NCBI GenBank assembly: GCA_004297545.1
Contig: SCTB01000026.1
Coordinates: forward strand, 10,207-74,206
From: Alphaproteobacteria bacterium
GTDB lineage: Bacteria; Pseudomonadota; Alphaproteobacteria; Micavibrionales; UBA2020
Reading direction: 5' to 3'
DNA: 64,000 nt
Shown here: positions 1 through 64,000 of the stretch, piece after piece
Layout of the letters: the number at the start of each line of letters is the position of its first letter
How positions within the stretch are numbered: position 1 is the stretch's first letter
The notes under the pieces: model-generated
Databases searched by the model: none
What the model was told of the DNA's origin: nothing
Seen by the model: the letters and a program-made list of their open reading frames with translations, nothing else
Program-made: the position numbers and the translations under genes

Positions 1-1622
1 TTGTCTTCTTTTTGCACAAGGTTTGCGTTCCGCAAGTCATGGATATGGCACCCGGGTTCAAAGATGCCAAAGCCGTTTTCGAAGAACGCATTAAAGTTTG
101 TCAGTTGCTGGGGGAAATTGATAGCCCAAACGCCTCTATTTACATCACTGAATTAAAGGATATCACAGAGCGTATAACCATTAAGGAACTTACACGGCAC
201 GTTGAGCAAAGCAAAATATACGTCGACGTGAGTGGCATTCGTCTGAAGTTAGGTAGATCCCTGGAAGAAACCTACAAGAGATACATTCATCTCAAAACAA
301 ACCCAAAACTGGAGATGCCCCTCGATTTCCTTGATCAGATACTAAAGAATTGGGATCAAAATGTTGCGACGAATATTCTGCGAGCAAGTCGACGCGAAAG
401 CATTTATATAATGCACATGATGATTGAAGACATCAAAAAACTCTTCATCTCCTCAAGTGAATTCGGCTTGGTCTTCTATTTGAGTACTCGGATTAGACAT
501 GGAACACTTTGGGGCCAATTAAGAAGCACACTGGATGCCCATAATCTCGTTACCGTTGAGAATTCCAAAGATAAGGATACTAAGGCAAAGGATTCAAAAG
601 CAAAGGTTTACAAAGACAATGCTTATTGGCATACAAAATTTTTAAACTCTTCTAAAGAACCCGCGCTCCAGTCTTTGTTAAAGACCTTCTCAAAAAACTT
701 TGATGAATTGATATTGAATGTAAATACGAATTGGCTACAGATAAAATCTCCCGAAAAACCAGATGGGTTATTTAACTATGATTATGCCGCCGTCGGCACT
801 TATTACTCGAATGTCGTCCGTAAAGTGACAGAGACAACTACGTACGAAGAATTTTTGGATATTGTTTTTGATGAGTTATGGAGTATTACCGAAGAAAACC
901 TTTCTCAAATCCGACAGAGACTCAAGTACGAATTGGAACCTCAAATCATTGCACTGCTGAATAAATTGAGAGGTGATTTTGCAGCAACATTCGTCAACGA
1001 GACCGATCATGGCTTACAGCATGTTATCACCAATGCAATTACGAGCATGCAAAATTCAATGGAAAGAGTCATTGAGTGGTTTCATGTGGCAAAGCTCCAG
1101 GAAACACCTGATGCAAAGATTGAAACTGCTCTCGTTGTTGGCCTAGCGAGTATAAATTCTTATTTCCCGCATCATCCATTAGTCCCGTCAATTGAGGTAG
1201 TTCCCGCTAATGAAATTATAATCAAAGGACGATTTTTTTCTCTTTTTTCTGACATTTTCTTTATCCTCTTTCAGAACATCAAAGCGCATTCCGGCTTTGA
1301 TGATCGAGCGCCCGTTGTAAATATAAAAATCTCAAAAGAGGGAAGAAAAATCTGTATGATTTTCTCGAATGAGCTCGAAGAAGATCGCGATCATGGGGAG
1401 ATTGAGAAGAAAGTTGCCACCGCCCTTGCCAAACTACAGAAACAGGGAATTTCAGAGGAGGTTCAGAAAGAGGGCGGGTCAGGTTTTCCAAAGCTTTTCA
1501 AAATCTTTACCATGAATCTTAAATGCAATCCCGTGATTTCACCGGAAGTAACCAAAGGGAAGTTTTTGTTGCGTATTGAATTCGATGGAGAGGGGGCGAC
1601 GTATGAAAATCCTCATTGTTGA
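1..1622 (+). CDS. Detocs DtcA-like sensor/histidine-kinase-like protein (5'-truncated by window edge)
   Basis: C-terminal GHKL/HATPase-like motifs (FQNIKAHSG; EGGSGFPKLFKIF); LSTRIRHG segment; low GC; overlaps the downstream REC gene. Confidence 0.75.
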   Translation, partial: VFFLHKVCVPQVMDMAPGFKDAKAVFEERIKVCQLLGEIDSPNASIYITELKDITERITIKELTRHVEQSKIYVDVSGIRLKLGRSLEETYKRYIHLKTNPKLEMPLDFLDQILKNWDQNVATNILRASRRESIYIMHMMIEDIKKLFISSSEFGLVFYLSTRIRHGTLWGQLRSTLDAHNLVTVENSKDKDTKAKDSKAKVYKDNAYWHTKFLNSSKEPALQSLLKTFSKNFDELILNVNTNWLQIKSPEKPDGLFNYDYAAVGTYYSNVVRKVTETTTYEEFLDIVFDELWSITEENLSQIRQRLKYELEPQIIALLNKLRGDFAATFVNETDHGLQHVITNAITSMQNSMERVIEWFHVAKLQETPDAKIETALVVGLASINSYFPHHPLVPSIEVVPANEIIIKGRFFSLFSDIFFILFQNIKAHSGFDDRAPVVNIKISKEGRKICMIFSNELEEDRDHGEIEKKVATALAKLQKQGISEEVQKEGGSGFPKLFKIFTMNLKCNPVISPEVTKGKFLLRIEFDGEGATYENPHC

Positions 1623-2052
1623 AGACGATGACATTAAACGTAATCGGATAAGTGGATTTTTAAAGCAGGCGTATCCGTCAGCAGAGATTGAGGAGAATGC
1701 GTCCTATCAAAGCGGCTTAGGCTCCGTCCTGAATTCGAAATTTGATATGATCATCTTAGACATGACCATGCCTATTTTTGATGTTTCCCCCGAAGAAGAT
1801 GGCGGAAGGCCGCAGCCCTATGCAGGCAGGAAAATTCTTCAACAAATGAAACGCCGGAATATAAACGCATCCGTTATCATCGTCACGCAATTTGATATCT
1901 TTGGCGACGAAAAGAACACAAAAACACTCTTCGAGCTGAACAAAGAATTGACGCAAGAATTTCAAGGTCTTTACAAAGGGTCTGTCTTCTATCATGCCTC
2001 TCAAGACCGATGGCAAGATGAACTCAAGCTGTTGATAGGTCGAAATGTATAA
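1603..2052 (+). CDS. Stand-alone response regulator receiver protein (DtcB-like)
   Basis: MKILIVEDD...DMIILDMTMP...IIVTQF REC motifs; ATG at 1603 after GGAG-rich RBS. Confidence 0.85.
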   Translation: MKILIVEDDDIKRNRISGFLKQAYPSAEIEENASYQSGLGSVLNSKFDMIILDMTMPIFDVSPEEDGGRPQPYAGRKILQQMKRRNINASVIIVTQFDIFGDEKNTKTLFELNKELTQEFQGLYKGSVFYHASQDRWQDELKLLIGRNV

Positions 2053-2063
2053 GCAGGTGATTA

Positions 2064-3299
2064 ATGATAACCGTATTGATACTAGAGGACAACGATTACA
2101 AGCTAAAAAAAATATCTGAGCTCCTTGTTAGCCAGCACATTCCTACGCAATTTGTAAAAATGGTTAGAACAGTTTACGACGCCGAATGCGCGTTGATAGA
2201 AAACCTGTTTGACCTGTTAATTCTAGATATCAATGTCCCTCTTCGGCAAGGTGAGGACACGCGACGCCACGGAGGCTTGACACTACTCAGAAATATCAAG
2301 AGAAAAGGAACTCAATTTAATGTTCCTGATCACATTGTGGGTATCACTGCATATCAAGATATTAAGGATGAGGTATTACCTTCTTTTGATGGGCAATGGC
2401 ACGTTCTATATTTTGACCCGTCTTCTGATGATTGGGAAATCAAACTAACTGAGAAGCTCTCTCATATTAGTGCGGCGAAGCAACAGCGCCTCAATAAGAA
2501 CTCCAATTATCAATATGACGTTGCCATTGTCACCGCGCTTGAGACGCCAGAACTCGCGGCGGTGAGGAAGCTGCCACTAGAGTGGAAGCCCCCGCATCAA
2601 GACGCGAACGATAGTACAATTTACCATGAAGGTTATATCCCGTCAGACCATCGAAATATCAGTGTTATTGCTGCTTCAGCCTGCGCAATGGGAATGCCTC
2701 ACGCTACGGTTCTGGCCTCAAAAATGATCAGCCACTTCAAGCCTCGCTATTTGTGGATGTTGGGAATTTGCGCCGGCATTGAAGGAGATTCAAATCTCGG
2801 CGATATTGTCTTTGCTGACCACTGCTGGGATTACGGCAGCGGTAAGTATAAGGAAGGTGCCGCAGGCGAAATCATCTTCGAGCAGCAGCCCTCACAATAC
2901 CCCGTCGATCCGGGGTTAAAGGCGAGAGCCAACTTTCTCGCAACTGATTTGAGTTTCTTTGCCAAGATAAAGGACGAGTTTGGACCAGCACCAGTTGAAG
3001 CGCCTGTGTCTCTGAGGATCGGACCGATGGCCTCAGGTGCCGCTGTGGTCTCTAGCGAAAGATACCTTGAAACTGTAAGGAAACAGAACCGAAAGCTTAC
3101 AGGTCTTGAGATGGAGGCTTACGGTGTGATGTGCGCGGGCGTAAACTCCCGCGCTCCCCAACCGCAGGTTATTATTGCCAAGTCGGTCTGCGATTTTGCG
3201 AATGCAAAGAAAGGGGATAAATACCAACCTTACGCAGCATACACGAGTGCAAAGTTTTTCTACTATTTTACAAAAGATTTTCTTTTCGCAAGAGGTTAG
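2064..3299 (+). CDS. REC domain fused to PNP/MTA-SAH nucleosidase-family domain (DtcC-like ATP nucleosidase effector)
   Basis: N-terminal ILEDN...LLILDINVP; C-terminal AIVTALETPE, GICAG, GPMASG, LEMEAYG, KSVCDFA motifs. Confidence 0.85.
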   Translation: MITVLILEDNDYKLKKISELLVSQHIPTQFVKMVRTVYDAECALIENLFDLLILDINVPLRQGEDTRRHGGLTLLRNIKRKGTQFNVPDHIVGITAYQDIKDEVLPSFDGQWHVLYFDPSSDDWEIKLTEKLSHISAAKQQRLNKNSNYQYDVAIVTALETPELAAVRKLPLEWKPPHQDANDSTIYHEGYIPSDHRNISVIAASACAMGMPHATVLASKMISHFKPRYLWMLGICAGIEGDSNLGDIVFADHCWDYGSGKYKEGAAGEIIFEQQPSQYPVDPGLKARANFLATDLSFFAKIKDEFGPAPVEAPVSLRIGPMASGAAVVSSERYLETVRKQNRKLTGLEMEAYGVMCAGVNSRAPQPQVIIAKSVCDFANAKKGDKYQPYAAYTSAKFFYYFTKDFLFARG

Positions 3300-3302
3300 C
3301 CC

Positions 3303-3983
3303 TCACAACAACACCATCGGGTCCGGAAAATACGGGTGCTCCGCCCCCTTGGGCTTCGCGGCGTAGCCGTCGAATTTTGACAGGTCGCCCTGAAACTTGT
3401 CCCAGGCTTCCTGCGTCAGGGCCTGCACATGCAGGTGTTCGTACCAGCCGCCGTTTTCGTGGCAACGGCCGATGGTGGCCGCGATGTCGCCGGGGAGAAT
3501 TGCGGCGCCTTCCTTTACCCGCGCCGATCCCTTCGCAAGGTGGGCGTAGAGGAAGTGGGTGATTTTGCCGATGGGTTTGTCGAGCCGGAAAAAGACCACG
3601 CCGCCCCAGCCGCCGTCCTGTCCGGGGTCGTGCATGATTTTTTCCACGCGCGAGGGGTATTTCACCGTCAGCTCCGTGCCGGCGCGCACGTTGATGTCGA
3701 TGGCGAGGTGCACGGCGCTGTCGGGTTTCAGGTATGTGCCGCGCCACAGCTCGCGCCGGTCTTCCAGGTATCCGCCGAAGGATGTCGCGACGCCCCAGCG
3801 CCGGTGCAGGCGTTGCAGCGCGCGGTCGGTGAGGTCGGCATTCCGGTAACGGCTGCCGTCGGGGCGTTTTTTGCCGCGCGCTGCGCAGGCATTCATGTCG
3901 ATGTAACGGGCGGTTGTTTTATTATTTTTCCCCCGCAGACCGGGGAAAATCGACAGCATGACGGCTTCATCATTGGCGGGCAT
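3303..3983 (-). CDS. M23 family metallopeptidase
   Basis: VHLAIDI (HxxxD), LYAHL, HLH motifs; start placed at ATG 3983 (GGAG upstream), 3995 also possible. Confidence 0.75.
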   Translation of the reverse strand: MPANDEAVMLSIFPGLRGKNNKTTARYIDMNACAARGKKRPDGSRYRNADLTDRALQRLHRRWGVATSFGGYLEDRRELWRGTYLKPDSAVHLAIDINVRAGTELTVKYPSRVEKIMHDPGQDGGWGGVVFFRLDKPIGKITHFLYAHLAKGSARVKEGAAILPGDIAATIGRCHENGGWYEHLHVQALTQEAWDKFQGDLSKFDGYAAKPKGAEHPYFPDPMVLL

Positions 3984-4115
3984 TTGACTCTCCATAATGT
4001 TCCCTAGGGGTATGTTGACCCTGCATAACATACGCGATATAAAAATAACATATTTCATTATCAGAACCCGCGCGCGCGTTACCCACGCGCCCATGTCTTT
4101 GCAGGGAGGGCATGG

Positions 4116-4886
4116 ATGAAGGATAAATTCAATCCGAAGTCCAGAAAGCATGAGATCGCCGTCATCGACGATATCGATGACCCGAAATCCGCGGCGCTGC
4201 TGAAACGCGCGTACAACGAAGTATACCTGCCCGCCTTTCCCATCGCGTCGGAGCGCGAAAGCCTGGAGCAATGGTGCGCGCGGCTGAAGCGCGGCAAGGA
4301 TGATATCGTCATCATCGGCGAAAATTTAAGCGACCCCGACAAGGCGCTCGTCAAGGGCATCTGCGTGGGCGTTTATTTTTCCATCTCTGACGTGGGGCTG
4401 CTGTCTTATTACGCCGTCCACCCGAAAGCGCAGGGGCAGGGCATCGCGCGGCTGATGATAGCCCAAGTCAAGCAATTGATGCTGGAACGCGCGGAGGAAA
4501 AAGGCGGCGTTTTGAAGGGCGTTTTCATCGAGGTCAACGACCCGGCCAAGGTCCCCGCCAATCAGGACAGCTTCGACCCGGCGCTGCGTGTGGATGTATC
4601 GCACAAGCTGGGGGCGCGGGATATTCCGGTTTCCTACGTGCAGCCGCCGCTGCAGCCCGGCGCGCCGAAGTTCGCCAATCTCAAGCTGATGGCCTATCCA
4701 CACCCGAAGACGGGCGAATACCCCGGCCCCGACGCCGTGCGGGCGTTTATGGAGGCCATGTATATGTCGCATGCCATCGACACCTCGACCGATGCTGATT
4801 TCAAAAAATCCATGGCCGACATCGACGCCTGGGAAAAACAGCCGCCGAAGATAAAGCCGCCGGGGAAGAAGCCGAACATCGGGTAG
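4116..4886 (+). CDS. GNAT family N-acetyltransferase
   Basis: YYAVHPKAQGQGIAR acetyl-CoA motif A; YVQPPL; K/P-rich tail. Confidence 0.75.
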   Translation: MKDKFNPKSRKHEIAVIDDIDDPKSAALLKRAYNEVYLPAFPIASERESLEQWCARLKRGKDDIVIIGENLSDPDKALVKGICVGVYFSISDVGLLSYYAVHPKAQGQGIARLMIAQVKQLMLERAEEKGGVLKGVFIEVNDPAKVPANQDSFDPALRVDVSHKLGARDIPVSYVQPPLQPGAPKFANLKLMAYPHPKTGEYPGPDAVRAFMEAMYMSHAIDTSTDADFKKSMADIDAWEKQPPKIKPPGKKPNIG

Positions 4887-5007
4887 GTTTTGCGGCCCCC
4901 TCTCTCCCCCAGTGCAACCCCGGCCCCTTGGTCCCGATCTTCAGCCTGAGCGGCAGTCCGACGGTCATGGTTCTTTTCAAGGAAGATTTCGTTTCCGGCT
5001 TGGCGCG

Positions 5008-5874
5008 CTATTCCTGCGCGGCGCCGGGCGCCTCTTCCTCTCCGGCCTCATCGGGCTTGGGCGGTTCAAAGGCCTTGTCACGCTTCGTCTTGGCGTCCAG
5101 CATACGCTGGATTTTTTGCTGCCGGTCCTTGCAAAAACTGTAGCTATGGGAGCCTGGCGCGAAGGCGCCGCATACATCCCCGGCGGCGGGAAGGGGCTGC
5201 CCGGCCGGCAGCGCCGCGGCTTCCGCGGGCTTCACCCCCGGTTTCGTCTTCGGTTTCGGCGGCACAACCACGGGCTTCCATGCCGCGATACGCTCCTCCA
5301 GGTCCGCCTTTTGCCTGATATCGAGATGACCCTCGATTTCCTGCAGAAGGGAGAGAGACTCGCAGCGGGGCAGGCTCTTTTTATCAAGCTTCACGGACAA
5401 GACGATCCAGAAATAGGCCTCAGGCCAATCCGGCGGGATTCTGCGGCCGCCTGTGGCGTATAACTTGGCAAGAAGAAGTTGTGCTTTGGCGCTTCCCTGC
5501 TCCGCAGCCCTGCCAAGCCATTTTTTCGCTTCAGTATAATTCTGGTCGGGGCCGCCCTGCGGGCCAGTGCTGTGGCTCCAGAAATAGTCTGATCCCAGCT
5601 TGACCTGCGCTGCGACATTTCCTTCTTCGGCCTGTTCCCGGACAACCTCCGCTGACCCGATCACTTTCTCATCCTCCAGAATGCTGTTACACTTTACCTG
5701 CTCCTCAGGCGGCGAATCAGGAATAAGCCATGCCGGCGCGTGGGCTTTTACCCAGGCTGCCACTTTCGGCTGGCTACCTGTCTTTATCATCACGAAAATC
5801 ACGAAAATCCCGCCGAGAACGGCCAGCAGGATCGTCCATTTCGAGAGCCGAAATCTTCCGGAGAGAAATCGCAT
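5008..5874 (-). CDS. Sel1-like repeat membrane-anchored protein
   Basis: N-terminal TM; AEEGNVAAQVKLG, AAEQGSAKAQLLLAKLY, EAYFW repeats. Confidence 0.75.
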   Translation of the reverse strand: MRFLSGRFRLSKWTILLAVLGGIFVIFVMIKTGSQPKVAAWVKAHAPAWLIPDSPPEEQVKCNSILEDEKVIGSAEVVREQAEEGNVAAQVKLGSDYFWSHSTGPQGGPDQNYTEAKKWLGRAAEQGSAKAQLLLAKLYATGGRRIPPDWPEAYFWIVLSVKLDKKSLPRCESLSLLQEIEGHLDIRQKADLEERIAAWKPVVVPPKPKTKPGVKPAEAAALPAGQPLPAAGDVCGAFAPGSHSYSFCKDRQQKIQRMLDAKTKRDKAFEPPKPDEAGEEEAPGAAQE

Positions 5875-6166
5875 GCTATAACGCCATGTGTGATAATGTG
5901 TTTCTAAAGAATTGCCAGACAGTCCCCCAAAGGGGGCATGCCCGCGAACCCATTCCACCCCAATCTTGCCTGCATATCAATTTCAAATACTCGGAAGAGC
6001 GGACAAGGGCAAAGTCCGCCCGATTCGGGTTATGTCTAATAATAAAAGTCCCCGTCTATCAGCGTATTATCCGCCCCGCCCCCTCGAAAACCGCGCATTT
6101 GCTTGCTTTTCGTGCGGTTTGGTGCCACAGAAGGGCATGAGTTTTTCAACAAAAGGAAACACCCCG

Positions 6167-8185
6167 ATGTCATCCGCACAGCCGGCTAAAAATCAGGCTC
6201 CCGAAGCCGTCACGCATAACGATATGGCCAATGTCCTGCGCGCCCTGTCGATGGATGCGGTGCAGAAGGCGAATTCGGGCCACCCCGGCATGCCGATGGG
6301 CATGGCCGATGTCGCAACCGTGCTGTTCACCCAGTTCATGAAATTCGACCCCGCGCAGCCCACCTGGCCCGACCGGGACCGTTTCATCCTTTCCGCAGGG
6401 CACGGCTCGATGCTGCTCTATTCGATCCTGCACCTGACGGGCTATGAGAAAATCACGCTCGACCAGCTGAAAAACTTCCGCCAGCTCCACAGCCTCACCG
6501 CCGGTCACCCCGAAGTCATGCCCGATGCGGGCATCGAAACCACGACCGGCCCGCTCGGCCAGGGCATTTCGAATGCCGTGGGCTTCGCATTGGCGGAGCG
6601 CCTGCTGAATGCGCGTTTCGGCAACGATATTGTGAATCACTATACATACGTTATCGCCTCCGACGGCGATTTGATGGAAGGCATCAGCCATGAGGCCTGC
6701 TCGCTCGCCGGTCACCTCGGCCTCGGCAAGCTCATCGTGCTGTATGACGACAACGACATTTCCATCGACGGCCCGACGTCGCTTTCCTTCACCGACGACA
6801 GCTGCAAGCGTTTCGAGGCCTATGGCTGGGAAACCTTCAAGGTCGACGGCCACAACCCCGAGCAGATTTCGAAAGCCATCGCCGCCGCGCAGATCAATGT
6901 GAACAAGCCGACGCTGATCGCCTGCAAGACCAAAATCGGCTTCGGCGCGCCGACCAAGCAGGGCTCGGCCTCGTCCCACGGCTCGCCGCTGGGCGATGAA
7001 GAAATTGCGGGCGCGCGCAAGAACCTCGGCTGGGGCCATGCGCCCTTCGTCATTCCCGACGCCGTGCTCTCCGCCTGGCGCGCCGTCGGCCAGCAAAGCC
7101 AGAATGACCGCAAGAACTGGCAGTCCCGCCTCGACCAGATGGCGGGCGAGAAACGCGCGCTTTACGACCGCATGCTGTCGGGCGATGTGACCAAGACGAT
7201 TGCGCCCATCATCGACGCCTTCAAGAAAAAGGCGACCGCGGAAGCGCCGAAAATCGCGACCCGCGCGGCATCGGGCAAGGTGCTGGAAGTCCTCGTCCCC
7301 GCGCTGCCCGAAATGATCGGCGGCTCGGCCGACCTCACCGGCTCCAACCTCACGCTCGTCAAGGACATGGGCAAGGTCTCGAAGACCGATTATTCGGGCC
7401 GCTACATTTACTGGGGCGTGCGCGAACATGCGATGGCCGCGGCCATGAACGGCATGGCGCTGCATAAGGGCCTTATCCCCTACGGCGGAACCTTCCTGAG
7501 CTTTACCGATTACTGCCGCCCCTCCATCCGCCTCTCGGCCATCATGAAGCAGCGCGTCGTCTATGTGATGACGCATGACTCCATCGGTCTGGGTGAAGAC
7601 GGCCCGACCCATCAGCCGGTCGAGCACCTCGCCGCGCTGCGTGCCATTCCCAACGTGCTGGTGCTGCGCCCCTGTGACGTGATTGAAACGGCGGAATGCT
7701 GGCAGATCGCGCTGGAACACACGACCGGCCCCAGCATCCTTGTGCTGACGCGCCAGAACCTGCCGCTGGTGCGGAAAGAGAACAGCTCCGACAACATCTC
7801 GAAAAAAGGCGCCTATGTTCTGGCGGAAGCTTCGGGCGGCAAACCCGTCGCGACAATCTGGTCGACCGGTTCCGAAATCGAGATCGCGCTGAAGGCGCGC
7901 GAGACGCTGGAAGCCGCGAAAATCCCGGCCCGCGTCATTTCCGCGCCCTCGCTGGAACTCTTTGCGAAACAGGATGCGCAATACCAGCAGTCGCTGATCG
8001 GTTCTTCCAAGGTCACCGTGGCCGTCGAGGCCGCCGTGCGCCAGGGCTGGGACCATATCATCGGCCGCGACGGCATCTTCGTCGGCATGAAATCCTTCGG
8101 CGAAAGCGCGCCCTATCAGGAACTCTACAAACACTTCGGCATCACCGCCGAAGCGATTGTGGAGGCGGTGAAGAAGAAGGTTTAA
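6167..8185 (+). CDS. tkt: Transketolase
   Basis: SGHPGMPMG, SDGDLMEGISHE, THDSIGLGEDGPTHQP; start ATG 6167 after AAGGA. Confidence 0.97.
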   Translation: MSSAQPAKNQAPEAVTHNDMANVLRALSMDAVQKANSGHPGMPMGMADVATVLFTQFMKFDPAQPTWPDRDRFILSAGHGSMLLYSILHLTGYEKITLDQLKNFRQLHSLTAGHPEVMPDAGIETTTGPLGQGISNAVGFALAERLLNARFGNDIVNHYTYVIASDGDLMEGISHEACSLAGHLGLGKLIVLYDDNDISIDGPTSLSFTDDSCKRFEAYGWETFKVDGHNPEQISKAIAAAQINVNKPTLIACKTKIGFGAPTKQGSASSHGSPLGDEEIAGARKNLGWGHAPFVIPDAVLSAWRAVGQQSQNDRKNWQSRLDQMAGEKRALYDRMLSGDVTKTIAPIIDAFKKKATAEAPKIATRAASGKVLEVLVPALPEMIGGSADLTGSNLTLVKDMGKVSKTDYSGRYIYWGVREHAMAAAMNGMALHKGLIPYGGTFLSFTDYCRPSIRLSAIMKQRVVYVMTHDSIGLGEDGPTHQPVEHLAALRAIPNVLVLRPCDVIETAECWQIALEHTTGPSILVLTRQNLPLVRKENSSDNISKKGAYVLAEASGGKPVATIWSTGSEIEIALKARETLEAAKIPARVISAPSLELFAKQDAQYQQSLIGSSKVTVAVEAAVRQGWDHIIGRDGIFVGMKSFGESAPYQELYKHFGITAEAIVEAVKKKV

Positions 8186-8197
8186 GTTTCATTCCTT

Positions 8198-8302
8198 GTC
8201 ATGCCCGCCTTGCGCGGGCATCCGGAAGCGTGTCAACGCGTCATATGACTCATATGCGCGGCAGACGCCGCGCGCCGGACCCCCGCGCAAGGCGGGGGTG
8301 AC
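8198..8302. repeat. REP-like palindromic element, GTCAT family (paired arms)
   Basis: gtcatgcccgccttgcgcgggcatcc...gacccccgcgcaaggcgggggtgac; arms match the copy at 35551. Confidence 0.85.
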
Positions 8303-8318
8303 GCCATTGTTAAGCGGC

Positions 8319-9077
8319 CTATCTTCCCTGAAACGACATCCCCCCCCGTGACGGCGCCGGCGAGGGCTCTGCTTTGCGTTTGGGCCGTTTCCCGACCGTG
8401 CCCTCGCGCAGGGCGCGTTCCAGTTCGACGAGATCTCCGAGCGGATCGCCGTCCCGCTTGTTCTCCCAGGCTTCCTTGAGGGGAGCGTCGGCGGGTTTCG
8501 GCACAGCTTTCCTGATTTGCGGCACGGAGAATTCGTAGTGATGTTCTCCCGCGCCGAAGCCGCCCGCCTGCAGGACAAGTACGCGGTTCTGTTGCTCGCG
8601 CACGGGATCGATCACCGCCTCCAGTTCCGCCTGCGACGGGTTCGCGGCCGTTCCGTTGAAAACGCCCGAGAGCTGGATGATTTTTTCCTGCGCGTTGTGC
8701 AGCCGGTGCAGGTCTTTGCGCTTGCCGCGCACGGTTTGCCCCGCGAAATTCACTTCGGTGATGATCTGCTCGCGCGCCTTGCGGCAGCGGTAGTATTCAA
8801 ACGCGAGAAACGACACGGCCGCGCCGCCCACCGCGACCAGCCCGCCAATCACGCTCTGGATGGATATCGCAGCGACGATGGATGTCCAGAGCAGCCTGCT
8901 TTTGGCCAGCATGCCCAGCAGCGGCGCCTTGCTCGCGATATCGAGTTTCGGCGCCGTCGGCACCTTGCCCTTGACCTGGCCCCAGAGGTCAGAGAACACC
9001 GAACCGTCTTTGCCGTAGCGGCCCTCCTCGAGCGTCTGACTGAAGGTGTTGTAAAAATCCCGAAGCTTCCTGAACAT
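8319..9077 (-). CDS. Hypothetical membrane protein
   Basis: 252-aa ORF, hydrophobic hairpin, coiled region, basic Pro-rich tail. Confidence 0.65.
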   Translation of the reverse strand: MFRKLRDFYNTFSQTLEEGRYGKDGSVFSDLWGQVKGKVPTAPKLDIASKAPLLGMLAKSRLLWTSIVAAISIQSVIGGLVAVGGAAVSFLAFEYYRCRKAREQIITEVNFAGQTVRGKRKDLHRLHNAQEKIIQLSGVFNGTAANPSQAELEAVIDPVREQQNRVLVLQAGGFGAGEHHYEFSVPQIRKAVPKPADAPLKEAWENKRDGDPLGDLVELERALREGTVGKRPKRKAEPSPAPSRGGMSFQGR

Positions 9078-9224
9078 CGTCGCATCCCCTTATGCTGCTG
9101 GTGTTCATATGTGGTATAATAATACCATACGACAGGAGGGGATTCCTGTCAAAGAAGTTCCATAATATTTTGGCTATGCGTTGATTTTGTTCGATACGAT
9201 GAGAAAAGGACCAAGTTTACTCTT

Positions 9225-9253
9225 CGTCATGCCCGCCTTGCGCGGGGGTGACG
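9225..9253. repeat. Collapsed single-hairpin copy of the GTCAT REP-like family
   Basis: cgtcatgcccgccttgcgcgggggtgacg. Confidence 0.75.
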
Positions 9254-9259
9254 GGATCG

Positions 9260-9835
9260 TTAAAGCCGCCCGCTGCGCTTGAATCTCTTTTCGATTTTCT
9301 TCGCCGTGGCCGGCGAGGCGACCCAGTACATCTGGGATTCCGCCGCGGCGTTGATGCGGTCGAGGCGCGCGCCGTGGACGGGCATTTTGTGCGACTGCAG
9401 CGCAGGCAGCCCTTCTCCCACATGCTTCTGCCGCAGGAAGAAGTTGATATCGTCGACATTGAAGCCGCTGGTGACGCCGATATGCGCGTTGTAAACGTCT
9501 TCGACGCAAGAGCGGTCCAGCTTCACTTTTTTCAGCACGGGGTTCAGTTCCACCAGCCTGTCCCAGCTTTTTTCGAGGAAGGCGGGCAAGCCCATGTCTT
9601 CGGCGGTCTTCCAGTATTCGTATTCCGTCGCGCCGCGCTTCGCCATTTCAGTTTCGACATGGGCGTGCATTTTGCGCGACATCGCCTTTTCGTACTGCGC
9701 CGCCGTCTTGCCGTCGGGGATGAAATAGCGCCCCGCGATGCCGCGCAGGTGGTTGTCCCGCTGGAACTTCAGCGCCGGATGGGTGGCGGCGTCATTAAAA
9801 GCGCGGGACAGCGACAGGGGCTTTCGGTGGGGCAT
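9260..9835 (-). CDS. Hypothetical protein; stand-alone paralogue of the middle domain of 9918-12404
   Basis: LRGIAGRYFIPDG..AAQYE, WDRLVELNPVLKKVKLDR, GVTSGFNVDDINFFL align with the neighbour. Confidence 0.8.
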   Translation of the reverse strand: MPHRKPLSLSRAFNDAATHPALKFQRDNHLRGIAGRYFIPDGKTAAQYEKAMSRKMHAHVETEMAKRGATEYEYWKTAEDMGLPAFLEKSWDRLVELNPVLKKVKLDRSCVEDVYNAHIGVTSGFNVDDINFFLRQKHVGEGLPALQSHKMPVHGARLDRINAAAESQMYWVASPATAKKIEKRFKRSGRL

Positions 9836-9917
9836 GACAGGCCTTTTTTCCGTGGAAACTGTTAAAGATTACGGAAAAGAGCTGTTTATGTCAAGATTTC
9901 TTTGGAGAAATTTTATT

Positions 9918-12404
9918 TCACGGCCGGGGCTTCGGCCCCTGCGCCGACGGCGGCGTCACGGGCTTGACGCCGGTGGTGGCGGGACTGTCGGGATGCGCCG
10001 CATCCCAGTCCTTCAGTTCCTTCTTGTACATCTGCAGTTCCTGCATCGCGCCGGCGAGGTCCGCGCGTTCCATCTGCGCCATGGCGATTTTGTCGAGCGT
10101 GTCGCCGCCATGCGCCATCCACTTGGGCAGCACGTTGTCGAGGAAACTGGAATTCGTTGTCAGGATTTCATCCTGCTTTTTGATGCCGGCCTGCAGCACG
10201 CGCTCCAGCTCCGCAATGTTCTTCGGGTCGCGCAGGTCGATTTTCTTGAAATCGCCGATCTTGAACCGTCCGCGCGCATCGCGCTCCAGGGCGCCCGTGC
10301 CGTTCATATTCTCGTTCTTCATGTTTTCGGAATGGTTCCGCAGCGCTGTCGCGATATGCTGGTACCCCAGCACCGAAGGCTTGCCGTCGTCCGCCTTGTA
10401 TCCCTCGCGCTTCTGGGCCGCGCCGTTCTGCGCAATCTGGTCGTCGACATCATCCCAGGCGCGCTTGGCCTTCAGCGCGGCATCTCCGGTGATGGCGACG
10501 GCTGTCACCGCGGCCACAGTCAAAACGACAGGGGCGGCCGCGACCGTGATAGCGGCAGCCCCAGTGCCGGCGACGCCGGTGCCGAGCGCTCCCGTGACCA
10601 CCGTGGTGATGGCGGCGGCCTCGCCGGTCGAGGCGGCGGCGGTGCCCAGCAGAATGCCCGTCGTGGCCGTCGTAGCCGCGACGGCCCCCCGCTCGACCTT
10701 GTGCTGCGTCGTGTCTTCCTTGCTGATCTGGTAAGCAACGTCGACCGCCGTGACCGCGATGTTGACGACCGGCAGGAACTTACCGGCGCTGGTCAGGGCC
10801 GGGATGGTCTTTCCGGCGGCGGCGGCGATGCCTTCGGTCGCCTGCATGGCCGACGTTACGATGTTCGTTCCCGCGATGGCGCCGCCCACCGTGTCGCCGC
10901 GCTCGATGGCGCTCTTCAGGCCAATGCCGCCCATCACGAGGCCGATGGAGGCGGCCCCCGCGTTGCCGATGCCGCTGGCCCGCGCGGCGTCGATATTCAG
11001 CGCCGGGATGCCCTTTTTCGCGGCCAGCTGTTCGGTGATGCTGTTCAGCGTCTCGGGCGCCGCGATCCATTCCGGGTGCGCGCCGGATTCCGCGGCGATC
11101 CATTTAAAGCGCGGGTCCTCGAAATACCCCTTGGGCGACACGTCGCCGCGGTTGCGCTCGAGATAAAAATTGATGTCGGGCGCATTGAAGCCCGACGACA
11201 CGCCGAAGATGGCGTGGTTCACCTCGACGAGGTTCGCGCGGTCGAGTTTCACGTCCTTCAGCGCCGGATTGAGCTCCACAAGATGGTCCCAGGTCTGCCG
11301 GTAGAACTGGCCGACTTCGGAAGGGGCGGTGTTGAGCACGTCAAGCGTCAGCTTCGGCGACAGGGGCTGCGGCGGGATGAACCCCTTCTCCACCAGCGCC
11401 GGCGGCGGCACCGTTCGGTCGTTCAGGAACTGCCAGTGGAAATGGTCCTCGAATTGCGCGGCGTTCATGCCATCCGGCAGCGTATATTCGCCCGCGATGC
11501 CCTTCAGGCCGGTCTGGATCTCGAACTGCCGGGCGGGCTGATGGCTGACGATTGCCCTCTCCTCGGGCGACAACAGCGACATATTGACGCAGCCGTTCAG
11601 GTCGCAGGCGTAGACACTGTGGGGGCCGGGTTTCTGCTGCTGCAGGTATTCCTGCATCGTCTGCTCTGCATTCGCCGTGGTCGCGGGCGTCGTCCGGGTG
11701 CCGGGCGCGTAGTCCCCGTCATGCACCGGCAGCTGCTCGTTCAGGCCGCGCACGGAAACGCGCTCCGGCGGCGCCTTCATCATGTCGCCCCACCGCTGCA
11801 ATGTCGCGGGACCGTCGAACATGGAGGGGTCCATCACCATCTGCTGCACCGTGCCGTCCGGCATCTCGACGGGCAGCGTGGGCGCTACGTGATACCACCA
11901 TCTGGTCTTCGCCCCGTTCCGCGCCTGGATCAGCAGCGTCCCGTGATCGCCTTCAAACCCCCAGGCCTTCGAGGGCGTCTGCCCCATTTCGATGAGCCGC
12001 GTGGCCATAAGGTGCGCGCGCGCATAGCAGCCGTCCTTGGCGAAACCGAAAGCAATGTCCGGCATCGCGGCCAGCCGCTCAAAAATCTGCTGCGCCTGCG
12101 CGGGCGTCACCGGCTTTGGCGCCAGTTCAGGGAAAAAGGGCTGGGGTGGCGGCGGGGGCGGATTCTCCTCAGCGTAGTACCGCCCCGTTTGAGGTGGCGC
12201 GAAGCGGCTCACTTCATTTGTGCGCTGCGGCGCCAGGCCGCCGCTGGGGGGCTGGAGTATGGCTCCGTCGCTGAGCGGCTGCAGCCTGAATTCGGATGGC
12301 GGCAGGACGGGCAGATTCGGTTTGTTGGGCCCCACAACCGGCGTTTGCTCCGACGGGGGCGGAACAACTGGCTTCTTTCCACTATCCTGCGGCTGGTCGG
12401 GCAT
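9918..12404 (-). CDS. Multidomain putative effector/toxin: Pro-rich N-terminus, protein-glutaminase domain, unknown middle domain, Ala/Gly/Thr hydrophobic region
   Basis: DGCYARAHLM (C126), WWYHVAP (H172), VMDPSMF (D192) match protein-glutamine glutaminase motifs. Confidence 0.8.
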   Translation of the reverse strand: MPDQPQDSGKKPVVPPPSEQTPVVGPNKPNLPVLPPSEFRLQPLSDGAILQPPSGGLAPQRTNEVSRFAPPQTGRYYAEENPPPPPPQPFFPELAPKPVTPAQAQQIFERLAAMPDIAFGFAKDGCYARAHLMATRLIEMGQTPSKAWGFEGDHGTLLIQARNGAKTRWWYHVAPTLPVEMPDGTVQQMVMDPSMFDGPATLQRWGDMMKAPPERVSVRGLNEQLPVHDGDYAPGTRTTPATTANAEQTMQEYLQQQKPGPHSVYACDLNGCVNMSLLSPEERAIVSHQPARQFEIQTGLKGIAGEYTLPDGMNAAQFEDHFHWQFLNDRTVPPPALVEKGFIPPQPLSPKLTLDVLNTAPSEVGQFYRQTWDHLVELNPALKDVKLDRANLVEVNHAIFGVSSGFNAPDINFYLERNRGDVSPKGYFEDPRFKWIAAESGAHPEWIAAPETLNSITEQLAAKKGIPALNIDAARASGIGNAGAASIGLVMGGIGLKSAIERGDTVGGAIAGTNIVTSAMQATEGIAAAAGKTIPALTSAGKFLPVVNIAVTAVDVAYQISKEDTTQHKVERGAVAATTATTGILLGTAAASTGEAAAITTVVTGALGTGVAGTGAAAITVAAAPVVLTVAAVTAVAITGDAALKAKRAWDDVDDQIAQNGAAQKREGYKADDGKPSVLGYQHIATALRNHSENMKNENMNGTGALERDARGRFKIGDFKKIDLRDPKNIAELERVLQAGIKKQDEILTTNSSFLDNVLPKWMAHGGDTLDKIAMAQMERADLAGAMQELQMYKKELKDWDAAHPDSPATTGVKPVTPPSAQGPKPRP

Positions 12405-12500
12405 GCATGCTCCGCAACAGTTGTATTTCCATCAGGCGCAAGTCACGTCAGGCTTTGTCAATCATTGGTCCATCAGGCAAAAGCGTTCTGCGGCGATACG

Positions 12501-12698
12501 TCACCGGACGCTCAGGATTTTCAGCTCGCGGTCGAAGGTAAAGGAAATCTCTTTTCTGGCGTCGCGCGCCTCCCGGATTTTGGCGCAGAGGTCTTTTTCC
12601 GTTAGCGGCACCTGGAAGTAGCCGTCATGCGCGGGGAAAGACACCAGCAGTGCCCCCTCCTCCTCGAAAATCTTGCGGATGACGCCCTTCGATTCCAT
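12501..12698 (-). CDS. Small protein resembling the protein-glutaminase pro-domain (putative inhibitor)
   Basis: 65 aa; paralogue of 12704-12964 (VSF..HDGYFQ.P...EISF.F....KIL); AGGA RBS. Confidence 0.7.
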   Translation of the reverse strand: MESKGVIRKIFEEEGALLVSFPAHDGYFQVPLTEKDLCAKIREARDARKEISFTFDRELKILSVR

Positions 12699-12703
12699 TG
12701 TTC

Positions 12704-12964
12704 CTATCCGTTTCCGGGCTTTGCGCGCGCTGCCCCCGACGGCGACGGCGGCTCCACCGGCTTGTCCTGCACGAAGAGGATTTTCGCTTCCTTGTTGAAA
12801 GCGAAAGAAATTTCCCGGTTCAGGTCGCGGGATTGAACGACTTTCTCGCGCGCGGCGGCGTCGCCGGCGGGCAACTGGAAATACCCGTCGTGATTTCTGA
12901 AGGAAACAAATTCGACGCCGTCTTCCTCGACGATACGGCGCACGACGCCGCTGGATTCAATCAT
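12704..12964 (-). CDS. Small protein resembling the protein-glutaminase pro-domain (putative inhibitor), second copy
   Basis: 86 aa; paralogue of 12501-12698 with an added Pro/Lys tail. Confidence 0.7.
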   Translation of the reverse strand: MIESSGVVRRIVEEDGVEFVSFRNHDGYFQLPAGDAAAREKVVQSRDLNREISFAFNKEAKILFVQDKPVEPPSPSGAARAKPGNG

Positions 12965-13175
12965 TTGGGGCTTCCCCTGCGATGAAGCTCATGAAAACCA
13001 ATGATTTATTATACACTTTATGGGCAATAACGCGCCACCGGAAAACAGGCCCCGGCTGGAAAACTCCTTCTTAATCAGTACGTTATTTACGCTCGAAAAA
13101 TGCAGGACGCCGTGCCATGATACCCCCGATTCTAGGGTATACGGCAGCTTTTAAAAAAGTAGAGGAGAACAGAAC

Positions 13176-14186
13176 ATGTCCGTCAAAGTCGCCATCAATG
13201 GTTTCGGCCGCATCGGCCGCCTGGTCCTGCGTTCCATCATGGAAAGCGGCCGCAACGACGTCACCGTCGTCGGCATCAACGATCTCGCGACCTCGGAAGC
13301 GAACGCGCATCTCCTGAAATACGACAGCGTCCACGGGCGCTTCTCCGGCGAGGTGAAGGTGAGCGGCACGAAGCTGATCGTCAACGGCCACGAAATCACC
13401 ATGACGCAGGTGAAGGACCCGACGCAGCTGCCGTGGAAAGACCTCGGCGTCGACATCACGATGGAATGCACGGGCATCTTCACCAAAAAAGAAGATGCGA
13501 TGAAGCATGTCGCAGCCGGCGCGAAAAAAGTTCTTATCTCCTCCCCCGCGACCGACGAAGACATCACCGTCGTCTACGGCGTGAACCATGACAAGCTGGA
13601 AGCAAAACACGTCGTCGTCTCCAATGCGTCCTGCACGACAAACTGCCTTGCGCCTGTCGCCTATGTGCTGCACAAGGCCATCGGCATCAAGCACGGCTTC
13701 ATGACGACGATCCACAGCTATACCGGCGACCAGAACACGGTCGACACGATGCACAAGGACCTGCACCGCGCGCGCGCCGCCGGCATCAACCTCATCCCGA
13801 CCTCGACCGGCGCCGCCAAGGCCGTCGGCCTCGTGCTGCCGGACCTCAAGGGCAAGCTCGACGGCACCTCGATCCGCGTTCCGACCCCGAACGTGTCGGT
13901 GGTCGATTTCAAATTCACCGCGAACAAACCGACGTCGGTGGAAGAAGTGAACAAGGCGATTTCGGACGCCGCCGCAAGCGGCCCGCTGAAAGGCATCCTC
14001 GGCACCTATTCCGAGCCGCTGACGTCGACGGATTTCAACCACGACCCGCGCTCCTCGATCTTCGGGCTGAAGGAGACCAAGGTCATCGACGGCACCTTCG
14101 TGCGCGTGATGAGCTGGTACGACAACGAATGGGGCTTCTCGAACCGCATGTCGGACACCGCGGTCGCGATGGCGAAGCTGAAGTAA
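13176..14186 (+). CDS. gap: Type I glyceraldehyde-3-phosphate dehydrogenase
   Basis: INGFGRIGR, SNASCTTNCLAP, WYDNEWGFSNR. Confidence 0.98.
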   Translation: MSVKVAINGFGRIGRLVLRSIMESGRNDVTVVGINDLATSEANAHLLKYDSVHGRFSGEVKVSGTKLIVNGHEITMTQVKDPTQLPWKDLGVDITMECTGIFTKKEDAMKHVAAGAKKVLISSPATDEDITVVYGVNHDKLEAKHVVVSNASCTTNCLAPVAYVLHKAIGIKHGFMTTIHSYTGDQNTVDTMHKDLHRARAAGINLIPTSTGAAKAVGLVLPDLKGKLDGTSIRVPTPNVSVVDFKFTANKPTSVEEVNKAISDAAASGPLKGILGTYSEPLTSTDFNHDPRSSIFGLKETKVIDGTFVRVMSWYDNEWGFSNRMSDTAVAMAKLK

Positions 14187-15362
14187 TTATATTATTCGCA
14201 GCGCAATCGAGCAGGCGATGCAGAAGGCTACGATAAGGATCGGCGGCGCGTTCAGCTTTTCCAGCATCACGTAGCCTGCGGCAGCCGCTGCGAAATCGGC
14301 GCCGCCCTTGACGGCGGAATCAAATACAGGATGGTAGAGCGCGGCCGCCAGCACGCCGACCACGGCCGCGTTGATGCCCGACAGAGCGCCGCGCGCCCTG
14401 GGATGCGCGCCGAACCATCCCCACACCGGCGCGGCCGCGACGGCCAGCAGCAATCCCGGCAGGAAAATCGCCAGCAACGCGGCGGCAGACCACAGCCCCG
14501 CCTGCCCTTCCGGCGCGGCTGCGGCGCCAAGATAGGCGGCAATCGTAAAGAGCGGCCCCGGCAATGCCTGTGCCGCGCCATAGCCTGCCAGAAAGACATC
14601 GTTGTTCAGCATCGCCGGCACCATCGCTTCATGCAGCAGCGGGAGGACGACATGCCCGCCGCCGAAAACGAAAGTTCCCGCGTGATAGAACACATTGGTT
14701 GCCTGCAACAGCCCGCCCGGCATCAGCGCGGAAAAGACGCTGAAACCCGCAAGCAGAAGCAGGAACGCCGCCGCCGCGAAAACAGCCGCGCCGCGCCTCA
14801 CGGGAAGACGCAGGCGCTTTGTCTTTTCATGTTTTTCGCGGCACCATAAAAATCCGGCGAGAGCGCCCAGCAGGAGCGCCGCCGTCTGGGCGAGAGCGCC
14901 CTCCATCAGAACCGCCGCGCCCATTGCCGCGAGAGCGACGCACGCCGTCAGACGGGTGACGCAAAACCGCGCCGCCATCACGCGCACGGCCTGCGCGACC
15001 ACGGCGACCGCTGCGAGTTTCAGCCCGTGCAGCACGGGTTCCGCCTGAACCTGCGGCGCGTAAACGGCAAAAAGATACATCAGCACCGCCGAGGGCAGCG
15101 TAAACCCGGCCCATGACAGCAGCGCGCCCGTCCATCCCGCACGTTTCAGTCCGATGAGGAAATTCACCTGGCTGCTGGCCGGCCCCGGCAGCAGTTGGCA
15201 CAGGGCCACGATTTGCGAAAATGTTTCGTGATCCAGCCATTTTTTCTCGCGCACATAGACGCGCTCGAAATAGCCGAGATGCGCGACCGGCCCGCCGAAA
15301 GACGTCAGGCCGAGGCGCAGGGATTCGATCAGTACTTCCCGCGCATTGCCCTTTTTGGCCAT
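14187..15362 (-). CDS. chrA: Chromate efflux transporter (long-chain CHR)
   Basis: LGLTSFGGP, QLLPGPASSQ, FVFGGGHVVLP, AQALPGPLF. Confidence 0.9.
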   Translation of the reverse strand: MAKKGNAREVLIESLRLGLTSFGGPVAHLGYFERVYVREKKWLDHETFSQIVALCQLLPGPASSQVNFLIGLKRAGWTGALLSWAGFTLPSAVLMYLFAVYAPQVQAEPVLHGLKLAAVAVVAQAVRVMAARFCVTRLTACVALAAMGAAVLMEGALAQTAALLLGALAGFLWCREKHEKTKRLRLPVRRGAAVFAAAAFLLLLAGFSVFSALMPGGLLQATNVFYHAGTFVFGGGHVVLPLLHEAMVPAMLNNDVFLAGYGAAQALPGPLFTIAAYLGAAAAPEGQAGLWSAAALLAIFLPGLLLAVAAAPVWGWFGAHPRARGALSGINAAVVGVLAAALYHPVFDSAVKGGADFAAAAAGYVMLEKLNAPPILIVAFCIACSIALRII

Positions 15363-15458
15363 GAAACCATCCCCTGCTGCCTGCCCGCCCATCATAGCCA
15401 AAAGCAACCCGTTCACTCAATATCAACCCACTGAATTTATTACGTTTTTATTTCCTGC

Positions 15459-15473
15459 TTAAACCCCGGTTAA
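15459..15473. promoter_or_regulatory. CtrA-type box TTAA-N7-TTAA
   Basis: ttaa accccgg ttaa, 45 bp upstream of the cadherin-like gene. Confidence 0.6.
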
Positions 15474-15517
15474 ACACATTATGGTAAAATACTACAGTGG
15501 GAGTCTAAGTACCAACA

Positions 15518-18500
15518 ATGGCAGACGGCATTGCACCATTTGCCCCGACGCCTGTTGTCCGTAGCGCTTTTGCGGGGGGAACGCAAAAGACCGCACCGTC
15601 CGTGCTGGATCTCGGCTCATACTATCTGACCCGAAATCCGCGCGCGGAATCACTTGCGCGCGTGTTTTCCCGCCCCTCCTCCGGTGACGTCTTCGCGAAT
15701 GTCGAGGGTTTCCTTGCGGCGGCTTCCGCGGCAGACCAGAATTTCAGCGCGGAACAGGGGAGCGCGGCCGCGAAGAATTCCGCGAATGCCGCCTACGCCG
15801 CCGCGCTCGACCTCCTCGCCAAACGCGAGACGCCGGCCGAAAAATATCTCCGGCAACTGCTGGAGGCGCCTCCGCCCAAGGCAGCGCCGCCGCTGGCAGC
15901 CGCCCCTGCCACGCTGAAGCTCGCGACGAACGCGGCGGGTGAGCTAGAGGAAGGCTCCTTCCTGACGATCACGTCTTCGCAATTGTCCGCCACGGCGGAT
16001 AGCGCCGTGAACAACAACATCAGATACAACGTCACCGGCGGCCCGGTGAACGGGTACCTGACGCTGGCGGGCGACCCGGGCGCGGCCCTCGTTTCCTTTA
16101 CGCAGGCGCAGGTCAACGCGGGGCTTGTGCGCTATGTCCATAACGGCACGGATACGGCGTCGGACAGTTTCAGCTTCACCGTCAACGCCGGGGCGGAAAG
16201 CCTGAAGGGAAGCTTCCTGCTGGCGATAACGCCTTCCGACGATGCGCCGGAGCTTGTCGCGAATACCGGGGCTGCGCTGGATGAAGGCGATTCCGTGGTG
16301 CTGACGACCGCGCAGCTGAATGCGACGGACGTGGATACGATTAACAGCAATCTTGTATATACCGTCACTTCCGGCCCGGCGCACGGGCGGCTGGAGCTGA
16401 CCACGGACCCCGGGACGGCGATCACCTCCTTCACGCAGTCGGAACTTGCCGCAGGACGCCTGCGCTATGTGAACGACGGGTCAGAATTCGCCGCCGACAG
16501 CTTTACCTTCACGCTTTCCGACGAAACGACCGCGCTGGCGCCGGCCACGTTCAATTTCACGATCAGCCCGGTCGACGACGCGCCGGTGCTGACCAACGCA
16601 GGCGCCTCCGTCACCGAAGGCGATACGCTGACCCTCGACACCGGGGCGCTGGGCGCGACCGACGCCGACACGGGCGACAGCAGCCTGGTCTTTACCGTCA
16701 CCTCGGGGCCCGCGGCCGGCTACCTGCAGCTGTCGACAGACCCCGGCACGGCGATCACGTCTTTCACGCAGGCAGACCTCGCTCTCGGCATCGTGCAGTA
16801 TGTGCATGACGGTTCTGAAACCACGGCGGACAGCTTCGGTTTTTCGCTCACCGACGGCACCACCACGATCAATGATACATTCAATATAACTGTCGTTCCC
16901 GAAGACGACGCGCCGCAGCTGACGAATAACGGCCTGACGGTGACGGAAGATTCCTCGGCGATCATCACCACCGCGGACCTCACCGCAGCAGATCCGGATA
17001 CGGCGGACAGTGACCTGGTCTATTCCCTCTCCTCCCTGCCCGTGAACGGGTATCTTGAACTCACGACGAATGCGGGTGTTTCCATCACCTCCTTCACGCA
17101 GTCCGACCTTGCCGCCGGCATCGTCAATTACGTGCACGACGGCTCCGAAACCACGGCGGACAGTTTCATCTTCACGCTTTCCGATCAGACGACGACGCTT
17201 TCCGCTGCGACGTTCAATATCACCATCGACCCTGCGGACGATCCGCCGCAACTGACCAACAACGGCCTGTCGGTTTCCGAGGGCGGCACAATCGCGCTCA
17301 CCACCGCGGACCTGAATGCGAGTGACGCCGATACGGCGGATGCCGGGCTTGTCTATACCCTGACCTCCGCGCCCGTGAACGGACAACTGGAGCTTTCGAC
17401 CAATCCGGGCGCCGCCATCATCTCCTTCACGCAGGCCGATTTGGCCGCGGGCCTTGTGCAATACGTGCATGACGGTTCGGAAACGACGGCGGACAGCTTC
17501 AGCTTCGACCTGACGGACGGCACGACCACGCTGCCCGGCAATACATTCAATATCTCTGTCGCCGCCGTGGACGATGCGCCCGCGCTGGCGACCAATACCG
17601 GCGCGACGGTGACCGAGGGGGCTTCCGCCCTCATCGGCTCCGCGCAGCTCAGCGCCACCGATGCGGATACGGCAAGCGCGAACCTCGTCTATACAGTCAC
17701 CACCGCGCCCGCCGCCGGTTACCTGGAGCTGACCACGAACGCGGGCGTCGCGATTACCTCCTTCACGCAGGCCGATCTTGACGCGGGTATCGTCAATTAT
17801 GTCCACGACGGATCAGAGGCTTCGGCGGACAGCTTTACCTTCACGCTTTCCGACGGGACGACGACGCTGGGCGCCTCCAATTTCAATATCACGGTCAGCC
17901 CCGTCGATGACGCGCCGCAACTGACGAACAACGGCGCGATCGTCACCGAGGGGAATTCCGCGATTCTCACGACGGCGGAACTTGACTCTTCGGACCCGGA
18001 CACGGCGAATACGAGCCTTGTCTATACCGTCACCTCCGCGCCCGTGAACGGATACCTGGAGCTGACCACGAACGCGGGCGTCGCCATCACGTCATTCACG
18101 CAGGCCGACCTTGACGCCGGGATCGTGAACTACGTCCATAACGGTTCGGAGGCGACGACGGACAGCTTTGCCTTCAGCCTGTCCGACGGCACGACGACGC
18201 TGCCGGGTAATACATTTAATATTACCGTCACCCCGGTCGACGACGCTCCCGTGCTGGCGACGAATGCGCCCGCCGCGCTGAATGAGGGCGCGACCGTAAC
18301 TGTCACGACAGCGAACCTGAACGTGACGGATGTGGATACGGCGAATTTCAACCTGACCTATACGCTGACCTCCAATCCCTCGAACGGATACCTGCAGTAC
18401 AGCACCAGCCCCGGCACGGCGATCACGTCGTTCACGCAGGCGGATCTGGAGGCGGGGCTCGTAGAATATGTGCATGACGGCTCTGAGACGACATCGGACA

Positions 18501-18913
18501 GCTTTACCTTTATCGTCTCCGACCTCACGACGACGCTCTCCGCCTCGACCTTCGCCATCAGCGTCAACCCGGTCGACGACGCGCCCGTGCTGACCACGAA
18601 CACGGGAACGACCGTCAGCATCTTTGGCGGTTCCACAATCATCACGACATCGAAACTGAGCGCTTCGGACGTCGATACCGCGCCTTCCAGCATCGTGTTC
18701 AGCCTCACGGCATCCCCGACGCAGGGGCGTCTTGAACTGACGACCAACCCCGGCGCCGCCATCACCTCGTTCACACAGGCCGACATCGACGCAGGGCGGC
18801 TGCGTTATGTGCACACGGCCTTCAACTTCAACCCTGACAGCTTCACATTCACCGTCACCGACGGGACGACGACGCTTTCACCGGCTACTTTCAATATCAC
18901 CGTGACGTTCTGA
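15518..18913 (+). CDS. Large cadherin-like (CSPG-type) repeat protein, putative adhesin
   Basis: Nine ~110-aa repeats with SFTQADL...YVHDGSE..DSF.F...DG...FNI.V.PVDDAP. Confidence 0.85.
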   Translation: MADGIAPFAPTPVVRSAFAGGTQKTAPSVLDLGSYYLTRNPRAESLARVFSRPSSGDVFANVEGFLAAASAADQNFSAEQGSAAAKNSANAAYAAALDLLAKRETPAEKYLRQLLEAPPPKAAPPLAAAPATLKLATNAAGELEEGSFLTITSSQLSATADSAVNNNIRYNVTGGPVNGYLTLAGDPGAALVSFTQAQVNAGLVRYVHNGTDTASDSFSFTVNAGAESLKGSFLLAITPSDDAPELVANTGAALDEGDSVVLTTAQLNATDVDTINSNLVYTVTSGPAHGRLELTTDPGTAITSFTQSELAAGRLRYVNDGSEFAADSFTFTLSDETTALAPATFNFTISPVDDAPVLTNAGASVTEGDTLTLDTGALGATDADTGDSSLVFTVTSGPAAGYLQLSTDPGTAITSFTQADLALGIVQYVHDGSETTADSFGFSLTDGTTTINDTFNITVVPEDDAPQLTNNGLTVTEDSSAIITTADLTAADPDTADSDLVYSLSSLPVNGYLELTTNAGVSITSFTQSDLAAGIVNYVHDGSETTADSFIFTLSDQTTTLSAATFNITIDPADDPPQLTNNGLSVSEGGTIALTTADLNASDADTADAGLVYTLTSAPVNGQLELSTNPGAAIISFTQADLAAGLVQYVHDGSETTADSFSFDLTDGTTTLPGNTFNISVAAVDDAPALATNTGATVTEGASALIGSAQLSATDADTASANLVYTVTTAPAAGYLELTTNAGVAITSFTQADLDAGIVNYVHDGSEASADSFTFTLSDGTTTLGASNFNITVSPVDDAPQLTNNGAIVTEGNSAILTTAELDSSDPDTANTSLVYTVTSAPVNGYLELTTNAGVAITSFTQADLDAGIVNYVHNGSEATTDSFAFSLSDGTTTLPGNTFNITVTPVDDAPVLATNAPAALNEGATVTVTTANLNVTDVDTANFNLTYTLTSNPSNGYLQYSTSPGTAITSFTQADLEAGLVEYVHDGSETTSDSFTFIVSDLTTTLSASTFAISVNPVDDAPVLTTNTGTTVSIFGGSTIITTSKLSASDVDTAPSSIVFSLTASPTQGRLELTTNPGAAITSFTQADIDAGRLRYVHTAFNFNPDSFTFTVTDGTTTLSPATFNITVTF

Positions 18914-19012
18914 CCCCGAAGGGGGATTTTCCCTGATTTTACGGTCTTTTTCGCCGCTTGATTGGGGGGCAAAGACAGCATAATATACCCTCAAAACAAT
19001 GGAGGGTTATTC

Positions 19013-19990
19013 ATGCGCGCGAACCAGAAAGTCAAGGAAATGCCGAAAAACACGACCAGCCGTTCCTGGGGCATCACGCCCGTAGTACAGGAAATTCTGT
19101 CGAAATACGAAAGCGACAGCCCCGGCGTGAAGGCGAACATCGCGCGCATCCTGATGCACGGCAAGCTGGCCGGCACCGGCAAGATGGTCATCCTACCCGT
19201 CGACCAGGGCTTCGAGCACGGCCCCGCGCGCAGCTTCGCCGTCAACCCCGACGCCTACGACCCCCATTACCACTATCAGCTGGCGGTTGACTCGGGCTGC
19301 AACGCCTATGCCGCGCCGCTCGGCTCGCTGGAAGCCGGCGCCGATACCTTCGCGGGCGCCATTCCGCTGATCCTGAAAATCAACTCCTCCAACAGCCTTG
19401 TTTCCGTGAAAGACCAGTCGGTCAACGGCTCGGTGAAGGACGCCCTGCGCCTGGGTTGCGCGGCCATCGGCTTCACGGTCTATCCCGGCTCCGAATTCAT
19501 GCTGGAGCAGCAGGAAGAAATCCGCGCGCTGTCGGAAGAAGCAAAGTCTTACGGCATCGCGACCGTGATGTGGTCTTACGTGCGCGGCCCGAAAATCTCG
19601 AAAGAGGGCGAAACCGCCATCGACACCATCGCCTATGGCGCGCATATGGCCGCGCTGCTGGGCGCCCATATCATCAAGGTCAAGCTGCCCACCGACCACC
19701 TGGAGCAGCCCGAAGCCAAGAAGGTTTATGAGGAGAAGAAAATTCCCATCAAGACCCAGGCCGAACGCGTGCGCCATATCATGCAGTGCTCCTTCAACAA
19801 CCGCCGCCTCGTCGTATTCTCGGGCGGCGCCACGAAGGACGAGGACAGCGTGTTCGAAGATGCGCGCGCCATATATGAAGGCGGCGGCAACGGCTCCATC
19901 ATCGGCCGCAACTGCTTCCAGCGCCCGCGCGACGAGTCGATTGCGATGCTCGACAAAATCATGGACATCTACCTGGGCAAAGACGCGTAA
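19013..19990 (+). CDS. fbaB: Class I fructose-bisphosphate aldolase
   Basis: ILPVDQGFEHGP, AHIIKVK Schiff-base Lys, GSIIGRN; GGAGG RBS. Confidence 0.93.
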   Translation: MRANQKVKEMPKNTTSRSWGITPVVQEILSKYESDSPGVKANIARILMHGKLAGTGKMVILPVDQGFEHGPARSFAVNPDAYDPHYHYQLAVDSGCNAYAAPLGSLEAGADTFAGAIPLILKINSSNSLVSVKDQSVNGSVKDALRLGCAAIGFTVYPGSEFMLEQQEEIRALSEEAKSYGIATVMWSYVRGPKISKEGETAIDTIAYGAHMAALLGAHIIKVKLPTDHLEQPEAKKVYEEKKIPIKTQAERVRHIMQCSFNNRRLVVFSGGATKDEDSVFEDARAIYEGGGNGSIIGRNCFQRPRDESIAMLDKIMDIYLGKDA

Positions 19991-20025
19991 CCTTCTAAAA
20001 CGCGGAAAACTGCCGCCCAAGGGCC

Positions 20026-20700
20026 ATGAAGACCGAGAACCCACGCTGCCAGCTCTATATCATCACGCCGCCCAAACTGGCGCCGGAGGCTTTTGCGCCG
20101 CAGCTCTCCCGCGCGCTTGACGCGGGCGAAGTCGCCTCCGTGCAGCTGCGCCTTGAAAACGCCGATGACGACATGTGGAAGCGAGCGATCGAAAAGCTCA
20201 TGCCGATCGTGCAGGAGCGCGAGGTTGCTTTCATCATCAACAACCGCGCGGACCTTGCGAAGGAAATGGACGCGGACGGCGCGCATCTTGGCATCTACGA
20301 CATGCGCATCAAGGATGCGCGCGGGCTTCTGGGGCCGGACAAGATTATCGGCGCCAGTTGCATGGACAGCAAGCATCTGGCGATGACGGCGGCTGAAAGC
20401 GGCGCGGATTACGTGAGTTTCGGGCCGTTCTTCACGACCCGCTCCCCCTATTACCCGAAAGAGAACTACGCGCCCAAGTACATGGTCTCGCCGACCATCC
20501 TGTCGTGGTGGAGCGCCATCATGGAAACCCCTTGCGTGGCCGCGGGCGGCATCAAGCCGTCCAACTGCCGCGATATCGTGAAGGCGGGGGCTGATTTCAT
20601 CTGTGCGTCAACCTCCATCTGGGAATACCCGGGCGGGGGCGCAGCCGCCATCCGCGACTTCCACGAGGCGATGAACCAAGTGGCGGTTAAGGTCGGCTGA
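20026..20700 (+). CDS. thiE: Thiamine-phosphate synthase
   Basis: QLYIITP, VQLR, ADGAHLG, GADYVSFGPFF; usual position after fba. Confidence 0.85.
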   Translation: MKTENPRCQLYIITPPKLAPEAFAPQLSRALDAGEVASVQLRLENADDDMWKRAIEKLMPIVQEREVAFIINNRADLAKEMDADGAHLGIYDMRIKDARGLLGPDKIIGASCMDSKHLAMTAAESGADYVSFGPFFTTRSPYYPKENYAPKYMVSPTILSWWSAIMETPCVAAGGIKPSNCRDIVKAGADFICASTSIWEYPGGGAAAIRDFHEAMNQVAVKVG

Positions 20701-20716
20701 TTCTTATACCTTGATA

Positions 20717-21223
20717 TTATTTCGGCTTCGGGCGCGTCGTCGAGGTGACGGTCGTCTTGGCGCTCTTTGTGGTCGAAGCGGTGGCAGGCTCCTCCGGCGT
20801 GGTCTTCGTGAACTTGCTGCCGTCGCCCTTCTCCTTGGCCTCGTCGTCCATGAAAGGCGTGACGAAAAGCGACGCGCCGCCGGTCATGAGCGCCAGTAAA
20901 AGATGCGCCCCGGCCCTGTCGTCAGCCTTCGCGCCTTTGGGCCGCACAACATCGCCTTTCAGGAACTCCCCGTCTTTGTAATGGTCGTTGAGCACCGTGC
21001 CGTCGTTCTTGGTCGAGACGCGCGCAGGTTTTTTGCCGTCGTCGTCGAGCTTGCCGCCGTGGTCGCGCAGCCAGGACGCAAGGTCGCGGCCTTCGGGTTT
21101 ATTTTTCATCGCCTCCAGTTGCTTGGCGACCTCTCCGGAAACCTTGTAAATTTCATCGGTATGCCAGCGCGCCTTTGGGGAGTTTCCGTCAGCGTCTTTG
21201 ACGAAGATATGAGCGTCAGCCAT
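20717..21223 (-). CDS. Hypothetical protein
   Basis: 168-aa ORF, AGGAGG RBS, tail TTRPKPK. Confidence 0.65.
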   Translation of the reverse strand: MADAHIFVKDADGNSPKARWHTDEIYKVSGEVAKQLEAMKNKPEGRDLASWLRDHGGKLDDDGKKPARVSTKNDGTVLNDHYKDGEFLKGDVVRPKGAKADDRAGAHLLLALMTGGASLFVTPFMDDEAKEKGDGSKFTKTTPEEPATASTTKSAKTTVTSTTRPKPK

Positions 21224-21319
21224 GGTCGCGCCTCCTGCTTTGCGGTTTTATATATTCTAGCGGATTACGGTTAATAATTTGTCAAAAGCCTGCGCAAGCC
21301 CTTGAAATGCAGGCAAAGG

Positions 21320-22396
21320 TCAGACCGGGGCCGCCTGCACAAGACCGATATCATCCGCTCCCGTCGCCAGCATGACGAGTCTGTCGACGCCCAGGGCATT
21401 GCCGCTGCAGGCAGGCAGGCCGAATTCGAGGGCCTTTAAAAAATCTTCATCCACCGGGTAGTCGTCGCCGTAAACCTTTTTGCGCAGGCGCACATCGGCA
21501 AGAAAGCGTTCCCGCTGCACCGCCGCATCGGTCAGTTCGCCGAAAGCATTGGCAAGCTCGATGCCGCAAACGTAAACCTCGAAGCGCTCCGCGAAGCGTC
21601 CGTCTTCCGGCTTGGGGCGGGACAGCGCGGCCATCGAGACGGGATAGTCGTAAATGATAGAGGGCGCGGGAGAGCCGAGGCGCGGCTCGACCTTTTCCAT
21701 GAGAATTTTCAGCAGCGCGTTTTCCCAGTCGTCATGCGGCGAGACGTAGACGTCGATGCGTCTGGCTTCCGCGCGGATATGCGCGAGGTCGCAGAGATTG
21801 TTCGAAATATCCACGCCCGCGTATTTCTTCAGTGCGTCCACGACGGTGATTTTCTCCCACGGCTGATGCGGATCGCAAAACTTACCGTCATTCCCGCGAA
21901 AGCGGGAATCTCCCGCAACGAAAGCTGCCCCCCGCTCTTCGGCACGGGATCCCCGCTTTCGCGGGGATGACGACGCGGCGATATGCCGCACCAGATCTGC
22001 CGTTTCCTCCATCATATCCTTGTAGTCCATGCCGCGCTGGTACCATTCCAGCATCGTGAATTCCGGCGAGTGCCACGACGAGCCTTCCGCGTTGCGGAAA
22101 ACCTTCGCGAGCTGGTAGATTTTCGGCAGGCCGGCGACGAGAAGCTTTTTCATCGCGAATTCGGGGCTCGTATGCAGGTACATCGTGCGCTTCGACTGGC
22201 GGTCGGCGCTCAAAAGCTCCGTGCGGAAGCCCTGGATATGCGCCTCCATGCAGGGCGCCGTCTGCAGCGCCGGCGTATCGACCTCAAGATATCCGCGCGC
22301 GTCGAAAAAGGCGCGTATCTCGCCAAAGATGCGCGCGCGCTCCTGAAGGTAGGGAACTTTCCTCATGAAACGATCGGGATGCCACCAGGGATTCAT
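21320..22396 (-). CDS. epmA: EF-P lysine aminoacylase (EpmA/GenX), with in-frame repeat insertion
   Basis: YLHTSPEFAMKKLL, FRNAE..HSPEFTMLEWY, ERFEVY, ELANAFGEL, LGVDRL. Confidence 0.95.
   Translation of the reverse strand: MNPWWHPDRFMRKVPYLQERARIFGEIRAFFDARGYLEVDTPALQTAPCMEAHIQGFRTELLSADRQSKRTMYLHTSPEFAMKKLLVAGLPKIYQLAKVFRNAEGSSWHSPEFTMLEWYQRGMDYKDMMEETADLVRHIAASSSPRKRGSRAEERGAAFVAGDSRFRGNDGKFCDPHQPWEKITVVDALKKYAGVDISNNLCDLAHIRAEARRIDVYVSPHDDWENALLKILMEKVEPRLGSPAPSIIYDYPVSMAALSRPKPEDGRFAERFEVYVCGIELANAFGELTDAAVQRERFLADVRLRKKVYGDDYPVDEDFLKALEFGLPACSGNALGVDRLVMLATGADDIGLVQAAPV
21886..21972. repeat. 87-bp palindromic repeat inserted in frame in epmA
   Basis: cgtcattcccgcgaaagcgggaatc...gatccccgctttcgcggggatgacg; similar to intergenic 34007-34106. 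Confidence 0.85.
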
Positions 22397-23031
22397 GGGT
22401 GCTTCAGTTTTAGCGACTGCCCCTTCGCCCTGTCGTGCAGGCGGCGCTGTTTCATGACGGGCGTATTCAGCATTTTTTCCACGGCGGCGCTGGCCTTTTC
22501 CGCGGAAGAGGCGCGCGCGATGTCAAGCGCCGAAAGCCCGGCGTTGTCGGGAACGGCAGGGTCCGCGCCCTTGGCCGCCAGCATCTCGAACGGCGTCTTG
22601 TCGATATCCTCGCGGCCCTCCAGAAACAGGGGGAGGGAAAGATGCAGCGGCGTCTCGCCCGTGCGCGGGTCGGGGGTGTTCAGCGCCAAACCCTCCTGCA
22701 GCAGCATGACGGAGACCAGCATCGCATCGCGTTTTTCGAAACCGTAATGCAGCGGCGTGACGCCCGCATTGTCGGCCAGCCCCGCATCCGCGCCCGCATG
22801 CTGCAGCGCAAAGAACTGGGCCCAGAGGCTGCCTTCCTGCTTCCTGCCGTCCTCCGTCGAAACCTTGTCGAGGATCGTGAACAACAGATTGCGCCCGGTT
22901 GCGGGGTCGCGCACGTTCGGGTCGGCGCCTTTGTCCAGCGCCTCCTTGAGGCCGACGATGTCGCTTTTTTCCACGGCCTTGACGAGCGCGCGGTCGTGGA
23001 CGGGACTGCTGAATGTCTTTTTCGGCGTCAT
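22393..23031 (-). CDS. Ankyrin repeat protein
   Basis: LDKGADPN, GVTPLH, GETPLH, KGADP..DNAGLSALDIA; ATGA overlaps with both neighbours. Confidence 0.85.
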   Translation of the reverse strand: MTPKKTFSSPVHDRALVKAVEKSDIVGLKEALDKGADPNVRDPATGRNLLFTILDKVSTEDGRKQEGSLWAQFFALQHAGADAGLADNAGVTPLHYGFEKRDAMLVSVMLLQEGLALNTPDPRTGETPLHLSLPLFLEGREDIDKTPFEMLAAKGADPAVPDNAGLSALDIARASSAEKASAAVEKMLNTPVMKQRRLHDRAKGQSLKLKHP

Positions 23032-23681
23032 GACGGTTTCGGCGCAAGCTTCAGCCGGATAGGCTTTATCGCCATGGCTTCCGGAAGGCCCTCGCGCAGG
23101 GCCTCGCACATGTCGGCCGAAGCCTGCTTCATCTGCTGCTCGAAAATATAGGCCGGGTCGTGGGTGCGGATGTATTCTTTCATCGCCGCCACGATTTCGC
23201 CCGCGAAGGGCCATTGTATCGCGTATTCCCTGCCGCGCTGCATCACATCGAGGCCGCCCCCGCCCTTGCGCGTCACCTCAGCGCCTTTTTCCAGCAGCCA
23301 GATCACGCGGTCCGTCTTTTTCTCGTCCATATCCATGTTGAAGGCCCAGTGCAGCGGCGTCTGCTGCTGCCGCCCGGAAACCGTGTTGATATCCGCGCCG
23401 TTCTCCAGCAGCAGCGCCGCGATGCTGAAATGCTTGTTTTCCAGCGCCGCGATGAGCGGCGTCTCGCCCTCGTCGTCTTCCAGGTTCACGTCGGCGTTCT
23501 TTTCAATCAGCAGCTTCACGATGTCTTCGCGGCCCGCATAGGCCGCATGATAGAGGGCGGAGCGGTTCATGCTGTCGGCCGTATCGGGATCGACGCGGGC
23601 TGCAAGCTCGGCACGCACGGCTTCGATGTCGCCGTCGCGGGCGGCGTCGATGATCGGTTCTTCGCAGGGCACAATCGTCAT
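23028..23681 (-). CDS. Ankyrin repeat protein
   Basis: SALYHAA, GETPLIAA, LLENGADIN, QTPLHWA. Confidence 0.88.
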   Translation of the reverse strand: MTIVPCEEPIIDAARDGDIEAVRAELAARVDPDTADSMNRSALYHAAYAGREDIVKLLIEKNADVNLEDDEGETPLIAALENKHFSIAALLLENGADINTVSGRQQQTPLHWAFNMDMDEKKTDRVIWLLEKGAEVTRKGGGGLDVMQRGREYAIQWPFAGEIVAAMKEYIRTHDPAYIFEQQMKQASADMCEALREGLPEAMAIKPIRLKLAPKPS

Positions 23682-23793
23682 GAGAAACCTTGTCTTAAAG
23701 CTGCAATTGTATAGCAATTATATTCCATAATGTCAATGGGCGCCCCGACGCCCGGATATTGCCATAACGCCAATTACATAGTATGGTCCGCCC

Positions 23794-24528
23794 ATGAAAG
23801 GATCACACCCGATGCCCACCCGCGAGCTTCCCCGGCTTGTCGAAGAAGCGCTGCATGACATGGCGGCATGCGATGCCGGCGAAACGATGGCCGGTTTCGT
23901 GCGCGAACGGCTGCCGCTGCTGAAAAAGCAGGCGCGCTCCCGCAACGAGGCGATCGTCAACCGCGGCGAACTCGCGATCGTTATCACCGGCGACGCGGCG
24001 GGGCGCCTTGCGCTCGCCTCCGCCTATGCGCAGGCGCTCCACGGATTTGAGATCACCGCGGGCCGCGACGACGCGGAATCTACCGTGCTGAAAACCGTGC
24101 AATGGCGCAACATCATCGCGGACGAGCAGGGCAACCCGCTGCCTTTCCGCAAAGCCAGCGACAAACTCTATTCCGCGAAAAGCGACGCCGAAGGCGGCGT
24201 GCTGGTCATCGAAAACATCTACGACCTGCCGCCGAACGCCGCGAATGAAAACGCCGTCGCGCAGGCGCAGAACGGCGCGTTCCAGATGCTTGCCGACCTT
24301 CTCACGGAGTATGCGGAGCGCGATTACACGCCGGTCATCGTGCTGACGGGCGAGGCGGATAAAATGCAGCGGTTCCTGGCGGAGCGCCGCGGCGGCGCGG
24401 CCTATTTCACGAACCCCGTCCTCACCGCGACCGCCGCGGCTCCCCCGCCGGCGCCCGATGTTCCCGCCGCGACGATGTCGGACGTCACGGTCACCCGGCC
24501 GCTGAAGCTGAAGAAGCCGGGCCTTTAG
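23794..24528 (+). CDS. Degenerate CbbX/SpoVK-like AAA-fold protein (paralogue of 27781-28497)
   Basis: LAIVITG, YAQALHG, AEGGVLVIENIY, PVIVLTGEADKMQRFL; no Walker A GKT. Confidence 0.6.
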   Translation: MKGSHPMPTRELPRLVEEALHDMAACDAGETMAGFVRERLPLLKKQARSRNEAIVNRGELAIVITGDAAGRLALASAYAQALHGFEITAGRDDAESTVLKTVQWRNIIADEQGNPLPFRKASDKLYSAKSDAEGGVLVIENIYDLPPNAANENAVAQAQNGAFQMLADLLTEYAERDYTPVIVLTGEADKMQRFLAERRGGAAYFTNPVLTATAAAPPPAPDVPAATMSDVTVTRPLKLKKPGL

Positions 24529-24548
24529 ATGAAGAAGGGTTTAAAATA

Positions 24549-24977
24549 ATGGGCGCACAGCAGGATAGGGACGAGAGGGCGGAGCGTGTTCACGCGTTTG
24601 AATCCGCCGTGATGGGGAACGACGTCGCGACAGCAAGGAAATTGCTGGAGAGCGGGTTCATATACGAGAAGTACAGCTGGCCGCGGACCTCATACGAACA
24701 TATCCTGAAGGACGTCGTGTATCGCGGAAACGCGCAGATGTATTCGCTGCTGAAGCAGCATGGCATCGATTTTCGTTACCTGGAGAGCGATGCCAGATAC
24801 CAGTTGAAACTGGAGGTCGTCGATAGAGACGTCAAATTTTCCGCCCTGCAGGAAGAGCTGAGAGAAACAAAAGCGGAAGTGACCGCGCTGCGCGATCTCG
24901 TCACCGGCCTGTCGCAGAAACTGGAAGAACTGGACGGCCCGAAACTGGACAAGCCGCGCCCTTCGCTGAAACGCTGA
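24549..24977 (+). CDS. Hypothetical protein with degenerate ankyrin-like helices and coiled coil
   Basis: AVMGNDVATARKLLESG; heptad C-terminus; tail PKLDKPRPSLKR. Confidence 0.6.
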   Translation: MGAQQDRDERAERVHAFESAVMGNDVATARKLLESGFIYEKYSWPRTSYEHILKDVVYRGNAQMYSLLKQHGIDFRYLESDARYQLKLEVVDRDVKFSALQEELRETKAEVTALRDLVTGLSQKLEELDGPKLDKPRPSLKR

Positions 24978-25018
24978 AAAGCGCCGCAGACGCCGGATTC
25001 ATTTGAGAAAACCGTCGC

Positions 25019-25034
25019 TTAAACGAACATTAAC
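25019..25034 (+). promoter_or_regulatory. CtrA consensus box TTAA-N7-TTAAC
   Basis: ttaa acgaaca ttaac, followed by TATAAT ~12 bp downstream. Confidence 0.65.
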
Positions 25035-25094
25035 GCCTGCCGCGGTATAATGGGGCTTACAGCATGAGTTCCGACATAGAACGAGGATTCAGCT

Positions 25095-25802
25095 TTGTCA
25101 GGCACAGAAGAAAATATGCCGGCCATGGATGGCCCGGCCGCTCCATTTAGCGCTGAGCGCAAGCCCGGGTGGAAATCGCCTTGGTTTTTCATCTTCGCCG
25201 CAGCCGCCGCGGCCATTTTCATTTATGACGCGGCCCTCTACGACAAGATCCACTCGCCCCCGCCGCCGCCCCAGCCCGTCGTTTTCAGCAGCATGCGCCA
25301 CAGCGTCATTCAGGCCTCCAGCGGATTCCAGGCCCTGGTGGCCACGGTTTGCTGGATCTTGGGCGCCGGAATCCTGCTGAGCGGCAGCTTCAAGGTGTTC
25401 GGCGCATGGCGGCGCCGGAAGAGGGATCCCGCCCCTGTCCCGCGCGGCGAAAAAGCCCTGCTTTACCTGCTTCTTGGTGTCGGCCTGATGGCGTATCCCT
25501 TCGTGTATGAGAATTTCCGGCAGTCTTACGGTTATTACGAGGCCTATTACCACCCTTATTACGGCTACACGCAGGAGAAACCCAACACCGCAAACTTTAG
25601 AACTTTCGCTTTCTACAGCTTGTACTTCGGCACGATTGCGTTTCTCTTTGGCAGCTTCGCGCTGAAAAAGGCGCAGCGCCTGAAGGACGACCCGGCGGCG
25701 CCCGCGCTGAAGGACAAGGCCGCGTTCCGCTTTACGGCGGGATTCATTATGACCGCGCTGCCCTTCGCCTGCGCGTCGTTTATGGGGGTGGATCTGTGGT
25801 AA
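25095..25802 (+). CDS. Multi-TM protein, tandem paralogue 1 (IcmD/DotP-like units)
   Basis: ASSGFQALVATVCWILG; KAQRLKDDPAA; ends GVDLW; ATG at 25116 is an alternative start. Confidence 0.7.
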   Translation: MSGTEENMPAMDGPAAPFSAERKPGWKSPWFFIFAAAAAAIFIYDAALYDKIHSPPPPPQPVVFSSMRHSVIQASSGFQALVATVCWILGAGILLSGSFKVFGAWRRRKRDPAPVPRGEKALLYLLLGVGLMAYPFVYENFRQSYGYYEAYYHPYYGYTQEKPNTANFRTFAFYSLYFGTIAFLFGSFALKKAQRLKDDPAAPALKDKAAFRFTAGFIMTALPFACASFMGVDLW

Positions 25803-26488
25803 AGGAAACAGAGAAAATCATGGCCCCGGCCCCGCTCGCTGATAGTGCGCGCAAGCCCGGCTTGATATCTGTCCGGTCCGTGGTCTTCGTTATCGCCGCC
25901 GCCGCCGCCGCGGCGCATTTTATTTTAGATTCATATTGGAGCGAGCCGGCGCCGCCGCGAAAAGTAACCTTCCGTACCATAAACTCCGGCCAAATCGCTG
26001 CCGCCCACTCATTTCAGAACCTGACAGACACCATCTGCTGGATGTTCAGCGTCGGGTTTACGATCAGGGGCTGCGTCAGGCTGAATAAAGCCATGAAATA
26101 CCACTACGGCACACCGGAGTACGCCCGGCTCTGGAAACGCACCCGGCTATATTTCGTCCTGGGGATTTTCTTCATGACCTTCCCTTTCATTCGGGACGCG
26201 ATGCAGGGGCACATGATGTGCAACACGAACAGTCCTCACCCCTGCCCCGCCGACATAGCCCGGCAGCAGGATAGCCTGCAGCTGCTCGCCGTCGCCTTCT
26301 GGCACATCGGCGGGCTGGGCTTTTATTTCGGCAGCCTCGCTTTGGCCAAGGCGCAGCAGCTCAAAGACGACCCGGCAGCCGCCGCGCTGAAGAACGAGGC
26401 GGCGGGCTGCCTGCTGATCGGATTCATGACCCCCGCAGCCGCCATCGCCTGGGCGGGGTTTCAGGGGGTGGAATTGTGGTTCCCATGA
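25796..26488 (+). CDS. Multi-TM protein, tandem paralogue 2
   Basis: SFQNLTDTICW; KAQQLKDDPAAAALK; GVELW. Confidence 0.7.
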   Translation: MVKETEKIMAPAPLADSARKPGLISVRSVVFVIAAAAAAAHFILDSYWSEPAPPRKVTFRTINSGQIAAAHSFQNLTDTICWMFSVGFTIRGCVRLNKAMKYHYGTPEYARLWKRTRLYFVLGIFFMTFPFIRDAMQGHMMCNTNSPHPCPADIARQQDSLQLLAVAFWHIGGLGFYFGSLALAKAQQLKDDPAAAALKNEAAGCLLIGFMTPAAAIAWAGFQGVELWFP

Positions 26489-27093
26489 ACAAATTCAAGG
26501 TTTTTCTTCTGCCGTTTTTGTTGATATCGGCCTCTGCCGATGCAGGGACAACGTCGTTCCGGCGCATGAGCGAAAATGTCATCGTCGCCTCCAGCGGTTT
26601 TTCAAACCTTATTTCAACATTGTGCTGGCTGATCGGCATCGGATTTGCGATTTCCGGCTGCGTCAGGCTGTATAAGGCCTGGCGCCGCGGCAGGGACGCC
26701 CCGGACTTCCGCAGGCTGAAGGAAAAAGCGATGTTCAGGCTGTTCGTGGGCCTCGGCTTTTTCGCCTATCCCTTCGTGCAGCAGGCTTATACGCCTTCCT
26801 ACACTTACGGCGGCTACTACGGGAACCGCTATTATGGCAGCCCCTCTTACGGCTACGTCTATACGCCGCCGGGGCCGGAGGACCACATGAGGCTGCTCGC
26901 GGCAGTCTGCTGGTACTTCGCCATGATGGCGTTTTTATTCAGCAACCTCGCCCTCGCGAAAGCGCAGCAGCTCAAAGACGACCCGGCAGCCGCGGCGCTG
27001 AAGGACAAGGCCGCGTTCTGTCTGCTGACGGGATTCACCCTGACCGTCCTCCCTTTCGCCTGCGCATCGTTTCTGGGGGTGGAGTTGTGGTGA
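26485..27093 (+). CDS. Multi-TM protein, tandem paralogue 3
   Basis: Signal-like N-terminus; ASSGFSNLISTLCWLIG; KAQQLKDDPAAAALK; ATGA overlap. Confidence 0.7.
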   Translation: MNKFKVFLLPFLLISASADAGTTSFRRMSENVIVASSGFSNLISTLCWLIGIGFAISGCVRLYKAWRRGRDAPDFRRLKEKAMFRLFVGLGFFAYPFVQQAYTPSYTYGGYYGNRYYGSPSYGYVYTPPGPEDHMRLLAAVCWYFAMMAFLFSNLALAKAQQLKDDPAAAALKDKAAFCLLTGFTLTVLPFACASFLGVELW

Positions 27094-27719
27094 GGACAGC
27101 CGAAAAAATATTTATGCTGCTTCTCCTCGCCGTCTGCGCGATGTTCCTGGCCGTCGATATCAACAGCCAGCCCGTCGCGGCAGCTGAGGTTATCCGGAAC
27201 TACACCGGCTGCCAGAGCGGTTTGCCCGGCCTGATCAAAACGATGTGCTGGATTGTGGGCGGCGTCTTTTCGCTGGCCGGCGCGCGCAGCATCTACAGCA
27301 CCGTGATGCGCACATGGGATGAGCCCAGCCTGCCCGACCTGCCGAAGAGAACCTGGGTTTACTTCTTCCTGGCATTCGGCTTTACCATGCTGCCGACCAT
27401 GCTGGCGTTTTTTTCCATGCCGCATTGCCCCGTCCCGGTCGGAACTTACAACGGCATACCCTTAGGATTTCCCGGCGGCTGCATCAATGAGGTGACGCGG
27501 GCGGATTATTACCGGCTGCATCTCTCGTTCATCTTCGCTTACGGCGGCGCTCTGGGGTTTTATTTAAGCTATTTCGCGCTGTCCAAGGCGCTGCGCTTCC
27601 GCAACACCCCGGCAGAAGCTGCGCTGAACAGGGAAGCCGCCTTGCTGCTGCTGATGTCTTTCGTCATGGCATCCATTCCGTTTGTCTGGGCAATGGGGGT
27701 GGGGGTGGAGTTGCGGTAG
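27087..27719 (+). CDS. Multi-TM protein, tandem paralogue 4
   Basis: SGLPGLIKTMCWIVG; KALRFRNTPAEAAL; GVELR. Confidence 0.7.
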   Translation: MVRTAEKIFMLLLLAVCAMFLAVDINSQPVAAAEVIRNYTGCQSGLPGLIKTMCWIVGGVFSLAGARSIYSTVMRTWDEPSLPDLPKRTWVYFFLAFGFTMLPTMLAFFSMPHCPVPVGTYNGIPLGFPGGCINEVTRADYYRLHLSFIFAYGGALGFYLSYFALSKALRFRNTPAEAALNREAALLLLMSFVMASIPFVWAMGVGVELR

Positions 27720-27780
27720 ATATTATTTGACATAATAATATCAATCCTGTACTGTATTCCCCAGCAACCGGGGAACCCCC

Positions 27781-28497
27781 ATGATTATCGATGCCCAATT
27801 AATCGCCGAAGCGCTTCTGGATATCCGACCCTTTGACAAGGGCGGCGAAATGACTAAAAAAATCAATGATATGATGCAGATCGTCGAGGATGCAGAGGCC
27901 GCAGGTACCGGTCCTGTCGACCGCACCAGCCTTGCCATCGTTATCACCGGCGAGCCTCAGGCCTGCGAGGTCATGGCGCAGGCTTATACCAAGGCCCTGC
28001 ACGGCCATGGGCTGATCGCCGGGAAGTCCCTTTCCGACCCCCCGGCTCTGGAAAAAATCGACTGGCCTGGCGACTTCGAAGACTCCTTTATCAGCCGTCA
28101 GCTCCAGGAATATAACCACGCCTACAAGACGATAAACGAGGCAAAAGACCGCGCCGCGGGCGGCACGCTGGTCATCCCGGGCATCCATAAAATGCCCTAT
28201 GTCGGCTATGTCGACGAGGAAGATGCCGGCCCCAAGGCACTGAATGGCGCGCTCCGGGCCATTACCTCCTTTATGGCGGAGGGCGCCGGGAAAGAGCGCA
28301 CCCCCGTCGTCATCCTGACCGGCGAGGCGGAGCCGATGGCGGCATTTCTGGCGCAACAGCCTGAAATGCAAAAGCTTTTTGAGGGAAAAACCCTGGCCGT
28401 CTGCACGGAGGACCCCGCCTACTCCACGGAACTGAACGACCGCATCACCGTGCGCGGCCCCCTCAAGCTGAAATTGCGCTCCCCCTCATTTTCTTGA
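27781..28497 (+). CDS. Degenerate CbbX/SpoVK-like AAA-fold protein (paralogue of 23794-24528)
   Basis: LAIVITG, YTKALHG, AAGGTLVIPGIH, PVVILTGEAEPMAAFLAQQP. Confidence 0.6.
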   Translation: MIIDAQLIAEALLDIRPFDKGGEMTKKINDMMQIVEDAEAAGTGPVDRTSLAIVITGEPQACEVMAQAYTKALHGHGLIAGKSLSDPPALEKIDWPGDFEDSFISRQLQEYNHAYKTINEAKDRAAGGTLVIPGIHKMPYVGYVDEEDAGPKALNGALRAITSFMAEGAGKERTPVVILTGEAEPMAAFLAQQPEMQKLFEGKTLAVCTEDPAYSTELNDRITVRGPLKLKLRSPSFS

Positions 28498-28583
28498 CTT
28501 TATCCTCATAAACCGCCTATAAGACAGCAGTTTTGTTGAGGCAAGGCGTCATCCGCAATGGATAGCTTTTTGCGCTCCGCGTC

Positions 28584-28613
28584 CCCCAGTCGGCGAAGTT
28601 ACGCTCACTGGGG
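28584..28613 (+). ncRNA. Hairpin in ffh leader (possible alphaproteobacterial ffh RNA motif)
   Basis: ccccagt-cggcgaagttacgctc-actgggg, 30 nt upstream of the ffh start. Confidence 0.4.
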
Positions 28614-28643
28614 CGAAATTGTTTTGGTTATTGAGGATAAAAC

Positions 28644-30137
28644 ATGTTCGATAGCTTGACCAACAGACTGGGCGGCATTTTCGACGGCCTGATGAAGCGC
28701 GGCGTGCTGCGCGAGGACGACGTGAACGAGGCGCTGCGCATGGTGCGCGTCGCGCTGCTGGAAGCCGACGTCGCCCTGCCCGTCGCCAAGGAATTCGTCG
28801 AGCAGGTGCGCCTTGAGGCTGTCGGCGAAAAAGTCATCCGCTCTGTCAAGCCGGGGCAGCAGGTCATCAAGATCGTGCACGACCAGCTGGTCAAAACGCT
28901 GGGCCATGAAAATTCGCAACTGAACCTGAATGTCCCCGCCCCCGCCGTCATATTAATGGCCGGCTTGCAGGGCTCGGGTAAAACCACCACCGCCGGCAAG
29001 CTCGCGAAATTTTTGCAGGACAAGCAGAAGAAAAAAGTGCTGCTCGCCTCGCTCGACATCTACCGCCCGGCCGCGCAGGAGCAACTGGATATTCTGGCGA
29101 AGAAAGTCGAAGCGGGCAGCCTGCCTGTCGTCAAGGGCGACAAGCCGGATAAAATCACGAAGCGCGCCCTCGAAATGGGCCGCCTTGAAGGTTATGACGT
29201 TATCATCCTCGACAGCGCGGGACGTCTTTCCATCGACGATGCGCTGATGAACGAACTGGCGGAAGTGCGCGATATCGCGAAGCCCGTCGAAATCCTGCTG
29301 GTCGCCGACGCGCTGACCGGCCAGGACGCCGTGAACACGGCGCGCAACTTCAACGATCGTATTGGTATTACGGGTATCGTGCTGACGCGCGTGGATGGCG
29401 ACTCCCGCGGCGGCGCGGCGCTGTCTATGCGCGCGGTCACGGGCCGGCCCATAAAATTCCTCGGCATGGGCGAACAGCTCGACGCGCTGCAGGCTTTCGA
29501 TGCTGATCGCATCGCGGGCCGCATCCTCGGCATGGGCGATATTGTGTCGCTGGTCGAAAAGGCGGCGGAAACCATCCATATCGAAGACGCGCAAAAAGTC
29601 GCCGAGAAGATGTCGAAAGGCAAATTCGACCTCGAGGACTTTTTGACGCAGCTCAAGCAGATGAAGAAAATGGGCGGGCTTTCGGGGCTCATGGGCTTTA
29701 TGCCGGGCGCCGGCAAGCTCAAGGGCCTTATGGAGAACGCCAACGTCGACGACAAAGTGCTCGCGCACCAGGAAGCGATCATCCTGTCCATGACGAAGAA
29801 AGAGCGCGAAAAGCCCGATGTGCTCAACGCCTCGCGCCGCAAGCGCATCGCGGCGGGCTCCGGCACCACGGTGCAGGACGTCAACCGCCTGCTGAAACAG
29901 TTCATGGACATGCAGCAGATGATGAAGCGCATGCAGAAGCTGGGCGGCAAGGGCATGGCCCGCCACATGGGCGCGCTCTTCGGCGGCGGCGGCATGGGCG
30001 AGATGGAAGAAATGGCGAAGAACATGAAGGACAAGCTGGGCGACGGACCGCTGGGCCCCAACCCCTTCGACGCCGGCGGCTCGCTGGAATCGACGAACCC
30101 GCTGCTGCGGCAAAATGGAGGCAAAGATAAAAAATAG
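28644..30137 (+). CDS. ffh: Signal recognition particle protein
   Basis: GLQGSGKTTT, DSAGR, DGDSRGGAALS, Met-rich M domain. Confidence 0.98.
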   Translation: MFDSLTNRLGGIFDGLMKRGVLREDDVNEALRMVRVALLEADVALPVAKEFVEQVRLEAVGEKVIRSVKPGQQVIKIVHDQLVKTLGHENSQLNLNVPAPAVILMAGLQGSGKTTTAGKLAKFLQDKQKKKVLLASLDIYRPAAQEQLDILAKKVEAGSLPVVKGDKPDKITKRALEMGRLEGYDVIILDSAGRLSIDDALMNELAEVRDIAKPVEILLVADALTGQDAVNTARNFNDRIGITGIVLTRVDGDSRGGAALSMRAVTGRPIKFLGMGEQLDALQAFDADRIAGRILGMGDIVSLVEKAAETIHIEDAQKVAEKMSKGKFDLEDFLTQLKQMKKMGGLSGLMGFMPGAGKLKGLMENANVDDKVLAHQEAIILSMTKKEREKPDVLNASRRKRIAAGSGTTVQDVNRLLKQFMDMQQMMKRMQKLGGKGMARHMGALFGGGGMGEMEEMAKNMKDKLGDGPLGPNPFDAGGSLESTNPLLRQNGGKDKK

Positions 30138-30139
30138 GC

Positions 30140-30276
30140 CGTAACCCCGGCGCAAGCCGGGGCCTAAGATGGCGCGGCGTAAACGGTGGGTCTTTAATGA
30201 CATCCACTGCAGCGATGGAAAGATTTTAGACCCCGGCTGTCATGCATCGCATGCAAAGCATGGCGCCGGGGTTACG
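30140..30276. repeat. REP-like element, GTAACCCCGG family (paired arms)
   Basis: cgtaaccccggcgcaagccgggg...ccccggc...gccggggttacg. Confidence 0.7.
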
Positions 30277-30356
30277 AGATGAGGGAGCTGATATGGTTGC
30301 ATGGCTCCTGACCAGTTAACAGCAACCGGATAACTTTTGAAGAAAGAGAGAACCAA

Positions 30357-30734
30357 ATGTTGAAAGTACGCATGGCGCGCGCGGGCGCCCGCAAAAAGCC
30401 GTTCTACCACATCGTGGTGGCGGACAGCCGCAATCCCCGTGACGGCAGCTTCCTCGAGAAGCTGGGCACCTACGACCCCAAGCTGCCCAAAGACCACCAG
30501 GACCGCGTGAAGCTGAACGGCGAACGCCTCAAATACTGGATCAGCAAGGGCGCGCAGGTCTCCGACCGCGTCGCGATCTTCATGGGCAAGGCGGGCCTCG
30601 CCCCCATGCCGGCGCGCAAGAACAACCCGCAGAAAGCGGTCGCCAAGGCGAAAATGACCGAACGCAAAAAGGCGAAGACGGAAAAAGCGTCCAAGCCCGC
30701 TGAAGCAGCTCCGGCTGCCGACGCTTCGGCCTGA
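30357..30734 (+). CDS. rpsP: 30S ribosomal protein S16
   Basis: RMARAGARKKPFYHIVVADSRNPRDG. Confidence 0.97.
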   Translation: MLKVRMARAGARKKPFYHIVVADSRNPRDGSFLEKLGTYDPKLPKDHQDRVKLNGERLKYWISKGAQVSDRVAIFMGKAGLAPMPARKNNPQKAVAKAKMTERKKAKTEKASKPAEAAPAADASA

Positions 30735-30746
30735 TAGGTTATCCGG

Positions 30747-31277
30747 TTGCGCAAAGCGGCGGCATCGTCTGAAGAGGCTCTCACCTGCATGGCCGAGATC
30801 GTCGGCGTGCATGGCGTGAAGGGGGTTGTGAAGCTGAAGGTTTTCAGCGACAACCCCGAAGGCCTCACCGACTATGCCCCGCTTTGCGATTCTTCCGGGA
30901 AGCTTATTTTCAAGATCACCTCTCTCCACCAGCACGGCAACATCTGGCTCGCGGAGATCGACGGCATCAAGGACCGCACCGCCGCCGAAAAACTGCGCGG
31001 CACCCGGCTCTGCGTCAGCCGCGAAGAACTTCCGAAAATCAAGAACGACAATACCTATTATCACGCCGACCTCATCGGCATGACCGCGACATACCCGGAC
31101 GGCAAGCTCATGGGCAAAGTCATCATGGTCGCCAATTTCGGCGCGGGCGACCTGCTGGAAGTAAAGCCCGTCAAGGGCGCCAGCTTTTACGTCCCCTTCA
31201 CCGCGAAAATCGTCACCGACGTGAATGTGAAGAAAAAAGAAGTCATCATCGACCCACCGCCCGGTCTCATCGACTGA
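30747..31277 (+). CDS. rimM: Ribosome maturation factor RimM
   Basis: HGVKGVVKL, DRTAAEKLRG, YYHADLIG, NFGAGDLLE; start uncertain. Confidence 0.93.
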   Translation: MRKAAASSEEALTCMAEIVGVHGVKGVVKLKVFSDNPEGLTDYAPLCDSSGKLIFKITSLHQHGNIWLAEIDGIKDRTAAEKLRGTRLCVSREELPKIKNDNTYYHADLIGMTATYPDGKLMGKVIMVANFGAGDLLEVKPVKGASFYVPFTAKIVTDVNVKKKEVIIDPPPGLID

Positions 31278-31417
31278 TTTATCCGGATATTCCGGTTTCC
31301 TGATACAAATCTGCTACAATTTTTTTCCTGTTTGAAACCTGCGGGACAATAACCCGTTACCCTTCGGGGCTAGGCTTAAGAGGATGGGCTATCCATTCCA
31401 AAAGAAGGAGATCAGCC

Positions 31418-31669
31418 ATGAAAAACCGCATCCAGAACATTTCGAAGGGCGGCGCCATGCTTGTCCTCGCCCTTACCCTCGCGTCCTGCAGCGGCATGAA
31501 CACGACCCAGCAGCGCGTGCTGTCCGGCGGCGCGATCGGCGCCGGAGCGGGCGCCGTGGGCACGGCCATGACGGGCGGTTGCGTCAGCTGCGGAGCCGCG
31601 ATCGGCGGCGCCGTCGGCGCGGGCGCAGGCTATATCTACGACCAGGACGAAAAGAGACACGGAAACTGA
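31418..31669 (+). CDS. Glycine-zipper lipoprotein
   Basis: Lipobox LASC; GGAIGAGAGA repeats; AAGGAG RBS. Confidence 0.8.
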   Translation: MKNRIQNISKGGAMLVLALTLASCSGMNTTQQRVLSGGAIGAGAGAVGTAMTGGCVSCGAAIGGAVGAGAGYIYDQDEKRHGN

Positions 31670-31678
31670 CGGAGGCTT

Positions 31679-32260
31679 TCAGAGCTTCAGAAAGTCGAGC
31701 TTCGGCTTGAACCGCAAGGGAGGCAGGATCGTGACACGCTCTGCGGAGCCTTCGATAAAGGCTTCGCGGAGCGTGTCCAGCGCGGCGTCCTGACGCTTTT
31801 TATCTTCCGCCGCCCGGACAGCCTCTTCTTCCCAAGTGGTTTCGCGCGTGGTCTGCTGCCCCATCGCGGGCAGGACAAGAACCGCGTAGCGGGAAGTTTT
31901 GGGACCTCCCGGCTGTCCCGCAAGATGAATGCGCTTCCAGACGACCTTCAGGCCGTCATCGTCCATGACAAGGCTTTCCGGCTCGATCTTGACGTGATCC
32001 GGGGGCGTGTTCTGGGCCAGCATGATGGCCCAGGCGCCCTTGGGCAGCGGGCCCGGCGGCTCTTCGCCCAGCGCGTCCCGCCAGAATTCTTCCCACTGTC
32101 CGGGATCTTGCGTGTTGCTGAGGCTGCGGGCTTCGCCGGGCTTGCGGGTGTATTCGCCGGTGAAGAAATTAAAGCCGTTGATGTCCATCGAGGTTTCGCC
32201 GCTGAAGGCTTTTTTCAGCGGCGATCTTTTATCTTCGATATTTATTTTATGAACCTTCAC
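31679..32260 (-). CDS. Hypothetical protein, possible PrcB C-terminal-like domain
   Basis: WEEFW...AIMLAQ...TSRYAVLVLP pattern; C-terminal VTILPPLRFKPK motif. Confidence 0.55.
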   Translation of the reverse strand: MKVHKINIEDKRSPLKKAFSGETSMDINGFNFFTGEYTRKPGEARSLSNTQDPGQWEEFWRDALGEEPPGPLPKGAWAIMLAQNTPPDHVKIEPESLVMDDDGLKVVWKRIHLAGQPGGPKTSRYAVLVLPAMGQQTTRETTWEEEAVRAAEDKKRQDAALDTLREAFIEGSAERVTILPPLRFKPKLDFLKL

Positions 32261-32418
32261 CAGGGACTGCGATCCTGGCGCGGCTGCGGACGGCGGCCTT
32301 GCGGATTGCGCACGGGAATGGGAACCAGTTCAGGCTGCGGCGACAGGGCGCCGGCAACTTCGTCGAAAATCTTGCCAAGTTTCTCTTTGACCTTGTCGAC
32401 GATTTTCTTGCCCTTCAT
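32257..32418 (-). CDS. Small protein (53 aa), not in the ORF track
   Basis: MKGKKIVDKVKEKLGKIFDEVAGALSPQPELVPIPVRNPQGRRPQPRQDRSPW; GAGGA RBS; GTGA overlap with the next gene. Confidence 0.6.
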   Translation of the reverse strand: MKGKKIVDKVKEKLGKIFDEVAGALSPQPELVPIPVRNPQGRRPQPRQDRSPW

Positions 32419-32545
32419 GACCGCATTCCTCATCATCTGTGGATAACCCTTTCTATTTATATTATTATGGCAAATTAATCAAGCTTTTTCCATTCACTAA
32501 AATATTACATTGAAAGTGCTGACTATTTCGTTAACTCTATTCCCC

Positions 32546-33295
32546 ATGAAACACGCAAAACCCGAAGCCGCCTTTCGCGTCAAAGTGATAACCCTGTTCC
32601 CTGAAATGTTTCCGGGACATCTGGGGTTAAGCCTTTCCGGCAAGGCTCTTGAAAAAGGCGCCTGGTCGATCGAAACGGTCAATCCGCGCTATTACACGAC
32701 GGATCTGCACAAAACGGTCGATGATTCACCCTTTGGCGGGGGGGCGGGCATGGTCATGAAGCCCGATATCCTTGATAAAGCCCTCAAAGCCCACCTGCCG
32801 CTGGGCAGATTCATCTATATGACCCCCAGAGGCACCCCTTTGACCCAGAAAAAGGCCGAAGAACTGGCGAAAGAACCCCTGTTGACCGTTCTTTGCGGGC
32901 GTTATGAAGGCGTGGATGAGCGCGTGCTGGAGGCTTATAAAGCCGAGGAGATATCGGTCGGAGACTACGTATTATCGGGCGGCGAACAGGCCTGCATGAT
33001 ACTGCTGGACGCTGTTATCCGCCTGCTGCCGGATGTGGTCGGGAACGCCGATACCCATGCGGAAGAAAGCTTCCAGAACGGCCTGCTGGAGTACCCGCAC
33101 TATACCCGCCCCGCCGAATGGACGGGCCCCGATGGCATCCCCCGCAAGGTGCCGGACGTGCTGACCTCCGGCAACCATGCCAAAGTGAAGGAATGGCGGC
33201 AAAAATGCGCTGAGGACGTGACCCGGGAAAGACGCCCGGACCTGTGGTCCGCCTATGTCTCTCAAAACGCTAAAGAATCCAAGAAAGTTAAATAA
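32546..33295 (+). CDS. trmD: tRNA (guanine-N1)-methyltransferase
   Basis: TLFPEMF, VDDSPFGGGAGMVM, CGRYEGVDER, SVGDYVLSGGE. Confidence 0.97.
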   Translation: MKHAKPEAAFRVKVITLFPEMFPGHLGLSLSGKALEKGAWSIETVNPRYYTTDLHKTVDDSPFGGGAGMVMKPDILDKALKAHLPLGRFIYMTPRGTPLTQKKAEELAKEPLLTVLCGRYEGVDERVLEAYKAEEISVGDYVLSGGEQACMILLDAVIRLLPDVVGNADTHAEESFQNGLLEYPHYTRPAEWTGPDGIPRKVPDVLTSGNHAKVKEWRQKCAEDVTRERRPDLWSAYVSQNAKESKKVK

Positions 33296-33456
33296 ACTCT
33301 TGAATTATGGTTGTTATTTGGGGTATGAATCCCCAAATTGATTGAGCATGATTCAATCAGCCCCGGTAATGAACAAGATGTGGACCGCCGGCGCGCAACC
33401 GTTTTAAATCGCGCGTTCGAATATAACGGGTCCCGATAAATTAAGGGTTTAAACCT

Positions 33457-33909
33457 ATGAACGACCTCGAAAAATTCGAGCAGGAGCAAATGGCAAAGCT
33501 CCGCACCGAAAAGAAAATTCCCGAATTCCAGCCCGGCGACACGCTGCGCGTCAACGTGAAAATCGTTGAAGGCTCCGGCGAAGAAATCCGCCATCGCATC
33601 CAGGCCTATGAAGGCGTGTGCATCGCGCGCGGCGGCAAGGGCGTCAACCAGAATTTCACCGTGCGCAAGATCAGCTACGGCGAAGGCGTGGAACGCGTGT
33701 TCCCCCTCTTCTCGCCGAGCATCGATTCAATCGAGCTCGTGCGCCGCGGTTCCGTGCGTCGCGCGAAGCTGTACTACCTGCGCGACCGCAGCGGCAAATC
33801 CGCCCGCATCACCGAGCGTGAAGGCGACCATGCCGCGGAAGTCGTGGAAGCTCCGACGGAGAAATCCACGCCCCCCGCAAAGCCGGAAAAGAAAGCCGCT
33901 AACGGCTGA
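33457..33909 (+). CDS. rplS: 50S ribosomal protein L19
   Basis: [33 protein letters not shown]. Confidence 0.97.
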
Positions 33910-33930
33910 TATATATTACGGATATACAAC

Positions 33931-33966
33931 AAGGCGGCCACCGTCACAGGTGACCGCTTTTGTTTT
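33931..33966 (+). terminator. Intrinsic terminator after rplS
   Basis: aaggcggccacc/ggtgaccgcttt stem followed by T-run. Confidence 0.6.
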
Positions 33967-34006
33967 GGCTATGGCTTGCTGTTTACGGCGGAATACTTAT
34001 AACTAT

Positions 34007-34106
34007 CGTCATCCCCGCGAAGGCGGGGATCCAGCGCGCATCGCGCGCACATTAATAATTATGCAGGCCTTTGGCCTGCTGGATTCCCGCCTTCGCGGGA
34101 ATGACG
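34007..34106. repeat. REP-like palindromic element, GTCAT family
   Basis: cgtcatccccgcgaaggcggggatccag...ctggattcccgccttcgcgggaatgacg. Confidence 0.85.
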
Positions 34107-34132
34107 GATGAAGACAGAAAGGGAGTAAACCC

Positions 34133-35545
34133 ATGTCCAAGCCCCGCACCCTTTTCGAAAAAATCTGGGACAGCCATATCGTCCGCCGCAATGACGATGG
34201 CACCTGCATTTTGTATATCGACCGCCATCTGGTGCATGAAGTCACCAGCCCGCAGGCATTCGAAGGCCTGCGCCTTGCCAACCGCACGGTGCGCAGACCC
34301 GACGCGACGCTGGCGGTGGCCGACCACAACGTGCCGACGTCGCACGACCGCCTGAAGGGCATCGCGGACCCGGAAAGCCGCGTGCAGGTCGAGACGCTCG
34401 AGAAGAACGTCAAGGAATTCGGCATCGAATATTTCGGCATGAAAGACAAGCGCCAGGGCATCGTCCATATCATCGGGCCTGAGCAAGGCATGACCCAGCC
34501 CGGCATGACGATTGTCTGCGGCGATAGCCATACCTCCACCCATGGCGCTTTCGGCGCGCTGGCATTCGGCATCGGCACCTCCGAAGTCGAACATGTTCTC
34601 GCCACACAAACGCTCATGCAGCGCCCGGCGAAGAACATGCTGATTTCCGTCGAAGGCGCCTTGCCCGTCGGCGTGACGGCAAAGGACATCATCCTGGCGG
34701 TCATCGGCAAGATCGGCACCGCCGGCGGCACGGGATATGTGATGGAATATGCGGGTTCCGCCATCCGCGCCCTGTCGATGGAAGGCCGCATGACGGTCTG
34801 CAACATGAGCATCGAGGCGGGCGCGCGCGCCGGCCTCATCGCGCCGGATGAGACGACCTTCAATTACCTGAAAGGCCGCCCCATGTGCCCCAAAGGCGCG
34901 GACTGGGACAAGGCGGTCGCCTACTGGAAGACGCTGCCCTCCGACAAGGGCGCGGTCTACGACAAGGAAATCAAACTCGACGCCAAAGACATCGCGCCGC
35001 AGGTCACCTGGGGCACGAACCCGGAAGCCGTCGCGCCGATCACGGGCACGGTCCCCGATCCCGCCGCGATTGCCGATGAAGGCCGCAAGGATTTCATCAT
35101 GCGCGCGCTCGATTATATGGGGCTGAAACCCGGCACCAAGCTGACGGACGTCAAAATTGATAAAGTCTTCATCGGCTCCTGCACCAATGCGCGCATCGAA
35201 GACCTGCGCGAGGTTGCAAAAATTGCGAAAGGCCGCAAGGTCGCGAAGAATGTTTATGCGATGATCGTCCCCGGTTCCGGCCTTGTGAAGGAGCAGGCGG
35301 AGAAGGAAGGCCTGCATAAAATCTTTATCGAGTCCGGTTTCGACTGGCGCGAAGCGGGCTGCTCGATGTGCCTCGCCATGAACGCCGACAAGCTGCAGCC
35401 GGGCGAGCGCTGCGCCTCCACCTCCAACCGCAACTTCGAAGGCCGCCAGGGACGCGGCGGCCGCACCCACCTCATGAGCCCCGCCATGGCGGCGGCGGCG
35501 GCGGTGACGGGTAAGCTGACGGATGTGAGGGAGTTGGTTAAATAA
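34133..35545 (+). CDS. leuC: 3-isopropylmalate dehydratase large subunit
   Basis: [36 protein letters not shown]. Confidence 0.98.
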
Positions 35546-35550
35546 ACATT

Positions 35551-35651
35551 GTCATGCCCGCCTTGCGCGGGCATCCGAAGCGCGTCTGCGCGTCACATGA
35601 GTCATATGACGGCCGGACGGCCTCCAGACCCCCGCGCAAGGCGGGGGTGAC
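35551..35651. repeat. REP-like palindromic element, GTCAT family
   Basis: Arms nearly identical to 8198-8302, with a related spacer. Confidence 0.85.
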
Positions 35652-35673
35652 GAGAAAAGAAGGGAAAACTAAA

Positions 35674-36279
35674 ATGGATAAATTCACAATCCTCACCGGC
35701 ATTGCCGCCCCCCTGCCCATGGTCAACGTCGATACCGACGCGATCATCCCCAAGCAGTTCCTGAAAACCATCGAGCGCACGGGCCTTGGCAAATACCTCT
35801 TCAACGACCTGCGTTTCACGCCCGAGGGCAAGGAAAAGCCGGAATTCGTTTTGAACCAGCCCGCCTGGCGCAAGGCGGCCGTGCTGGTGGCGAAAGAAAA
35901 CTTCGGCTGCGGTTCCTCACGCGAGCATGCGCCCTGGGCGCTGCTTGATTTCGGCATCCGCGCCGTCATCGCCCCCAGCTTCGCCGATATTTTCTACAAC
36001 AACTGCTTCAAGAACGGCATCCTGCCCGTCACGCTGCCGAAAGAGAGCGTCGAAGCCCTTCTGAAAGACGCCGCCGACAAAAAGAGCATCACCGTCGATC
36101 TTTTGCAGCAGAAAGTGACCAGCGAAAGCGGCAAGTCCTTCAGCTTCGACGTCGAACCCTTCCGCAAGCATTGCCTCGTCAACGGCCTCGACGACATCGG
36201 CCTGACGCTGGAGCACGAAAACGCCATCACCGGCTTCGAGCGTGGGCAGAAAGAACAACAACCTTGGCTCTACGCCTGA
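35674..36279 (+). CDS. leuD: 3-isopropylmalate dehydratase small subunit
   Basis: [33 protein letters not shown]. Confidence 0.97.
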
Positions 36280-36282
36280 GAA

Positions 36283-38175
36283 CTACTTATAAACAATCTG
36301 CGCCTTGAGATCCCCCCAGACCTTCGGCGCCAGTTCGCGGTACAGGCCGTCGATTTCCGCCGGGCAGATGGGGCTGGGGCTTGTGTCCGTCAGCTTGCGG
36401 GAGATAGACACGGTCTGGCCTGACAGCGCGTATTTCGCCTCATAGGCCTGCACGCTCGTGGACGCCGAAACATTGTCGGGGGTCGCCAGGACCTTCACGC
36501 TTTTCGGGAACACGTATTCGTAGTCCTCTTCGAAGATCCCCTCCCCGCACAGGAACCCGTGCGGCAGTTTCTCCGCATCCTTCACGGTCATACCCGCGAT
36601 CACCGCGCCCATGGCGGCGCCGAGCGAGCCCGGCGCGAAAGGCGGCGCCGTATACAGGGCGCCGGGCGCGCCGACGCGCACGTAGTCCTGCAGGCGATAG
36701 CGGATATTCTGCGTGTAGGTCATGGTTTTCTCATCCCAGGCCGCCGGCTCAATGGTGACGGAGCCCTGGAAGCCGGAGCCTTTCAGGGCGGCTTCGCCCG
36801 CTTCCTCGAGCCTCTTGGGCGTCAGGGTCTTGAGGCGCTGCTGCGCCGAAAAGCTGCCGCCCTCAGGGCCGGTGATGGCGAAACTCGTGACGCCCTCCGC
36901 CGAGCCGTCATCGTTGATGGCGATCTTCGCCACGGCTTTCATTTTGCGCAGCCCCTTGTCGCGCACGGGCGTCTTTGCGCCTTCCTTGTGTCCGTCAACC
37001 AGCAGGACGGGCTTCGCGGCAAGGGACGCCGGCAGATACCCGAAGGGCATGCCCGAGGTCGCGTCCAGATACAGGTCCATGGAGGGAATGTAGTTGATGA
37101 CATGGTTGACGATGTCGACCTCCGGGATTTCGGGAAGCGTGTAAATGCTGTTGGCGCCGATAAGCGCCTGCGTGCTCTCTATCCCCTTGGCGCTCAGGAG
37201 AGCCTGCAGCAGCGTCGCATGGTCCTTGCAGTCGCCCATCTTGTTCTTGAGGACGAAGTCAAGGTCGCGCGGCACGACGGAACCGATGCCGATGCAATTG
37301 CCGGCATAGGTCAGGTTGGCGACTTCCCAGTCGTAGAGCGCCTTCACCTGCTCGCGCGGATCGGTCTTGCCCCTGGTGATTTCCTCGGCCAGCTTTTTTA
37401 TCTCGTCGGTGACGGCTGCTTTTGGTTTTGCGCGCGCGCCGTAAGATTCTGCGATCGCCGCGTAGGACGGAAAGGTGGACACGATGAGGCCGGGCTCATC
37501 GCCGATTTCCGCGACGGGGACTTCGGTATACTTTGTTTTCTTGACTTCCGTGTTTTTGAACGTCCACGACAGTATCTGGCGCCCGTTTTCCTCCTTGTTG
37601 GCGGTTTCCGTCAGGCCGAAGCTCTTGTACCGCGCCTTCAGGGCAAGCGGAATAGAATAGCTGACGCGGGCGTCGTCATAGAGCACCCGCTTCGAAAAGG
37701 CGTGCAGGTTCGAGAACTGCCTGGGAAACAGGGGGTCCGTCACGGCGCGGTTGAAGACGACGTTGACGGTGTCGCCGACCGCAACGTCGGGAAAGACGAC
37801 GGTGAGCGTGGTCTCGTCGGAAAACGCGGGCGCGGCGCCCTCCCGGCCGCCGGAGACGTCGATCTGGAAGTTGCTTTTCGGCGCGTCGACCTTGCGCCCG
37901 TCGGCTTTCTGCGTATAGGCCTCGACAACCTCGACTTTTTCGGCGCTGGTGCTGTAGCTGATCGGGTATTGCTTGAACCTTTCCACCGCGTCCTCCCGCA
38001 GGATGGCGAAGCTCAAGGTGTTCTTCACGTTTTCGGTGCCATCGTCGTTGACCACCTCGTCGTACCAGGCCTTGACGATTTTATAGTTTTCCTCCGGAAC
38101 GGCATCCGCCCGCGCGGGGGAAAAAATGAAAATGCAAAGCGCCGCTATCGGCAGAATGAAAGAGATGTTCCTCAT
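36283..38175 (-). CDS. DUF3857 / transglutaminase-like exported protein
   Basis: Signal peptide; GDCKDHATL, NHVI, YLDAT triad motifs. Confidence 0.85.
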   Translation of the reverse strand: MRNISFILPIAALCIFIFSPARADAVPEENYKIVKAWYDEVVNDDGTENVKNTLSFAILREDAVERFKQYPISYSTSAEKVEVVEAYTQKADGRKVDAPKSNFQIDVSGGREGAAPAFSDETTLTVVFPDVAVGDTVNVVFNRAVTDPLFPRQFSNLHAFSKRVLYDDARVSYSIPLALKARYKSFGLTETANKEENGRQILSWTFKNTEVKKTKYTEVPVAEIGDEPGLIVSTFPSYAAIAESYGARAKPKAAVTDEIKKLAEEITRGKTDPREQVKALYDWEVANLTYAGNCIGIGSVVPRDLDFVLKNKMGDCKDHATLLQALLSAKGIESTQALIGANSIYTLPEIPEVDIVNHVINYIPSMDLYLDATSGMPFGYLPASLAAKPVLLVDGHKEGAKTPVRDKGLRKMKAVAKIAINDDGSAEGVTSFAITGPEGGSFSAQQRLKTLTPKRLEEAGEAALKGSGFQGSVTIEPAAWDEKTMTYTQNIRYRLQDYVRVGAPGALYTAPPFAPGSLGAAMGAVIAGMTVKDAEKLPHGFLCGEGIFEEDYEYVFPKSVKVLATPDNVSASTSVQAYEAKYALSGQTVSISRKLTDTSPSPICPAEIDGLYRELAPKVWGDLKAQIVYK

Positions 38176-38405
38176 GCGACTGTTCCCCTGACAGAGACAA
38201 AGAATGAAATGCGGAATCGGATGTTAATGCCTTCTATGAGCATTATATGAGGCAGCCGTTAATGATTTATTCTGCGGGCCCGCGCGCAGCTCCCTGCGCC
38301 CTGTCTTTCTGGCGTTATGGCAATCTTCGCTGCAAATAAACTGCGACTTGTCTGTGTTTGCCTGTTAAAAACCATGGTCAGCCCATATATAATCAAGGTA
38401 CTCAC

Positions 38406-38426
38406 GTACCCCGGATGAAGCCGGGG
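38406..38426. repeat. Degenerate CCCCGG-family hairpin
   Basis: gtaccccggatgaagccgggg. Confidence 0.45.
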
Positions 38427-38439
38427 CAATAAAAAGAAC

Positions 38440-40134
38440 ATGCACCGCAAAAAACAACCTTTCCCTATTGCAACTGCCCTCCGCGCGGGTCTGAAAAATT
38501 ATACCGCGAAGACGTTCCGCGCCGACCTGACCGCGGGGCTCATCGTCTCGCTTGTCGCGCTGCCGTTATCCATGGCGCTGGCCATCGCCGTCGGCCTGCC
38601 GCCGCGGCACGGGCTTTACACGGCTATCGTCGCGGGATTCGTCTGCGCCATCCTGGGCGGCTCGACCTCGCAGGTCAGCGGACCGACCGCCGCCTTCGTC
38701 GTCATCGTCGCGCCCATCGTGAAGGCCTACGGGCTGCACGGCATCATCTGGTGCGAGATCATGGCGGGGCTGATGCTGGTTGCGATGGGCGCCTTCCGGC
38801 TCGGCAAGCTGATCCATTACGTGCCCTACCCCGTTGTCACGGGATTTACGGCGGGCATCGCGGTGACGATCGGCACGCTGGCGCTGAACGACTTTCTGGG
38901 CCTTGGCATCACGGAGCTTACCGGGCATTTCGTCGACAAGGCCATCACCATCATTCAAAGCCTGCCGTACATGAGGGGGTCGGAACTTATCGTCGGCATG
39001 ATAACGCTGATCACCATCCTCTACCTGCCCCGGCTGACGACCAGAATTCCCTCCCCCGCCGCCGGCATTGCGCTTGGCACGCTCGCGGCATGGCTGATGT
39101 CGCGTTACGGCTTCGAGGTCGACACGCTGAACACGCGCTTCAGCTATATCGACGATGCGGGCCTGTCGCATCATGGCATCCAGCCTTATCCTCCCAAGCT
39201 GCACCTGCCGGGCTCGGGCGACGAGCTCTTTGCGATACCGTCCTATGACGAGTTCCAGGTGCTGTTCAGCTCTGCCATGGTCGTGGCGGCGCTGGCCGCG
39301 CTTGAATCGCTCTTGTCCGCCACGGTCGCCGACAGCATGGCGCGCACGCACCACGACCCCAATGCGGAGCTGAACGGCATCGGCATCGCGAATATCTTCT
39401 GCGGGCTTGCCGCTGGCGTTCCCGCGACAGGGGCCATTGCGCGCACCGCCGCCAACATTCACGCGGGATGCAAGACGCCAGTCGCCGCGGCTTCGCATTC
39501 CCTGTTTATCCTGCTCTATGTCGTGACGCTGGCGCCTTACATCAGCTATATCCCGATGGCGGCGCTGGCCGCGCTGCTGATAACCGTCGCCTGGCGCATG
39601 TCGCATTTTCACCAGTTCGTGCGCATTGTCAGGATCGCGCCGCGCAGCGACACGGTCGTCCTGCTCTGCTGCTTTTTCCTGACCGTCTTTATCGACATGG
39701 TGGCGGGCGTCGCGGTCGGGATGGTCATGGCGGCGCTCTTGTTCATGAAGCGCATTTCGGATTTCACCAACCTGCATGTCAGCACCTCGGAAAAACCCGA
39801 CATCACCCACGGCAAGCTGAAACCGGGCACCATGATCTACCGCATCGAGGGGCCGCTCTTTTTCGGCTCCATCAACAAGACGCTGGAAGGCGCGGATTAC
39901 ATCGAGGATGACATCAAGAAACTCATCGTCGACCTCACCCATGTGCCCATGATCGACGTCACGGGCATGCTGGGGATGAAGACCTTCCTGATGTCCGTCA
40001 TCCACGACGGCCGGGAAGTTTATCTGTGCGGCGAACGCGACGTCACCGGCAGGATCCGCCGGAAAATCGCGGGAGAGCCCTTCGCCCGCCACGTGCATGT
40101 CATGCATACGGTGCATGAGGCGCTGAAGGCCTGA
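38440..40134 (+). CDS. SulP family anion/C4-dicarboxylate transporter with STAS domain
   Basis: DLTAGLIV..VALPL, GLYTAIVAG, SGPTAAF, ATGAIARTA, GPLFFG. Confidence 0.92.
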   Translation: MHRKKQPFPIATALRAGLKNYTAKTFRADLTAGLIVSLVALPLSMALAIAVGLPPRHGLYTAIVAGFVCAILGGSTSQVSGPTAAFVVIVAPIVKAYGLHGIIWCEIMAGLMLVAMGAFRLGKLIHYVPYPVVTGFTAGIAVTIGTLALNDFLGLGITELTGHFVDKAITIIQSLPYMRGSELIVGMITLITILYLPRLTTRIPSPAAGIALGTLAAWLMSRYGFEVDTLNTRFSYIDDAGLSHHGIQPYPPKLHLPGSGDELFAIPSYDEFQVLFSSAMVVAALAALESLLSATVADSMARTHHDPNAELNGIGIANIFCGLAAGVPATGAIARTAANIHAGCKTPVAAASHSLFILLYVVTLAPYISYIPMAALAALLITVAWRMSHFHQFVRIVRIAPRSDTVVLLCCFFLTVFIDMVAGVAVGMVMAALLFMKRISDFTNLHVSTSEKPDITHGKLKPGTMIYRIEGPLFFGSINKTLEGADYIEDDIKKLIVDLTHVPMIDVTGMLGMKTFLMSVIHDGREVYLCGERDVTGRIRRKIAGEPFARHVHVMHTVHEALKA

Positions 40135-40231
40135 TTATTCAGGGATTTCAACGACTTTTCCTTTACATATTGACCGGTTTCCCCGGCCGGTGTAGCGTGG
40201 CGCCAGATTTAAAGCAGTAACGGAGTGTGTC

Positions 40232-40486
40232 ATGCAATTACCCGGCAAAAACTTTCTCAAGAAGGCGTTCCTGGTCGCGGCCGCAGGCGTGGGCCTGACG
40301 GGTTGCGCGGTCGTTCCCTATGGGCACGGCCATGTCGGCGTCGGCGTTTATGTGCCCCCCCCGCAGCCCGTCATCGTGGCGCCGGTCTATCCCGTCTATC
40401 CGGTTTATCGCGCGCCGGTTATCGTCGTTCCGGGCCACCATCATCATGGCGGCTGGCATCATGGCGGCCACGGCCGCGGCTGGTAA
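40232..40486 (+). CDS. Small Pro/His/Gly-rich lipoprotein
   Basis: Lipobox LTGC; HHHHGGWHHGG tail. Confidence 0.7.
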   Translation: MQLPGKNFLKKAFLVAAAGVGLTGCAVVPYGHGHVGVGVYVPPPQPVIVAPVYPVYPVYRAPVIVVPGHHHHGGWHHGGHGRGW

Positions 40487-40493
40487 CTAAATC

Positions 40494-41612
40494 ATGACCA
40501 GACATATCGTCACGCTGGAAGGCGACGGCATCGGCCCCGAAGTCATGACCGAAGCGCTGGGTGTCATCGCCTGGTTCAACCAGAACATGGGATCGCGCAT
40601 CGAAGCCGCGCCCGGCGACATCGGCGGCATGTCCATCGACAAGCATGGCGTGCCCTTGAGCGACGCGACGCTGGAGGCCTGCCGCAAGGCGGATGCCGTG
40701 CTGCTGGCGGCCGTCGGCGGCCCCAAGTGGGACAAGATCGACTATAAAATCCGGCCCGAGGCAGGGCTTCTGAAGCTGCGCAAGGAGCTGGATCTTTTCG
40801 CCAACCTGCGCCCTGCGAAAGTCTATGACGCGCTGGTCGACGCCTCGACTCTGAAATCTTCGGTCGTCAAGGGCCTCGATATCATGATCGTGCGAGAACT
40901 GACGGGCGGCGTTTACTTCGGCGAGCCGCGCGGCATCGAAACCCTGCCTGACGGGCAGCGCCGCGGTATCAATACGCAAGTCTATACCACCAATGAAATC
41001 ATCCGCGTCGCGCGCGTGGCCTTTGAACTGGCGCGCAAGCGCAAGAACCGCGTGTGTTCGTCCGAAAAGGCCAACGTGATGGAATCCGGCAAGCTGTGGC
41101 GCGAGGAAGTCACGGCGCTGCACCAGAAGGATTACAAGGACGTCGAGCTCTCGCATATGTATGCCGACAACTGCGCGATGCAGCTGCTGCGCAACCCCGC
41201 GCAGTTTGACGTGATTGTGACCGACAACCTGTTCGGCGATATTTTGTCGGACGAAGCCGCGATGCTGACCGGATCGCTGGGCATGCTGCCCTCCGCCTCT
41301 CTCGGCGCGCTGATCAACGGCAAGCGCGCGGCGCTCTACGAGCCCATTCACGGCTCCGCCCCCGATATCGCCGGCAAGGGCATCGCCAACCCGCTCGCGA
41401 CCATCCAGTCGGTCGCGATGATGTTCCGCTATTCCTTCGACATGGCGCGCGAGGCCGAAACGCTGGAAACCGCCATCGAGAGCGTGCTGAAGCGGGGCCT
41501 CCGCACCGCCGACATCATGTCGGAAGGCTGCAAGAAGCTGTCGACGAAGGAAATGGGCGTGGCATTGATTGCCGAGCTGAATGCAACGCTGAAAACGGCG
41601 AAGACGGCCTGA
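40494..41612 (+). CDS. leuB: 3-isopropylmalate dehydrogenase
   Basis: [33 protein letters not shown]. Confidence 0.98.
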
Positions 41613-41621
41613 TTTCGCCCC

Positions 41622-42023
41622 TTGATAAAGGAGCAGTACCTGATGTTTTCCGATGATGAACAGAAAGTTGTCGACAACGCGCGCGACGCCATGGGCAAAC
41701 GGGCGGATTTCTTCAATGAGGCCGCGAAGCGCCACCCGAAGCATGCGAAGGAGTTCAGCGCCCTGGCGGAGGCGACGCGGGATATGGCGCAGCTGTCCTA
41801 TGCGGAAAAACCCGACTCGGCGCTTTCCCGGCGCGTAGCCGACCAATATGGCCCGAACCTGAAGACTCTTTTGATCGCCTCGGCGCGGGATTCTTCGCTG
41901 ATGGATGAGCTGAAGAACAGCCAGGAAGTCGTCATGCGCGAAATGGATGACTTCTACGCCGCCAATCCCTCTCTCGTTCCGGTGAGGGACGCGCTGCAGA
42001 AAAAGCTGAACGGGCCGAAGTAA
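41622..42023 (+). CDS. Hypothetical helical protein
   Basis: ORF between leuB and the kinase; probable ATG near 41643 after AAGGAG. Confidence 0.6.
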   Translation: MIKEQYLMFSDDEQKVVDNARDAMGKRADFFNEAAKRHPKHAKEFSALAEATRDMAQLSYAEKPDSALSRRVADQYGPNLKTLLIASARDSSLMDELKNSQEVVMREMDDFYAANPSLVPVRDALQKKLNGPK

Positions 42024-42025
42024 AC

Positions 42026-43033
42026 GTGACGACACCGGACAAAAAATTCGATGTCGTCGCGATTGGCGCGGTCTGCGTGGATGCGCAGGTCATTGGCGAC
42101 GATGCGCTACTGGAGCGTTACAGCCTCACTAAAGCCGTCTCAAACGACATTGGCGCTGACGTGCTGAAATACGCGGCGGATGACGGCATGCCCAAAACCG
42201 CGGGCGGCCCGGCCACGAATATCGCGGCAGGCATCGCCCTGCGCGGCGGAAATGCGGCGCTTGTCGGAAAAGTCGCGGGCGACGATCTCGGCAGTTTCTT
42301 TTCCGCGCGCATGCAGTCCTTCGGCGTGGAATACACGGCGCTGCTGGCCGAGGACGCAGACAAGGGCACCACCTTCATCATGGTCGTCACCACGCCCGAC
42401 AAGGAGCGCACCTTCGCCTGCTATAACGGCGCGGGGCTGATGCTGTCGCCCGAGGACATCGACCGCAGCCTGATCCGCGAGGCAAAGATCACCTATCTCG
42501 ATTCATACCTCTGGCTCTCGGAAAACGGCCGCGAGGCGGTGCGCCATGCGGCCGAAACCGCCAAGCAGGAGGGCAGCCTCGTCGCCCTGTCGCTGAACGA
42601 TAGGCATATCGTCGAGAAAAACCGCGAGGCGTTTCTCTCCCTTGCGACATCGCATGCAGATATTCTGGTGGGCGATCAGAAAGAATTCGGCGCGCTTTTC
42701 GGCACCACGACTCTCGAAGAGACGAAGGATGCCGTTGCGAAACTGGGCGTCATCGCTTCCATCACCGCCGGCGCGAAGGGCGCCTATGTCATCGAGGACG
42801 GCGTGATGACCCATGTTCCCGCGGAAAAAATCGAGCATGTCGTCGATACCAGCGGCGCGGGCGACGCCTTCGCCGCCGGGTTCCTCTATGGCCTCTCGCA
42901 GGGCAAGACCGCGCCCGATGCAGCATCCATAGGCGCCTCTTGGGCGGCCGACATTATCCAGCATTTCGGCGCGGAACCGAAAATAGGGAAAAACGCCTCG
43001 CCGTCCGCGCCGGGCCGGAAGCATGCCCCTTAA
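42026..43033 (+). CDS. PfkB family (adenosine kinase-like) carbohydrate kinase
   Basis: GGPATN, GKVAGDDLG, DTSGAGDAFAAGF. Confidence 0.9.
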   Translation: MTTPDKKFDVVAIGAVCVDAQVIGDDALLERYSLTKAVSNDIGADVLKYAADDGMPKTAGGPATNIAAGIALRGGNAALVGKVAGDDLGSFFSARMQSFGVEYTALLAEDADKGTTFIMVVTTPDKERTFACYNGAGLMLSPEDIDRSLIREAKITYLDSYLWLSENGREAVRHAAETAKQEGSLVALSLNDRHIVEKNREAFLSLATSHADILVGDQKEFGALFGTTTLEETKDAVAKLGVIASITAGAKGAYVIEDGVMTHVPAEKIEHVVDTSGAGDAFAAGFLYGLSQGKTAPDAASIGASWAADIIQHFGAEPKIGKNASPSAPGRKHAP

Positions 43034-43044
43034 ACATAACTTAA
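43030..43044. promoter_or_regulatory. CtrA-type box TTAA-N7-TTAA upstream of nfeD
   Basis: ttaa acataac ttaa. Confidence 0.5.
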
Positions 43045-43136
43045 TTCATATACCATAATATTCCCCCCGTACGTATGGGTAAAATTCCTGCGTTCTGCTA
43101 GTCTTTTGAAAGCGCGTTCGAGGGGGCGCTGGCCGC

Positions 43137-44510
43137 ATGAAAAAGACGCTTATCCGCATCTTCAGCGTATTCCTGTTCGTGACGGGCATCATGGCCTTTC
43201 AGGAAGCCATCGTGCGCGCGGAAAGCGACATCGACAAGCCTCTCGCCTATGTCGTCGAAATCAACGGAATCATCAGCCCCTCGACCTACGATCTTATCGA
43301 GCGCAACCTGCACAACGCCGAAAAGGCCCATGCCGATATCGTGGTCCTGCAGATGCAGACGCCGGGCGGGCTGTATGAAAGCACCCAGCAGATCATCCAG
43401 GGCATCCTGCAGAGCCCCGTGCCCGTCGCCACTTTCGTCTCGCCGCCGGGCTCTCGCGCCGCCAGCGCCGGCACCTATATTCTCTACGGCAGCCATATCG
43501 CCGCGATGGCGCCCTCCACGAATATCGGCGCCGCCACGCCCATCAACATGCTGGACGAGAACCGGCGTAAGTCCGACGACCCCGAAGCCGCAAAGCAGGC
43601 CGCGCAACCCCAGACGACGCTGGAGAAAAAGATCATCAACGACGCCGCCGCCTATATCCGCGGCCTCGCCGTGCGCTATGACCGCAACGGCGAATGGGCG
43701 GAAAAGGCCGTGCGCGACGCTGATTCCATCAACGCGGACGAGGCCCTTGCCAAAAAAGCCATCGAAGTCATCGCCAACGACGTGCCGGACCTGCTGAACA
43801 AGATCGATGGCCGCACCGTGAAGATGGCGAACGACAAGACGATGAAGCTGCGCACGAAAGGCGCGAAAATCGTCGACATCAAGCCCGACTGGCGCACGGC
43901 GCTGCTCGACGTCATTGCCAACCCGAACATCGCCTTCCTGCTGATGTCGCTCGGCACCTACGGCCTGATTTACGAATGCGTGCATCCCGGCGCCATCGCG
44001 CCCGGAGTCATCGGCGCGATCTGCCTGCTGCTGGGCCTGTTCGCGATGAATGTGCTGCCGATCAACTACGCCGGCCTGTCGCTGATGGTGCTGGGCATCG
44101 CCCTGATGGCGGGCGAGGCCTTTGCGCCCAGTTTCGGGGCGCTCGGCATCGGCGGCGCGGTATCTTTTGCAGTGGGGGCAACCATGCTGATTGATTCTTC
44201 CGATCCAAGCTACGCCATCGACCCGTGGATGATCGCGGGCGTGACGCTGGCGAGCGTGGCGTTCCTCTCCGTGCTTCTGGCCGTCGCCATCCGCGCGCAG
44301 CGCCGCCCGACGGTGACCGGCATCGAGGAGATCAAGGCCGCCGTCGCCGAAGTGATCGACTGGAGCCAGGGACAGGGACAGGTGCGCGTGACCGGCGAGA
44401 TCTGGATGGCGCGCGCGGCTTCGGCCGACTTCATCATCAACACGGGCGACAAGGTGAAGGTCGTCGATATCGACGGGCTGAAGCTGATCGTCAAGCCCCA
44501 CACGGCTTAG
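43137..44510 (+). CDS. nfeD: NfeD family membrane-bound serine protease
   Basis: TPGG, AASAG, NIGAATP ClpP-like domain; TM region; C-terminal OB fold (GEIWMAR). Confidence 0.92.
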   Translation: MKKTLIRIFSVFLFVTGIMAFQEAIVRAESDIDKPLAYVVEINGIISPSTYDLIERNLHNAEKAHADIVVLQMQTPGGLYESTQQIIQGILQSPVPVATFVSPPGSRAASAGTYILYGSHIAAMAPSTNIGAATPINMLDENRRKSDDPEAAKQAAQPQTTLEKKIINDAAAYIRGLAVRYDRNGEWAEKAVRDADSINADEALAKKAIEVIANDVPDLLNKIDGRTVKMANDKTMKLRTKGAKIVDIKPDWRTALLDVIANPNIAFLLMSLGTYGLIYECVHPGAIAPGVIGAICLLLGLFAMNVLPINYAGLSLMVLGIALMAGEAFAPSFGALGIGGAVSFAVGATMLIDSSDPSYAIDPWMIAGVTLASVAFLSVLLAVAIRAQRRPTVTGIEEIKAAVAEVIDWSQGQGQVRVTGEIWMARAASADFIINTGDKVKVVDIDGLKLIVKPHTA

Positions 44511-44954
44511 ATGCGCGTTCTGAAAGAATACGAGCGCGCCGTCGTTTTCACGCTGGGGCGCTATTCGGGCGTCAAGGGACCGGGAATTATCTTCCTCGTC
44601 CCCTTCATCCAGACCCTCGTGCGCGTGGATACGCGCGTGCGCAAGACGACGGTCAGCGAAGACATCACCTCGAGCGACAACCAGCCCTTCAGGCTCGATG
44701 CCGACATCTATTTCAAAATCATGGAAGCCGACAAGGCTGTCAACAATGTGGGAGATTACGTCCAGGCGACCGGCGACCTTGCCCGCACGGCGATGCGCGA
44801 GATTTTGCGCAAGCGCGCATACCGGCAAATACTCGACAACCTGAACGATCCCGCCATCGAAATTGCAAAAGCGCTGAATGCGCAGACGCCCGCCTGGGGC
44901 ATCACCGTCACCACCGTCGGGCTGCGGCCGCCCGGCGCAGTGCCCGTCAACTAG
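44511..44954 (+). CDS. Truncated SPFH/stomatin-like paralogue
   Basis: EYERAVVFTLGRY..KGPG; lacks N-terminal TM and C-terminal AEAER coiled coil. Confidence 0.7.
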   Translation: MRVLKEYERAVVFTLGRYSGVKGPGIIFLVPFIQTLVRVDTRVRKTTVSEDITSSDNQPFRLDADIYFKIMEADKAVNNVGDYVQATGDLARTAMREILRKRAYRQILDNLNDPAIEIAKALNAQTPAWGITVTTVGLRPPGAVPVN

Positions 44955-44960
44955 GTTTGA

Positions 44961-45260
44961 TTACCAGTACCTTATCGTCGATCCCTTGAGGATGCCCTTG
45001 CAGACGATGCCTTCGACGGGCTGGCCCTTTTCGTTGACGGCCTTGAACTTCGTCTTGAAAAAATCGCCGCTGCCGCAGCCGCCGAACCAGGCGCGGCTGT
45101 CCTTGATTTCGATGTTCTGCAGCGCGGTCGTTTTTTCGAGCGTATCCCGCGCGCCTGCCGGGTCACGGTAAGGAAAATTAGCGGCTCCCGCGAGGACAGC
45201 CATGCCGAACACCGCGCCCAGCCCCAATTTAAACAATCCTTCAATGCCGTCGAATTTCAT
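44961..45260 (-). CDS. Small exported protein with a Cys pair
   Basis: N-terminal TM; WFGGCGSGDFFKTKF...GIVCKG..KGSTIR; GGAGG RBS. Confidence 0.7.
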   Translation of the reverse strand: MKFDGIEGLFKLGLGAVFGMAVLAGAANFPYRDPAGARDTLEKTTALQNIEIKDSRAWFGGCGSGDFFKTKFKAVNEKGQPVEGIVCKGILKGSTIRYW

Positions 45261-45475
45261 ACTTCCCTCCTCCTACAATTTCAACGACCTTAAGACTGTT
45301 TTTACCTTATGTCAAATAAAGCGGCGTAAAAGCTCCCATAACTTGTATTTATTGGAACTCATCCCCGGCACGATTGGAAAAAATCCCGCCTCCCAAATTA
45401 CCGGCGGGAGAATTCCCCTTTTCTTTCTTCCGCCCGCACAGGACAATACCCAAAGCAAGCAAAGGAGTTTTGCAC

Positions 45476-46216
45476 ATGGGCGGTTATGGTTTTATCATTT
45501 TCTTTGTCGTCGTCATCTTCGTTTTCTTCGCCTATTCCCTGCGCGTCATGCGGGAATACGAGCGCGGCGTGGTCTATACGCTCGGCCGCTATTCGGGCGC
45601 GAAGGGCCCCGGCCTGATCATCCTGGTGCCCGGCGTGCAGCAGATGGTCCGCGTCGACCTGCGCGTGCGCACGATCGACGTCCCCAGCCAGGACATCATC
45701 ACCAAGGACAACATTTCGGTGAAGGTGAACGCGGTCGTCTACTTCCGCGTCATGCAGCCGCAGAATGCCGTCAACAACGTGGCGGATTTCATGCGCGCGA
45801 CCTCGGAACTGGCGCAGACCACCCTGCGCGAGGTGCTCGGCAAGCACGACCTCGACGATATCCTGAAGGAGCGCGACAAGCTTTCCGCCGACCTGCGCGA
45901 GCTTCTGGACGGGCAGACCGACCAGTGGGGCATCAAGATTTCCAACGTGGCGCTCAAGCACGTCGATATCGCGGAAAGCATGATCCGCGCCATCGGCCGC
46001 CAGGCGGAAGCCGAGCGGGAAAAGCGCGCCAAGATCATCTCGGCCGACGGCGAACTGCAGGCCGCCGACAAGCTCTGCGAGGCGTCCAAGAAGCTGGTCG
46101 CCGAGCCGGGCGCGATGCAGCTGCGCTATCTCTCGGCCGTGCAGGACATTGCGGATGACAAGACCAAGACCATCCTGCTGCCGATTCCCATGGAGATCCT
46201 CAAGCGCCTGATGTAA
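45476..46216 (+). CDS. SPFH/stomatin (slipin) family protein
   Basis: EYERGVVYTLGR, VDLR, ITKDN, LAQTTLR, QAEAEREKRAK, QLRYL. Confidence 0.93.
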   Translation: MGGYGFIIFFVVVIFVFFAYSLRVMREYERGVVYTLGRYSGAKGPGLIILVPGVQQMVRVDLRVRTIDVPSQDIITKDNISVKVNAVVYFRVMQPQNAVNNVADFMRATSELAQTTLREVLGKHDLDDILKERDKLSADLRELLDGQTDQWGIKISNVALKHVDIAESMIRAIGRQAEAEREKRAKIISADGELQAADKLCEASKKLVAEPGAMQLRYLSAVQDIADDKTKTILLPIPMEILKRLM

Positions 46217-46379
46217 TTTTCCCCCCGCCCCCTTGAACGGGCGGCAGAGCGGAAGAAAATGCAAGAAGCCCCTTGAATTTCTTGTATTTACTTCCGTTCT
46301 TTTTGCTTGCTTTTCCAGAGAGTTATGGTTAATCTCCATCCGAATTAGGAAAAATAATCCTCCTCCGGGTGTCCTTCGC

Positions 46380-48059
46380 GTGGCGTATTCAAAAGCCGAT
46401 GAGATGTATGAAAAGCTGAAGAAGATGCGGGCCGACAAGCTCGCGCCGCGGTCTTCGACGCCTCCCGGCAAGCCCTCATCGCCCAATGCCATGATCGCGG
46501 CGGTCCGGGCGAAAATGAAATCCCTGTGGCAGGACCTCAAATACGACTGGAAGTACGGCTCGCGCGAACCCGAGAAGCCCGCGGGCTTCCTGACGCGCGC
46601 GTTCAAGAAAGCCCTCATCGTTTCGACGGGGGCGAGCGTGCTGGCGCTCGGCATGTCGTTCCTGGCCGGCAATGCCATCGAGCGCACCTACCGCAGCATC
46701 TTCCGCCCCAATCCTTTCGTTCTGTCTCTGACGACCGACACCCCGCGCAGCGAGGACAAGGTCGCGCCGCTCTTCGTCGGCACGTCGGAAGTCATGCGCA
46801 CCATTGCCATGCAGGAGGACCTTCTCACGCTGGGATACCCTTTAAGCGACTGCGGCGCAAACGGCGAATTCAAGAAACAGGAACTCACCGCGCTGAACTG
46901 GTTCCGCGCCTCGCTCGGCATGCCTCCATCCGAATTCGCGGACGGCCGCACCCTGCGCCATCTGGCCGAACAGGCGCAGATGCGCCGCCAGCTGCAAGGC
47001 GAATTCGGCGGCGCCTCGACGAAACAGGCCGTGTTGCGCAAGAGCATCGTGAGCCCCAGCCTGGCCGAAAAGATGCGCATCCGCGAAGTGCAGGCGGATC
47101 TTTACCAGCTGGGCTATAAGGTCGGCGCCTGCCGCATGAACGGCGTCATGACCGATCAGGTCGTCGCCTCTGTCACCCAGTTTCAGGAAAAGCAGGACAA
47201 TATCTGGGCGAATGGCGAAGTGGACTACAAGACGAAATTCGCGCTGCATGCCGCTGCGCGCAAGTCGATGGCGGATGCCGGCCTGCTGGATAACGCGAAG
47301 GCTCAAGGGCTTGATGATTTCTCCGCCATCATCAACGGCCAGTCGATGTCGGGCGACGAGCTGCACCAGGCAGCCGTGCGCTACGTGAAGGAAAAGGGCG
47401 CGCCCGAATACGTGGTGCAGGCCGTGATGGAAGCGGTGGAGAAAGCCGGCTTCGACTTCAATTACATGATGGACCTGACCGCGCGCGAAAGCGGCTACAA
47501 GCCCTGGGTGGGCGCCGGCACCAGCACGGCCTATGGCAGCTTCCAGTTCACCGACGGCACCTGGATCAACGTCTTCAAGGCCTATGGGCCGAAATACGGC
47601 TATGGCGAGCTGACCAAAAAGATCAGCGGCGGAAAAATCAACGCCCCGCCCATCGAGGCCAAATACATCATGGACCTGCGCAACGACCCCAAGGTCGCGG
47701 CGCTGATGGCGATTGAATTCTCGAAGGACAACCTCGCCCGCCTGCAGGACAGCGTCGGCGGCGCCATCGGCAAGACCGAGCTTTACCTCGCGCATTTCTT
47801 AGGATACGGCGGCGCCACGAAGTTCATCTCTGAATTCCGGCGCGACAACGCACAGGCCGCGGCCACGCTGTTTCCGGCCGAAGCCGCCGCGAACAGGGAG
47901 ATTTTCTATGACGCCGGCGGCAAGCCTCGGTCGCTGGGCGATATCTATACGAACTTCGCGCGCCGCATGACAGGCGGGCAGGCGCTGCGCATGGTCGCGG
48001 CGCAGGGGCAGAAGAAACTGTCGGCGGATAATAACGGCTTCGGGCCAAAATTCGGATAA
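46380..48059 (+). CDS. Membrane-anchored lytic transglycosylase with peptidoglycan-binding domains
   Basis: TM; two PG-binding-like units (QEDLLTLGY; VQADLYQLGY..FQ); ARESGY, TSTAYGSFQF...TW, YLAHFLG; start uncertain. Confidence 0.8.
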   Translation: MAYSKADEMYEKLKKMRADKLAPRSSTPPGKPSSPNAMIAAVRAKMKSLWQDLKYDWKYGSREPEKPAGFLTRAFKKALIVSTGASVLALGMSFLAGNAIERTYRSIFRPNPFVLSLTTDTPRSEDKVAPLFVGTSEVMRTIAMQEDLLTLGYPLSDCGANGEFKKQELTALNWFRASLGMPPSEFADGRTLRHLAEQAQMRRQLQGEFGGASTKQAVLRKSIVSPSLAEKMRIREVQADLYQLGYKVGACRMNGVMTDQVVASVTQFQEKQDNIWANGEVDYKTKFALHAAARKSMADAGLLDNAKAQGLDDFSAIINGQSMSGDELHQAAVRYVKEKGAPEYVVQAVMEAVEKAGFDFNYMMDLTARESGYKPWVGAGTSTAYGSFQFTDGTWINVFKAYGPKYGYGELTKKISGGKINAPPIEAKYIMDLRNDPKVAALMAIEFSKDNLARLQDSVGGAIGKTELYLAHFLGYGGATKFISEFRRDNAQAAATLFPAEAAANREIFYDAGGKPRSLGDIYTNFARRMTGGQALRMVAAQGQKKLSADNNGFGPKFG

Positions 48060-48071
48060 ATGAGGTGATAT

Positions 48072-48935
48072 ATGTTCACATTTCTTAAAAAATACCTGCG
48101 CCGGGCGCTGCTGATCAGCACGACGCTGGGCCTCGGCGTTTTCATGGGCCCGACGGTCTATGAAGCCCTGCACAACGAAAACCAGCAGGACCACGTGGAA
48201 ACCGCCATGAGCAAGATCTCGCAGGAGCAGGCCTTCGGCTGCGACCCCATGGCCGCGGGCGCGATGAAAGACACGCGCGACAAGAAACTGCCGGAAATCC
48301 TCTATGCCGCCTATGGCAACCTGAACCCCGGCTGGGGCCAGCCGTTCGAGCTGTTCTGGAGCGGAACGACGCGCCTTTCCAACGGCGCGCCCTGGGCCGC
48401 GCGTTTCTTCTCGAAGCACATCAGGACGCTGCCGGAAGAAATGTACAACGGCCATTATTCGACCGCGCTCGATGATCTGCAGACCTATACGAATGCGCTC
48501 GCCAGCCTCGGCGTCGGCGTGTGCTTTGACAACAACCTGACGAAAATCAATGCGGGTTCCGCCTATACGCGGGATATGGGGATTATCACCCTGAACCCCG
48601 ACCTGTCGCAGGGCGATATGGTCGAGCACGCGAAGCGCCAGCTGCAGCGTCTGAACCAGGAACTCGTGCTGCCCTATGAGCGCACGGTCAAATCCGGCAA
48701 CGACCTGACCAGCACCTTTAACGAGCGCGTCACGGCGCTGCGCACCATGACCGCGACGCTGGACGGCCCCGTCATCACCCTGCCGCTGGTGAACGGCGTA
48801 CGGGCGGATTTCGTGGAAGTCGCGCGCAAGAACTATGGCCCGCCGCTGCTCACGCAGCCGCCGGTCGAACAGCCGAAATCCGCGCCCGTCGCCCCCGTGA
48901 AACAGCCGCCCAAGGGCCCGAAGGCAAAGGGATAA
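48072..48935 (+). CDS. Hypothetical protein with N-terminal anchor
   Basis: 287-aa ORF, GAGGT RBS, P/K tail. Confidence 0.7.
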   Translation: MFTFLKKYLRRALLISTTLGLGVFMGPTVYEALHNENQQDHVETAMSKISQEQAFGCDPMAAGAMKDTRDKKLPEILYAAYGNLNPGWGQPFELFWSGTTRLSNGAPWAARFFSKHIRTLPEEMYNGHYSTALDDLQTYTNALASLGVGVCFDNNLTKINAGSAYTRDMGIITLNPDLSQGDMVEHAKRQLQRLNQELVLPYERTVKSGNDLTSTFNERVTALRTMTATLDGPVITLPLVNGVRADFVEVARKNYGPPLLTQPPVEQPKSAPVAPVKQPPKGPKAKG

Positions 48936-48936
48936 G

Positions 48937-49767
48937 GTGAAAGTCGAAAGCCTCCATATCTACCCGGTCAAAGGCTTGCGCGCCGTCGGTCTTGACGCCG
49001 CAGCCGTCGAACCGCGCGGGCTTGCGCATGACCGGCGCTGGATGCTGGTGGACGCAACCGGAAAATTCATCACCCAGCGCGAACAGCCGAAACTGGCGAC
49101 CCTGAAGGCCGACGTCACCGACGGCAGCCTGCGCCTGTCGGGAGAACACGGCAGCATCACGGTGCCGCAGCCCGGCGCGGGAGCCGAGAGGCTGCCCGTG
49201 ATTTTGTGGAAGCAGAATATCGAAGGCTATGTCGCGGCGCCCGAAGCCAGCGCATGGTTTTCCGACTTTCTGGGCACGCCGTGCCGCCTCGTCTGGCAGG
49301 GAGACCTGCCCCGGCCGACATCCGAGCAATATGCGCCGGGGCATCAGGCCAGCTATGCCGACGGCTTCCCGCTGCTCGTCACCGTCACGGCCTCGCTGGA
49401 TGATTTGAACCGCCGCATGCCGCAAGCGCTGCCCATGAACCGATTTCGCCCGAATATCGTCATCAGCGGCGCAGCGCCCTGGGCCGAAGACGGCTGGAAA
49501 AAAATCCGTATCGGCGCGGTCACGCTCGACATCGTGAAACCCTGCACGCGCTGCGTCGTCACCACCACCGACCAGCAGACCGGCGCGAAAGACGGCAACG
49601 AACCGCTCAACACACTCAAAACTTTCCGCCTCCTGCGCCAGCCCGGCCTCACCGGCGTCGTCTTCGGCCAGAACGCGGTTCCCGTCGTCACCGGCACGGT
49701 AAAGGTCGGTGACGCGGTGGAAGTACTCGAAACCCAGACGCCGCCGGTATTTGTTGCTGTCGCGTAA
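48937..49767 (+). CDS. MOSC domain protein (YcbX-like)
   Basis: IYPVKG, DRRWM, YADGFP, RFRPN, KPCTRC. Confidence 0.92.
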   Translation: MKVESLHIYPVKGLRAVGLDAAAVEPRGLAHDRRWMLVDATGKFITQREQPKLATLKADVTDGSLRLSGEHGSITVPQPGAGAERLPVILWKQNIEGYVAAPEASAWFSDFLGTPCRLVWQGDLPRPTSEQYAPGHQASYADGFPLLVTVTASLDDLNRRMPQALPMNRFRPNIVISGAAPWAEDGWKKIRIGAVTLDIVKPCTRCVVTTTDQQTGAKDGNEPLNTLKTFRLLRQPGLTGVVFGQNAVPVVTGTVKVGDAVEVLETQTPPVFVAVA

Positions 49768-49791
49768 CCCCGGCGAAAGCCGGGGTTACGC
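49762..49791. repeat. Perfect hairpin of the GTAACCCCGG family
   Basis: gcgtaaccccggc gaaa gccggggttacgc. Confidence 0.75.
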
Positions 49792-49902
49792 CTACATTAA
49801 CCACCTGTAATCCTTACTCAATATTCCCCTTGAACCCGCCCCCATATTAGGGTTAATCTGCCCGGTGCCGTTTGGGTAAGAACAGTCCACATCCAGTTTT
49901 GC

Positions 49903-49992
49903 GGAGGGGTGGCCGAGCGGTTGAAGGCGCTCGCCTGGAAAGCGGGTAAACTGTAACAGGTTTCGTGAGTTCGAATCTCATCCCCTCCGCCA
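49903..49992 (+). tRNA. tRNA-Ser (GGA)
   Basis: Acceptor stem ggagggg/cccctcc, anticodon loop ct-GGA-aa, long variable arm, gttcgaatc T-loop, encoded CCA; 90 nt. Confidence 0.95.
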
Positions 49993-50159
49993 GCCTTCGC
50001 GTTGATAAAATTGATGACTCGAAGGCTGTCACGCCGTAGCGTTAGCGAAGGCGGACCGGTTCAACTGGAAGGTGCTTCGGCTTGGCGAGCCATTCTTCGC
50101 TCTCGTCGGGCGAAGGCGGACCGGTCAATCGCAGAAACGCAAAAAATTTACGGACGCCC

Positions 50160-50903
50160 ATGGCTACTCCCTATCAACCCACCCCCGAAGACGTTGAATG
50201 GCGTGACAGCCTGCGCAAGCTGCCGAAGGACAAGCTGAACGACAGTCTCTGCGACGCGGTGAGCGCGGGTTCGGTCTGGCGGGTGCAGGAAGCTTTGTCG
50301 GCCGGCGCCAATGCGCGCGGAAACGGGGGCCAGCCGATACGCAAGGCCGCGGTGTCGGGGCACTTGCAAATTGCCGTGCTGCTGACGGATGCGGGCGCGG
50401 ACCTGCATATCAACGGCGAGGAACCGCTGTGCTGGGCCGCGCGCGACGGAAACGCCGCGCTGGTCGAATTTTTCTTGAGCCGCGGCGCAGATGAAAAAAG
50501 CTGGGGCGGCCGCCGCGCCCGGGACTGGGCGGCGGACTACAAGCAGCCGTCCTCCCTCTTCCTGCTCGACCATGCGGCGGAGCTGCGCGAGAACAAGGCC
50601 AAGACCGGCTCCGGGCTGGCCGAAAAAGCAATGCAGGATATCGAAAACGGCGCCCCCCTGCCCATGGCGGATATCAAAAAGAACGATGCCTTCAGCGATA
50701 TCTATATCTACGCGCTGGCCGATGCCGGAAAGCTCGACCTGCTGTTCGAGCCGAAATCATGGCTGGGCGACATCGACGGGATGAAACAGCTCTGGACCCG
50801 CCTCCCCAGAAAATGCCAGGACCATATCGACCTCTCCGAAAAAACCGCCGCCGTCAAACGCGAAGCCCTGAAGTCCGCGAAGATACCGAAGATGAAGTGG
50901 TAG
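50160..50903 (+). CDS. Ankyrin repeat protein
   Basis: PIRKAAVSGHLQIAVLLTDAGAD, PLCWAARDGNAALVEFFLSRGAD. Confidence 0.85.
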   Translation: MATPYQPTPEDVEWRDSLRKLPKDKLNDSLCDAVSAGSVWRVQEALSAGANARGNGGQPIRKAAVSGHLQIAVLLTDAGADLHINGEEPLCWAARDGNAALVEFFLSRGADEKSWGGRRARDWAADYKQPSSLFLLDHAAELRENKAKTGSGLAEKAMQDIENGAPLPMADIKKNDAFSDIYIYALADAGKLDLLFEPKSWLGDIDGMKQLWTRLPRKCQDHIDLSEKTAAVKREALKSAKIPKMKW

Positions 50904-50913
50904 AAAAAATTAT

Positions 50914-51895
50914 ATGGTCAAAACATCGGACGTCTATCCACGAATTTCTCACTACACCACGCTACAAGGAGCGGTGGGCATTCTTCAGTCACAATCCCTC
51001 TGGAGTACGCATTGCAAATTCTTAAACGACACTTCGGAAAGAATTCTAATTAAAGATAAGCTGATTGAAATTCTCTATCCTCACGTACTGAAGAAATGTC
51101 AGGCGCTTATCGAAAAATATCCAAAAATCAAGAGTAGCGTTGATTCAGACGGAGGCGTGGCCGCAGTCGCAAAAAATGAAACAGCGACAATTGTAGACGT
51201 ACAGTATCGTGTAACTGGAGATGAAATCTACGTAACTTCATTTTGCGGAGAAACTGGAGACGCCTATATTGACCGAAATGGCCTGCTGAGCCAGTGGCGA
51301 GGCTACGGCAGGGATGGCGGGATAAGCCTCGTATTCAATACAAAAAAAATGGAAGATATTCTGCAAATGGAGGCCGATACTTATAGCTATGCGCACCTCT
51401 CTTTAGATGACCTCATTTATAGCCACGATACAAAAAAAATTTGAGGCGGAATTGTCGAAGCCCCTGTCCGACTTATCACAATTTGTAACAGACCTGTTCT
51501 GGCAAGCGGTGACAAAAGAAGGCTCAATTCCCAATGCAGAAAAAGCCTACCCGGCATTCGTACAATGCATAAGCCGTTACAAGCATAGAGGCTTTCAAGA
51601 GGAGCACGAGACTCGAATTATTGCTGTCCCGGTCGTTCAAGATGAGGAATTTATTCAGCTTTCTAAGGAAAGAAATCACAAACTCCAACCGGAGAAGGTC
51701 AGAAATTTTCGGGACAAACATGGAGAGCGAGTACCGTACATTGAACTTTTCATCTCAAAAGAAATTCAGCTTCCTATAGAAAAGGTAATTGTTGGGCCAC
51801 ATAAAGAAAAAGAATCGCGCTCTGCTGCGCTAAAGGTTCTTTTAAGAAAGACGGATATTGAGGTGGTTACGTCGGAAATACCCTACATTGGTTAA
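50914..51895 (+). pseudogene. DUF2971-like gene split by a frameshift in an A8 tract
   Basis: HYTT, SFC, LSQWRGYG in ORF1; KHRGFQEEHETR, VIVGP in ORF2; deleting one A at 51432-51439 fuses them; low GC. Confidence 0.75.
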
Positions 51896-51971
51896 CACCA
51901 ATCAATAGGCTCGGCGTAAATTGAACTCTATGAGATTTTAAACCACGGTCACGGCGAGCGACAAAGAAACG

Positions 51972-52655
51972 TCATTTCGGCGCGGCCGGAGCCGTCGGTT
52001 TCCATTCCTTCACGCGCTTTTGCACCTCGGCAAGCTGCGCGGGTGACAAGGCTGGTTCGACATCGGCGCGCGACTCTGTCGCAAGCTCTTTTATGTGCGC
52101 GATGTCCACTGAACCGGGGGCGAACCCGTAGACGGACAAATCGGCATAAGCGTTCGATGCGATGGCAAGGCTGTACCAGAAATCGGCTTCGGCCTTGTCC
52201 GGCTTCAGGTCGCCGTAGCCTTCCACATACATCGTGGCGAGGCTGGCCTGGGCGGCGGGGAAGCCGCCGTCGGCGGCCTTGCGAAACCATTTCGCCGCCT
52301 CGTTCATATCCGGCTTGAGCGCAGCCCCCATGTTATAGGGCGGATGGCCGCAGAATTTTCCGTTGTCGTACAGTGTTCCGGCCAGCCATGCCGCCACGGG
52401 ATCGCCCTGGTCGCCCGCCCTGGTGTACCACTTAAGGGCGCCGCCGAAATCGCCCATTTTCTTTTCGTGCAGTATGCCCATGGCGACCTGCGCATGGACA
52501 TCGCCTTTGGTGGCGAGCGGCTGAAGGTATATCATGGCGTCCTGGTTGTTGCCGCTGAGCAGGGCGGCGATTCCGTCCTCAAGCCGTCCCGCACGGGCGG
52601 TGGATGCGCAGAGGAGGAGCGCGATGACGATAAAACAAAAACGCATGGGATTCAT
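51972..52655 (-). CDS. Sel1-like repeat exported protein
   Basis: Signal peptide; KWYTRAGDQG, KWFRKAADGG, AQASLATMY. Confidence 0.85.
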   Translation of the reverse strand: MNPMRFCFIVIALLLCASTARAGRLEDGIAALLSGNNQDAMIYLQPLATKGDVHAQVAMGILHEKKMGDFGGALKWYTRAGDQGDPVAAWLAGTLYDNGKFCGHPPYNMGAALKPDMNEAAKWFRKAADGGFPAAQASLATMYVEGYGDLKPDKAEADFWYSLAIASNAYADLSVYGFAPGSVDIAHIKELATESRADVEPALSPAQLAEVQKRVKEWKPTAPAAPK

Positions 52656-52815
52656 TCATACCGCCCTTCGGCTTCCAGTCGTGTTTTTCGCCGTGGCCGT
52701 CGCGGCATAGAGGCTATCGCAGATAGCCATGGTATGTTTTAGCATTTCATGAGCATCATGACAATTGCGCGTATGTTATGAAATCAACGTGGCCAGCGTC
52801 ATTTAAACCGGCTTT

Positions 52816-53151
52816 TTAGAAAGCATACCCGGGCTTGGGTTCTTTTTTACGCTTCACATCGCGCAGGGCTTCGTAAACTTCGGATGCCTCGCGGCGCGCC
52901 CTGGCGTCGAGGGATGAGGCCGCGTCGAAAATCCGCTTCAGGGGCTGGTGCGCCTGCAGCCCGTCGTCTTCAACGCGTTTCAAAACTTCGCGCACGCCCC
53001 TGGTCATTTTCGCGCCGAGGGCGTTGAAACCGTCCTTGGTGAATTGGAAGACGGCGGGGTCCTGGTCCCAATATCCGTAGTCGTCCCGCATCTCGAGGAT
53101 TGTGTCGGCAAGAACCTTGTCGCTGATCGTTTTAAGGCGGCTGCGGGGCAT
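52816..53151 (-). CDS. Hypothetical protein
   Basis: AGGAG RBS before ATG 53151; tail KKEPKPGYAF. Confidence 0.6.
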   Translation of the reverse strand: MPRSRLKTISDKVLADTILEMRDDYGYWDQDPAVFQFTKDGFNALGAKMTRGVREVLKRVEDDGLQAHQPLKRIFDAASSLDARARREASEVYEALRDVKRKKEPKPGYAF

Positions 53152-53321
53152 CGAGGTTTCTCCTTGTGCTGAAAACAGTTGCCGGAATCTATAAAACAAA
53201 TTATGGAATACGTCAATGCCACGGGTTAAGCCGTTTGAATCTAACCCTATTCCCGAGAGAAGCCGAGGGCATGCTTTTGTGTAATACTATGACGCGTTAA
53301 TGAAGGTGTTCCTGTTACCCC

Positions 53322-54941
53322 ATGCTCCGCCTGACCGACATCAAGCTGCCGCTCGACCATCCGCCTGAGGCTATCGCCAAGGCGGCGATTGCGAAGCTCG
53401 GCATTGCGCCGCAGGATATGACCTCCTGCACCGTCTTCCGCCGCGCGCATGATGCGCGGAAAAAGACCGCCATATTGCTGATCTATTCTCTGGATGTGGA
53501 GGTGAAGAACGAAGCTTCGGTGCTGAACCGCTTCGCCAGTGACCCGCATGTGAAGCCGACGCCGGATATCGATTACCGTTTCGCCGCCCGCGCGCCGGAG
53601 GGATTTTCAAAACGTCCGGTGGTGATCGGCGCCGGGCCCTGCGGGCTGTTCGCGGCGCTGATACTGGCGCAGATGGGCTTTCGCCCCATCATCCTCGACC
53701 GCGGCAAGGTGGTGCGGGAGCGCACGAAGGATACCTGGAAGCTATGGCGCAAATCGGAGCTGAACCCGGAATCCAACGTGCAATACGGCGAGGGCGGCGC
53801 CGGCACATTTTCCGACGGAAAGCTCTACAGCCAGATCAAGGATCCTCGCCACCTGGGCCGCAAGGTTTTGACCGAATTCGTCAAGGCCGAGGCGCCGCCG
53901 GAGATATTGATTGAGGCGCATCCGCATATCGGCACCTTTCGCCTGGTGAAGATGGTCGAGAATATCCGCGACACCATCGAATCATTGGGCGGCGAATACC
54001 GCTTTGAAAGCCGCGTGACGGACCTCGACATCGAAACCGGTCCGGACGGCGCGCGGCAGCTGCGCGGCGTGGGGCTGGCCGACGGCACGCATATCGCGGC
54101 GGATCATGTGGTGCTGGCCATCGGCCATTCCTCCCGTGATACCTTCCAAATGCTGCATGACCGCGGCGTCTATGTGGAGGCGAAACCATTCTCCATCGGT
54201 TTCCGCATCGAGCATCCGCAGTCGCTCATCAACGTCGCGCGCTTCGGCCCCAATGCGGGGAACGAGATTTTGGGCAATGCGGAATATAAACTTGTGCATC
54301 ACGCCAAAAACGGGCGCGACGTGTACAGTTTCTGCATGTGTCCGGGCGGCACGGTGGTGGCCGCGGCGTCGGAGGAAGGGCGCGTCGTCACCAACGGCAT
54401 GAGCCAGTATTCGCGGAAAGAGCGCAACGCGAATGCCGGCATTGTGGTGGGCATCACGCCGGAGGTGGATTACCCTGGCGGGCCGCTGGCGGGCGTCAAC
54501 TTCCAGCGCAAATGGGAATCCGCGGCCTTCGTGGCGGGCGGCGGCACCTATGCCGCGCCGGTGCAGCTGGTGGGCGATTTTATCAAAGGCGTGCCGAGCA
54601 CGGCGCTCGGCAGCGTCATTCCCTCCTACAAGCCCGCCGTCACGCCGACGGATTTGTCGTCCTGCCTGCCCGAATACGCCATCACCGCAATCCGCGAGGC
54701 GCTCCCCGTCTTCGGGCGGCAGATAAGGGGCTATGACATGAATGACGCCGTGCTGACCGGCGTGGAAACGCGCACCTCCTCCCCCATCCGCATCAAGCGC
54801 GACGATACTTTTCAGAGCCTGAACACGAAGGGCCTCTACCCCGCGGGCGAAGGCGCGGGCTATGCGGGCGGCATTCTGTCGGCGGGCGTCGACGGCATCA
54901 AAGTCGCCGAGGCCGTGGCGCTCAGCATGCTGGCGGGTTGA
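53322..54941 (+). CDS. NAD(P)/FAD-dependent oxidoreductase (conserved uncharacterised family)
   Basis: VIGAGPCG, GEGGAGTFSDGKL, FCMCPGG, GEGAGYAGGI. Confidence 0.9.
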   Translation: MLRLTDIKLPLDHPPEAIAKAAIAKLGIAPQDMTSCTVFRRAHDARKKTAILLIYSLDVEVKNEASVLNRFASDPHVKPTPDIDYRFAARAPEGFSKRPVVIGAGPCGLFAALILAQMGFRPIILDRGKVVRERTKDTWKLWRKSELNPESNVQYGEGGAGTFSDGKLYSQIKDPRHLGRKVLTEFVKAEAPPEILIEAHPHIGTFRLVKMVENIRDTIESLGGEYRFESRVTDLDIETGPDGARQLRGVGLADGTHIAADHVVLAIGHSSRDTFQMLHDRGVYVEAKPFSIGFRIEHPQSLINVARFGPNAGNEILGNAEYKLVHHAKNGRDVYSFCMCPGGTVVAAASEEGRVVTNGMSQYSRKERNANAGIVVGITPEVDYPGGPLAGVNFQRKWESAAFVAGGGTYAAPVQLVGDFIKGVPSTALGSVIPSYKPAVTPTDLSSCLPEYAITAIREALPVFGRQIRGYDMNDAVLTGVETRTSSPIRIKRDDTFQSLNTKGLYPAGEGAGYAGGILSAGVDGIKVAEAVALSMLAG

Positions 54942-54954
54942 CGCGGCAAAGCAA

Positions 54955-54986
54955 AATGGCGGGGCGCTGTCATGCGCTCCGCCATT
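54955..54986. terminator. Hairpin between convergent genes
   Basis: aatggcggggcgc/gcgctccgccatt stem. Confidence 0.55.
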
Positions 54987-55007
54987 GCTTGTTGTTGACC
55001 AGTCTTA

Positions 55008-55961
55008 TCAGGCGCCGGGGGTCGGCGCCGGAGCCGGTTTCGCCGGCTGGCCCGGGATGGCCGCCTTTTCAAAGGTGGTCTGGCCGGGGTTGACGACGCT
55101 TGCGATACTCAGCGCAGCCTGGTTGATGAGCGCCTTGGCGCCGGCGAGCTCCTTCGCATTGGGGAGCTCCTTGTCCTTGGGAGCCGGCTCGGCATCCTGA
55201 TAATCGGCTGCCTTCATTGTCGGGAAGGCGGTCAGTTCGACCGTCATTTCCTTGATCTTCAGGCGGCGCCAGATGCGCTTGAGCGTCTGGTTCTCGTTGT
55301 ACATGGCGTAGCAATCGTGCAGGTCGGGCCTGTTCGTGGCATCCTGGCCGTTGACCGACAGGACCTTGATGGCGACCGGTTGGACCACAACGTCCTTGTC
55401 GAGAGAAACTTCCTTGCCTTCCTTGTCCTGGCCCTTTTCACCGAACAATATCGTGAAGAGAGGGGCGCGGAAAAGCGCCATCTTGTTGGTCGGCGTCGTC
55501 GTCGCTTCGGGGAACACGATGGTGTTATAATCATCGTTGAAGTTCTTGATGACCTTGGCGCGCGACTGCGGGTTGAATTCGGCCGAACGGCGCAGGCCGA
55601 TGTATTTCACCGCGCGCGCCATCTGGGCGACGACGGGCCACTTCAGAATATCGCCCTTGCCGGCGAAGGTGGCGTTCAGCGTGCTGCCCAGCACCACGAA
55701 GTCGATGATCGACTGGTGGTTGGCGACAAACCAGGTCCGCTTGTGCTTTTCAACCGGCGCGGAAGCTTTGTTGAATGCGACCTTGACGCCCAGCAGCTTG
55801 CCGAGACCCTTGTAAATAAGGTTGGGGATGGCCGTGTTATGCGACACCTTGCTGACGACGAAGCCCTGGAAGGCCGTGAGGGCCAGGACCGGCACGAAGG
55901 CCGCGATGCCGATGGCGGCGCGGATGGTGGCACGGGTGTTATCGCGTAATTTTTGTAACAT
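55008..55961 (-). CDS. Lysophospholipid acyltransferase family protein
   Basis: NHQSIID (HX4D), VFPEATT, VQPVAI. Confidence 0.85.
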   Translation of the reverse strand: MLQKLRDNTRATIRAAIGIAAFVPVLALTAFQGFVVSKVSHNTAIPNLIYKGLGKLLGVKVAFNKASAPVEKHKRTWFVANHQSIIDFVVLGSTLNATFAGKGDILKWPVVAQMARAVKYIGLRRSAEFNPQSRAKVIKNFNDDYNTIVFPEATTTPTNKMALFRAPLFTILFGEKGQDKEGKEVSLDKDVVVQPVAIKVLSVNGQDATNRPDLHDCYAMYNENQTLKRIWRRLKIKEMTVELTAFPTMKAADYQDAEPAPKDKELPNAKELAGAKALINQAALSIASVVNPGQTTFEKAAIPGQPAKPAPAPTPGA

Positions 55962-55993
55962 TTTTTGTTTTCCTTGTTTCCTATGAGGGGTTG

Positions 55994-57103
55994 TTATCCT
56001 GCCAGCTTGGCGGGTGTCGGCTTCAGCGCCAGTGCGATGCGCTGGCGGTAGGACTCCTGCGCTTCCTGGCTGAACTTGTCGTTTGCGGGCGGCTTCAGCA
56101 GATCGAGCCCGTCGGGGATGTCCTTGCGGTTGATCGCGTTTACAAGCGCATAGAGCGCAACGCGCGAGAAGCCGTTGTTGCGGTCGTCCACCGTCACATA
56201 ATGCACCATCTCATGATAGCTGCGGCGCTGCGTCCAGGAGGGATAGAGCGGATCAAAGCCCTTCTTGTCGCGGTTGCCGGTATTAACGTCCACCTTGTAT
56301 TCATAGAGCGTCGGGCGCGCCGCTGCCTGCACGAAAACATAGGACGGCGAGAGCTTGCGGATGTTCAGCGGCTTCTTGTTCTTTTCTTTCACGTAGCCGG
56401 TCGTAAAGGCGCGGCGCAAGGTGCCGAAAAGGCCCCAGGCGAGGTTCTTGAAACGGTTGATGCGGTCATTGCTGGCCACCAGGCCTATCGTGTTATAGCG
56501 GTCGAGCTCCTTGGTCGGACGCGAAATGACGCCGGCGGCGATAAGCACGACTTCCTTCGCCATTTTATTGGCTTCCTCTTCGGTATAGCCGATCTGCTTC
56601 ATCATCTTGGTTGCGGCGTTGCGGGTTTCCTGCGCGACAATGGTGCCGGCGCTGTAGCCGAAGAACGTCAGGTTGCGCAGGCGCTTTGCGGCCTCCTCCG
56701 GCGGGATCTTGTGGCCGAGGCAGGAGCCGTCGGGCATGCGCCTGAATTCGTCAGAAACCAGCGGCATGATCACATGCTCGGCCAGGATATAGCCGGCGAT
56801 GGATGCGCGTTTGCTGGGGAGCGAGTCGTAAGCCGCGAGGTTGAACAGGTTGCTGAGGCCCTTGTGCGACCAGGCGTAGATTTTCGGCTTCACGCTGTCG
56901 TCGGGCGCGTACTTGAGGACTTCCTCCATCTTCTTGATGGAGCCGGAGACATAGCCGGGGCGGTTGTTGTTGGTGAGGAAGCCGGACAGATAGACGATCG
57001 TGGGGCTGTCGATTTTGAACTGGCTGAAATCGACTTCCTTGAGTTGCACCTTGCCCGTTTCGTCGGGGACGCGCTCCCACAGCTTGCCTTGTTTATCGCC
57101 CAT
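55994..57103 (-). CDS. Hypothetical alpha/beta-hydrolase-like protein
   Basis: IVYLSG, FGYSAG nucleophile elbow; AAGGA RBS before ATG 57103. Confidence 0.55.
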   Translation of the reverse strand: MGDKQGKLWERVPDETGKVQLKEVDFSQFKIDSPTIVYLSGFLTNNNRPGYVSGSIKKMEEVLKYAPDDSVKPKIYAWSHKGLSNLFNLAAYDSLPSKRASIAGYILAEHVIMPLVSDEFRRMPDGSCLGHKIPPEEAAKRLRNLTFFGYSAGTIVAQETRNAATKMMKQIGYTEEEANKMAKEVVLIAAGVISRPTKELDRYNTIGLVASNDRINRFKNLAWGLFGTLRRAFTTGYVKEKNKKPLNIRKLSPSYVFVQAAARPTLYEYKVDVNTGNRDKKGFDPLYPSWTQRRSYHEMVHYVTVDDRNNGFSRVALYALVNAINRKDIPDGLDLLKPPANDKFSQEAQESYRQRIALALKPTPAKLAG

Positions 57104-57432
57104 CGTTTTTGATTCCTTATTACACACCCGGAATTTTGGGGATTTATAACCCTTCTCCATGAATATGTCAAATACTGAATCAGGCCCGTTAAAATCATTG
57201 GGTTTTTAGGGATCTACCGCATGCCATGCGGAGCCGGGTGGGTATTTATTCAAGTTCTGGATTTTACAATTGAAGGGCGCCAATTTCTTTTACCATAACG
57301 CTTGACTTTTGTCCGGTCCTCGTATAATTTTCGTCAGCTTATGAAAAGAGAGCGTGTGTCTCTTCAGAATCAATCAGGTCCGTGAGCCTTGAAGAAGGCC
57401 TCTGAACCGCCCGAAAAGAGGAAGCCAGTACC

Positions 57433-59418
57433 ATGACCCCAGATGCCGTCACCGAATCCCAGACCCCTGCGCCCGCGAAAACAGCCGAACAGCTCTGGAA
57501 AGAAAACTATCCCGCCGGTCTGAAATGGGACGCGGAAATTCCCGTGACGAATCTGGTGCAGATGTTCAAGGATTCGGTTGCGAAATACGGCGACCGCCCC
57601 TGCCTGAACTTCTTCGGCAAGCAATGGACCTATAAACAGGTCGACGAAATGTCCGACCGTTTTGCGAAAAGCCTGCAGGACCAGGGCATCGGCAAGGGCA
57701 ACCATGTCGGCCTGTGCCTGCCGGATCTGCCATTCCATGTCATCGCCTATTACGGCGCGCTGAAAGCGGGCGCAACGCTCGTCAACATCAACCCGCTCTA
57801 TGCCCCGCTGGAGATGGCGCACATCATCAAGGACTCGACCTGCGATGTGATGGTGACCTTCAACAACAGGCAGCTGCAGGACAAGCTGGACAAGCTGACC
57901 AATGACGAGACAGGCCTGAAAAAGACCATTGTCTGCGACATCGCTGACGTGCTGCCGCCAAAGAAGAAATACGGGCTTGCCGTGCTGACCTCCGCCAAGA
58001 AAGCGTTTGGTCCGTTGCTGCCGCTCATCGCGAAACTGCCGGGCGACGTCAAGGTGAAGAAGGACGCCGACGGAAAGGTGCTCCCGCTCAAGGGCTTCGC
58101 GAAGTTCAAGAGGTCGCTGCTGGATTTCGGCAAAAGCGATACCTTCAAGGTGGTGGAAGACGACAAGCATATTGCCTTTTCGACCATGATGAAGAGCAAA
58201 GGCCCGGTCGCCCCTGTCGAGATTTCACCCGATGACATCGCCGTGCTGCAGTTTACCGGCGGCACAACGGGCGTTCCCAAGGCCTGCATGCTGACGCATG
58301 CCAACCTCACCGCCAACATCGCGCAGAGCGAGATGTGGTTCAGCGGCGGAAAGGATGAAAAATCCGACAAACAGAAAAAAATGCTGGCGATCCTGCCGTT
58401 CTTCCATGTCTTCGCGATGACCGTGCAGGAAAACCTTGCGCTCAAGCTGGGCGCGGAACTCGTGATGCGGCCGATCCCGGACGTCAACAAGGCCGTCAGG
58501 GTCATCGACAAGCACAAGGCCGACATGTTCGCCGCCGTCCCGTCGATGTACGAGTCGATCCTGAAGGCGAAGGTGCCGAAGGTCAATCTTCTTTGCAGGA
58601 TTTTCAACAAGGTCTCCCACCCTCTGACGAAGACGAAGACGGAATACGACCTGTCTTCCGTCGACCTGTGGCTGACGGGCGGCGCGGCCACGCCCGAGAC
58701 GCTCGAAGCGGCCTGGAAGAAGCGCACCGGCAAGGCCTTCACGAAGGGCTACGGCCTCTCCGAAACCTCGCCGCTCGCGGTCGCGATTCCGCTGGGGCGG
58801 GATATCGTCGGCTCCATCGGCCTGCCCGTGCCCGGCACGCAGGTGCGCGTCACAAGCATCGCAAAAGCGCCGGATATTTCCGACGAGGTGCTGGGACTGG
58901 GCGAAAACGGCGAAATCTGCATCAAGGGCCCGCAGGTCATGAAGGGCTACTGGAAGCACGATGACGAAACGGCAAAAGTGATGGACAAGGACGGCTACTT
59001 CCACACCGGCGACACCGGCTATATCGACCCGAAAACCGGTTGCATCTACATCACTGGCCGCATGAAGGATATGATCAACCGTCAGGGCATGAAGGTCTTC
59101 CCCCTGAAAGTCGAGAACGCAATGCTGCTGCACCCGGCGATTTCGGAAGTCTGCGTCGTTGGCGTGCCGGATCCAAAAGTGGATGAGGAAGTCAAAGCGC
59201 ATATCGTGCTGAAAGAAGGCGCGAAGGCGACGCCGGAAGAACTCAAGAAGTTCCTGCTCGAGCGCCTGGCGCCCTACGAAGTTCCGCACCTGTGGAAGTT
59301 CCGCGACAGCCTGCCGAAGACCAACATCGGCAAGCCCGACAAGAAGGCGCTGAAGTCCGAAGACAAGGCCGAACTCGAGGCAAAGGCAGCGGCCCCTGCG
59401 CCGGCGCCCAAGCCTTGA
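57433..59418 (+). CDS. fadD: Long-chain fatty acid-CoA ligase
   Basis: QFTGGTTGVPK, GYGLSETSP, GPQVMKGYW, FHTGD, LPKTNIGK. Confidence 0.9.
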   Translation: MTPDAVTESQTPAPAKTAEQLWKENYPAGLKWDAEIPVTNLVQMFKDSVAKYGDRPCLNFFGKQWTYKQVDEMSDRFAKSLQDQGIGKGNHVGLCLPDLPFHVIAYYGALKAGATLVNINPLYAPLEMAHIIKDSTCDVMVTFNNRQLQDKLDKLTNDETGLKKTIVCDIADVLPPKKKYGLAVLTSAKKAFGPLLPLIAKLPGDVKVKKDADGKVLPLKGFAKFKRSLLDFGKSDTFKVVEDDKHIAFSTMMKSKGPVAPVEISPDDIAVLQFTGGTTGVPKACMLTHANLTANIAQSEMWFSGGKDEKSDKQKKMLAILPFFHVFAMTVQENLALKLGAELVMRPIPDVNKAVRVIDKHKADMFAAVPSMYESILKAKVPKVNLLCRIFNKVSHPLTKTKTEYDLSSVDLWLTGGAATPETLEAAWKKRTGKAFTKGYGLSETSPLAVAIPLGRDIVGSIGLPVPGTQVRVTSIAKAPDISDEVLGLGENGEICIKGPQVMKGYWKHDDETAKVMDKDGYFHTGDTGYIDPKTGCIYITGRMKDMINRQGMKVFPLKVENAMLLHPAISEVCVVGVPDPKVDEEVKAHIVLKEGAKATPEELKKFLLERLAPYEVPHLWKFRDSLPKTNIGKPDKKALKSEDKAELEAKAAAPAPAPKP

Positions 59419-59465
59419 TCAACGGCAACGTCGAACGAACATAATTATAAAGAGGGAGATGTAAC

Positions 59466-61367
59466 ATGGCTGACGGTTCGGGACTGAAGGGCGCCTTTGC
59501 GGAAGAAAGCAAGCCCGAGGAAAAATCGCTGGCGAAACGCCTGCTGGACGTGATGGACGGGCCCTTCGCCGAGATCCGCAACGTGGCGCGCGAGTTCGTC
59601 TCCCGCCCCGAGATGGCGCCGGTGCCCGCCGACATGCCAAAGGCCGAATACCGCGAAAAAACCCTCGACCGCATCAAAATGCTGATCGAGGAAGGCTTCA
59701 CCCGCATGCCTTACGACCCCAGGCACGGCGGCGGCGGGCAGGGTTCGGCCTACATCAACATCGGCGAAATCCTCGCCCATGCGGACATGAGCCTTGCGGT
59801 CAAGCAGGGCGTTCAGTTCGGCCTGTTCGGCACGAGCATCGAGCGCCTTGGCACCGAAAAGCACCAGCACCTGATCGAGGAAGTCATCACCGGACGCCTG
59901 CTGGGCGGCTTCGGCATGACCGAAATGGCCTGCGGCTCCGACGTGCAGGGCACGCAAACGACTGCTGTTTATGACCACGCGACCCGTTCGTTTGAGATCA
60001 ACACGCCCCACCCCGACGCGCGCAAGACCTATATCGGCAACGCGGCCAAGCACGGCCGCATGATGGTCGTCTTCGCGCAGCTGCAGATGGCGCCGGGCGA
60101 GGAGTCCAAGGGCGTGCACGCCTTCCTGGTCCCCGTCCGCGACGAAAAGACCGGAGAGACGCTGCCTGGCGTCACCATCGGCGACAACGGCCACAAGGTC
60201 GGTCTGAATGGCATCGACAACGGCACGCTGTCTTTCGACAATGTAAAGGTGCCCTATGACGCGATGCTGGATAAATTCGGCCAGATCGACGCAAACGGCG
60301 ATTACCAGAGCGATATCGAGAAAAAATCGGCGCGCTTCTTCAAGATGATCGGCACGCTGGTCACCGGTCGCGTATTCGTTTCCATGGCCGCGCTGTCAGG
60401 CAACAAGAACGCGCTGGCCGCCGCCGTCGAGTTCGCGGAAAACCGCGTCGTCTTCGGCGACACGCTGATGGACAAGCAGGCGACGCAGACGCGCCTGATG
60501 CCCAAGATCGCGGAGGCCTATGCTCTGCATTTCGCGACCCGCGATCTCCTGACCATGTTCGAGAAAAACGACCCCCGCACCGAGACCATGGCGGCCGCGA
60601 TCAAGTCGGTTTCTTCCGACCGCGCGATGGAGTCCGTGGACGAAGCCCGCAAGCTGGCTGGCGGCAAAGGCTTCATGTCCGAGGAGCGCTACGGCGTTCT
60701 CCGCGGCGACATGGACGTCTTCCGCACCTTCGAGGGCGACAACCTGATCCTGCGCATGCTGGTGGCGAAAAACCAGATGACCCGCCTCGGCAAGAAGTTT
60801 TCGGCTTCGAACCCGATCGGCAAGCTGTTCAAGGCCTATGACATGGGCCGCCAGGACCGCTGGGCGCGCTGGGCGAACCGCGACGAGTTCCTGAACGCCG
60901 AAGACCAGATGGGGCTCTTCGAAACGCGGGAGCGGACGATGGCGCATAACCTTGTCCGGAAGGCCAAGAAACTTGCCGATCGTCACGACAAGGTCGAAGT
61001 CGCTAATCTCATCCAGGACGACATGGTGGCCTATGCGGACGCCTATGCGGAGCGCCTGATCCTCGAGAAGTTCGTCAAAACCGTCGAAGAGCAGAAGGAT
61101 CCTGAAGTCAAGGAAGTTCTCAAGGACCTGTGCGACCTTTATGCAGTGCATACCCTGCGCAACAATGCGCTGTGGTATCTTGAGAACGGCAACCTGAATA
61201 CCGAACTGACCCACTCGCTGGTGCGCCTTGAGCACGACCTGAATGCGAAGCTCCGCCCCAAGGCCAAGACGCTGGTGGAAGCTTTCGGTATTCCGGCGCA
61301 GCTGATCCACGGCGCCGCGCCCGAGCCCGATGCGAAGCCCGCGGCGAAACCGGGCCCGGTGTTCTAA
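59466..61367 (+). CDS. Acyl-CoA oxidase-like acyl-CoA dehydrogenase family protein
   Basis: GMTEMACGSDV, KTYIGN, KVGLNGIDNG, TFEGDN, C-terminal ACOX-like domain. Confidence 0.85.
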   Translation: MADGSGLKGAFAEESKPEEKSLAKRLLDVMDGPFAEIRNVAREFVSRPEMAPVPADMPKAEYREKTLDRIKMLIEEGFTRMPYDPRHGGGGQGSAYINIGEILAHADMSLAVKQGVQFGLFGTSIERLGTEKHQHLIEEVITGRLLGGFGMTEMACGSDVQGTQTTAVYDHATRSFEINTPHPDARKTYIGNAAKHGRMMVVFAQLQMAPGEESKGVHAFLVPVRDEKTGETLPGVTIGDNGHKVGLNGIDNGTLSFDNVKVPYDAMLDKFGQIDANGDYQSDIEKKSARFFKMIGTLVTGRVFVSMAALSGNKNALAAAVEFAENRVVFGDTLMDKQATQTRLMPKIAEAYALHFATRDLLTMFEKNDPRTETMAAAIKSVSSDRAMESVDEARKLAGGKGFMSEERYGVLRGDMDVFRTFEGDNLILRMLVAKNQMTRLGKKFSASNPIGKLFKAYDMGRQDRWARWANRDEFLNAEDQMGLFETRERTMAHNLVRKAKKLADRHDKVEVANLIQDDMVAYADAYAERLILEKFVKTVEEQKDPEVKEVLKDLCDLYAVHTLRNNALWYLENGNLNTELTHSLVRLEHDLNAKLRPKAKTLVEAFGIPAQLIHGAAPEPDAKPAAKPGPVF

Positions 61368-61546
61368 ACCAGGAGCGCGCCGTCCGGAAAAGGGTTCCCT
61401 GCGAAAGACCGCGGCCGGCGCGGTTGACAGAAACAGGGGAGCCGGCGCTTTGCTTGATAAATATCAATGTGATTTTTCCCCGGACACGGTCATAATGGGA
61501 CTGCGCCCGCGCCCGCTTGGGGGAGCGGGCCGTTCAGGGAACCCAA

Positions 61547-62677
61547 ATGGCTTCGTATCATAAAGCCATCTCCGGCAGGGATAGCTCCGCCATGAAGCTC
61601 GGGCTTCAGGGGCGGTGGACCGTGACCGGCCTGTCCGATATCAAGACCGAGCTTGACGGCGTCCCCCTTGTGAATTGCACCCGCGTCACCTTCGACGGCA
61701 GCGGCCTCGAGATGCTCGACACCTCCGGCGCCTGGTACCTGAACGACCTCGCGACCCGGCTTCGGGCGAAAAACATCGCCGTCGACATCAGCAACCTGCA
61801 GGACAATCACCGCCGCACCCTCGAACGGGTGGCGCAGCTGCCCCATGAAAAGGAGCCGGAGGAGAAATATGCCGGCCACGTCGCGGCCTTCTTCATCGCC
61901 GCCGGGAAACAGACGATGGACATCTGGCAGGACACCCTGCGGGCGATCGCCTTCCTCGGCCAGTTCCTCGCCAGCCTGCCCGGGCTTGTCCTGCAGCCGA
62001 AAAACCTGCGCCTGCGCAGCATCGTCTTCCACGTCAACGAGGCCGGCCTCAAGGCGGTTCCCATCATCGCCCTGATGGCCTTTTCGATCTCTTTCGTGAC
62101 GGGCTACCAAGGCTCCTATCAGCTGGCCAAGTTCGACGCCACCATATACACGGTCGACCTGATCGTCCTGTCGACCCTGCGCGAGATGAGCGCGCTCATC
62201 ACCGCCATCATGCTGGCCGGCCGCTCCGGCAGCGCCTTCGCGGCACAGCTCGGGACCATGAAGATGAACGAGGAAGTGGATGCCCTGCAGACGATGGGGG
62301 CGTCGCCGTTCCAGGTCCTCGTTCTGCCGCGCCTTATCGCCATCGTAATCGCCTTGCCGCTGCTCACCGTCCTCGCGGACATGATGGGCCTCCTCGGCGG
62401 ATACGTCTATATGGCGTCCTTCCTCGACTATTCCTACCTGCAATACACGTCCCGCATGCAGGAGGCCGCGGACCTCAAGCAGTTTTACGTCGGCCTTTCC
62501 AAGGCTCCCGCTTTCGCGGTGCTGATCGGCATCGTCGGCTGCATGCAGGGATTGCGGCCCAGCCGCTCCGCCGAGGAAGTCGGGCGCAAGACTATCACCG
62601 CCGTCGTGCAGGCGATTTTTCTTGTGATCGTCGCCGACGCCCTGTTTTCCGTCATTTTCACGAAGCTGGGGATCTGA
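61547..62677 (+). CDS. mlaE: MlaE-family ABC permease with N-terminal STAS-like domain
   Basis: LDTSGAW; LAGRSGSAFAAQLGTMKMNEEVDAL; VLPR. Confidence 0.88.
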   Translation: MASYHKAISGRDSSAMKLGLQGRWTVTGLSDIKTELDGVPLVNCTRVTFDGSGLEMLDTSGAWYLNDLATRLRAKNIAVDISNLQDNHRRTLERVAQLPHEKEPEEKYAGHVAAFFIAAGKQTMDIWQDTLRAIAFLGQFLASLPGLVLQPKNLRLRSIVFHVNEAGLKAVPIIALMAFSISFVTGYQGSYQLAKFDATIYTVDLIVLSTLREMSALITAIMLAGRSGSAFAAQLGTMKMNEEVDALQTMGASPFQVLVLPRLIAIVIALPLLTVLADMMGLLGGYVYMASFLDYSYLQYTSRMQEAADLKQFYVGLSKAPAFAVLIGIVGCMQGLRPSRSAEEVGRKTITAVVQAIFLVIVADALFSVIFTKLGI

Positions 62678-63432
62678 TGCAGCCCATCATCCAGGTCAGG
62701 GGACTTGTCAACAGGTTCGGCGCCCATGTGGTCCACGACGGTCTTGACTTCGACGTGTTCCCCGGAGAAATCGTCGGCATCGTAGGCGGCAACGGCACTG
62801 GAAAGTCCGTCCTCCTGCGCACCATCATCGGGCTGCAGCGCCCGGCCGCCGGAACCGTCCTGATCGAGGGGCGCGATATCGCGAAGCTGTCGCCCGCGGA
62901 ATTCCAGGAGGTCGAGAAGCTCTGGGGCGTCCTGTTCCAGAAAGGGGCCCTGTTCTCGAACCTGACGGTCACCGAAAACATCGCCTTTCAGTTCCGGGAG
63001 AGAACGGCGCTTTCCGAAAGCATGATCCACGACCTCGCGCGCATGAAAATCGAGCTGGTCGGCCTGCCTGCCGATGCCGGAAAAAAGTATCCCGCGCAGC
63101 TTTCGGGCGGCATGGTCAAGCGGGCGGCGCTGGCGCGCGCGCTGGCGCTGGATCCCAAGATTCTTTTCCTCGACGAGCCGACCTCAGGCCTCGACCCGAT
63201 TTCGGCCGAAGGGTTCGATCACCTCATCCGCGACATCTCCACGCAGCTGGGCGTCTCGGTCTTCATGATCACGCACGACCTGGACAGCCTTTTTAACATC
63301 TGCGACCGCATCGCCGTGCTGGTGGACCGGAAAATCCGCGTCGGGTCGCTCGAGGACCATATGAAGGACAAGCACCCCTGGCTGCAGGAATATTTCCACG
63401 GCGAGCGGGCAAAATCCGTGGCAAGAGGATAG
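62677..63432 (+). CDS. mlaF: MlaF-family ABC ATPase
   Basis: GGNGTGKS, LSGGMVKR, FLDEPTSGLDP. Confidence 0.9.
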   Translation: MQPIIQVRGLVNRFGAHVVHDGLDFDVFPGEIVGIVGGNGTGKSVLLRTIIGLQRPAAGTVLIEGRDIAKLSPAEFQEVEKLWGVLFQKGALFSNLTVTENIAFQFRERTALSESMIHDLARMKIELVGLPADAGKKYPAQLSGGMVKRAALARALALDPKILFLDEPTSGLDPISAEGFDHLIRDISTQLGVSVFMITHDLDSLFNICDRIAVLVDRKIRVGSLEDHMKDKHPWLQEYFHGERAKSVARG

Positions 63433-63435
63433 AGC

Positions 63436-64000
63436 ATGGAAACAGAAAAGTATTATTTCAGGGTCGGCGTCTTCTTTCTCGCGGTGACGTTCATCTTCGT
63501 CTACTACCTGATGGCGTTCGGCGGCGGACAGGACCGCAAGCACCTGGTCCAGTACGCCATCTACTTCGACAGCTCGGTGGCGGGCCTCGCGCGCGGCGCC
63601 CCCGTCAAGCTGAAAGGGCTTGATGTCGGCGTCGTCAGCGACATTCATTTTATCTCGCGCGAGAGCGACAAAATTATCGTCATCACGAAGATTTCGGACA
63701 CGGCCCCGATACGCGAGGACACCGTGGCCACGGTCGCCTTCCAGGGCATTACCGGCACGACTTACCTGTCGCTGGAGAATGCGAAACCGCAAGGTCCGGC
63801 CGTCTTCCTGGAAGCGAAGGAAGGCGAGGAATACCCGGTGATCCGGTCGGCCAAATCCGACCTGCAGGAAATCATGGCGGTGGCGCCCAAGGTGATCAGC
63901 GAGCTTGAAAAGACGACGGAGCAGATGCAAAAACTGCTCAGCGACAAAAACGTCTCGGGAGTGCAGGATGTCATCACCGAAACCTCGGAGGTCCTGAACG
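63436..64000 (+). CDS. mlaD: MlaD/MCE family protein (3'-truncated by window edge)
   Basis: METEKYYFRVGVF TM; SVAGLARGAPVKLKGLDVG; QGITG. Confidence 0.88.
   Translation, partial: METEKYYFRVGVFFLAVTFIFVYYLMAFGGGQDRKHLVQYAIYFDSSVAGLARGAPVKLKGLDVGVVSDIHFISRESDKIIVITKISDTAPIREDTVATVAFQGITGTTYLSLENAKPQGPAVFLEAKEGEEYPVIRSAKSDLQEIMAVAPKVISELEKTTEQMQKLLSDKNVSGVQDVITETSEVLN

Follow-up and report, generated by a model that had tools for sequence, protein, structure and literature searches.

Four tandem genes for double-hairpin membrane proteins related to IcmD/DotP in an uncultured Micavibrio-like bacterium

Four genes lying back to back in this organism encode what, judged by their sequences, are fast-diverging, doubled copies of IcmD/DotP, a small, little-understood membrane protein of the Legionella-type (type IVB) Dot/Icm secretion machine, which the genome also encodes. 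Below, the genes are called g1 to g4 and their group the array, and the window is the whole stretch of 64,000 nucleotides that was analysed.

Organization of the array

All four genes are located on the forward strand. The g1 gene (25095-25802, TTG start) encodes a protein of 235 aa with an N-in anchor, a Pro-rich spacer, hairpin 1, a Tyr-rich loop and hairpin 2. The g2 gene (25796-26488, GTG start, 230 aa) follows the g1 plan and has a pair of Cys in its central loop; a public gene call (P0008) uses the alternative start ATG 25820 and gives 222 aa. The g3 gene (26476-27093) encodes 205 aa from a GTG start, or 202 aa from the alternative ATG at 26485, and its product has a signal peptide up to ASADA, followed by two hairpins and a loop rich in Tyr and Gly. 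The g4 gene (27087-27719, GTG start, 210 aa) is the most diverged copy; its loop, too, has a Cys pair. The GC3 of the four genes is 0.76-0.77, and that of the neighbouring genes is similar. As the initial annotation had described, the genes overlap (by 7 nt for g1/g2, 13 nt, or 4, for g2/g3 and 7 nt for g3/g4) and all four proteins end in GV(D/E)L(W/R). Within these C-terminal codons, GGGGGT stands 6 nt 5' of each next GTG (25784-25789, 26464-26469 and 27075-27080). In g4 the C-terminus reads GVELR, and the overlapping GTG is gone (GCG). The four genes are best explained as a single operon with translational coupling.

The paralogy of the four proteins was confirmed: they show 29-48% identity to g1, and 26 columns are invariant across all of them. 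The motif SG[FL]..L..T.CW..G is present in all four. A second motif, KAQ.LKDDPAA.ALK, had been ascribed to every copy; it holds for three and has diverged to KALRFRNTPAEAALN in g4. The sequence of turn 1 is ..WRRGRDAP.. and that of turn 2 KAQQLKDDP, and the turn and helix motifs are kept across 16 family members. Two hairpins per protein are indicated by hydropathy, which agrees with the AF2 helices of g1 (72-110/117-144 and 165-195/202-230). Using hhalign, unit 2 was matched to unit 1 with a probability of 96.4% (E 1e-9).

In g1 and g3 the central loop is rich in Tyr and Gly; in g2 and g4 it carries the Cys pair. Conservation is lowest in this loop, with a mean pairwise identity of 0.15 versus 0.29 in unit 1 and 0.49 in unit 2, in line with its earlier description as hypervariable. 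Turn 1 contains nine K/R and the central loop two, and the Cys pairs sit in the loop. Because of this charge bias and the position of the Cys pairs, we predict an inner-membrane protein with a periplasmic variable loop and cytoplasmic turns. The identical DNA patches noted earlier were found between g2 and g3 (32 nt, 26351-26382 and 26962-26993) and between g1 and g3 (24 nt, 25704-25727 and 26995-27018). Runs of these lengths were reached in 1/2000 and 14/2000 codon-usage simulations, respectively.

Relationship to IcmD/DotP

The genome encodes a 137-aa protein whose gene lies in the order IcmG, IcmC/TraQ-like, 137-aa gene, IcmJ, 1028-aa gene. This equals the Legionella order icmG-icmC-icmD-icmJ-icmB given in PMC6761968, and the 137-aa protein is here called IcmD-like. 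In all four distant genomes searched, its profile finds the gene directly 5' of IcmJ (315-344 bits) with E 5e-17 to 4e-14, and for one of these genes close relatives are called IcmD by JGI and NCBI. The genome's 314-aa IcmC-like protein has an N-terminal IcmD-like unit and matches TraQ and DUF6750.

Using BLASTP, g3 was matched to the 137-aa protein with 39% identity over 96 aa in hairpin 1 (E 2e-20); unit 2 is also matched (E 0.002). Using hhalign against the IcmD-like profile, unit 1 scored 99.6% (E 3e-24) and unit 2 scored 92.7% (E 4e-7). The array profile as a whole matches the profile of the lineage's IcmD-like proteins with 99.4% (E 6e-22), which in turn matches the profile of source-named IcmD with 99.1% (E 5e-19). 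The direct match between the array and named IcmD reaches just 12.6% (E 0.002, not significant), and in five distant genomes the array profile matched one paralogue (E 2e-4). The likeness to IcmD/DotP proposed earlier is thus partly supported. Homology of the array hairpin units to IcmD/DotP is supported by this transitive link at the level of profiles.

Other searches were negative within their scope. None of the four array proteins passed the cut-off of a curated family in Pfam or NCBIfam. Cluster look-ups found 20/20 proteins, none of them named IcmD, and the IcmD-like protein had no tblastn match in plasmids. Foldseek against the PDB with AF2 models (pLDDT 62 for g1, 69 for the IcmD-like protein) returned nothing at E<=0.001, and a profile search of PDB sequences gave no match either.

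The array genes are not icmD orthologues, because they are doubled, rare and outside the cluster. The hairpin unit is the same: in both, it consists of a short periplasmic N-part, a TM helix, a basic D-x-P turn and a TM helix, and a signal peptide is common to IcmD and g3. However, IcmD has one hairpin, with a K-x-K-x-H-x-D-N-P turn, in about 130 aa, whereas the array proteins have two hairpins in 205-235 aa, and the signature is gone from their turn 1. Their genes also form a tandem of four copies away from the icmG-C-D-J-B operon: instead of lying between icmC and icmJ, they are on contig C103, flanked by epmA-like/ankyrin genes and ffh, and the icmC-icmD-icmJ set is on contig C94. The superfamily does include members with several hairpins, namely DotV and IcmC/DotE (TraQ of IncI1 plasmids), which are paralogues of IcmD. 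Unlike IcmC/TraQ, the array has neither the TraQ-like C-terminal part nor a DUF6750 match. DotV is, like the array, encoded outside the main operon, and recombination and positive selection are reported for it in Legionella (PMC6761968); no DotV was identified in the genomes examined. With IcmD-type hairpin units in a Dot/Icm genome, the array fits the IcmC/IcmD/DotV superfamily, part of which is covered by Pfam DUF6750.

Secretion genes and distribution of the array

The presence of a type IV secretion system, on which the initial annotation depended, was borne out. The genome carries a Dot/Icm type IVB cluster with matches to the IcmL, IcmK/DotH, IcmG, IcmJ and DotA models, the last by one frame at E<=0.001. 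The array itself is rare: a search of 1.84 billion representatives gave 9 clusters at E<=1e-30. Orthologues at 77-81% identity occur in other samples. A search of 40 further genomes from the same family gave no full-length array gene, and the IcmJ model was positive in 22 of 24 tested family genomes. Since relatives with IcmJ have no full-length array gene, the machine does not need the array. A pattern scan of genome contigs confirmed no further array, and a scan of metagenome contigs with the array profile gave only one 1.7-kb locus. Among sequencing runs, a single match was listed, probably the source sample, and none from RNA.

Promoter of the array

A CtrA-type box, TTAA-N7-TTAA, lies in front of the array on the forward strand (25019..25033), its second half-site at the expected -35 place. 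The -10 hexamer TATAAT (25046..25051) is located 12 nt 3' of the box, and the Shine-Dalgarno sequence GAGGA (25083..25087) 7 nt 5' of the g1 TTG. At the syntenic locus of the relative G013, the promoter, box, -10 hexamer and Shine-Dalgarno sequence are conserved, and the stretch AACGAGGATTCAGCT(T/A)TG is the same with ATG as the start; the protein is down to 22% identity. The box pattern occurs at 3 sites in the window versus 0.21 expected, and genome-wide at 98 sites, 96 of them intergenic, versus about 13 expected. CtrA is encoded in the genome (404.7 bits, cut-off 350). Another CtrA-type box is found 203 nt 5' of the icmC-like gene. Among 30 fetched icmD/icmJ loci of relatives, such boxes are not conserved and were found only in G009 and G029, placed elsewhere.

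At the level of sequence, therefore, the array has what marks a member of a CtrA regulon, a promoter box and a CtrA gene in the genome. The box noted earlier is present; control by CtrA is plausible, because the CtrA gene and the genome-wide box signal exist. A CtrA-activated promoter probably drives the array operon. A consensus promoter scan gave no prediction at the array promoter, as the -35 match is absent. A terminator scan returned terminator-like hits no better than shuffle level, and an Rfam search of 24900-27900 gave nothing meaningful.

Possible function of the array proteins

In our estimate, there is an even chance that the array proteins serve the type IVB machine as accessory subunits in the inner membrane, with their variable loops in the periplasm. 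Each protein would consist of an export signal and two IcmD/DotP-type helical hairpins placed in the inner membrane. Hairpin 1 would run through a TM helix, a basic cytoplasmic turn and a second TM helix into the variable periplasmic loop; hairpin 2 would follow with a TM helix, the K-A-Q-x-L-K-D-D-P turn, another TM helix and the periplasmic GV(E/D)LW end. Such proteins would have arisen as a lineage-specific offshoot of the IcmC/IcmD/DotV superfamily by internal duplication and then tandem amplification. Most likely, they would pack into the inner-membrane part of the Dot/Icm machine as accessory or alternative subunits, and the four differing periplasmic loops would give the machine variant faces.

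Somewhat unlikely, in our judgement, is that the array is unrelated to secretion and represents a generic two-helix module with a role in the envelope, for example an HdeD/DUF308-like stress protein or a Tyr-rich periplasmic scaffold. The g1 protein comes near the Pfam DUF308 (PF03729) cut-off with 23.7 bits versus 25 (E 5.7e-5); g3 has E 0.044, g2 and g4 are without a match, and all four stay below the cut-off. A bona fide IcmC of a distant genome, however, gives an equally weak DUF308 match (E 0.004); therefore, the g1 match is due to the hairpin rather than to membership of a separate family. The match to the IcmD-like protein is stronger by orders of magnitude, and the genes flanking the array resemble export substrates. 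On the other side, an Atlas structure search ranked the HdeD family cluster first, with a TM score of just 0.30, and an AhpC/TSA peroxiredoxin of contig C195 has one IcmD-type hairpin as its membrane anchor. The distance of the array from the dot/icm cluster and its absence from relatives that have the machine also agree with a role outside secretion.

A pilin-like role, already raised by the initial annotation, is doubtful. Here the hairpins would leave the membrane and polymerise into a conduit or fibre, with the linker turned outward and touching prey or host; a tandem of two pilin-like units would place the variable linker on the outer face. The array shares with VirB2/TrbC pilins the signal peptide, the hairpin of two hydrophobic helices, the basic turn and the periplasmic position of both ends. 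Faint matches were obtained for g3 to TrbC/VirB2 (PF04956, E 0.41) and DUF4134 (E 0.11), for the IcmD-like protein to Maff2 (E 0.011-0.025) and for the IcmC-like protein to the Mbov_0395 pilin-like model (E 9e-4). One IcmD relative has a precomputed PF04956 match, and VirB2 is the automatic name of an Atlas cluster close to the IcmD-like protein. However, none of the VirB2-like matches is significant, a profile search over all PDB sequences found no pilin, and in Foldseek the Agrobacterium T-pilus came 23rd (E 4.3) amid ATP synthase c subunits and other hairpins. The pilin resemblance is thus no better than for any helical hairpin, with no significant match in sequence or fold and no sign of cyclisation or a fibre. 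In addition, DotE, DotP and DotV are described in 10.1101/312009 as almost entirely inside the inner membrane. None of the analyses supported the contact with prey or host that the initial annotation had suggested; by the predicted topology, the variable loop would face the periplasm. It is very improbable that the array consists of decaying or neutral duplicates, now functionless. Its fast divergence would fit this, as would the barely recognisable syntenic copy in G013 and short relics that share the promoter and the MSGTE start; such relics lie on contigs C3 and C166, and G013 has them at two sites. Against it, the four frames are open with gene-like GC3, the promoter, Shine-Dalgarno sequence and overlapping starts are retained, and both the orthologues in other samples and the conserved motifs of the 16 family members argue for maintenance.

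Of all Dot/Icm components, DotE, DotP and DotV are understood least. These inner-membrane proteins are required, yet they are described as unplaced in one in situ study (10.1101/312009), and neither a later paper on the in situ structure nor a preprint with an integrative model mentions them. A module that has been doubled, multiplied and diversified displays where it is constrained (helices and turn) and where it is free (periplasmic loop), and the lineage of the array offers a non-pathogen setting for asking what DotE/DotP/DotV-type proteins do. The CtrA-type regulon and a C-terminal motif of at least 26 proteins are handles on type IVB use in the uncultured Micavibrio-like group. Taken furthest, the accessory-subunit reading would have interchangeable double-hairpin subunits in the type IVB channel, their loops setting the target cell or envelope and CtrA timing them to a stage of the cell cycle, IcmD-type proteins being the missing pilin/conduit equivalent and a P-L-(K/R)-L-K tail the effector export signal. 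We regard this combination as speculative and improbable.

Genes flanking the array

Genes flanking the array encode the strongly enriched C-terminal motif P-L-(K/R)-L-K, which occurs in 26 proteins versus 0.19 expected. As several of these are ankyrin proteins, the tail may be a signal for effector export. The array proteins were rejected as export substrates, since they have GVELW ends and no P-L-K-L-K tail. Upstream of the array, two ankyrin-repeat genes on the reverse strand (22393-23214 and 23028-23717; Ank_2, E 8e-30 and 6e-5) encode the C-termini ..SLKLKHP and ..IRLKLAPKPS. On the forward strand, a 244-aa protein of no known family (23794..24528) ends in ..RPLKLKKPGL. Its 238-aa paralogue on the other side of the array (27781..28497, forward strand; 31% identity, E 2e-28) ends in ..GPLKLKLRSPSFS and has a homologue at the same locus in the relative G014.

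Organization of the array and predicted topology of its proteins

The array consists of four paralogous genes on the plus strand (g1–g4, 25095–27719) with ORFs of 235, 230, 205 and 210 aa, respectively, and a GC3 (0.76–0.77) similar to that of the surrounding genes. Every downstream gene starts with a GTG inside the final codons of the preceding gene: g1 and g2 overlap by 7 nt, g2 and g3 by 13 nt (or by 4 nt with the ATG at 26485 as the start) and g3 and g4 by 7 nt. GGGGGT is located exactly 6 nt 5' of each overlapping GTG, inside the codons of the common G-V-(D/E)-L-W ending; in g4 the GTG is changed to GCG, giving the C-terminus GVELR. Upstream of g1 there are a TTAA-N7-TTAA box (25019–25033), a perfect TATAAT 12 nt after it (25046–25051) and a GAGGA that precedes the TTG start by 7 nt. 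The initial annotation described the array correctly in all checkable details but one: the motif KAQ.LKDDPAA.ALK, assigned to all four proteins, was found in three of them and is missing in g4.

Alignment of the four proteins showed 29–48% identity to g1 and 26 invariant columns. The mean pairwise identity is 0.17 in the N-terminus, 0.29 in unit 1, 0.15 in the central loop and 0.49 in unit 2. The AlphaFold model of g1 (pLDDT 62) has helices at residues 29–52, 72–110, 117–144, 165–195 and 202–230. Hydropathy is consistent with this model: an N-terminal signal or anchor is followed by hairpin 1, a loop of about 25–45 residues and hairpin 2, a diverged repeat of hairpin 1 (hhalign 96.4%, E 1e-9). 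The N-terminus of g3 is a classical signal peptide with an ASADA end, unlike those of g1 and g2, which have a charged start, a single hydrophobic helix and a proline-rich spacer. In g1 and g3 the central loop is rich in Tyr and Gly; that of g2 and g4 contains a pair of Cys residues. There are nine K/R residues in turn 1 of g3 and two in the central loop; turn 2 reads K-A-Q-Q-L-K-D-D-P. The positive-inside rule would place both turns in the cytoplasm, and the N-terminal part, the central loop and the C-terminus in the periplasm.

Dot/Icm genes and homology to IcmD

The array had been tentatively linked to type IVB (Dot/Icm) secretion, and a search of its genome (3.86 Mb, 197 contigs) confirmed that dot/icm genes are present. 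Contig C94 carries, in this order, IcmL/DotI (NF038072, 180.5 bits, exceeding the cut-off of 175), a second IcmL-like gene, IcmK/DotH (PF12293, E 7e-71), a 451-aa gene, IcmG/DotF (E 1.5e-8, under its cut-off), a gene for a 314-aa TraQ/DUF6750-like protein (icmC-like), a gene for a 137-aa IcmD-like single-hairpin protein, IcmJ/DotN (E 1.4e-26; 93.3 bits versus a cut-off of 100) and a 1028-aa gene. This is the Legionella order icmG-icmC-icmD-icmJ-icmB, as tabulated in PMC6761968. DotA/TraY is on a separate contig, C188. A second, near-identical copy of the 137-aa gene lies outside the cluster, beside an ankyrin-like ORF (C180, 7913–8179, minus strand); a co-assembled strain may be its source, since the contamination of the assembly is estimated at 7.9%.

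No Pfam or curated family matched g1–g4 above its cut-off. The N-terminal half of g3 is 39% identical to the 137-aa protein over 96 aa (E 2e-20), and the C-terminal half has a weak match (E 0.002) to that region. From ten IcmD-like single-hairpin proteins we built a profile, A4. Of 401 sampled genomes of the phylum, six contained IcmJ, four of them scoring far above the cut-off (315–344 bits). In all four, A4 matched the gene directly 5' of icmJ (E 5e-17, 4e-14, 1e-15 and 7e-15), with weaker matches at the icmC position and in additional paralogues. Many near relatives of one of these genes (129 aa) are named IcmD by JGI ('intracellular multiplication protein IcmD') and NCBI ('type IV secretion protein IcmD [Legionellales bacterium]').

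In profile–profile comparison, the array family matches A4 with 99.4% (E 6e-22) and A4 matches the named IcmD with 99.1% (E 5e-19). Thus, the likeness to IcmD suggested in the initial annotation is supported, though only by way of the 137-aa protein and A4. On these profiles we consider the homology real but transitive, because the direct comparison of the array family with the named IcmD gives only 12.6% (E 0.002) and the array-family profile matched one paralogue (E 2e-4) in five distant genomes. The outcome of a protein language-model search agrees with this: it places the 137-aa protein close to an 'IcmD family' cluster (score 0.95), and the score of g3 (0.84) serves only as a lead. The array genes are not icmD orthologues, since they are doubled, are located elsewhere and have no K-x-K-x-H-x-D-N-P signature in turn 1.

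Distribution and evolution

Double-hairpin proteins of this family are rare. Among 5.8 billion clusters, a word-indexed search found 8 proteins, including two from the window itself. In a profile search of 1.84 billion representatives, 66 clusters matched at E<=0.001, of which 15 reached <=1e-10 and 9 reached <=1e-30; some of the weaker matches are long proteins in which the IcmD-like unit is present three or four times. In the order, g3 is matched in 29 of 41 genomes and IcmJ is found in 39 of 41. The same-genus matches to g3 cover unit 1 only and are single-hairpin genes adjoining icmJ, which in some genomes stand two or three in tandem. A 16-sequence profile matched 38 of 41 genomes of the family; both hairpins are spanned only by g1–g4, and the other matches end by model position 170 of 210. 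Dot/Icm-type systems have been noted in seven marine Micavibrionales genomes, according to PMC9418006. Our literature search found no paper pairing 'Micavibrio*' with 'T4BSS'.

The syntenic locus lies between an epmA-like gene and ffh. In the relatives G002 and G010 it contains only an ankyrin gene, in G014 an ankyrin gene and a homologue of the 238-aa flank gene, and in G013 a single 201-aa gene behind an array-type promoter. The CtrA-type box, TATAAT, leader and SD of G013 are near-identical to those of the array (79% column identity), whereas the 201-aa protein is hardly recognisable (hhalign 83%, E 9e-6, 22% identity). This cassette (CtrA-type box, -10, leader GCATGAGTTCC..., SD, M-S-G-T-E start) is reused before different or truncated small membrane ORFs: at 25019–25110 in the window, at ~2367 (minus) on C3 and ~2876 (minus) on C166 of the same genome, and at loci L033, L086 and L087 of G013. 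Short relics with the array-type leader and M-S-G-T-E start occur in two further places in G013, and on C3 and C166. An Rfam search with the leader cassette gave no match.

Where residues are identical, their codons agree only modestly more often than codon usage predicts (for example, 51 versus 38.9 for g2/g3). The identical run of 32 nt in g2/g3 was reached in 1 of 2000 simulations and that of 24 nt in g1/g3 in 14 of 2000. The simplest account is old paralogues with local gene conversion.

Regulation

The genome contains 98 TTAA-N7-TTAA sites versus ~13 expected under a first-order model, and 96 of the 98 are intergenic by our own crude gene calls (79% coding). Several form triplets with 11-bp phasing, and one lies 203 nt 5' of the icmC-like gene. 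The CtrA equivalog is present (404.7 bits versus a cut-off of 350). At relatives' icmD/icmJ loci the CtrA-type boxes are not conserved: among 30 loci fetched they occur in two genomes, at a different position. For these reasons, the CtrA control proposed initially is likely for the array, and its co-regulation with the Dot/Icm machine is only suggested. Two other boxes in the window are located 45 nt 5' of a gene for a 1131-aa cadherin-repeat protein (box 15459–15473, gene 15518–18913) and 5' of an NfeD-like gene (box 43030–43044, gene 43137–44510).

Possible function of the array

DotE, DotP and DotV are described in 10.1101/312009 as almost wholly inside the inner membrane and as unplaced in the in situ structure; they are absent from the text of two later structural papers. 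DotB does not localise in mutants lacking inner-membrane proteins, DotE among them (PMC9302130). We give about even chances to the reading in which the four proteins serve the type IVB machine as accessory or alternative subunits in its inner-membrane part, their periplasmic loops differing from one to the next. A membrane role independent of secretion seems unlikely to us, at perhaps half that weight; in its favour, a 283-aa protein of the same genome (C195, L008:1489–2340, plus strand) combines one N-terminal IcmD-type hairpin with an AhpC/TSA peroxiredoxin domain (PF00578, E 5e-39), the hairpin serving as the anchor of the peroxiredoxin.

The pilin-likeness put forward in the initial annotation could not be separated from that of any helical hairpin. 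VirB2-like family hits were all faint, the search of PDB sequence profiles gave no match, and in structure comparison the Agrobacterium T-pilus ranks 23rd for the IcmD-like model (E 4.3); we regard the pilin-like reading as improbable. Neutral decay of the array is very improbable.

Flanking genes and other genes of the window

Five genes flanking the array end with a (P/S)-(L/I)-(K/R)-L-K motif: 22393–23214 (minus), 23028–23717 (minus), 23794–24528 (plus), 27781–28497 (plus) and, in a weaker form, 24549–24977 (plus). The usual form is (I/V)-x-V-x-(K/R/S)-P-L-(K/R)-L-K followed by a short tail. Of 3113 crude ORFs, 26 have the strict P-[LIVMF]-[KR]-L-K within their final 16 residues, versus 0.19 expected from its internal frequency; the reversed motif occurs there in none. 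A looser form gave 51 ORFs versus 6 in random internal windows. Family scans of 20 of the 26 strict-motif ORFs found six ankyrin-repeat proteins, one Macro domain and 13 proteins with no family. The motif, present also in the relative G014, is a candidate signal for the export of effectors, plausibly through the type IVB machine.

The flank proteins 23794–24528 and 27781–28497 are paralogues (31% identity, E 2e-28) with no Pfam or NCBIfam family. By eye, they share the blocks ..IVITG.., ..GG.LVI.. and ..PV(I/V)(V/I)LTGEA.., which we take to be reminiscent of a degenerate AAA+ ATPase core. An ~85-nt element at ~21883–21974, inside or beside the epmA-like gene (21320–22396, minus), recurs at dozens of sites, in both orientations, in three genomes of the same genus (G001, G010 and G013) and is a dispersed palindromic repeat. 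Additional host-interaction-type genes in the window encode an 828-aa protein with a Gln_deamidase_2 domain (9921–12404, minus; PF18626, E 1e-23) and a Sel1-repeat protein (5011–5958, minus).
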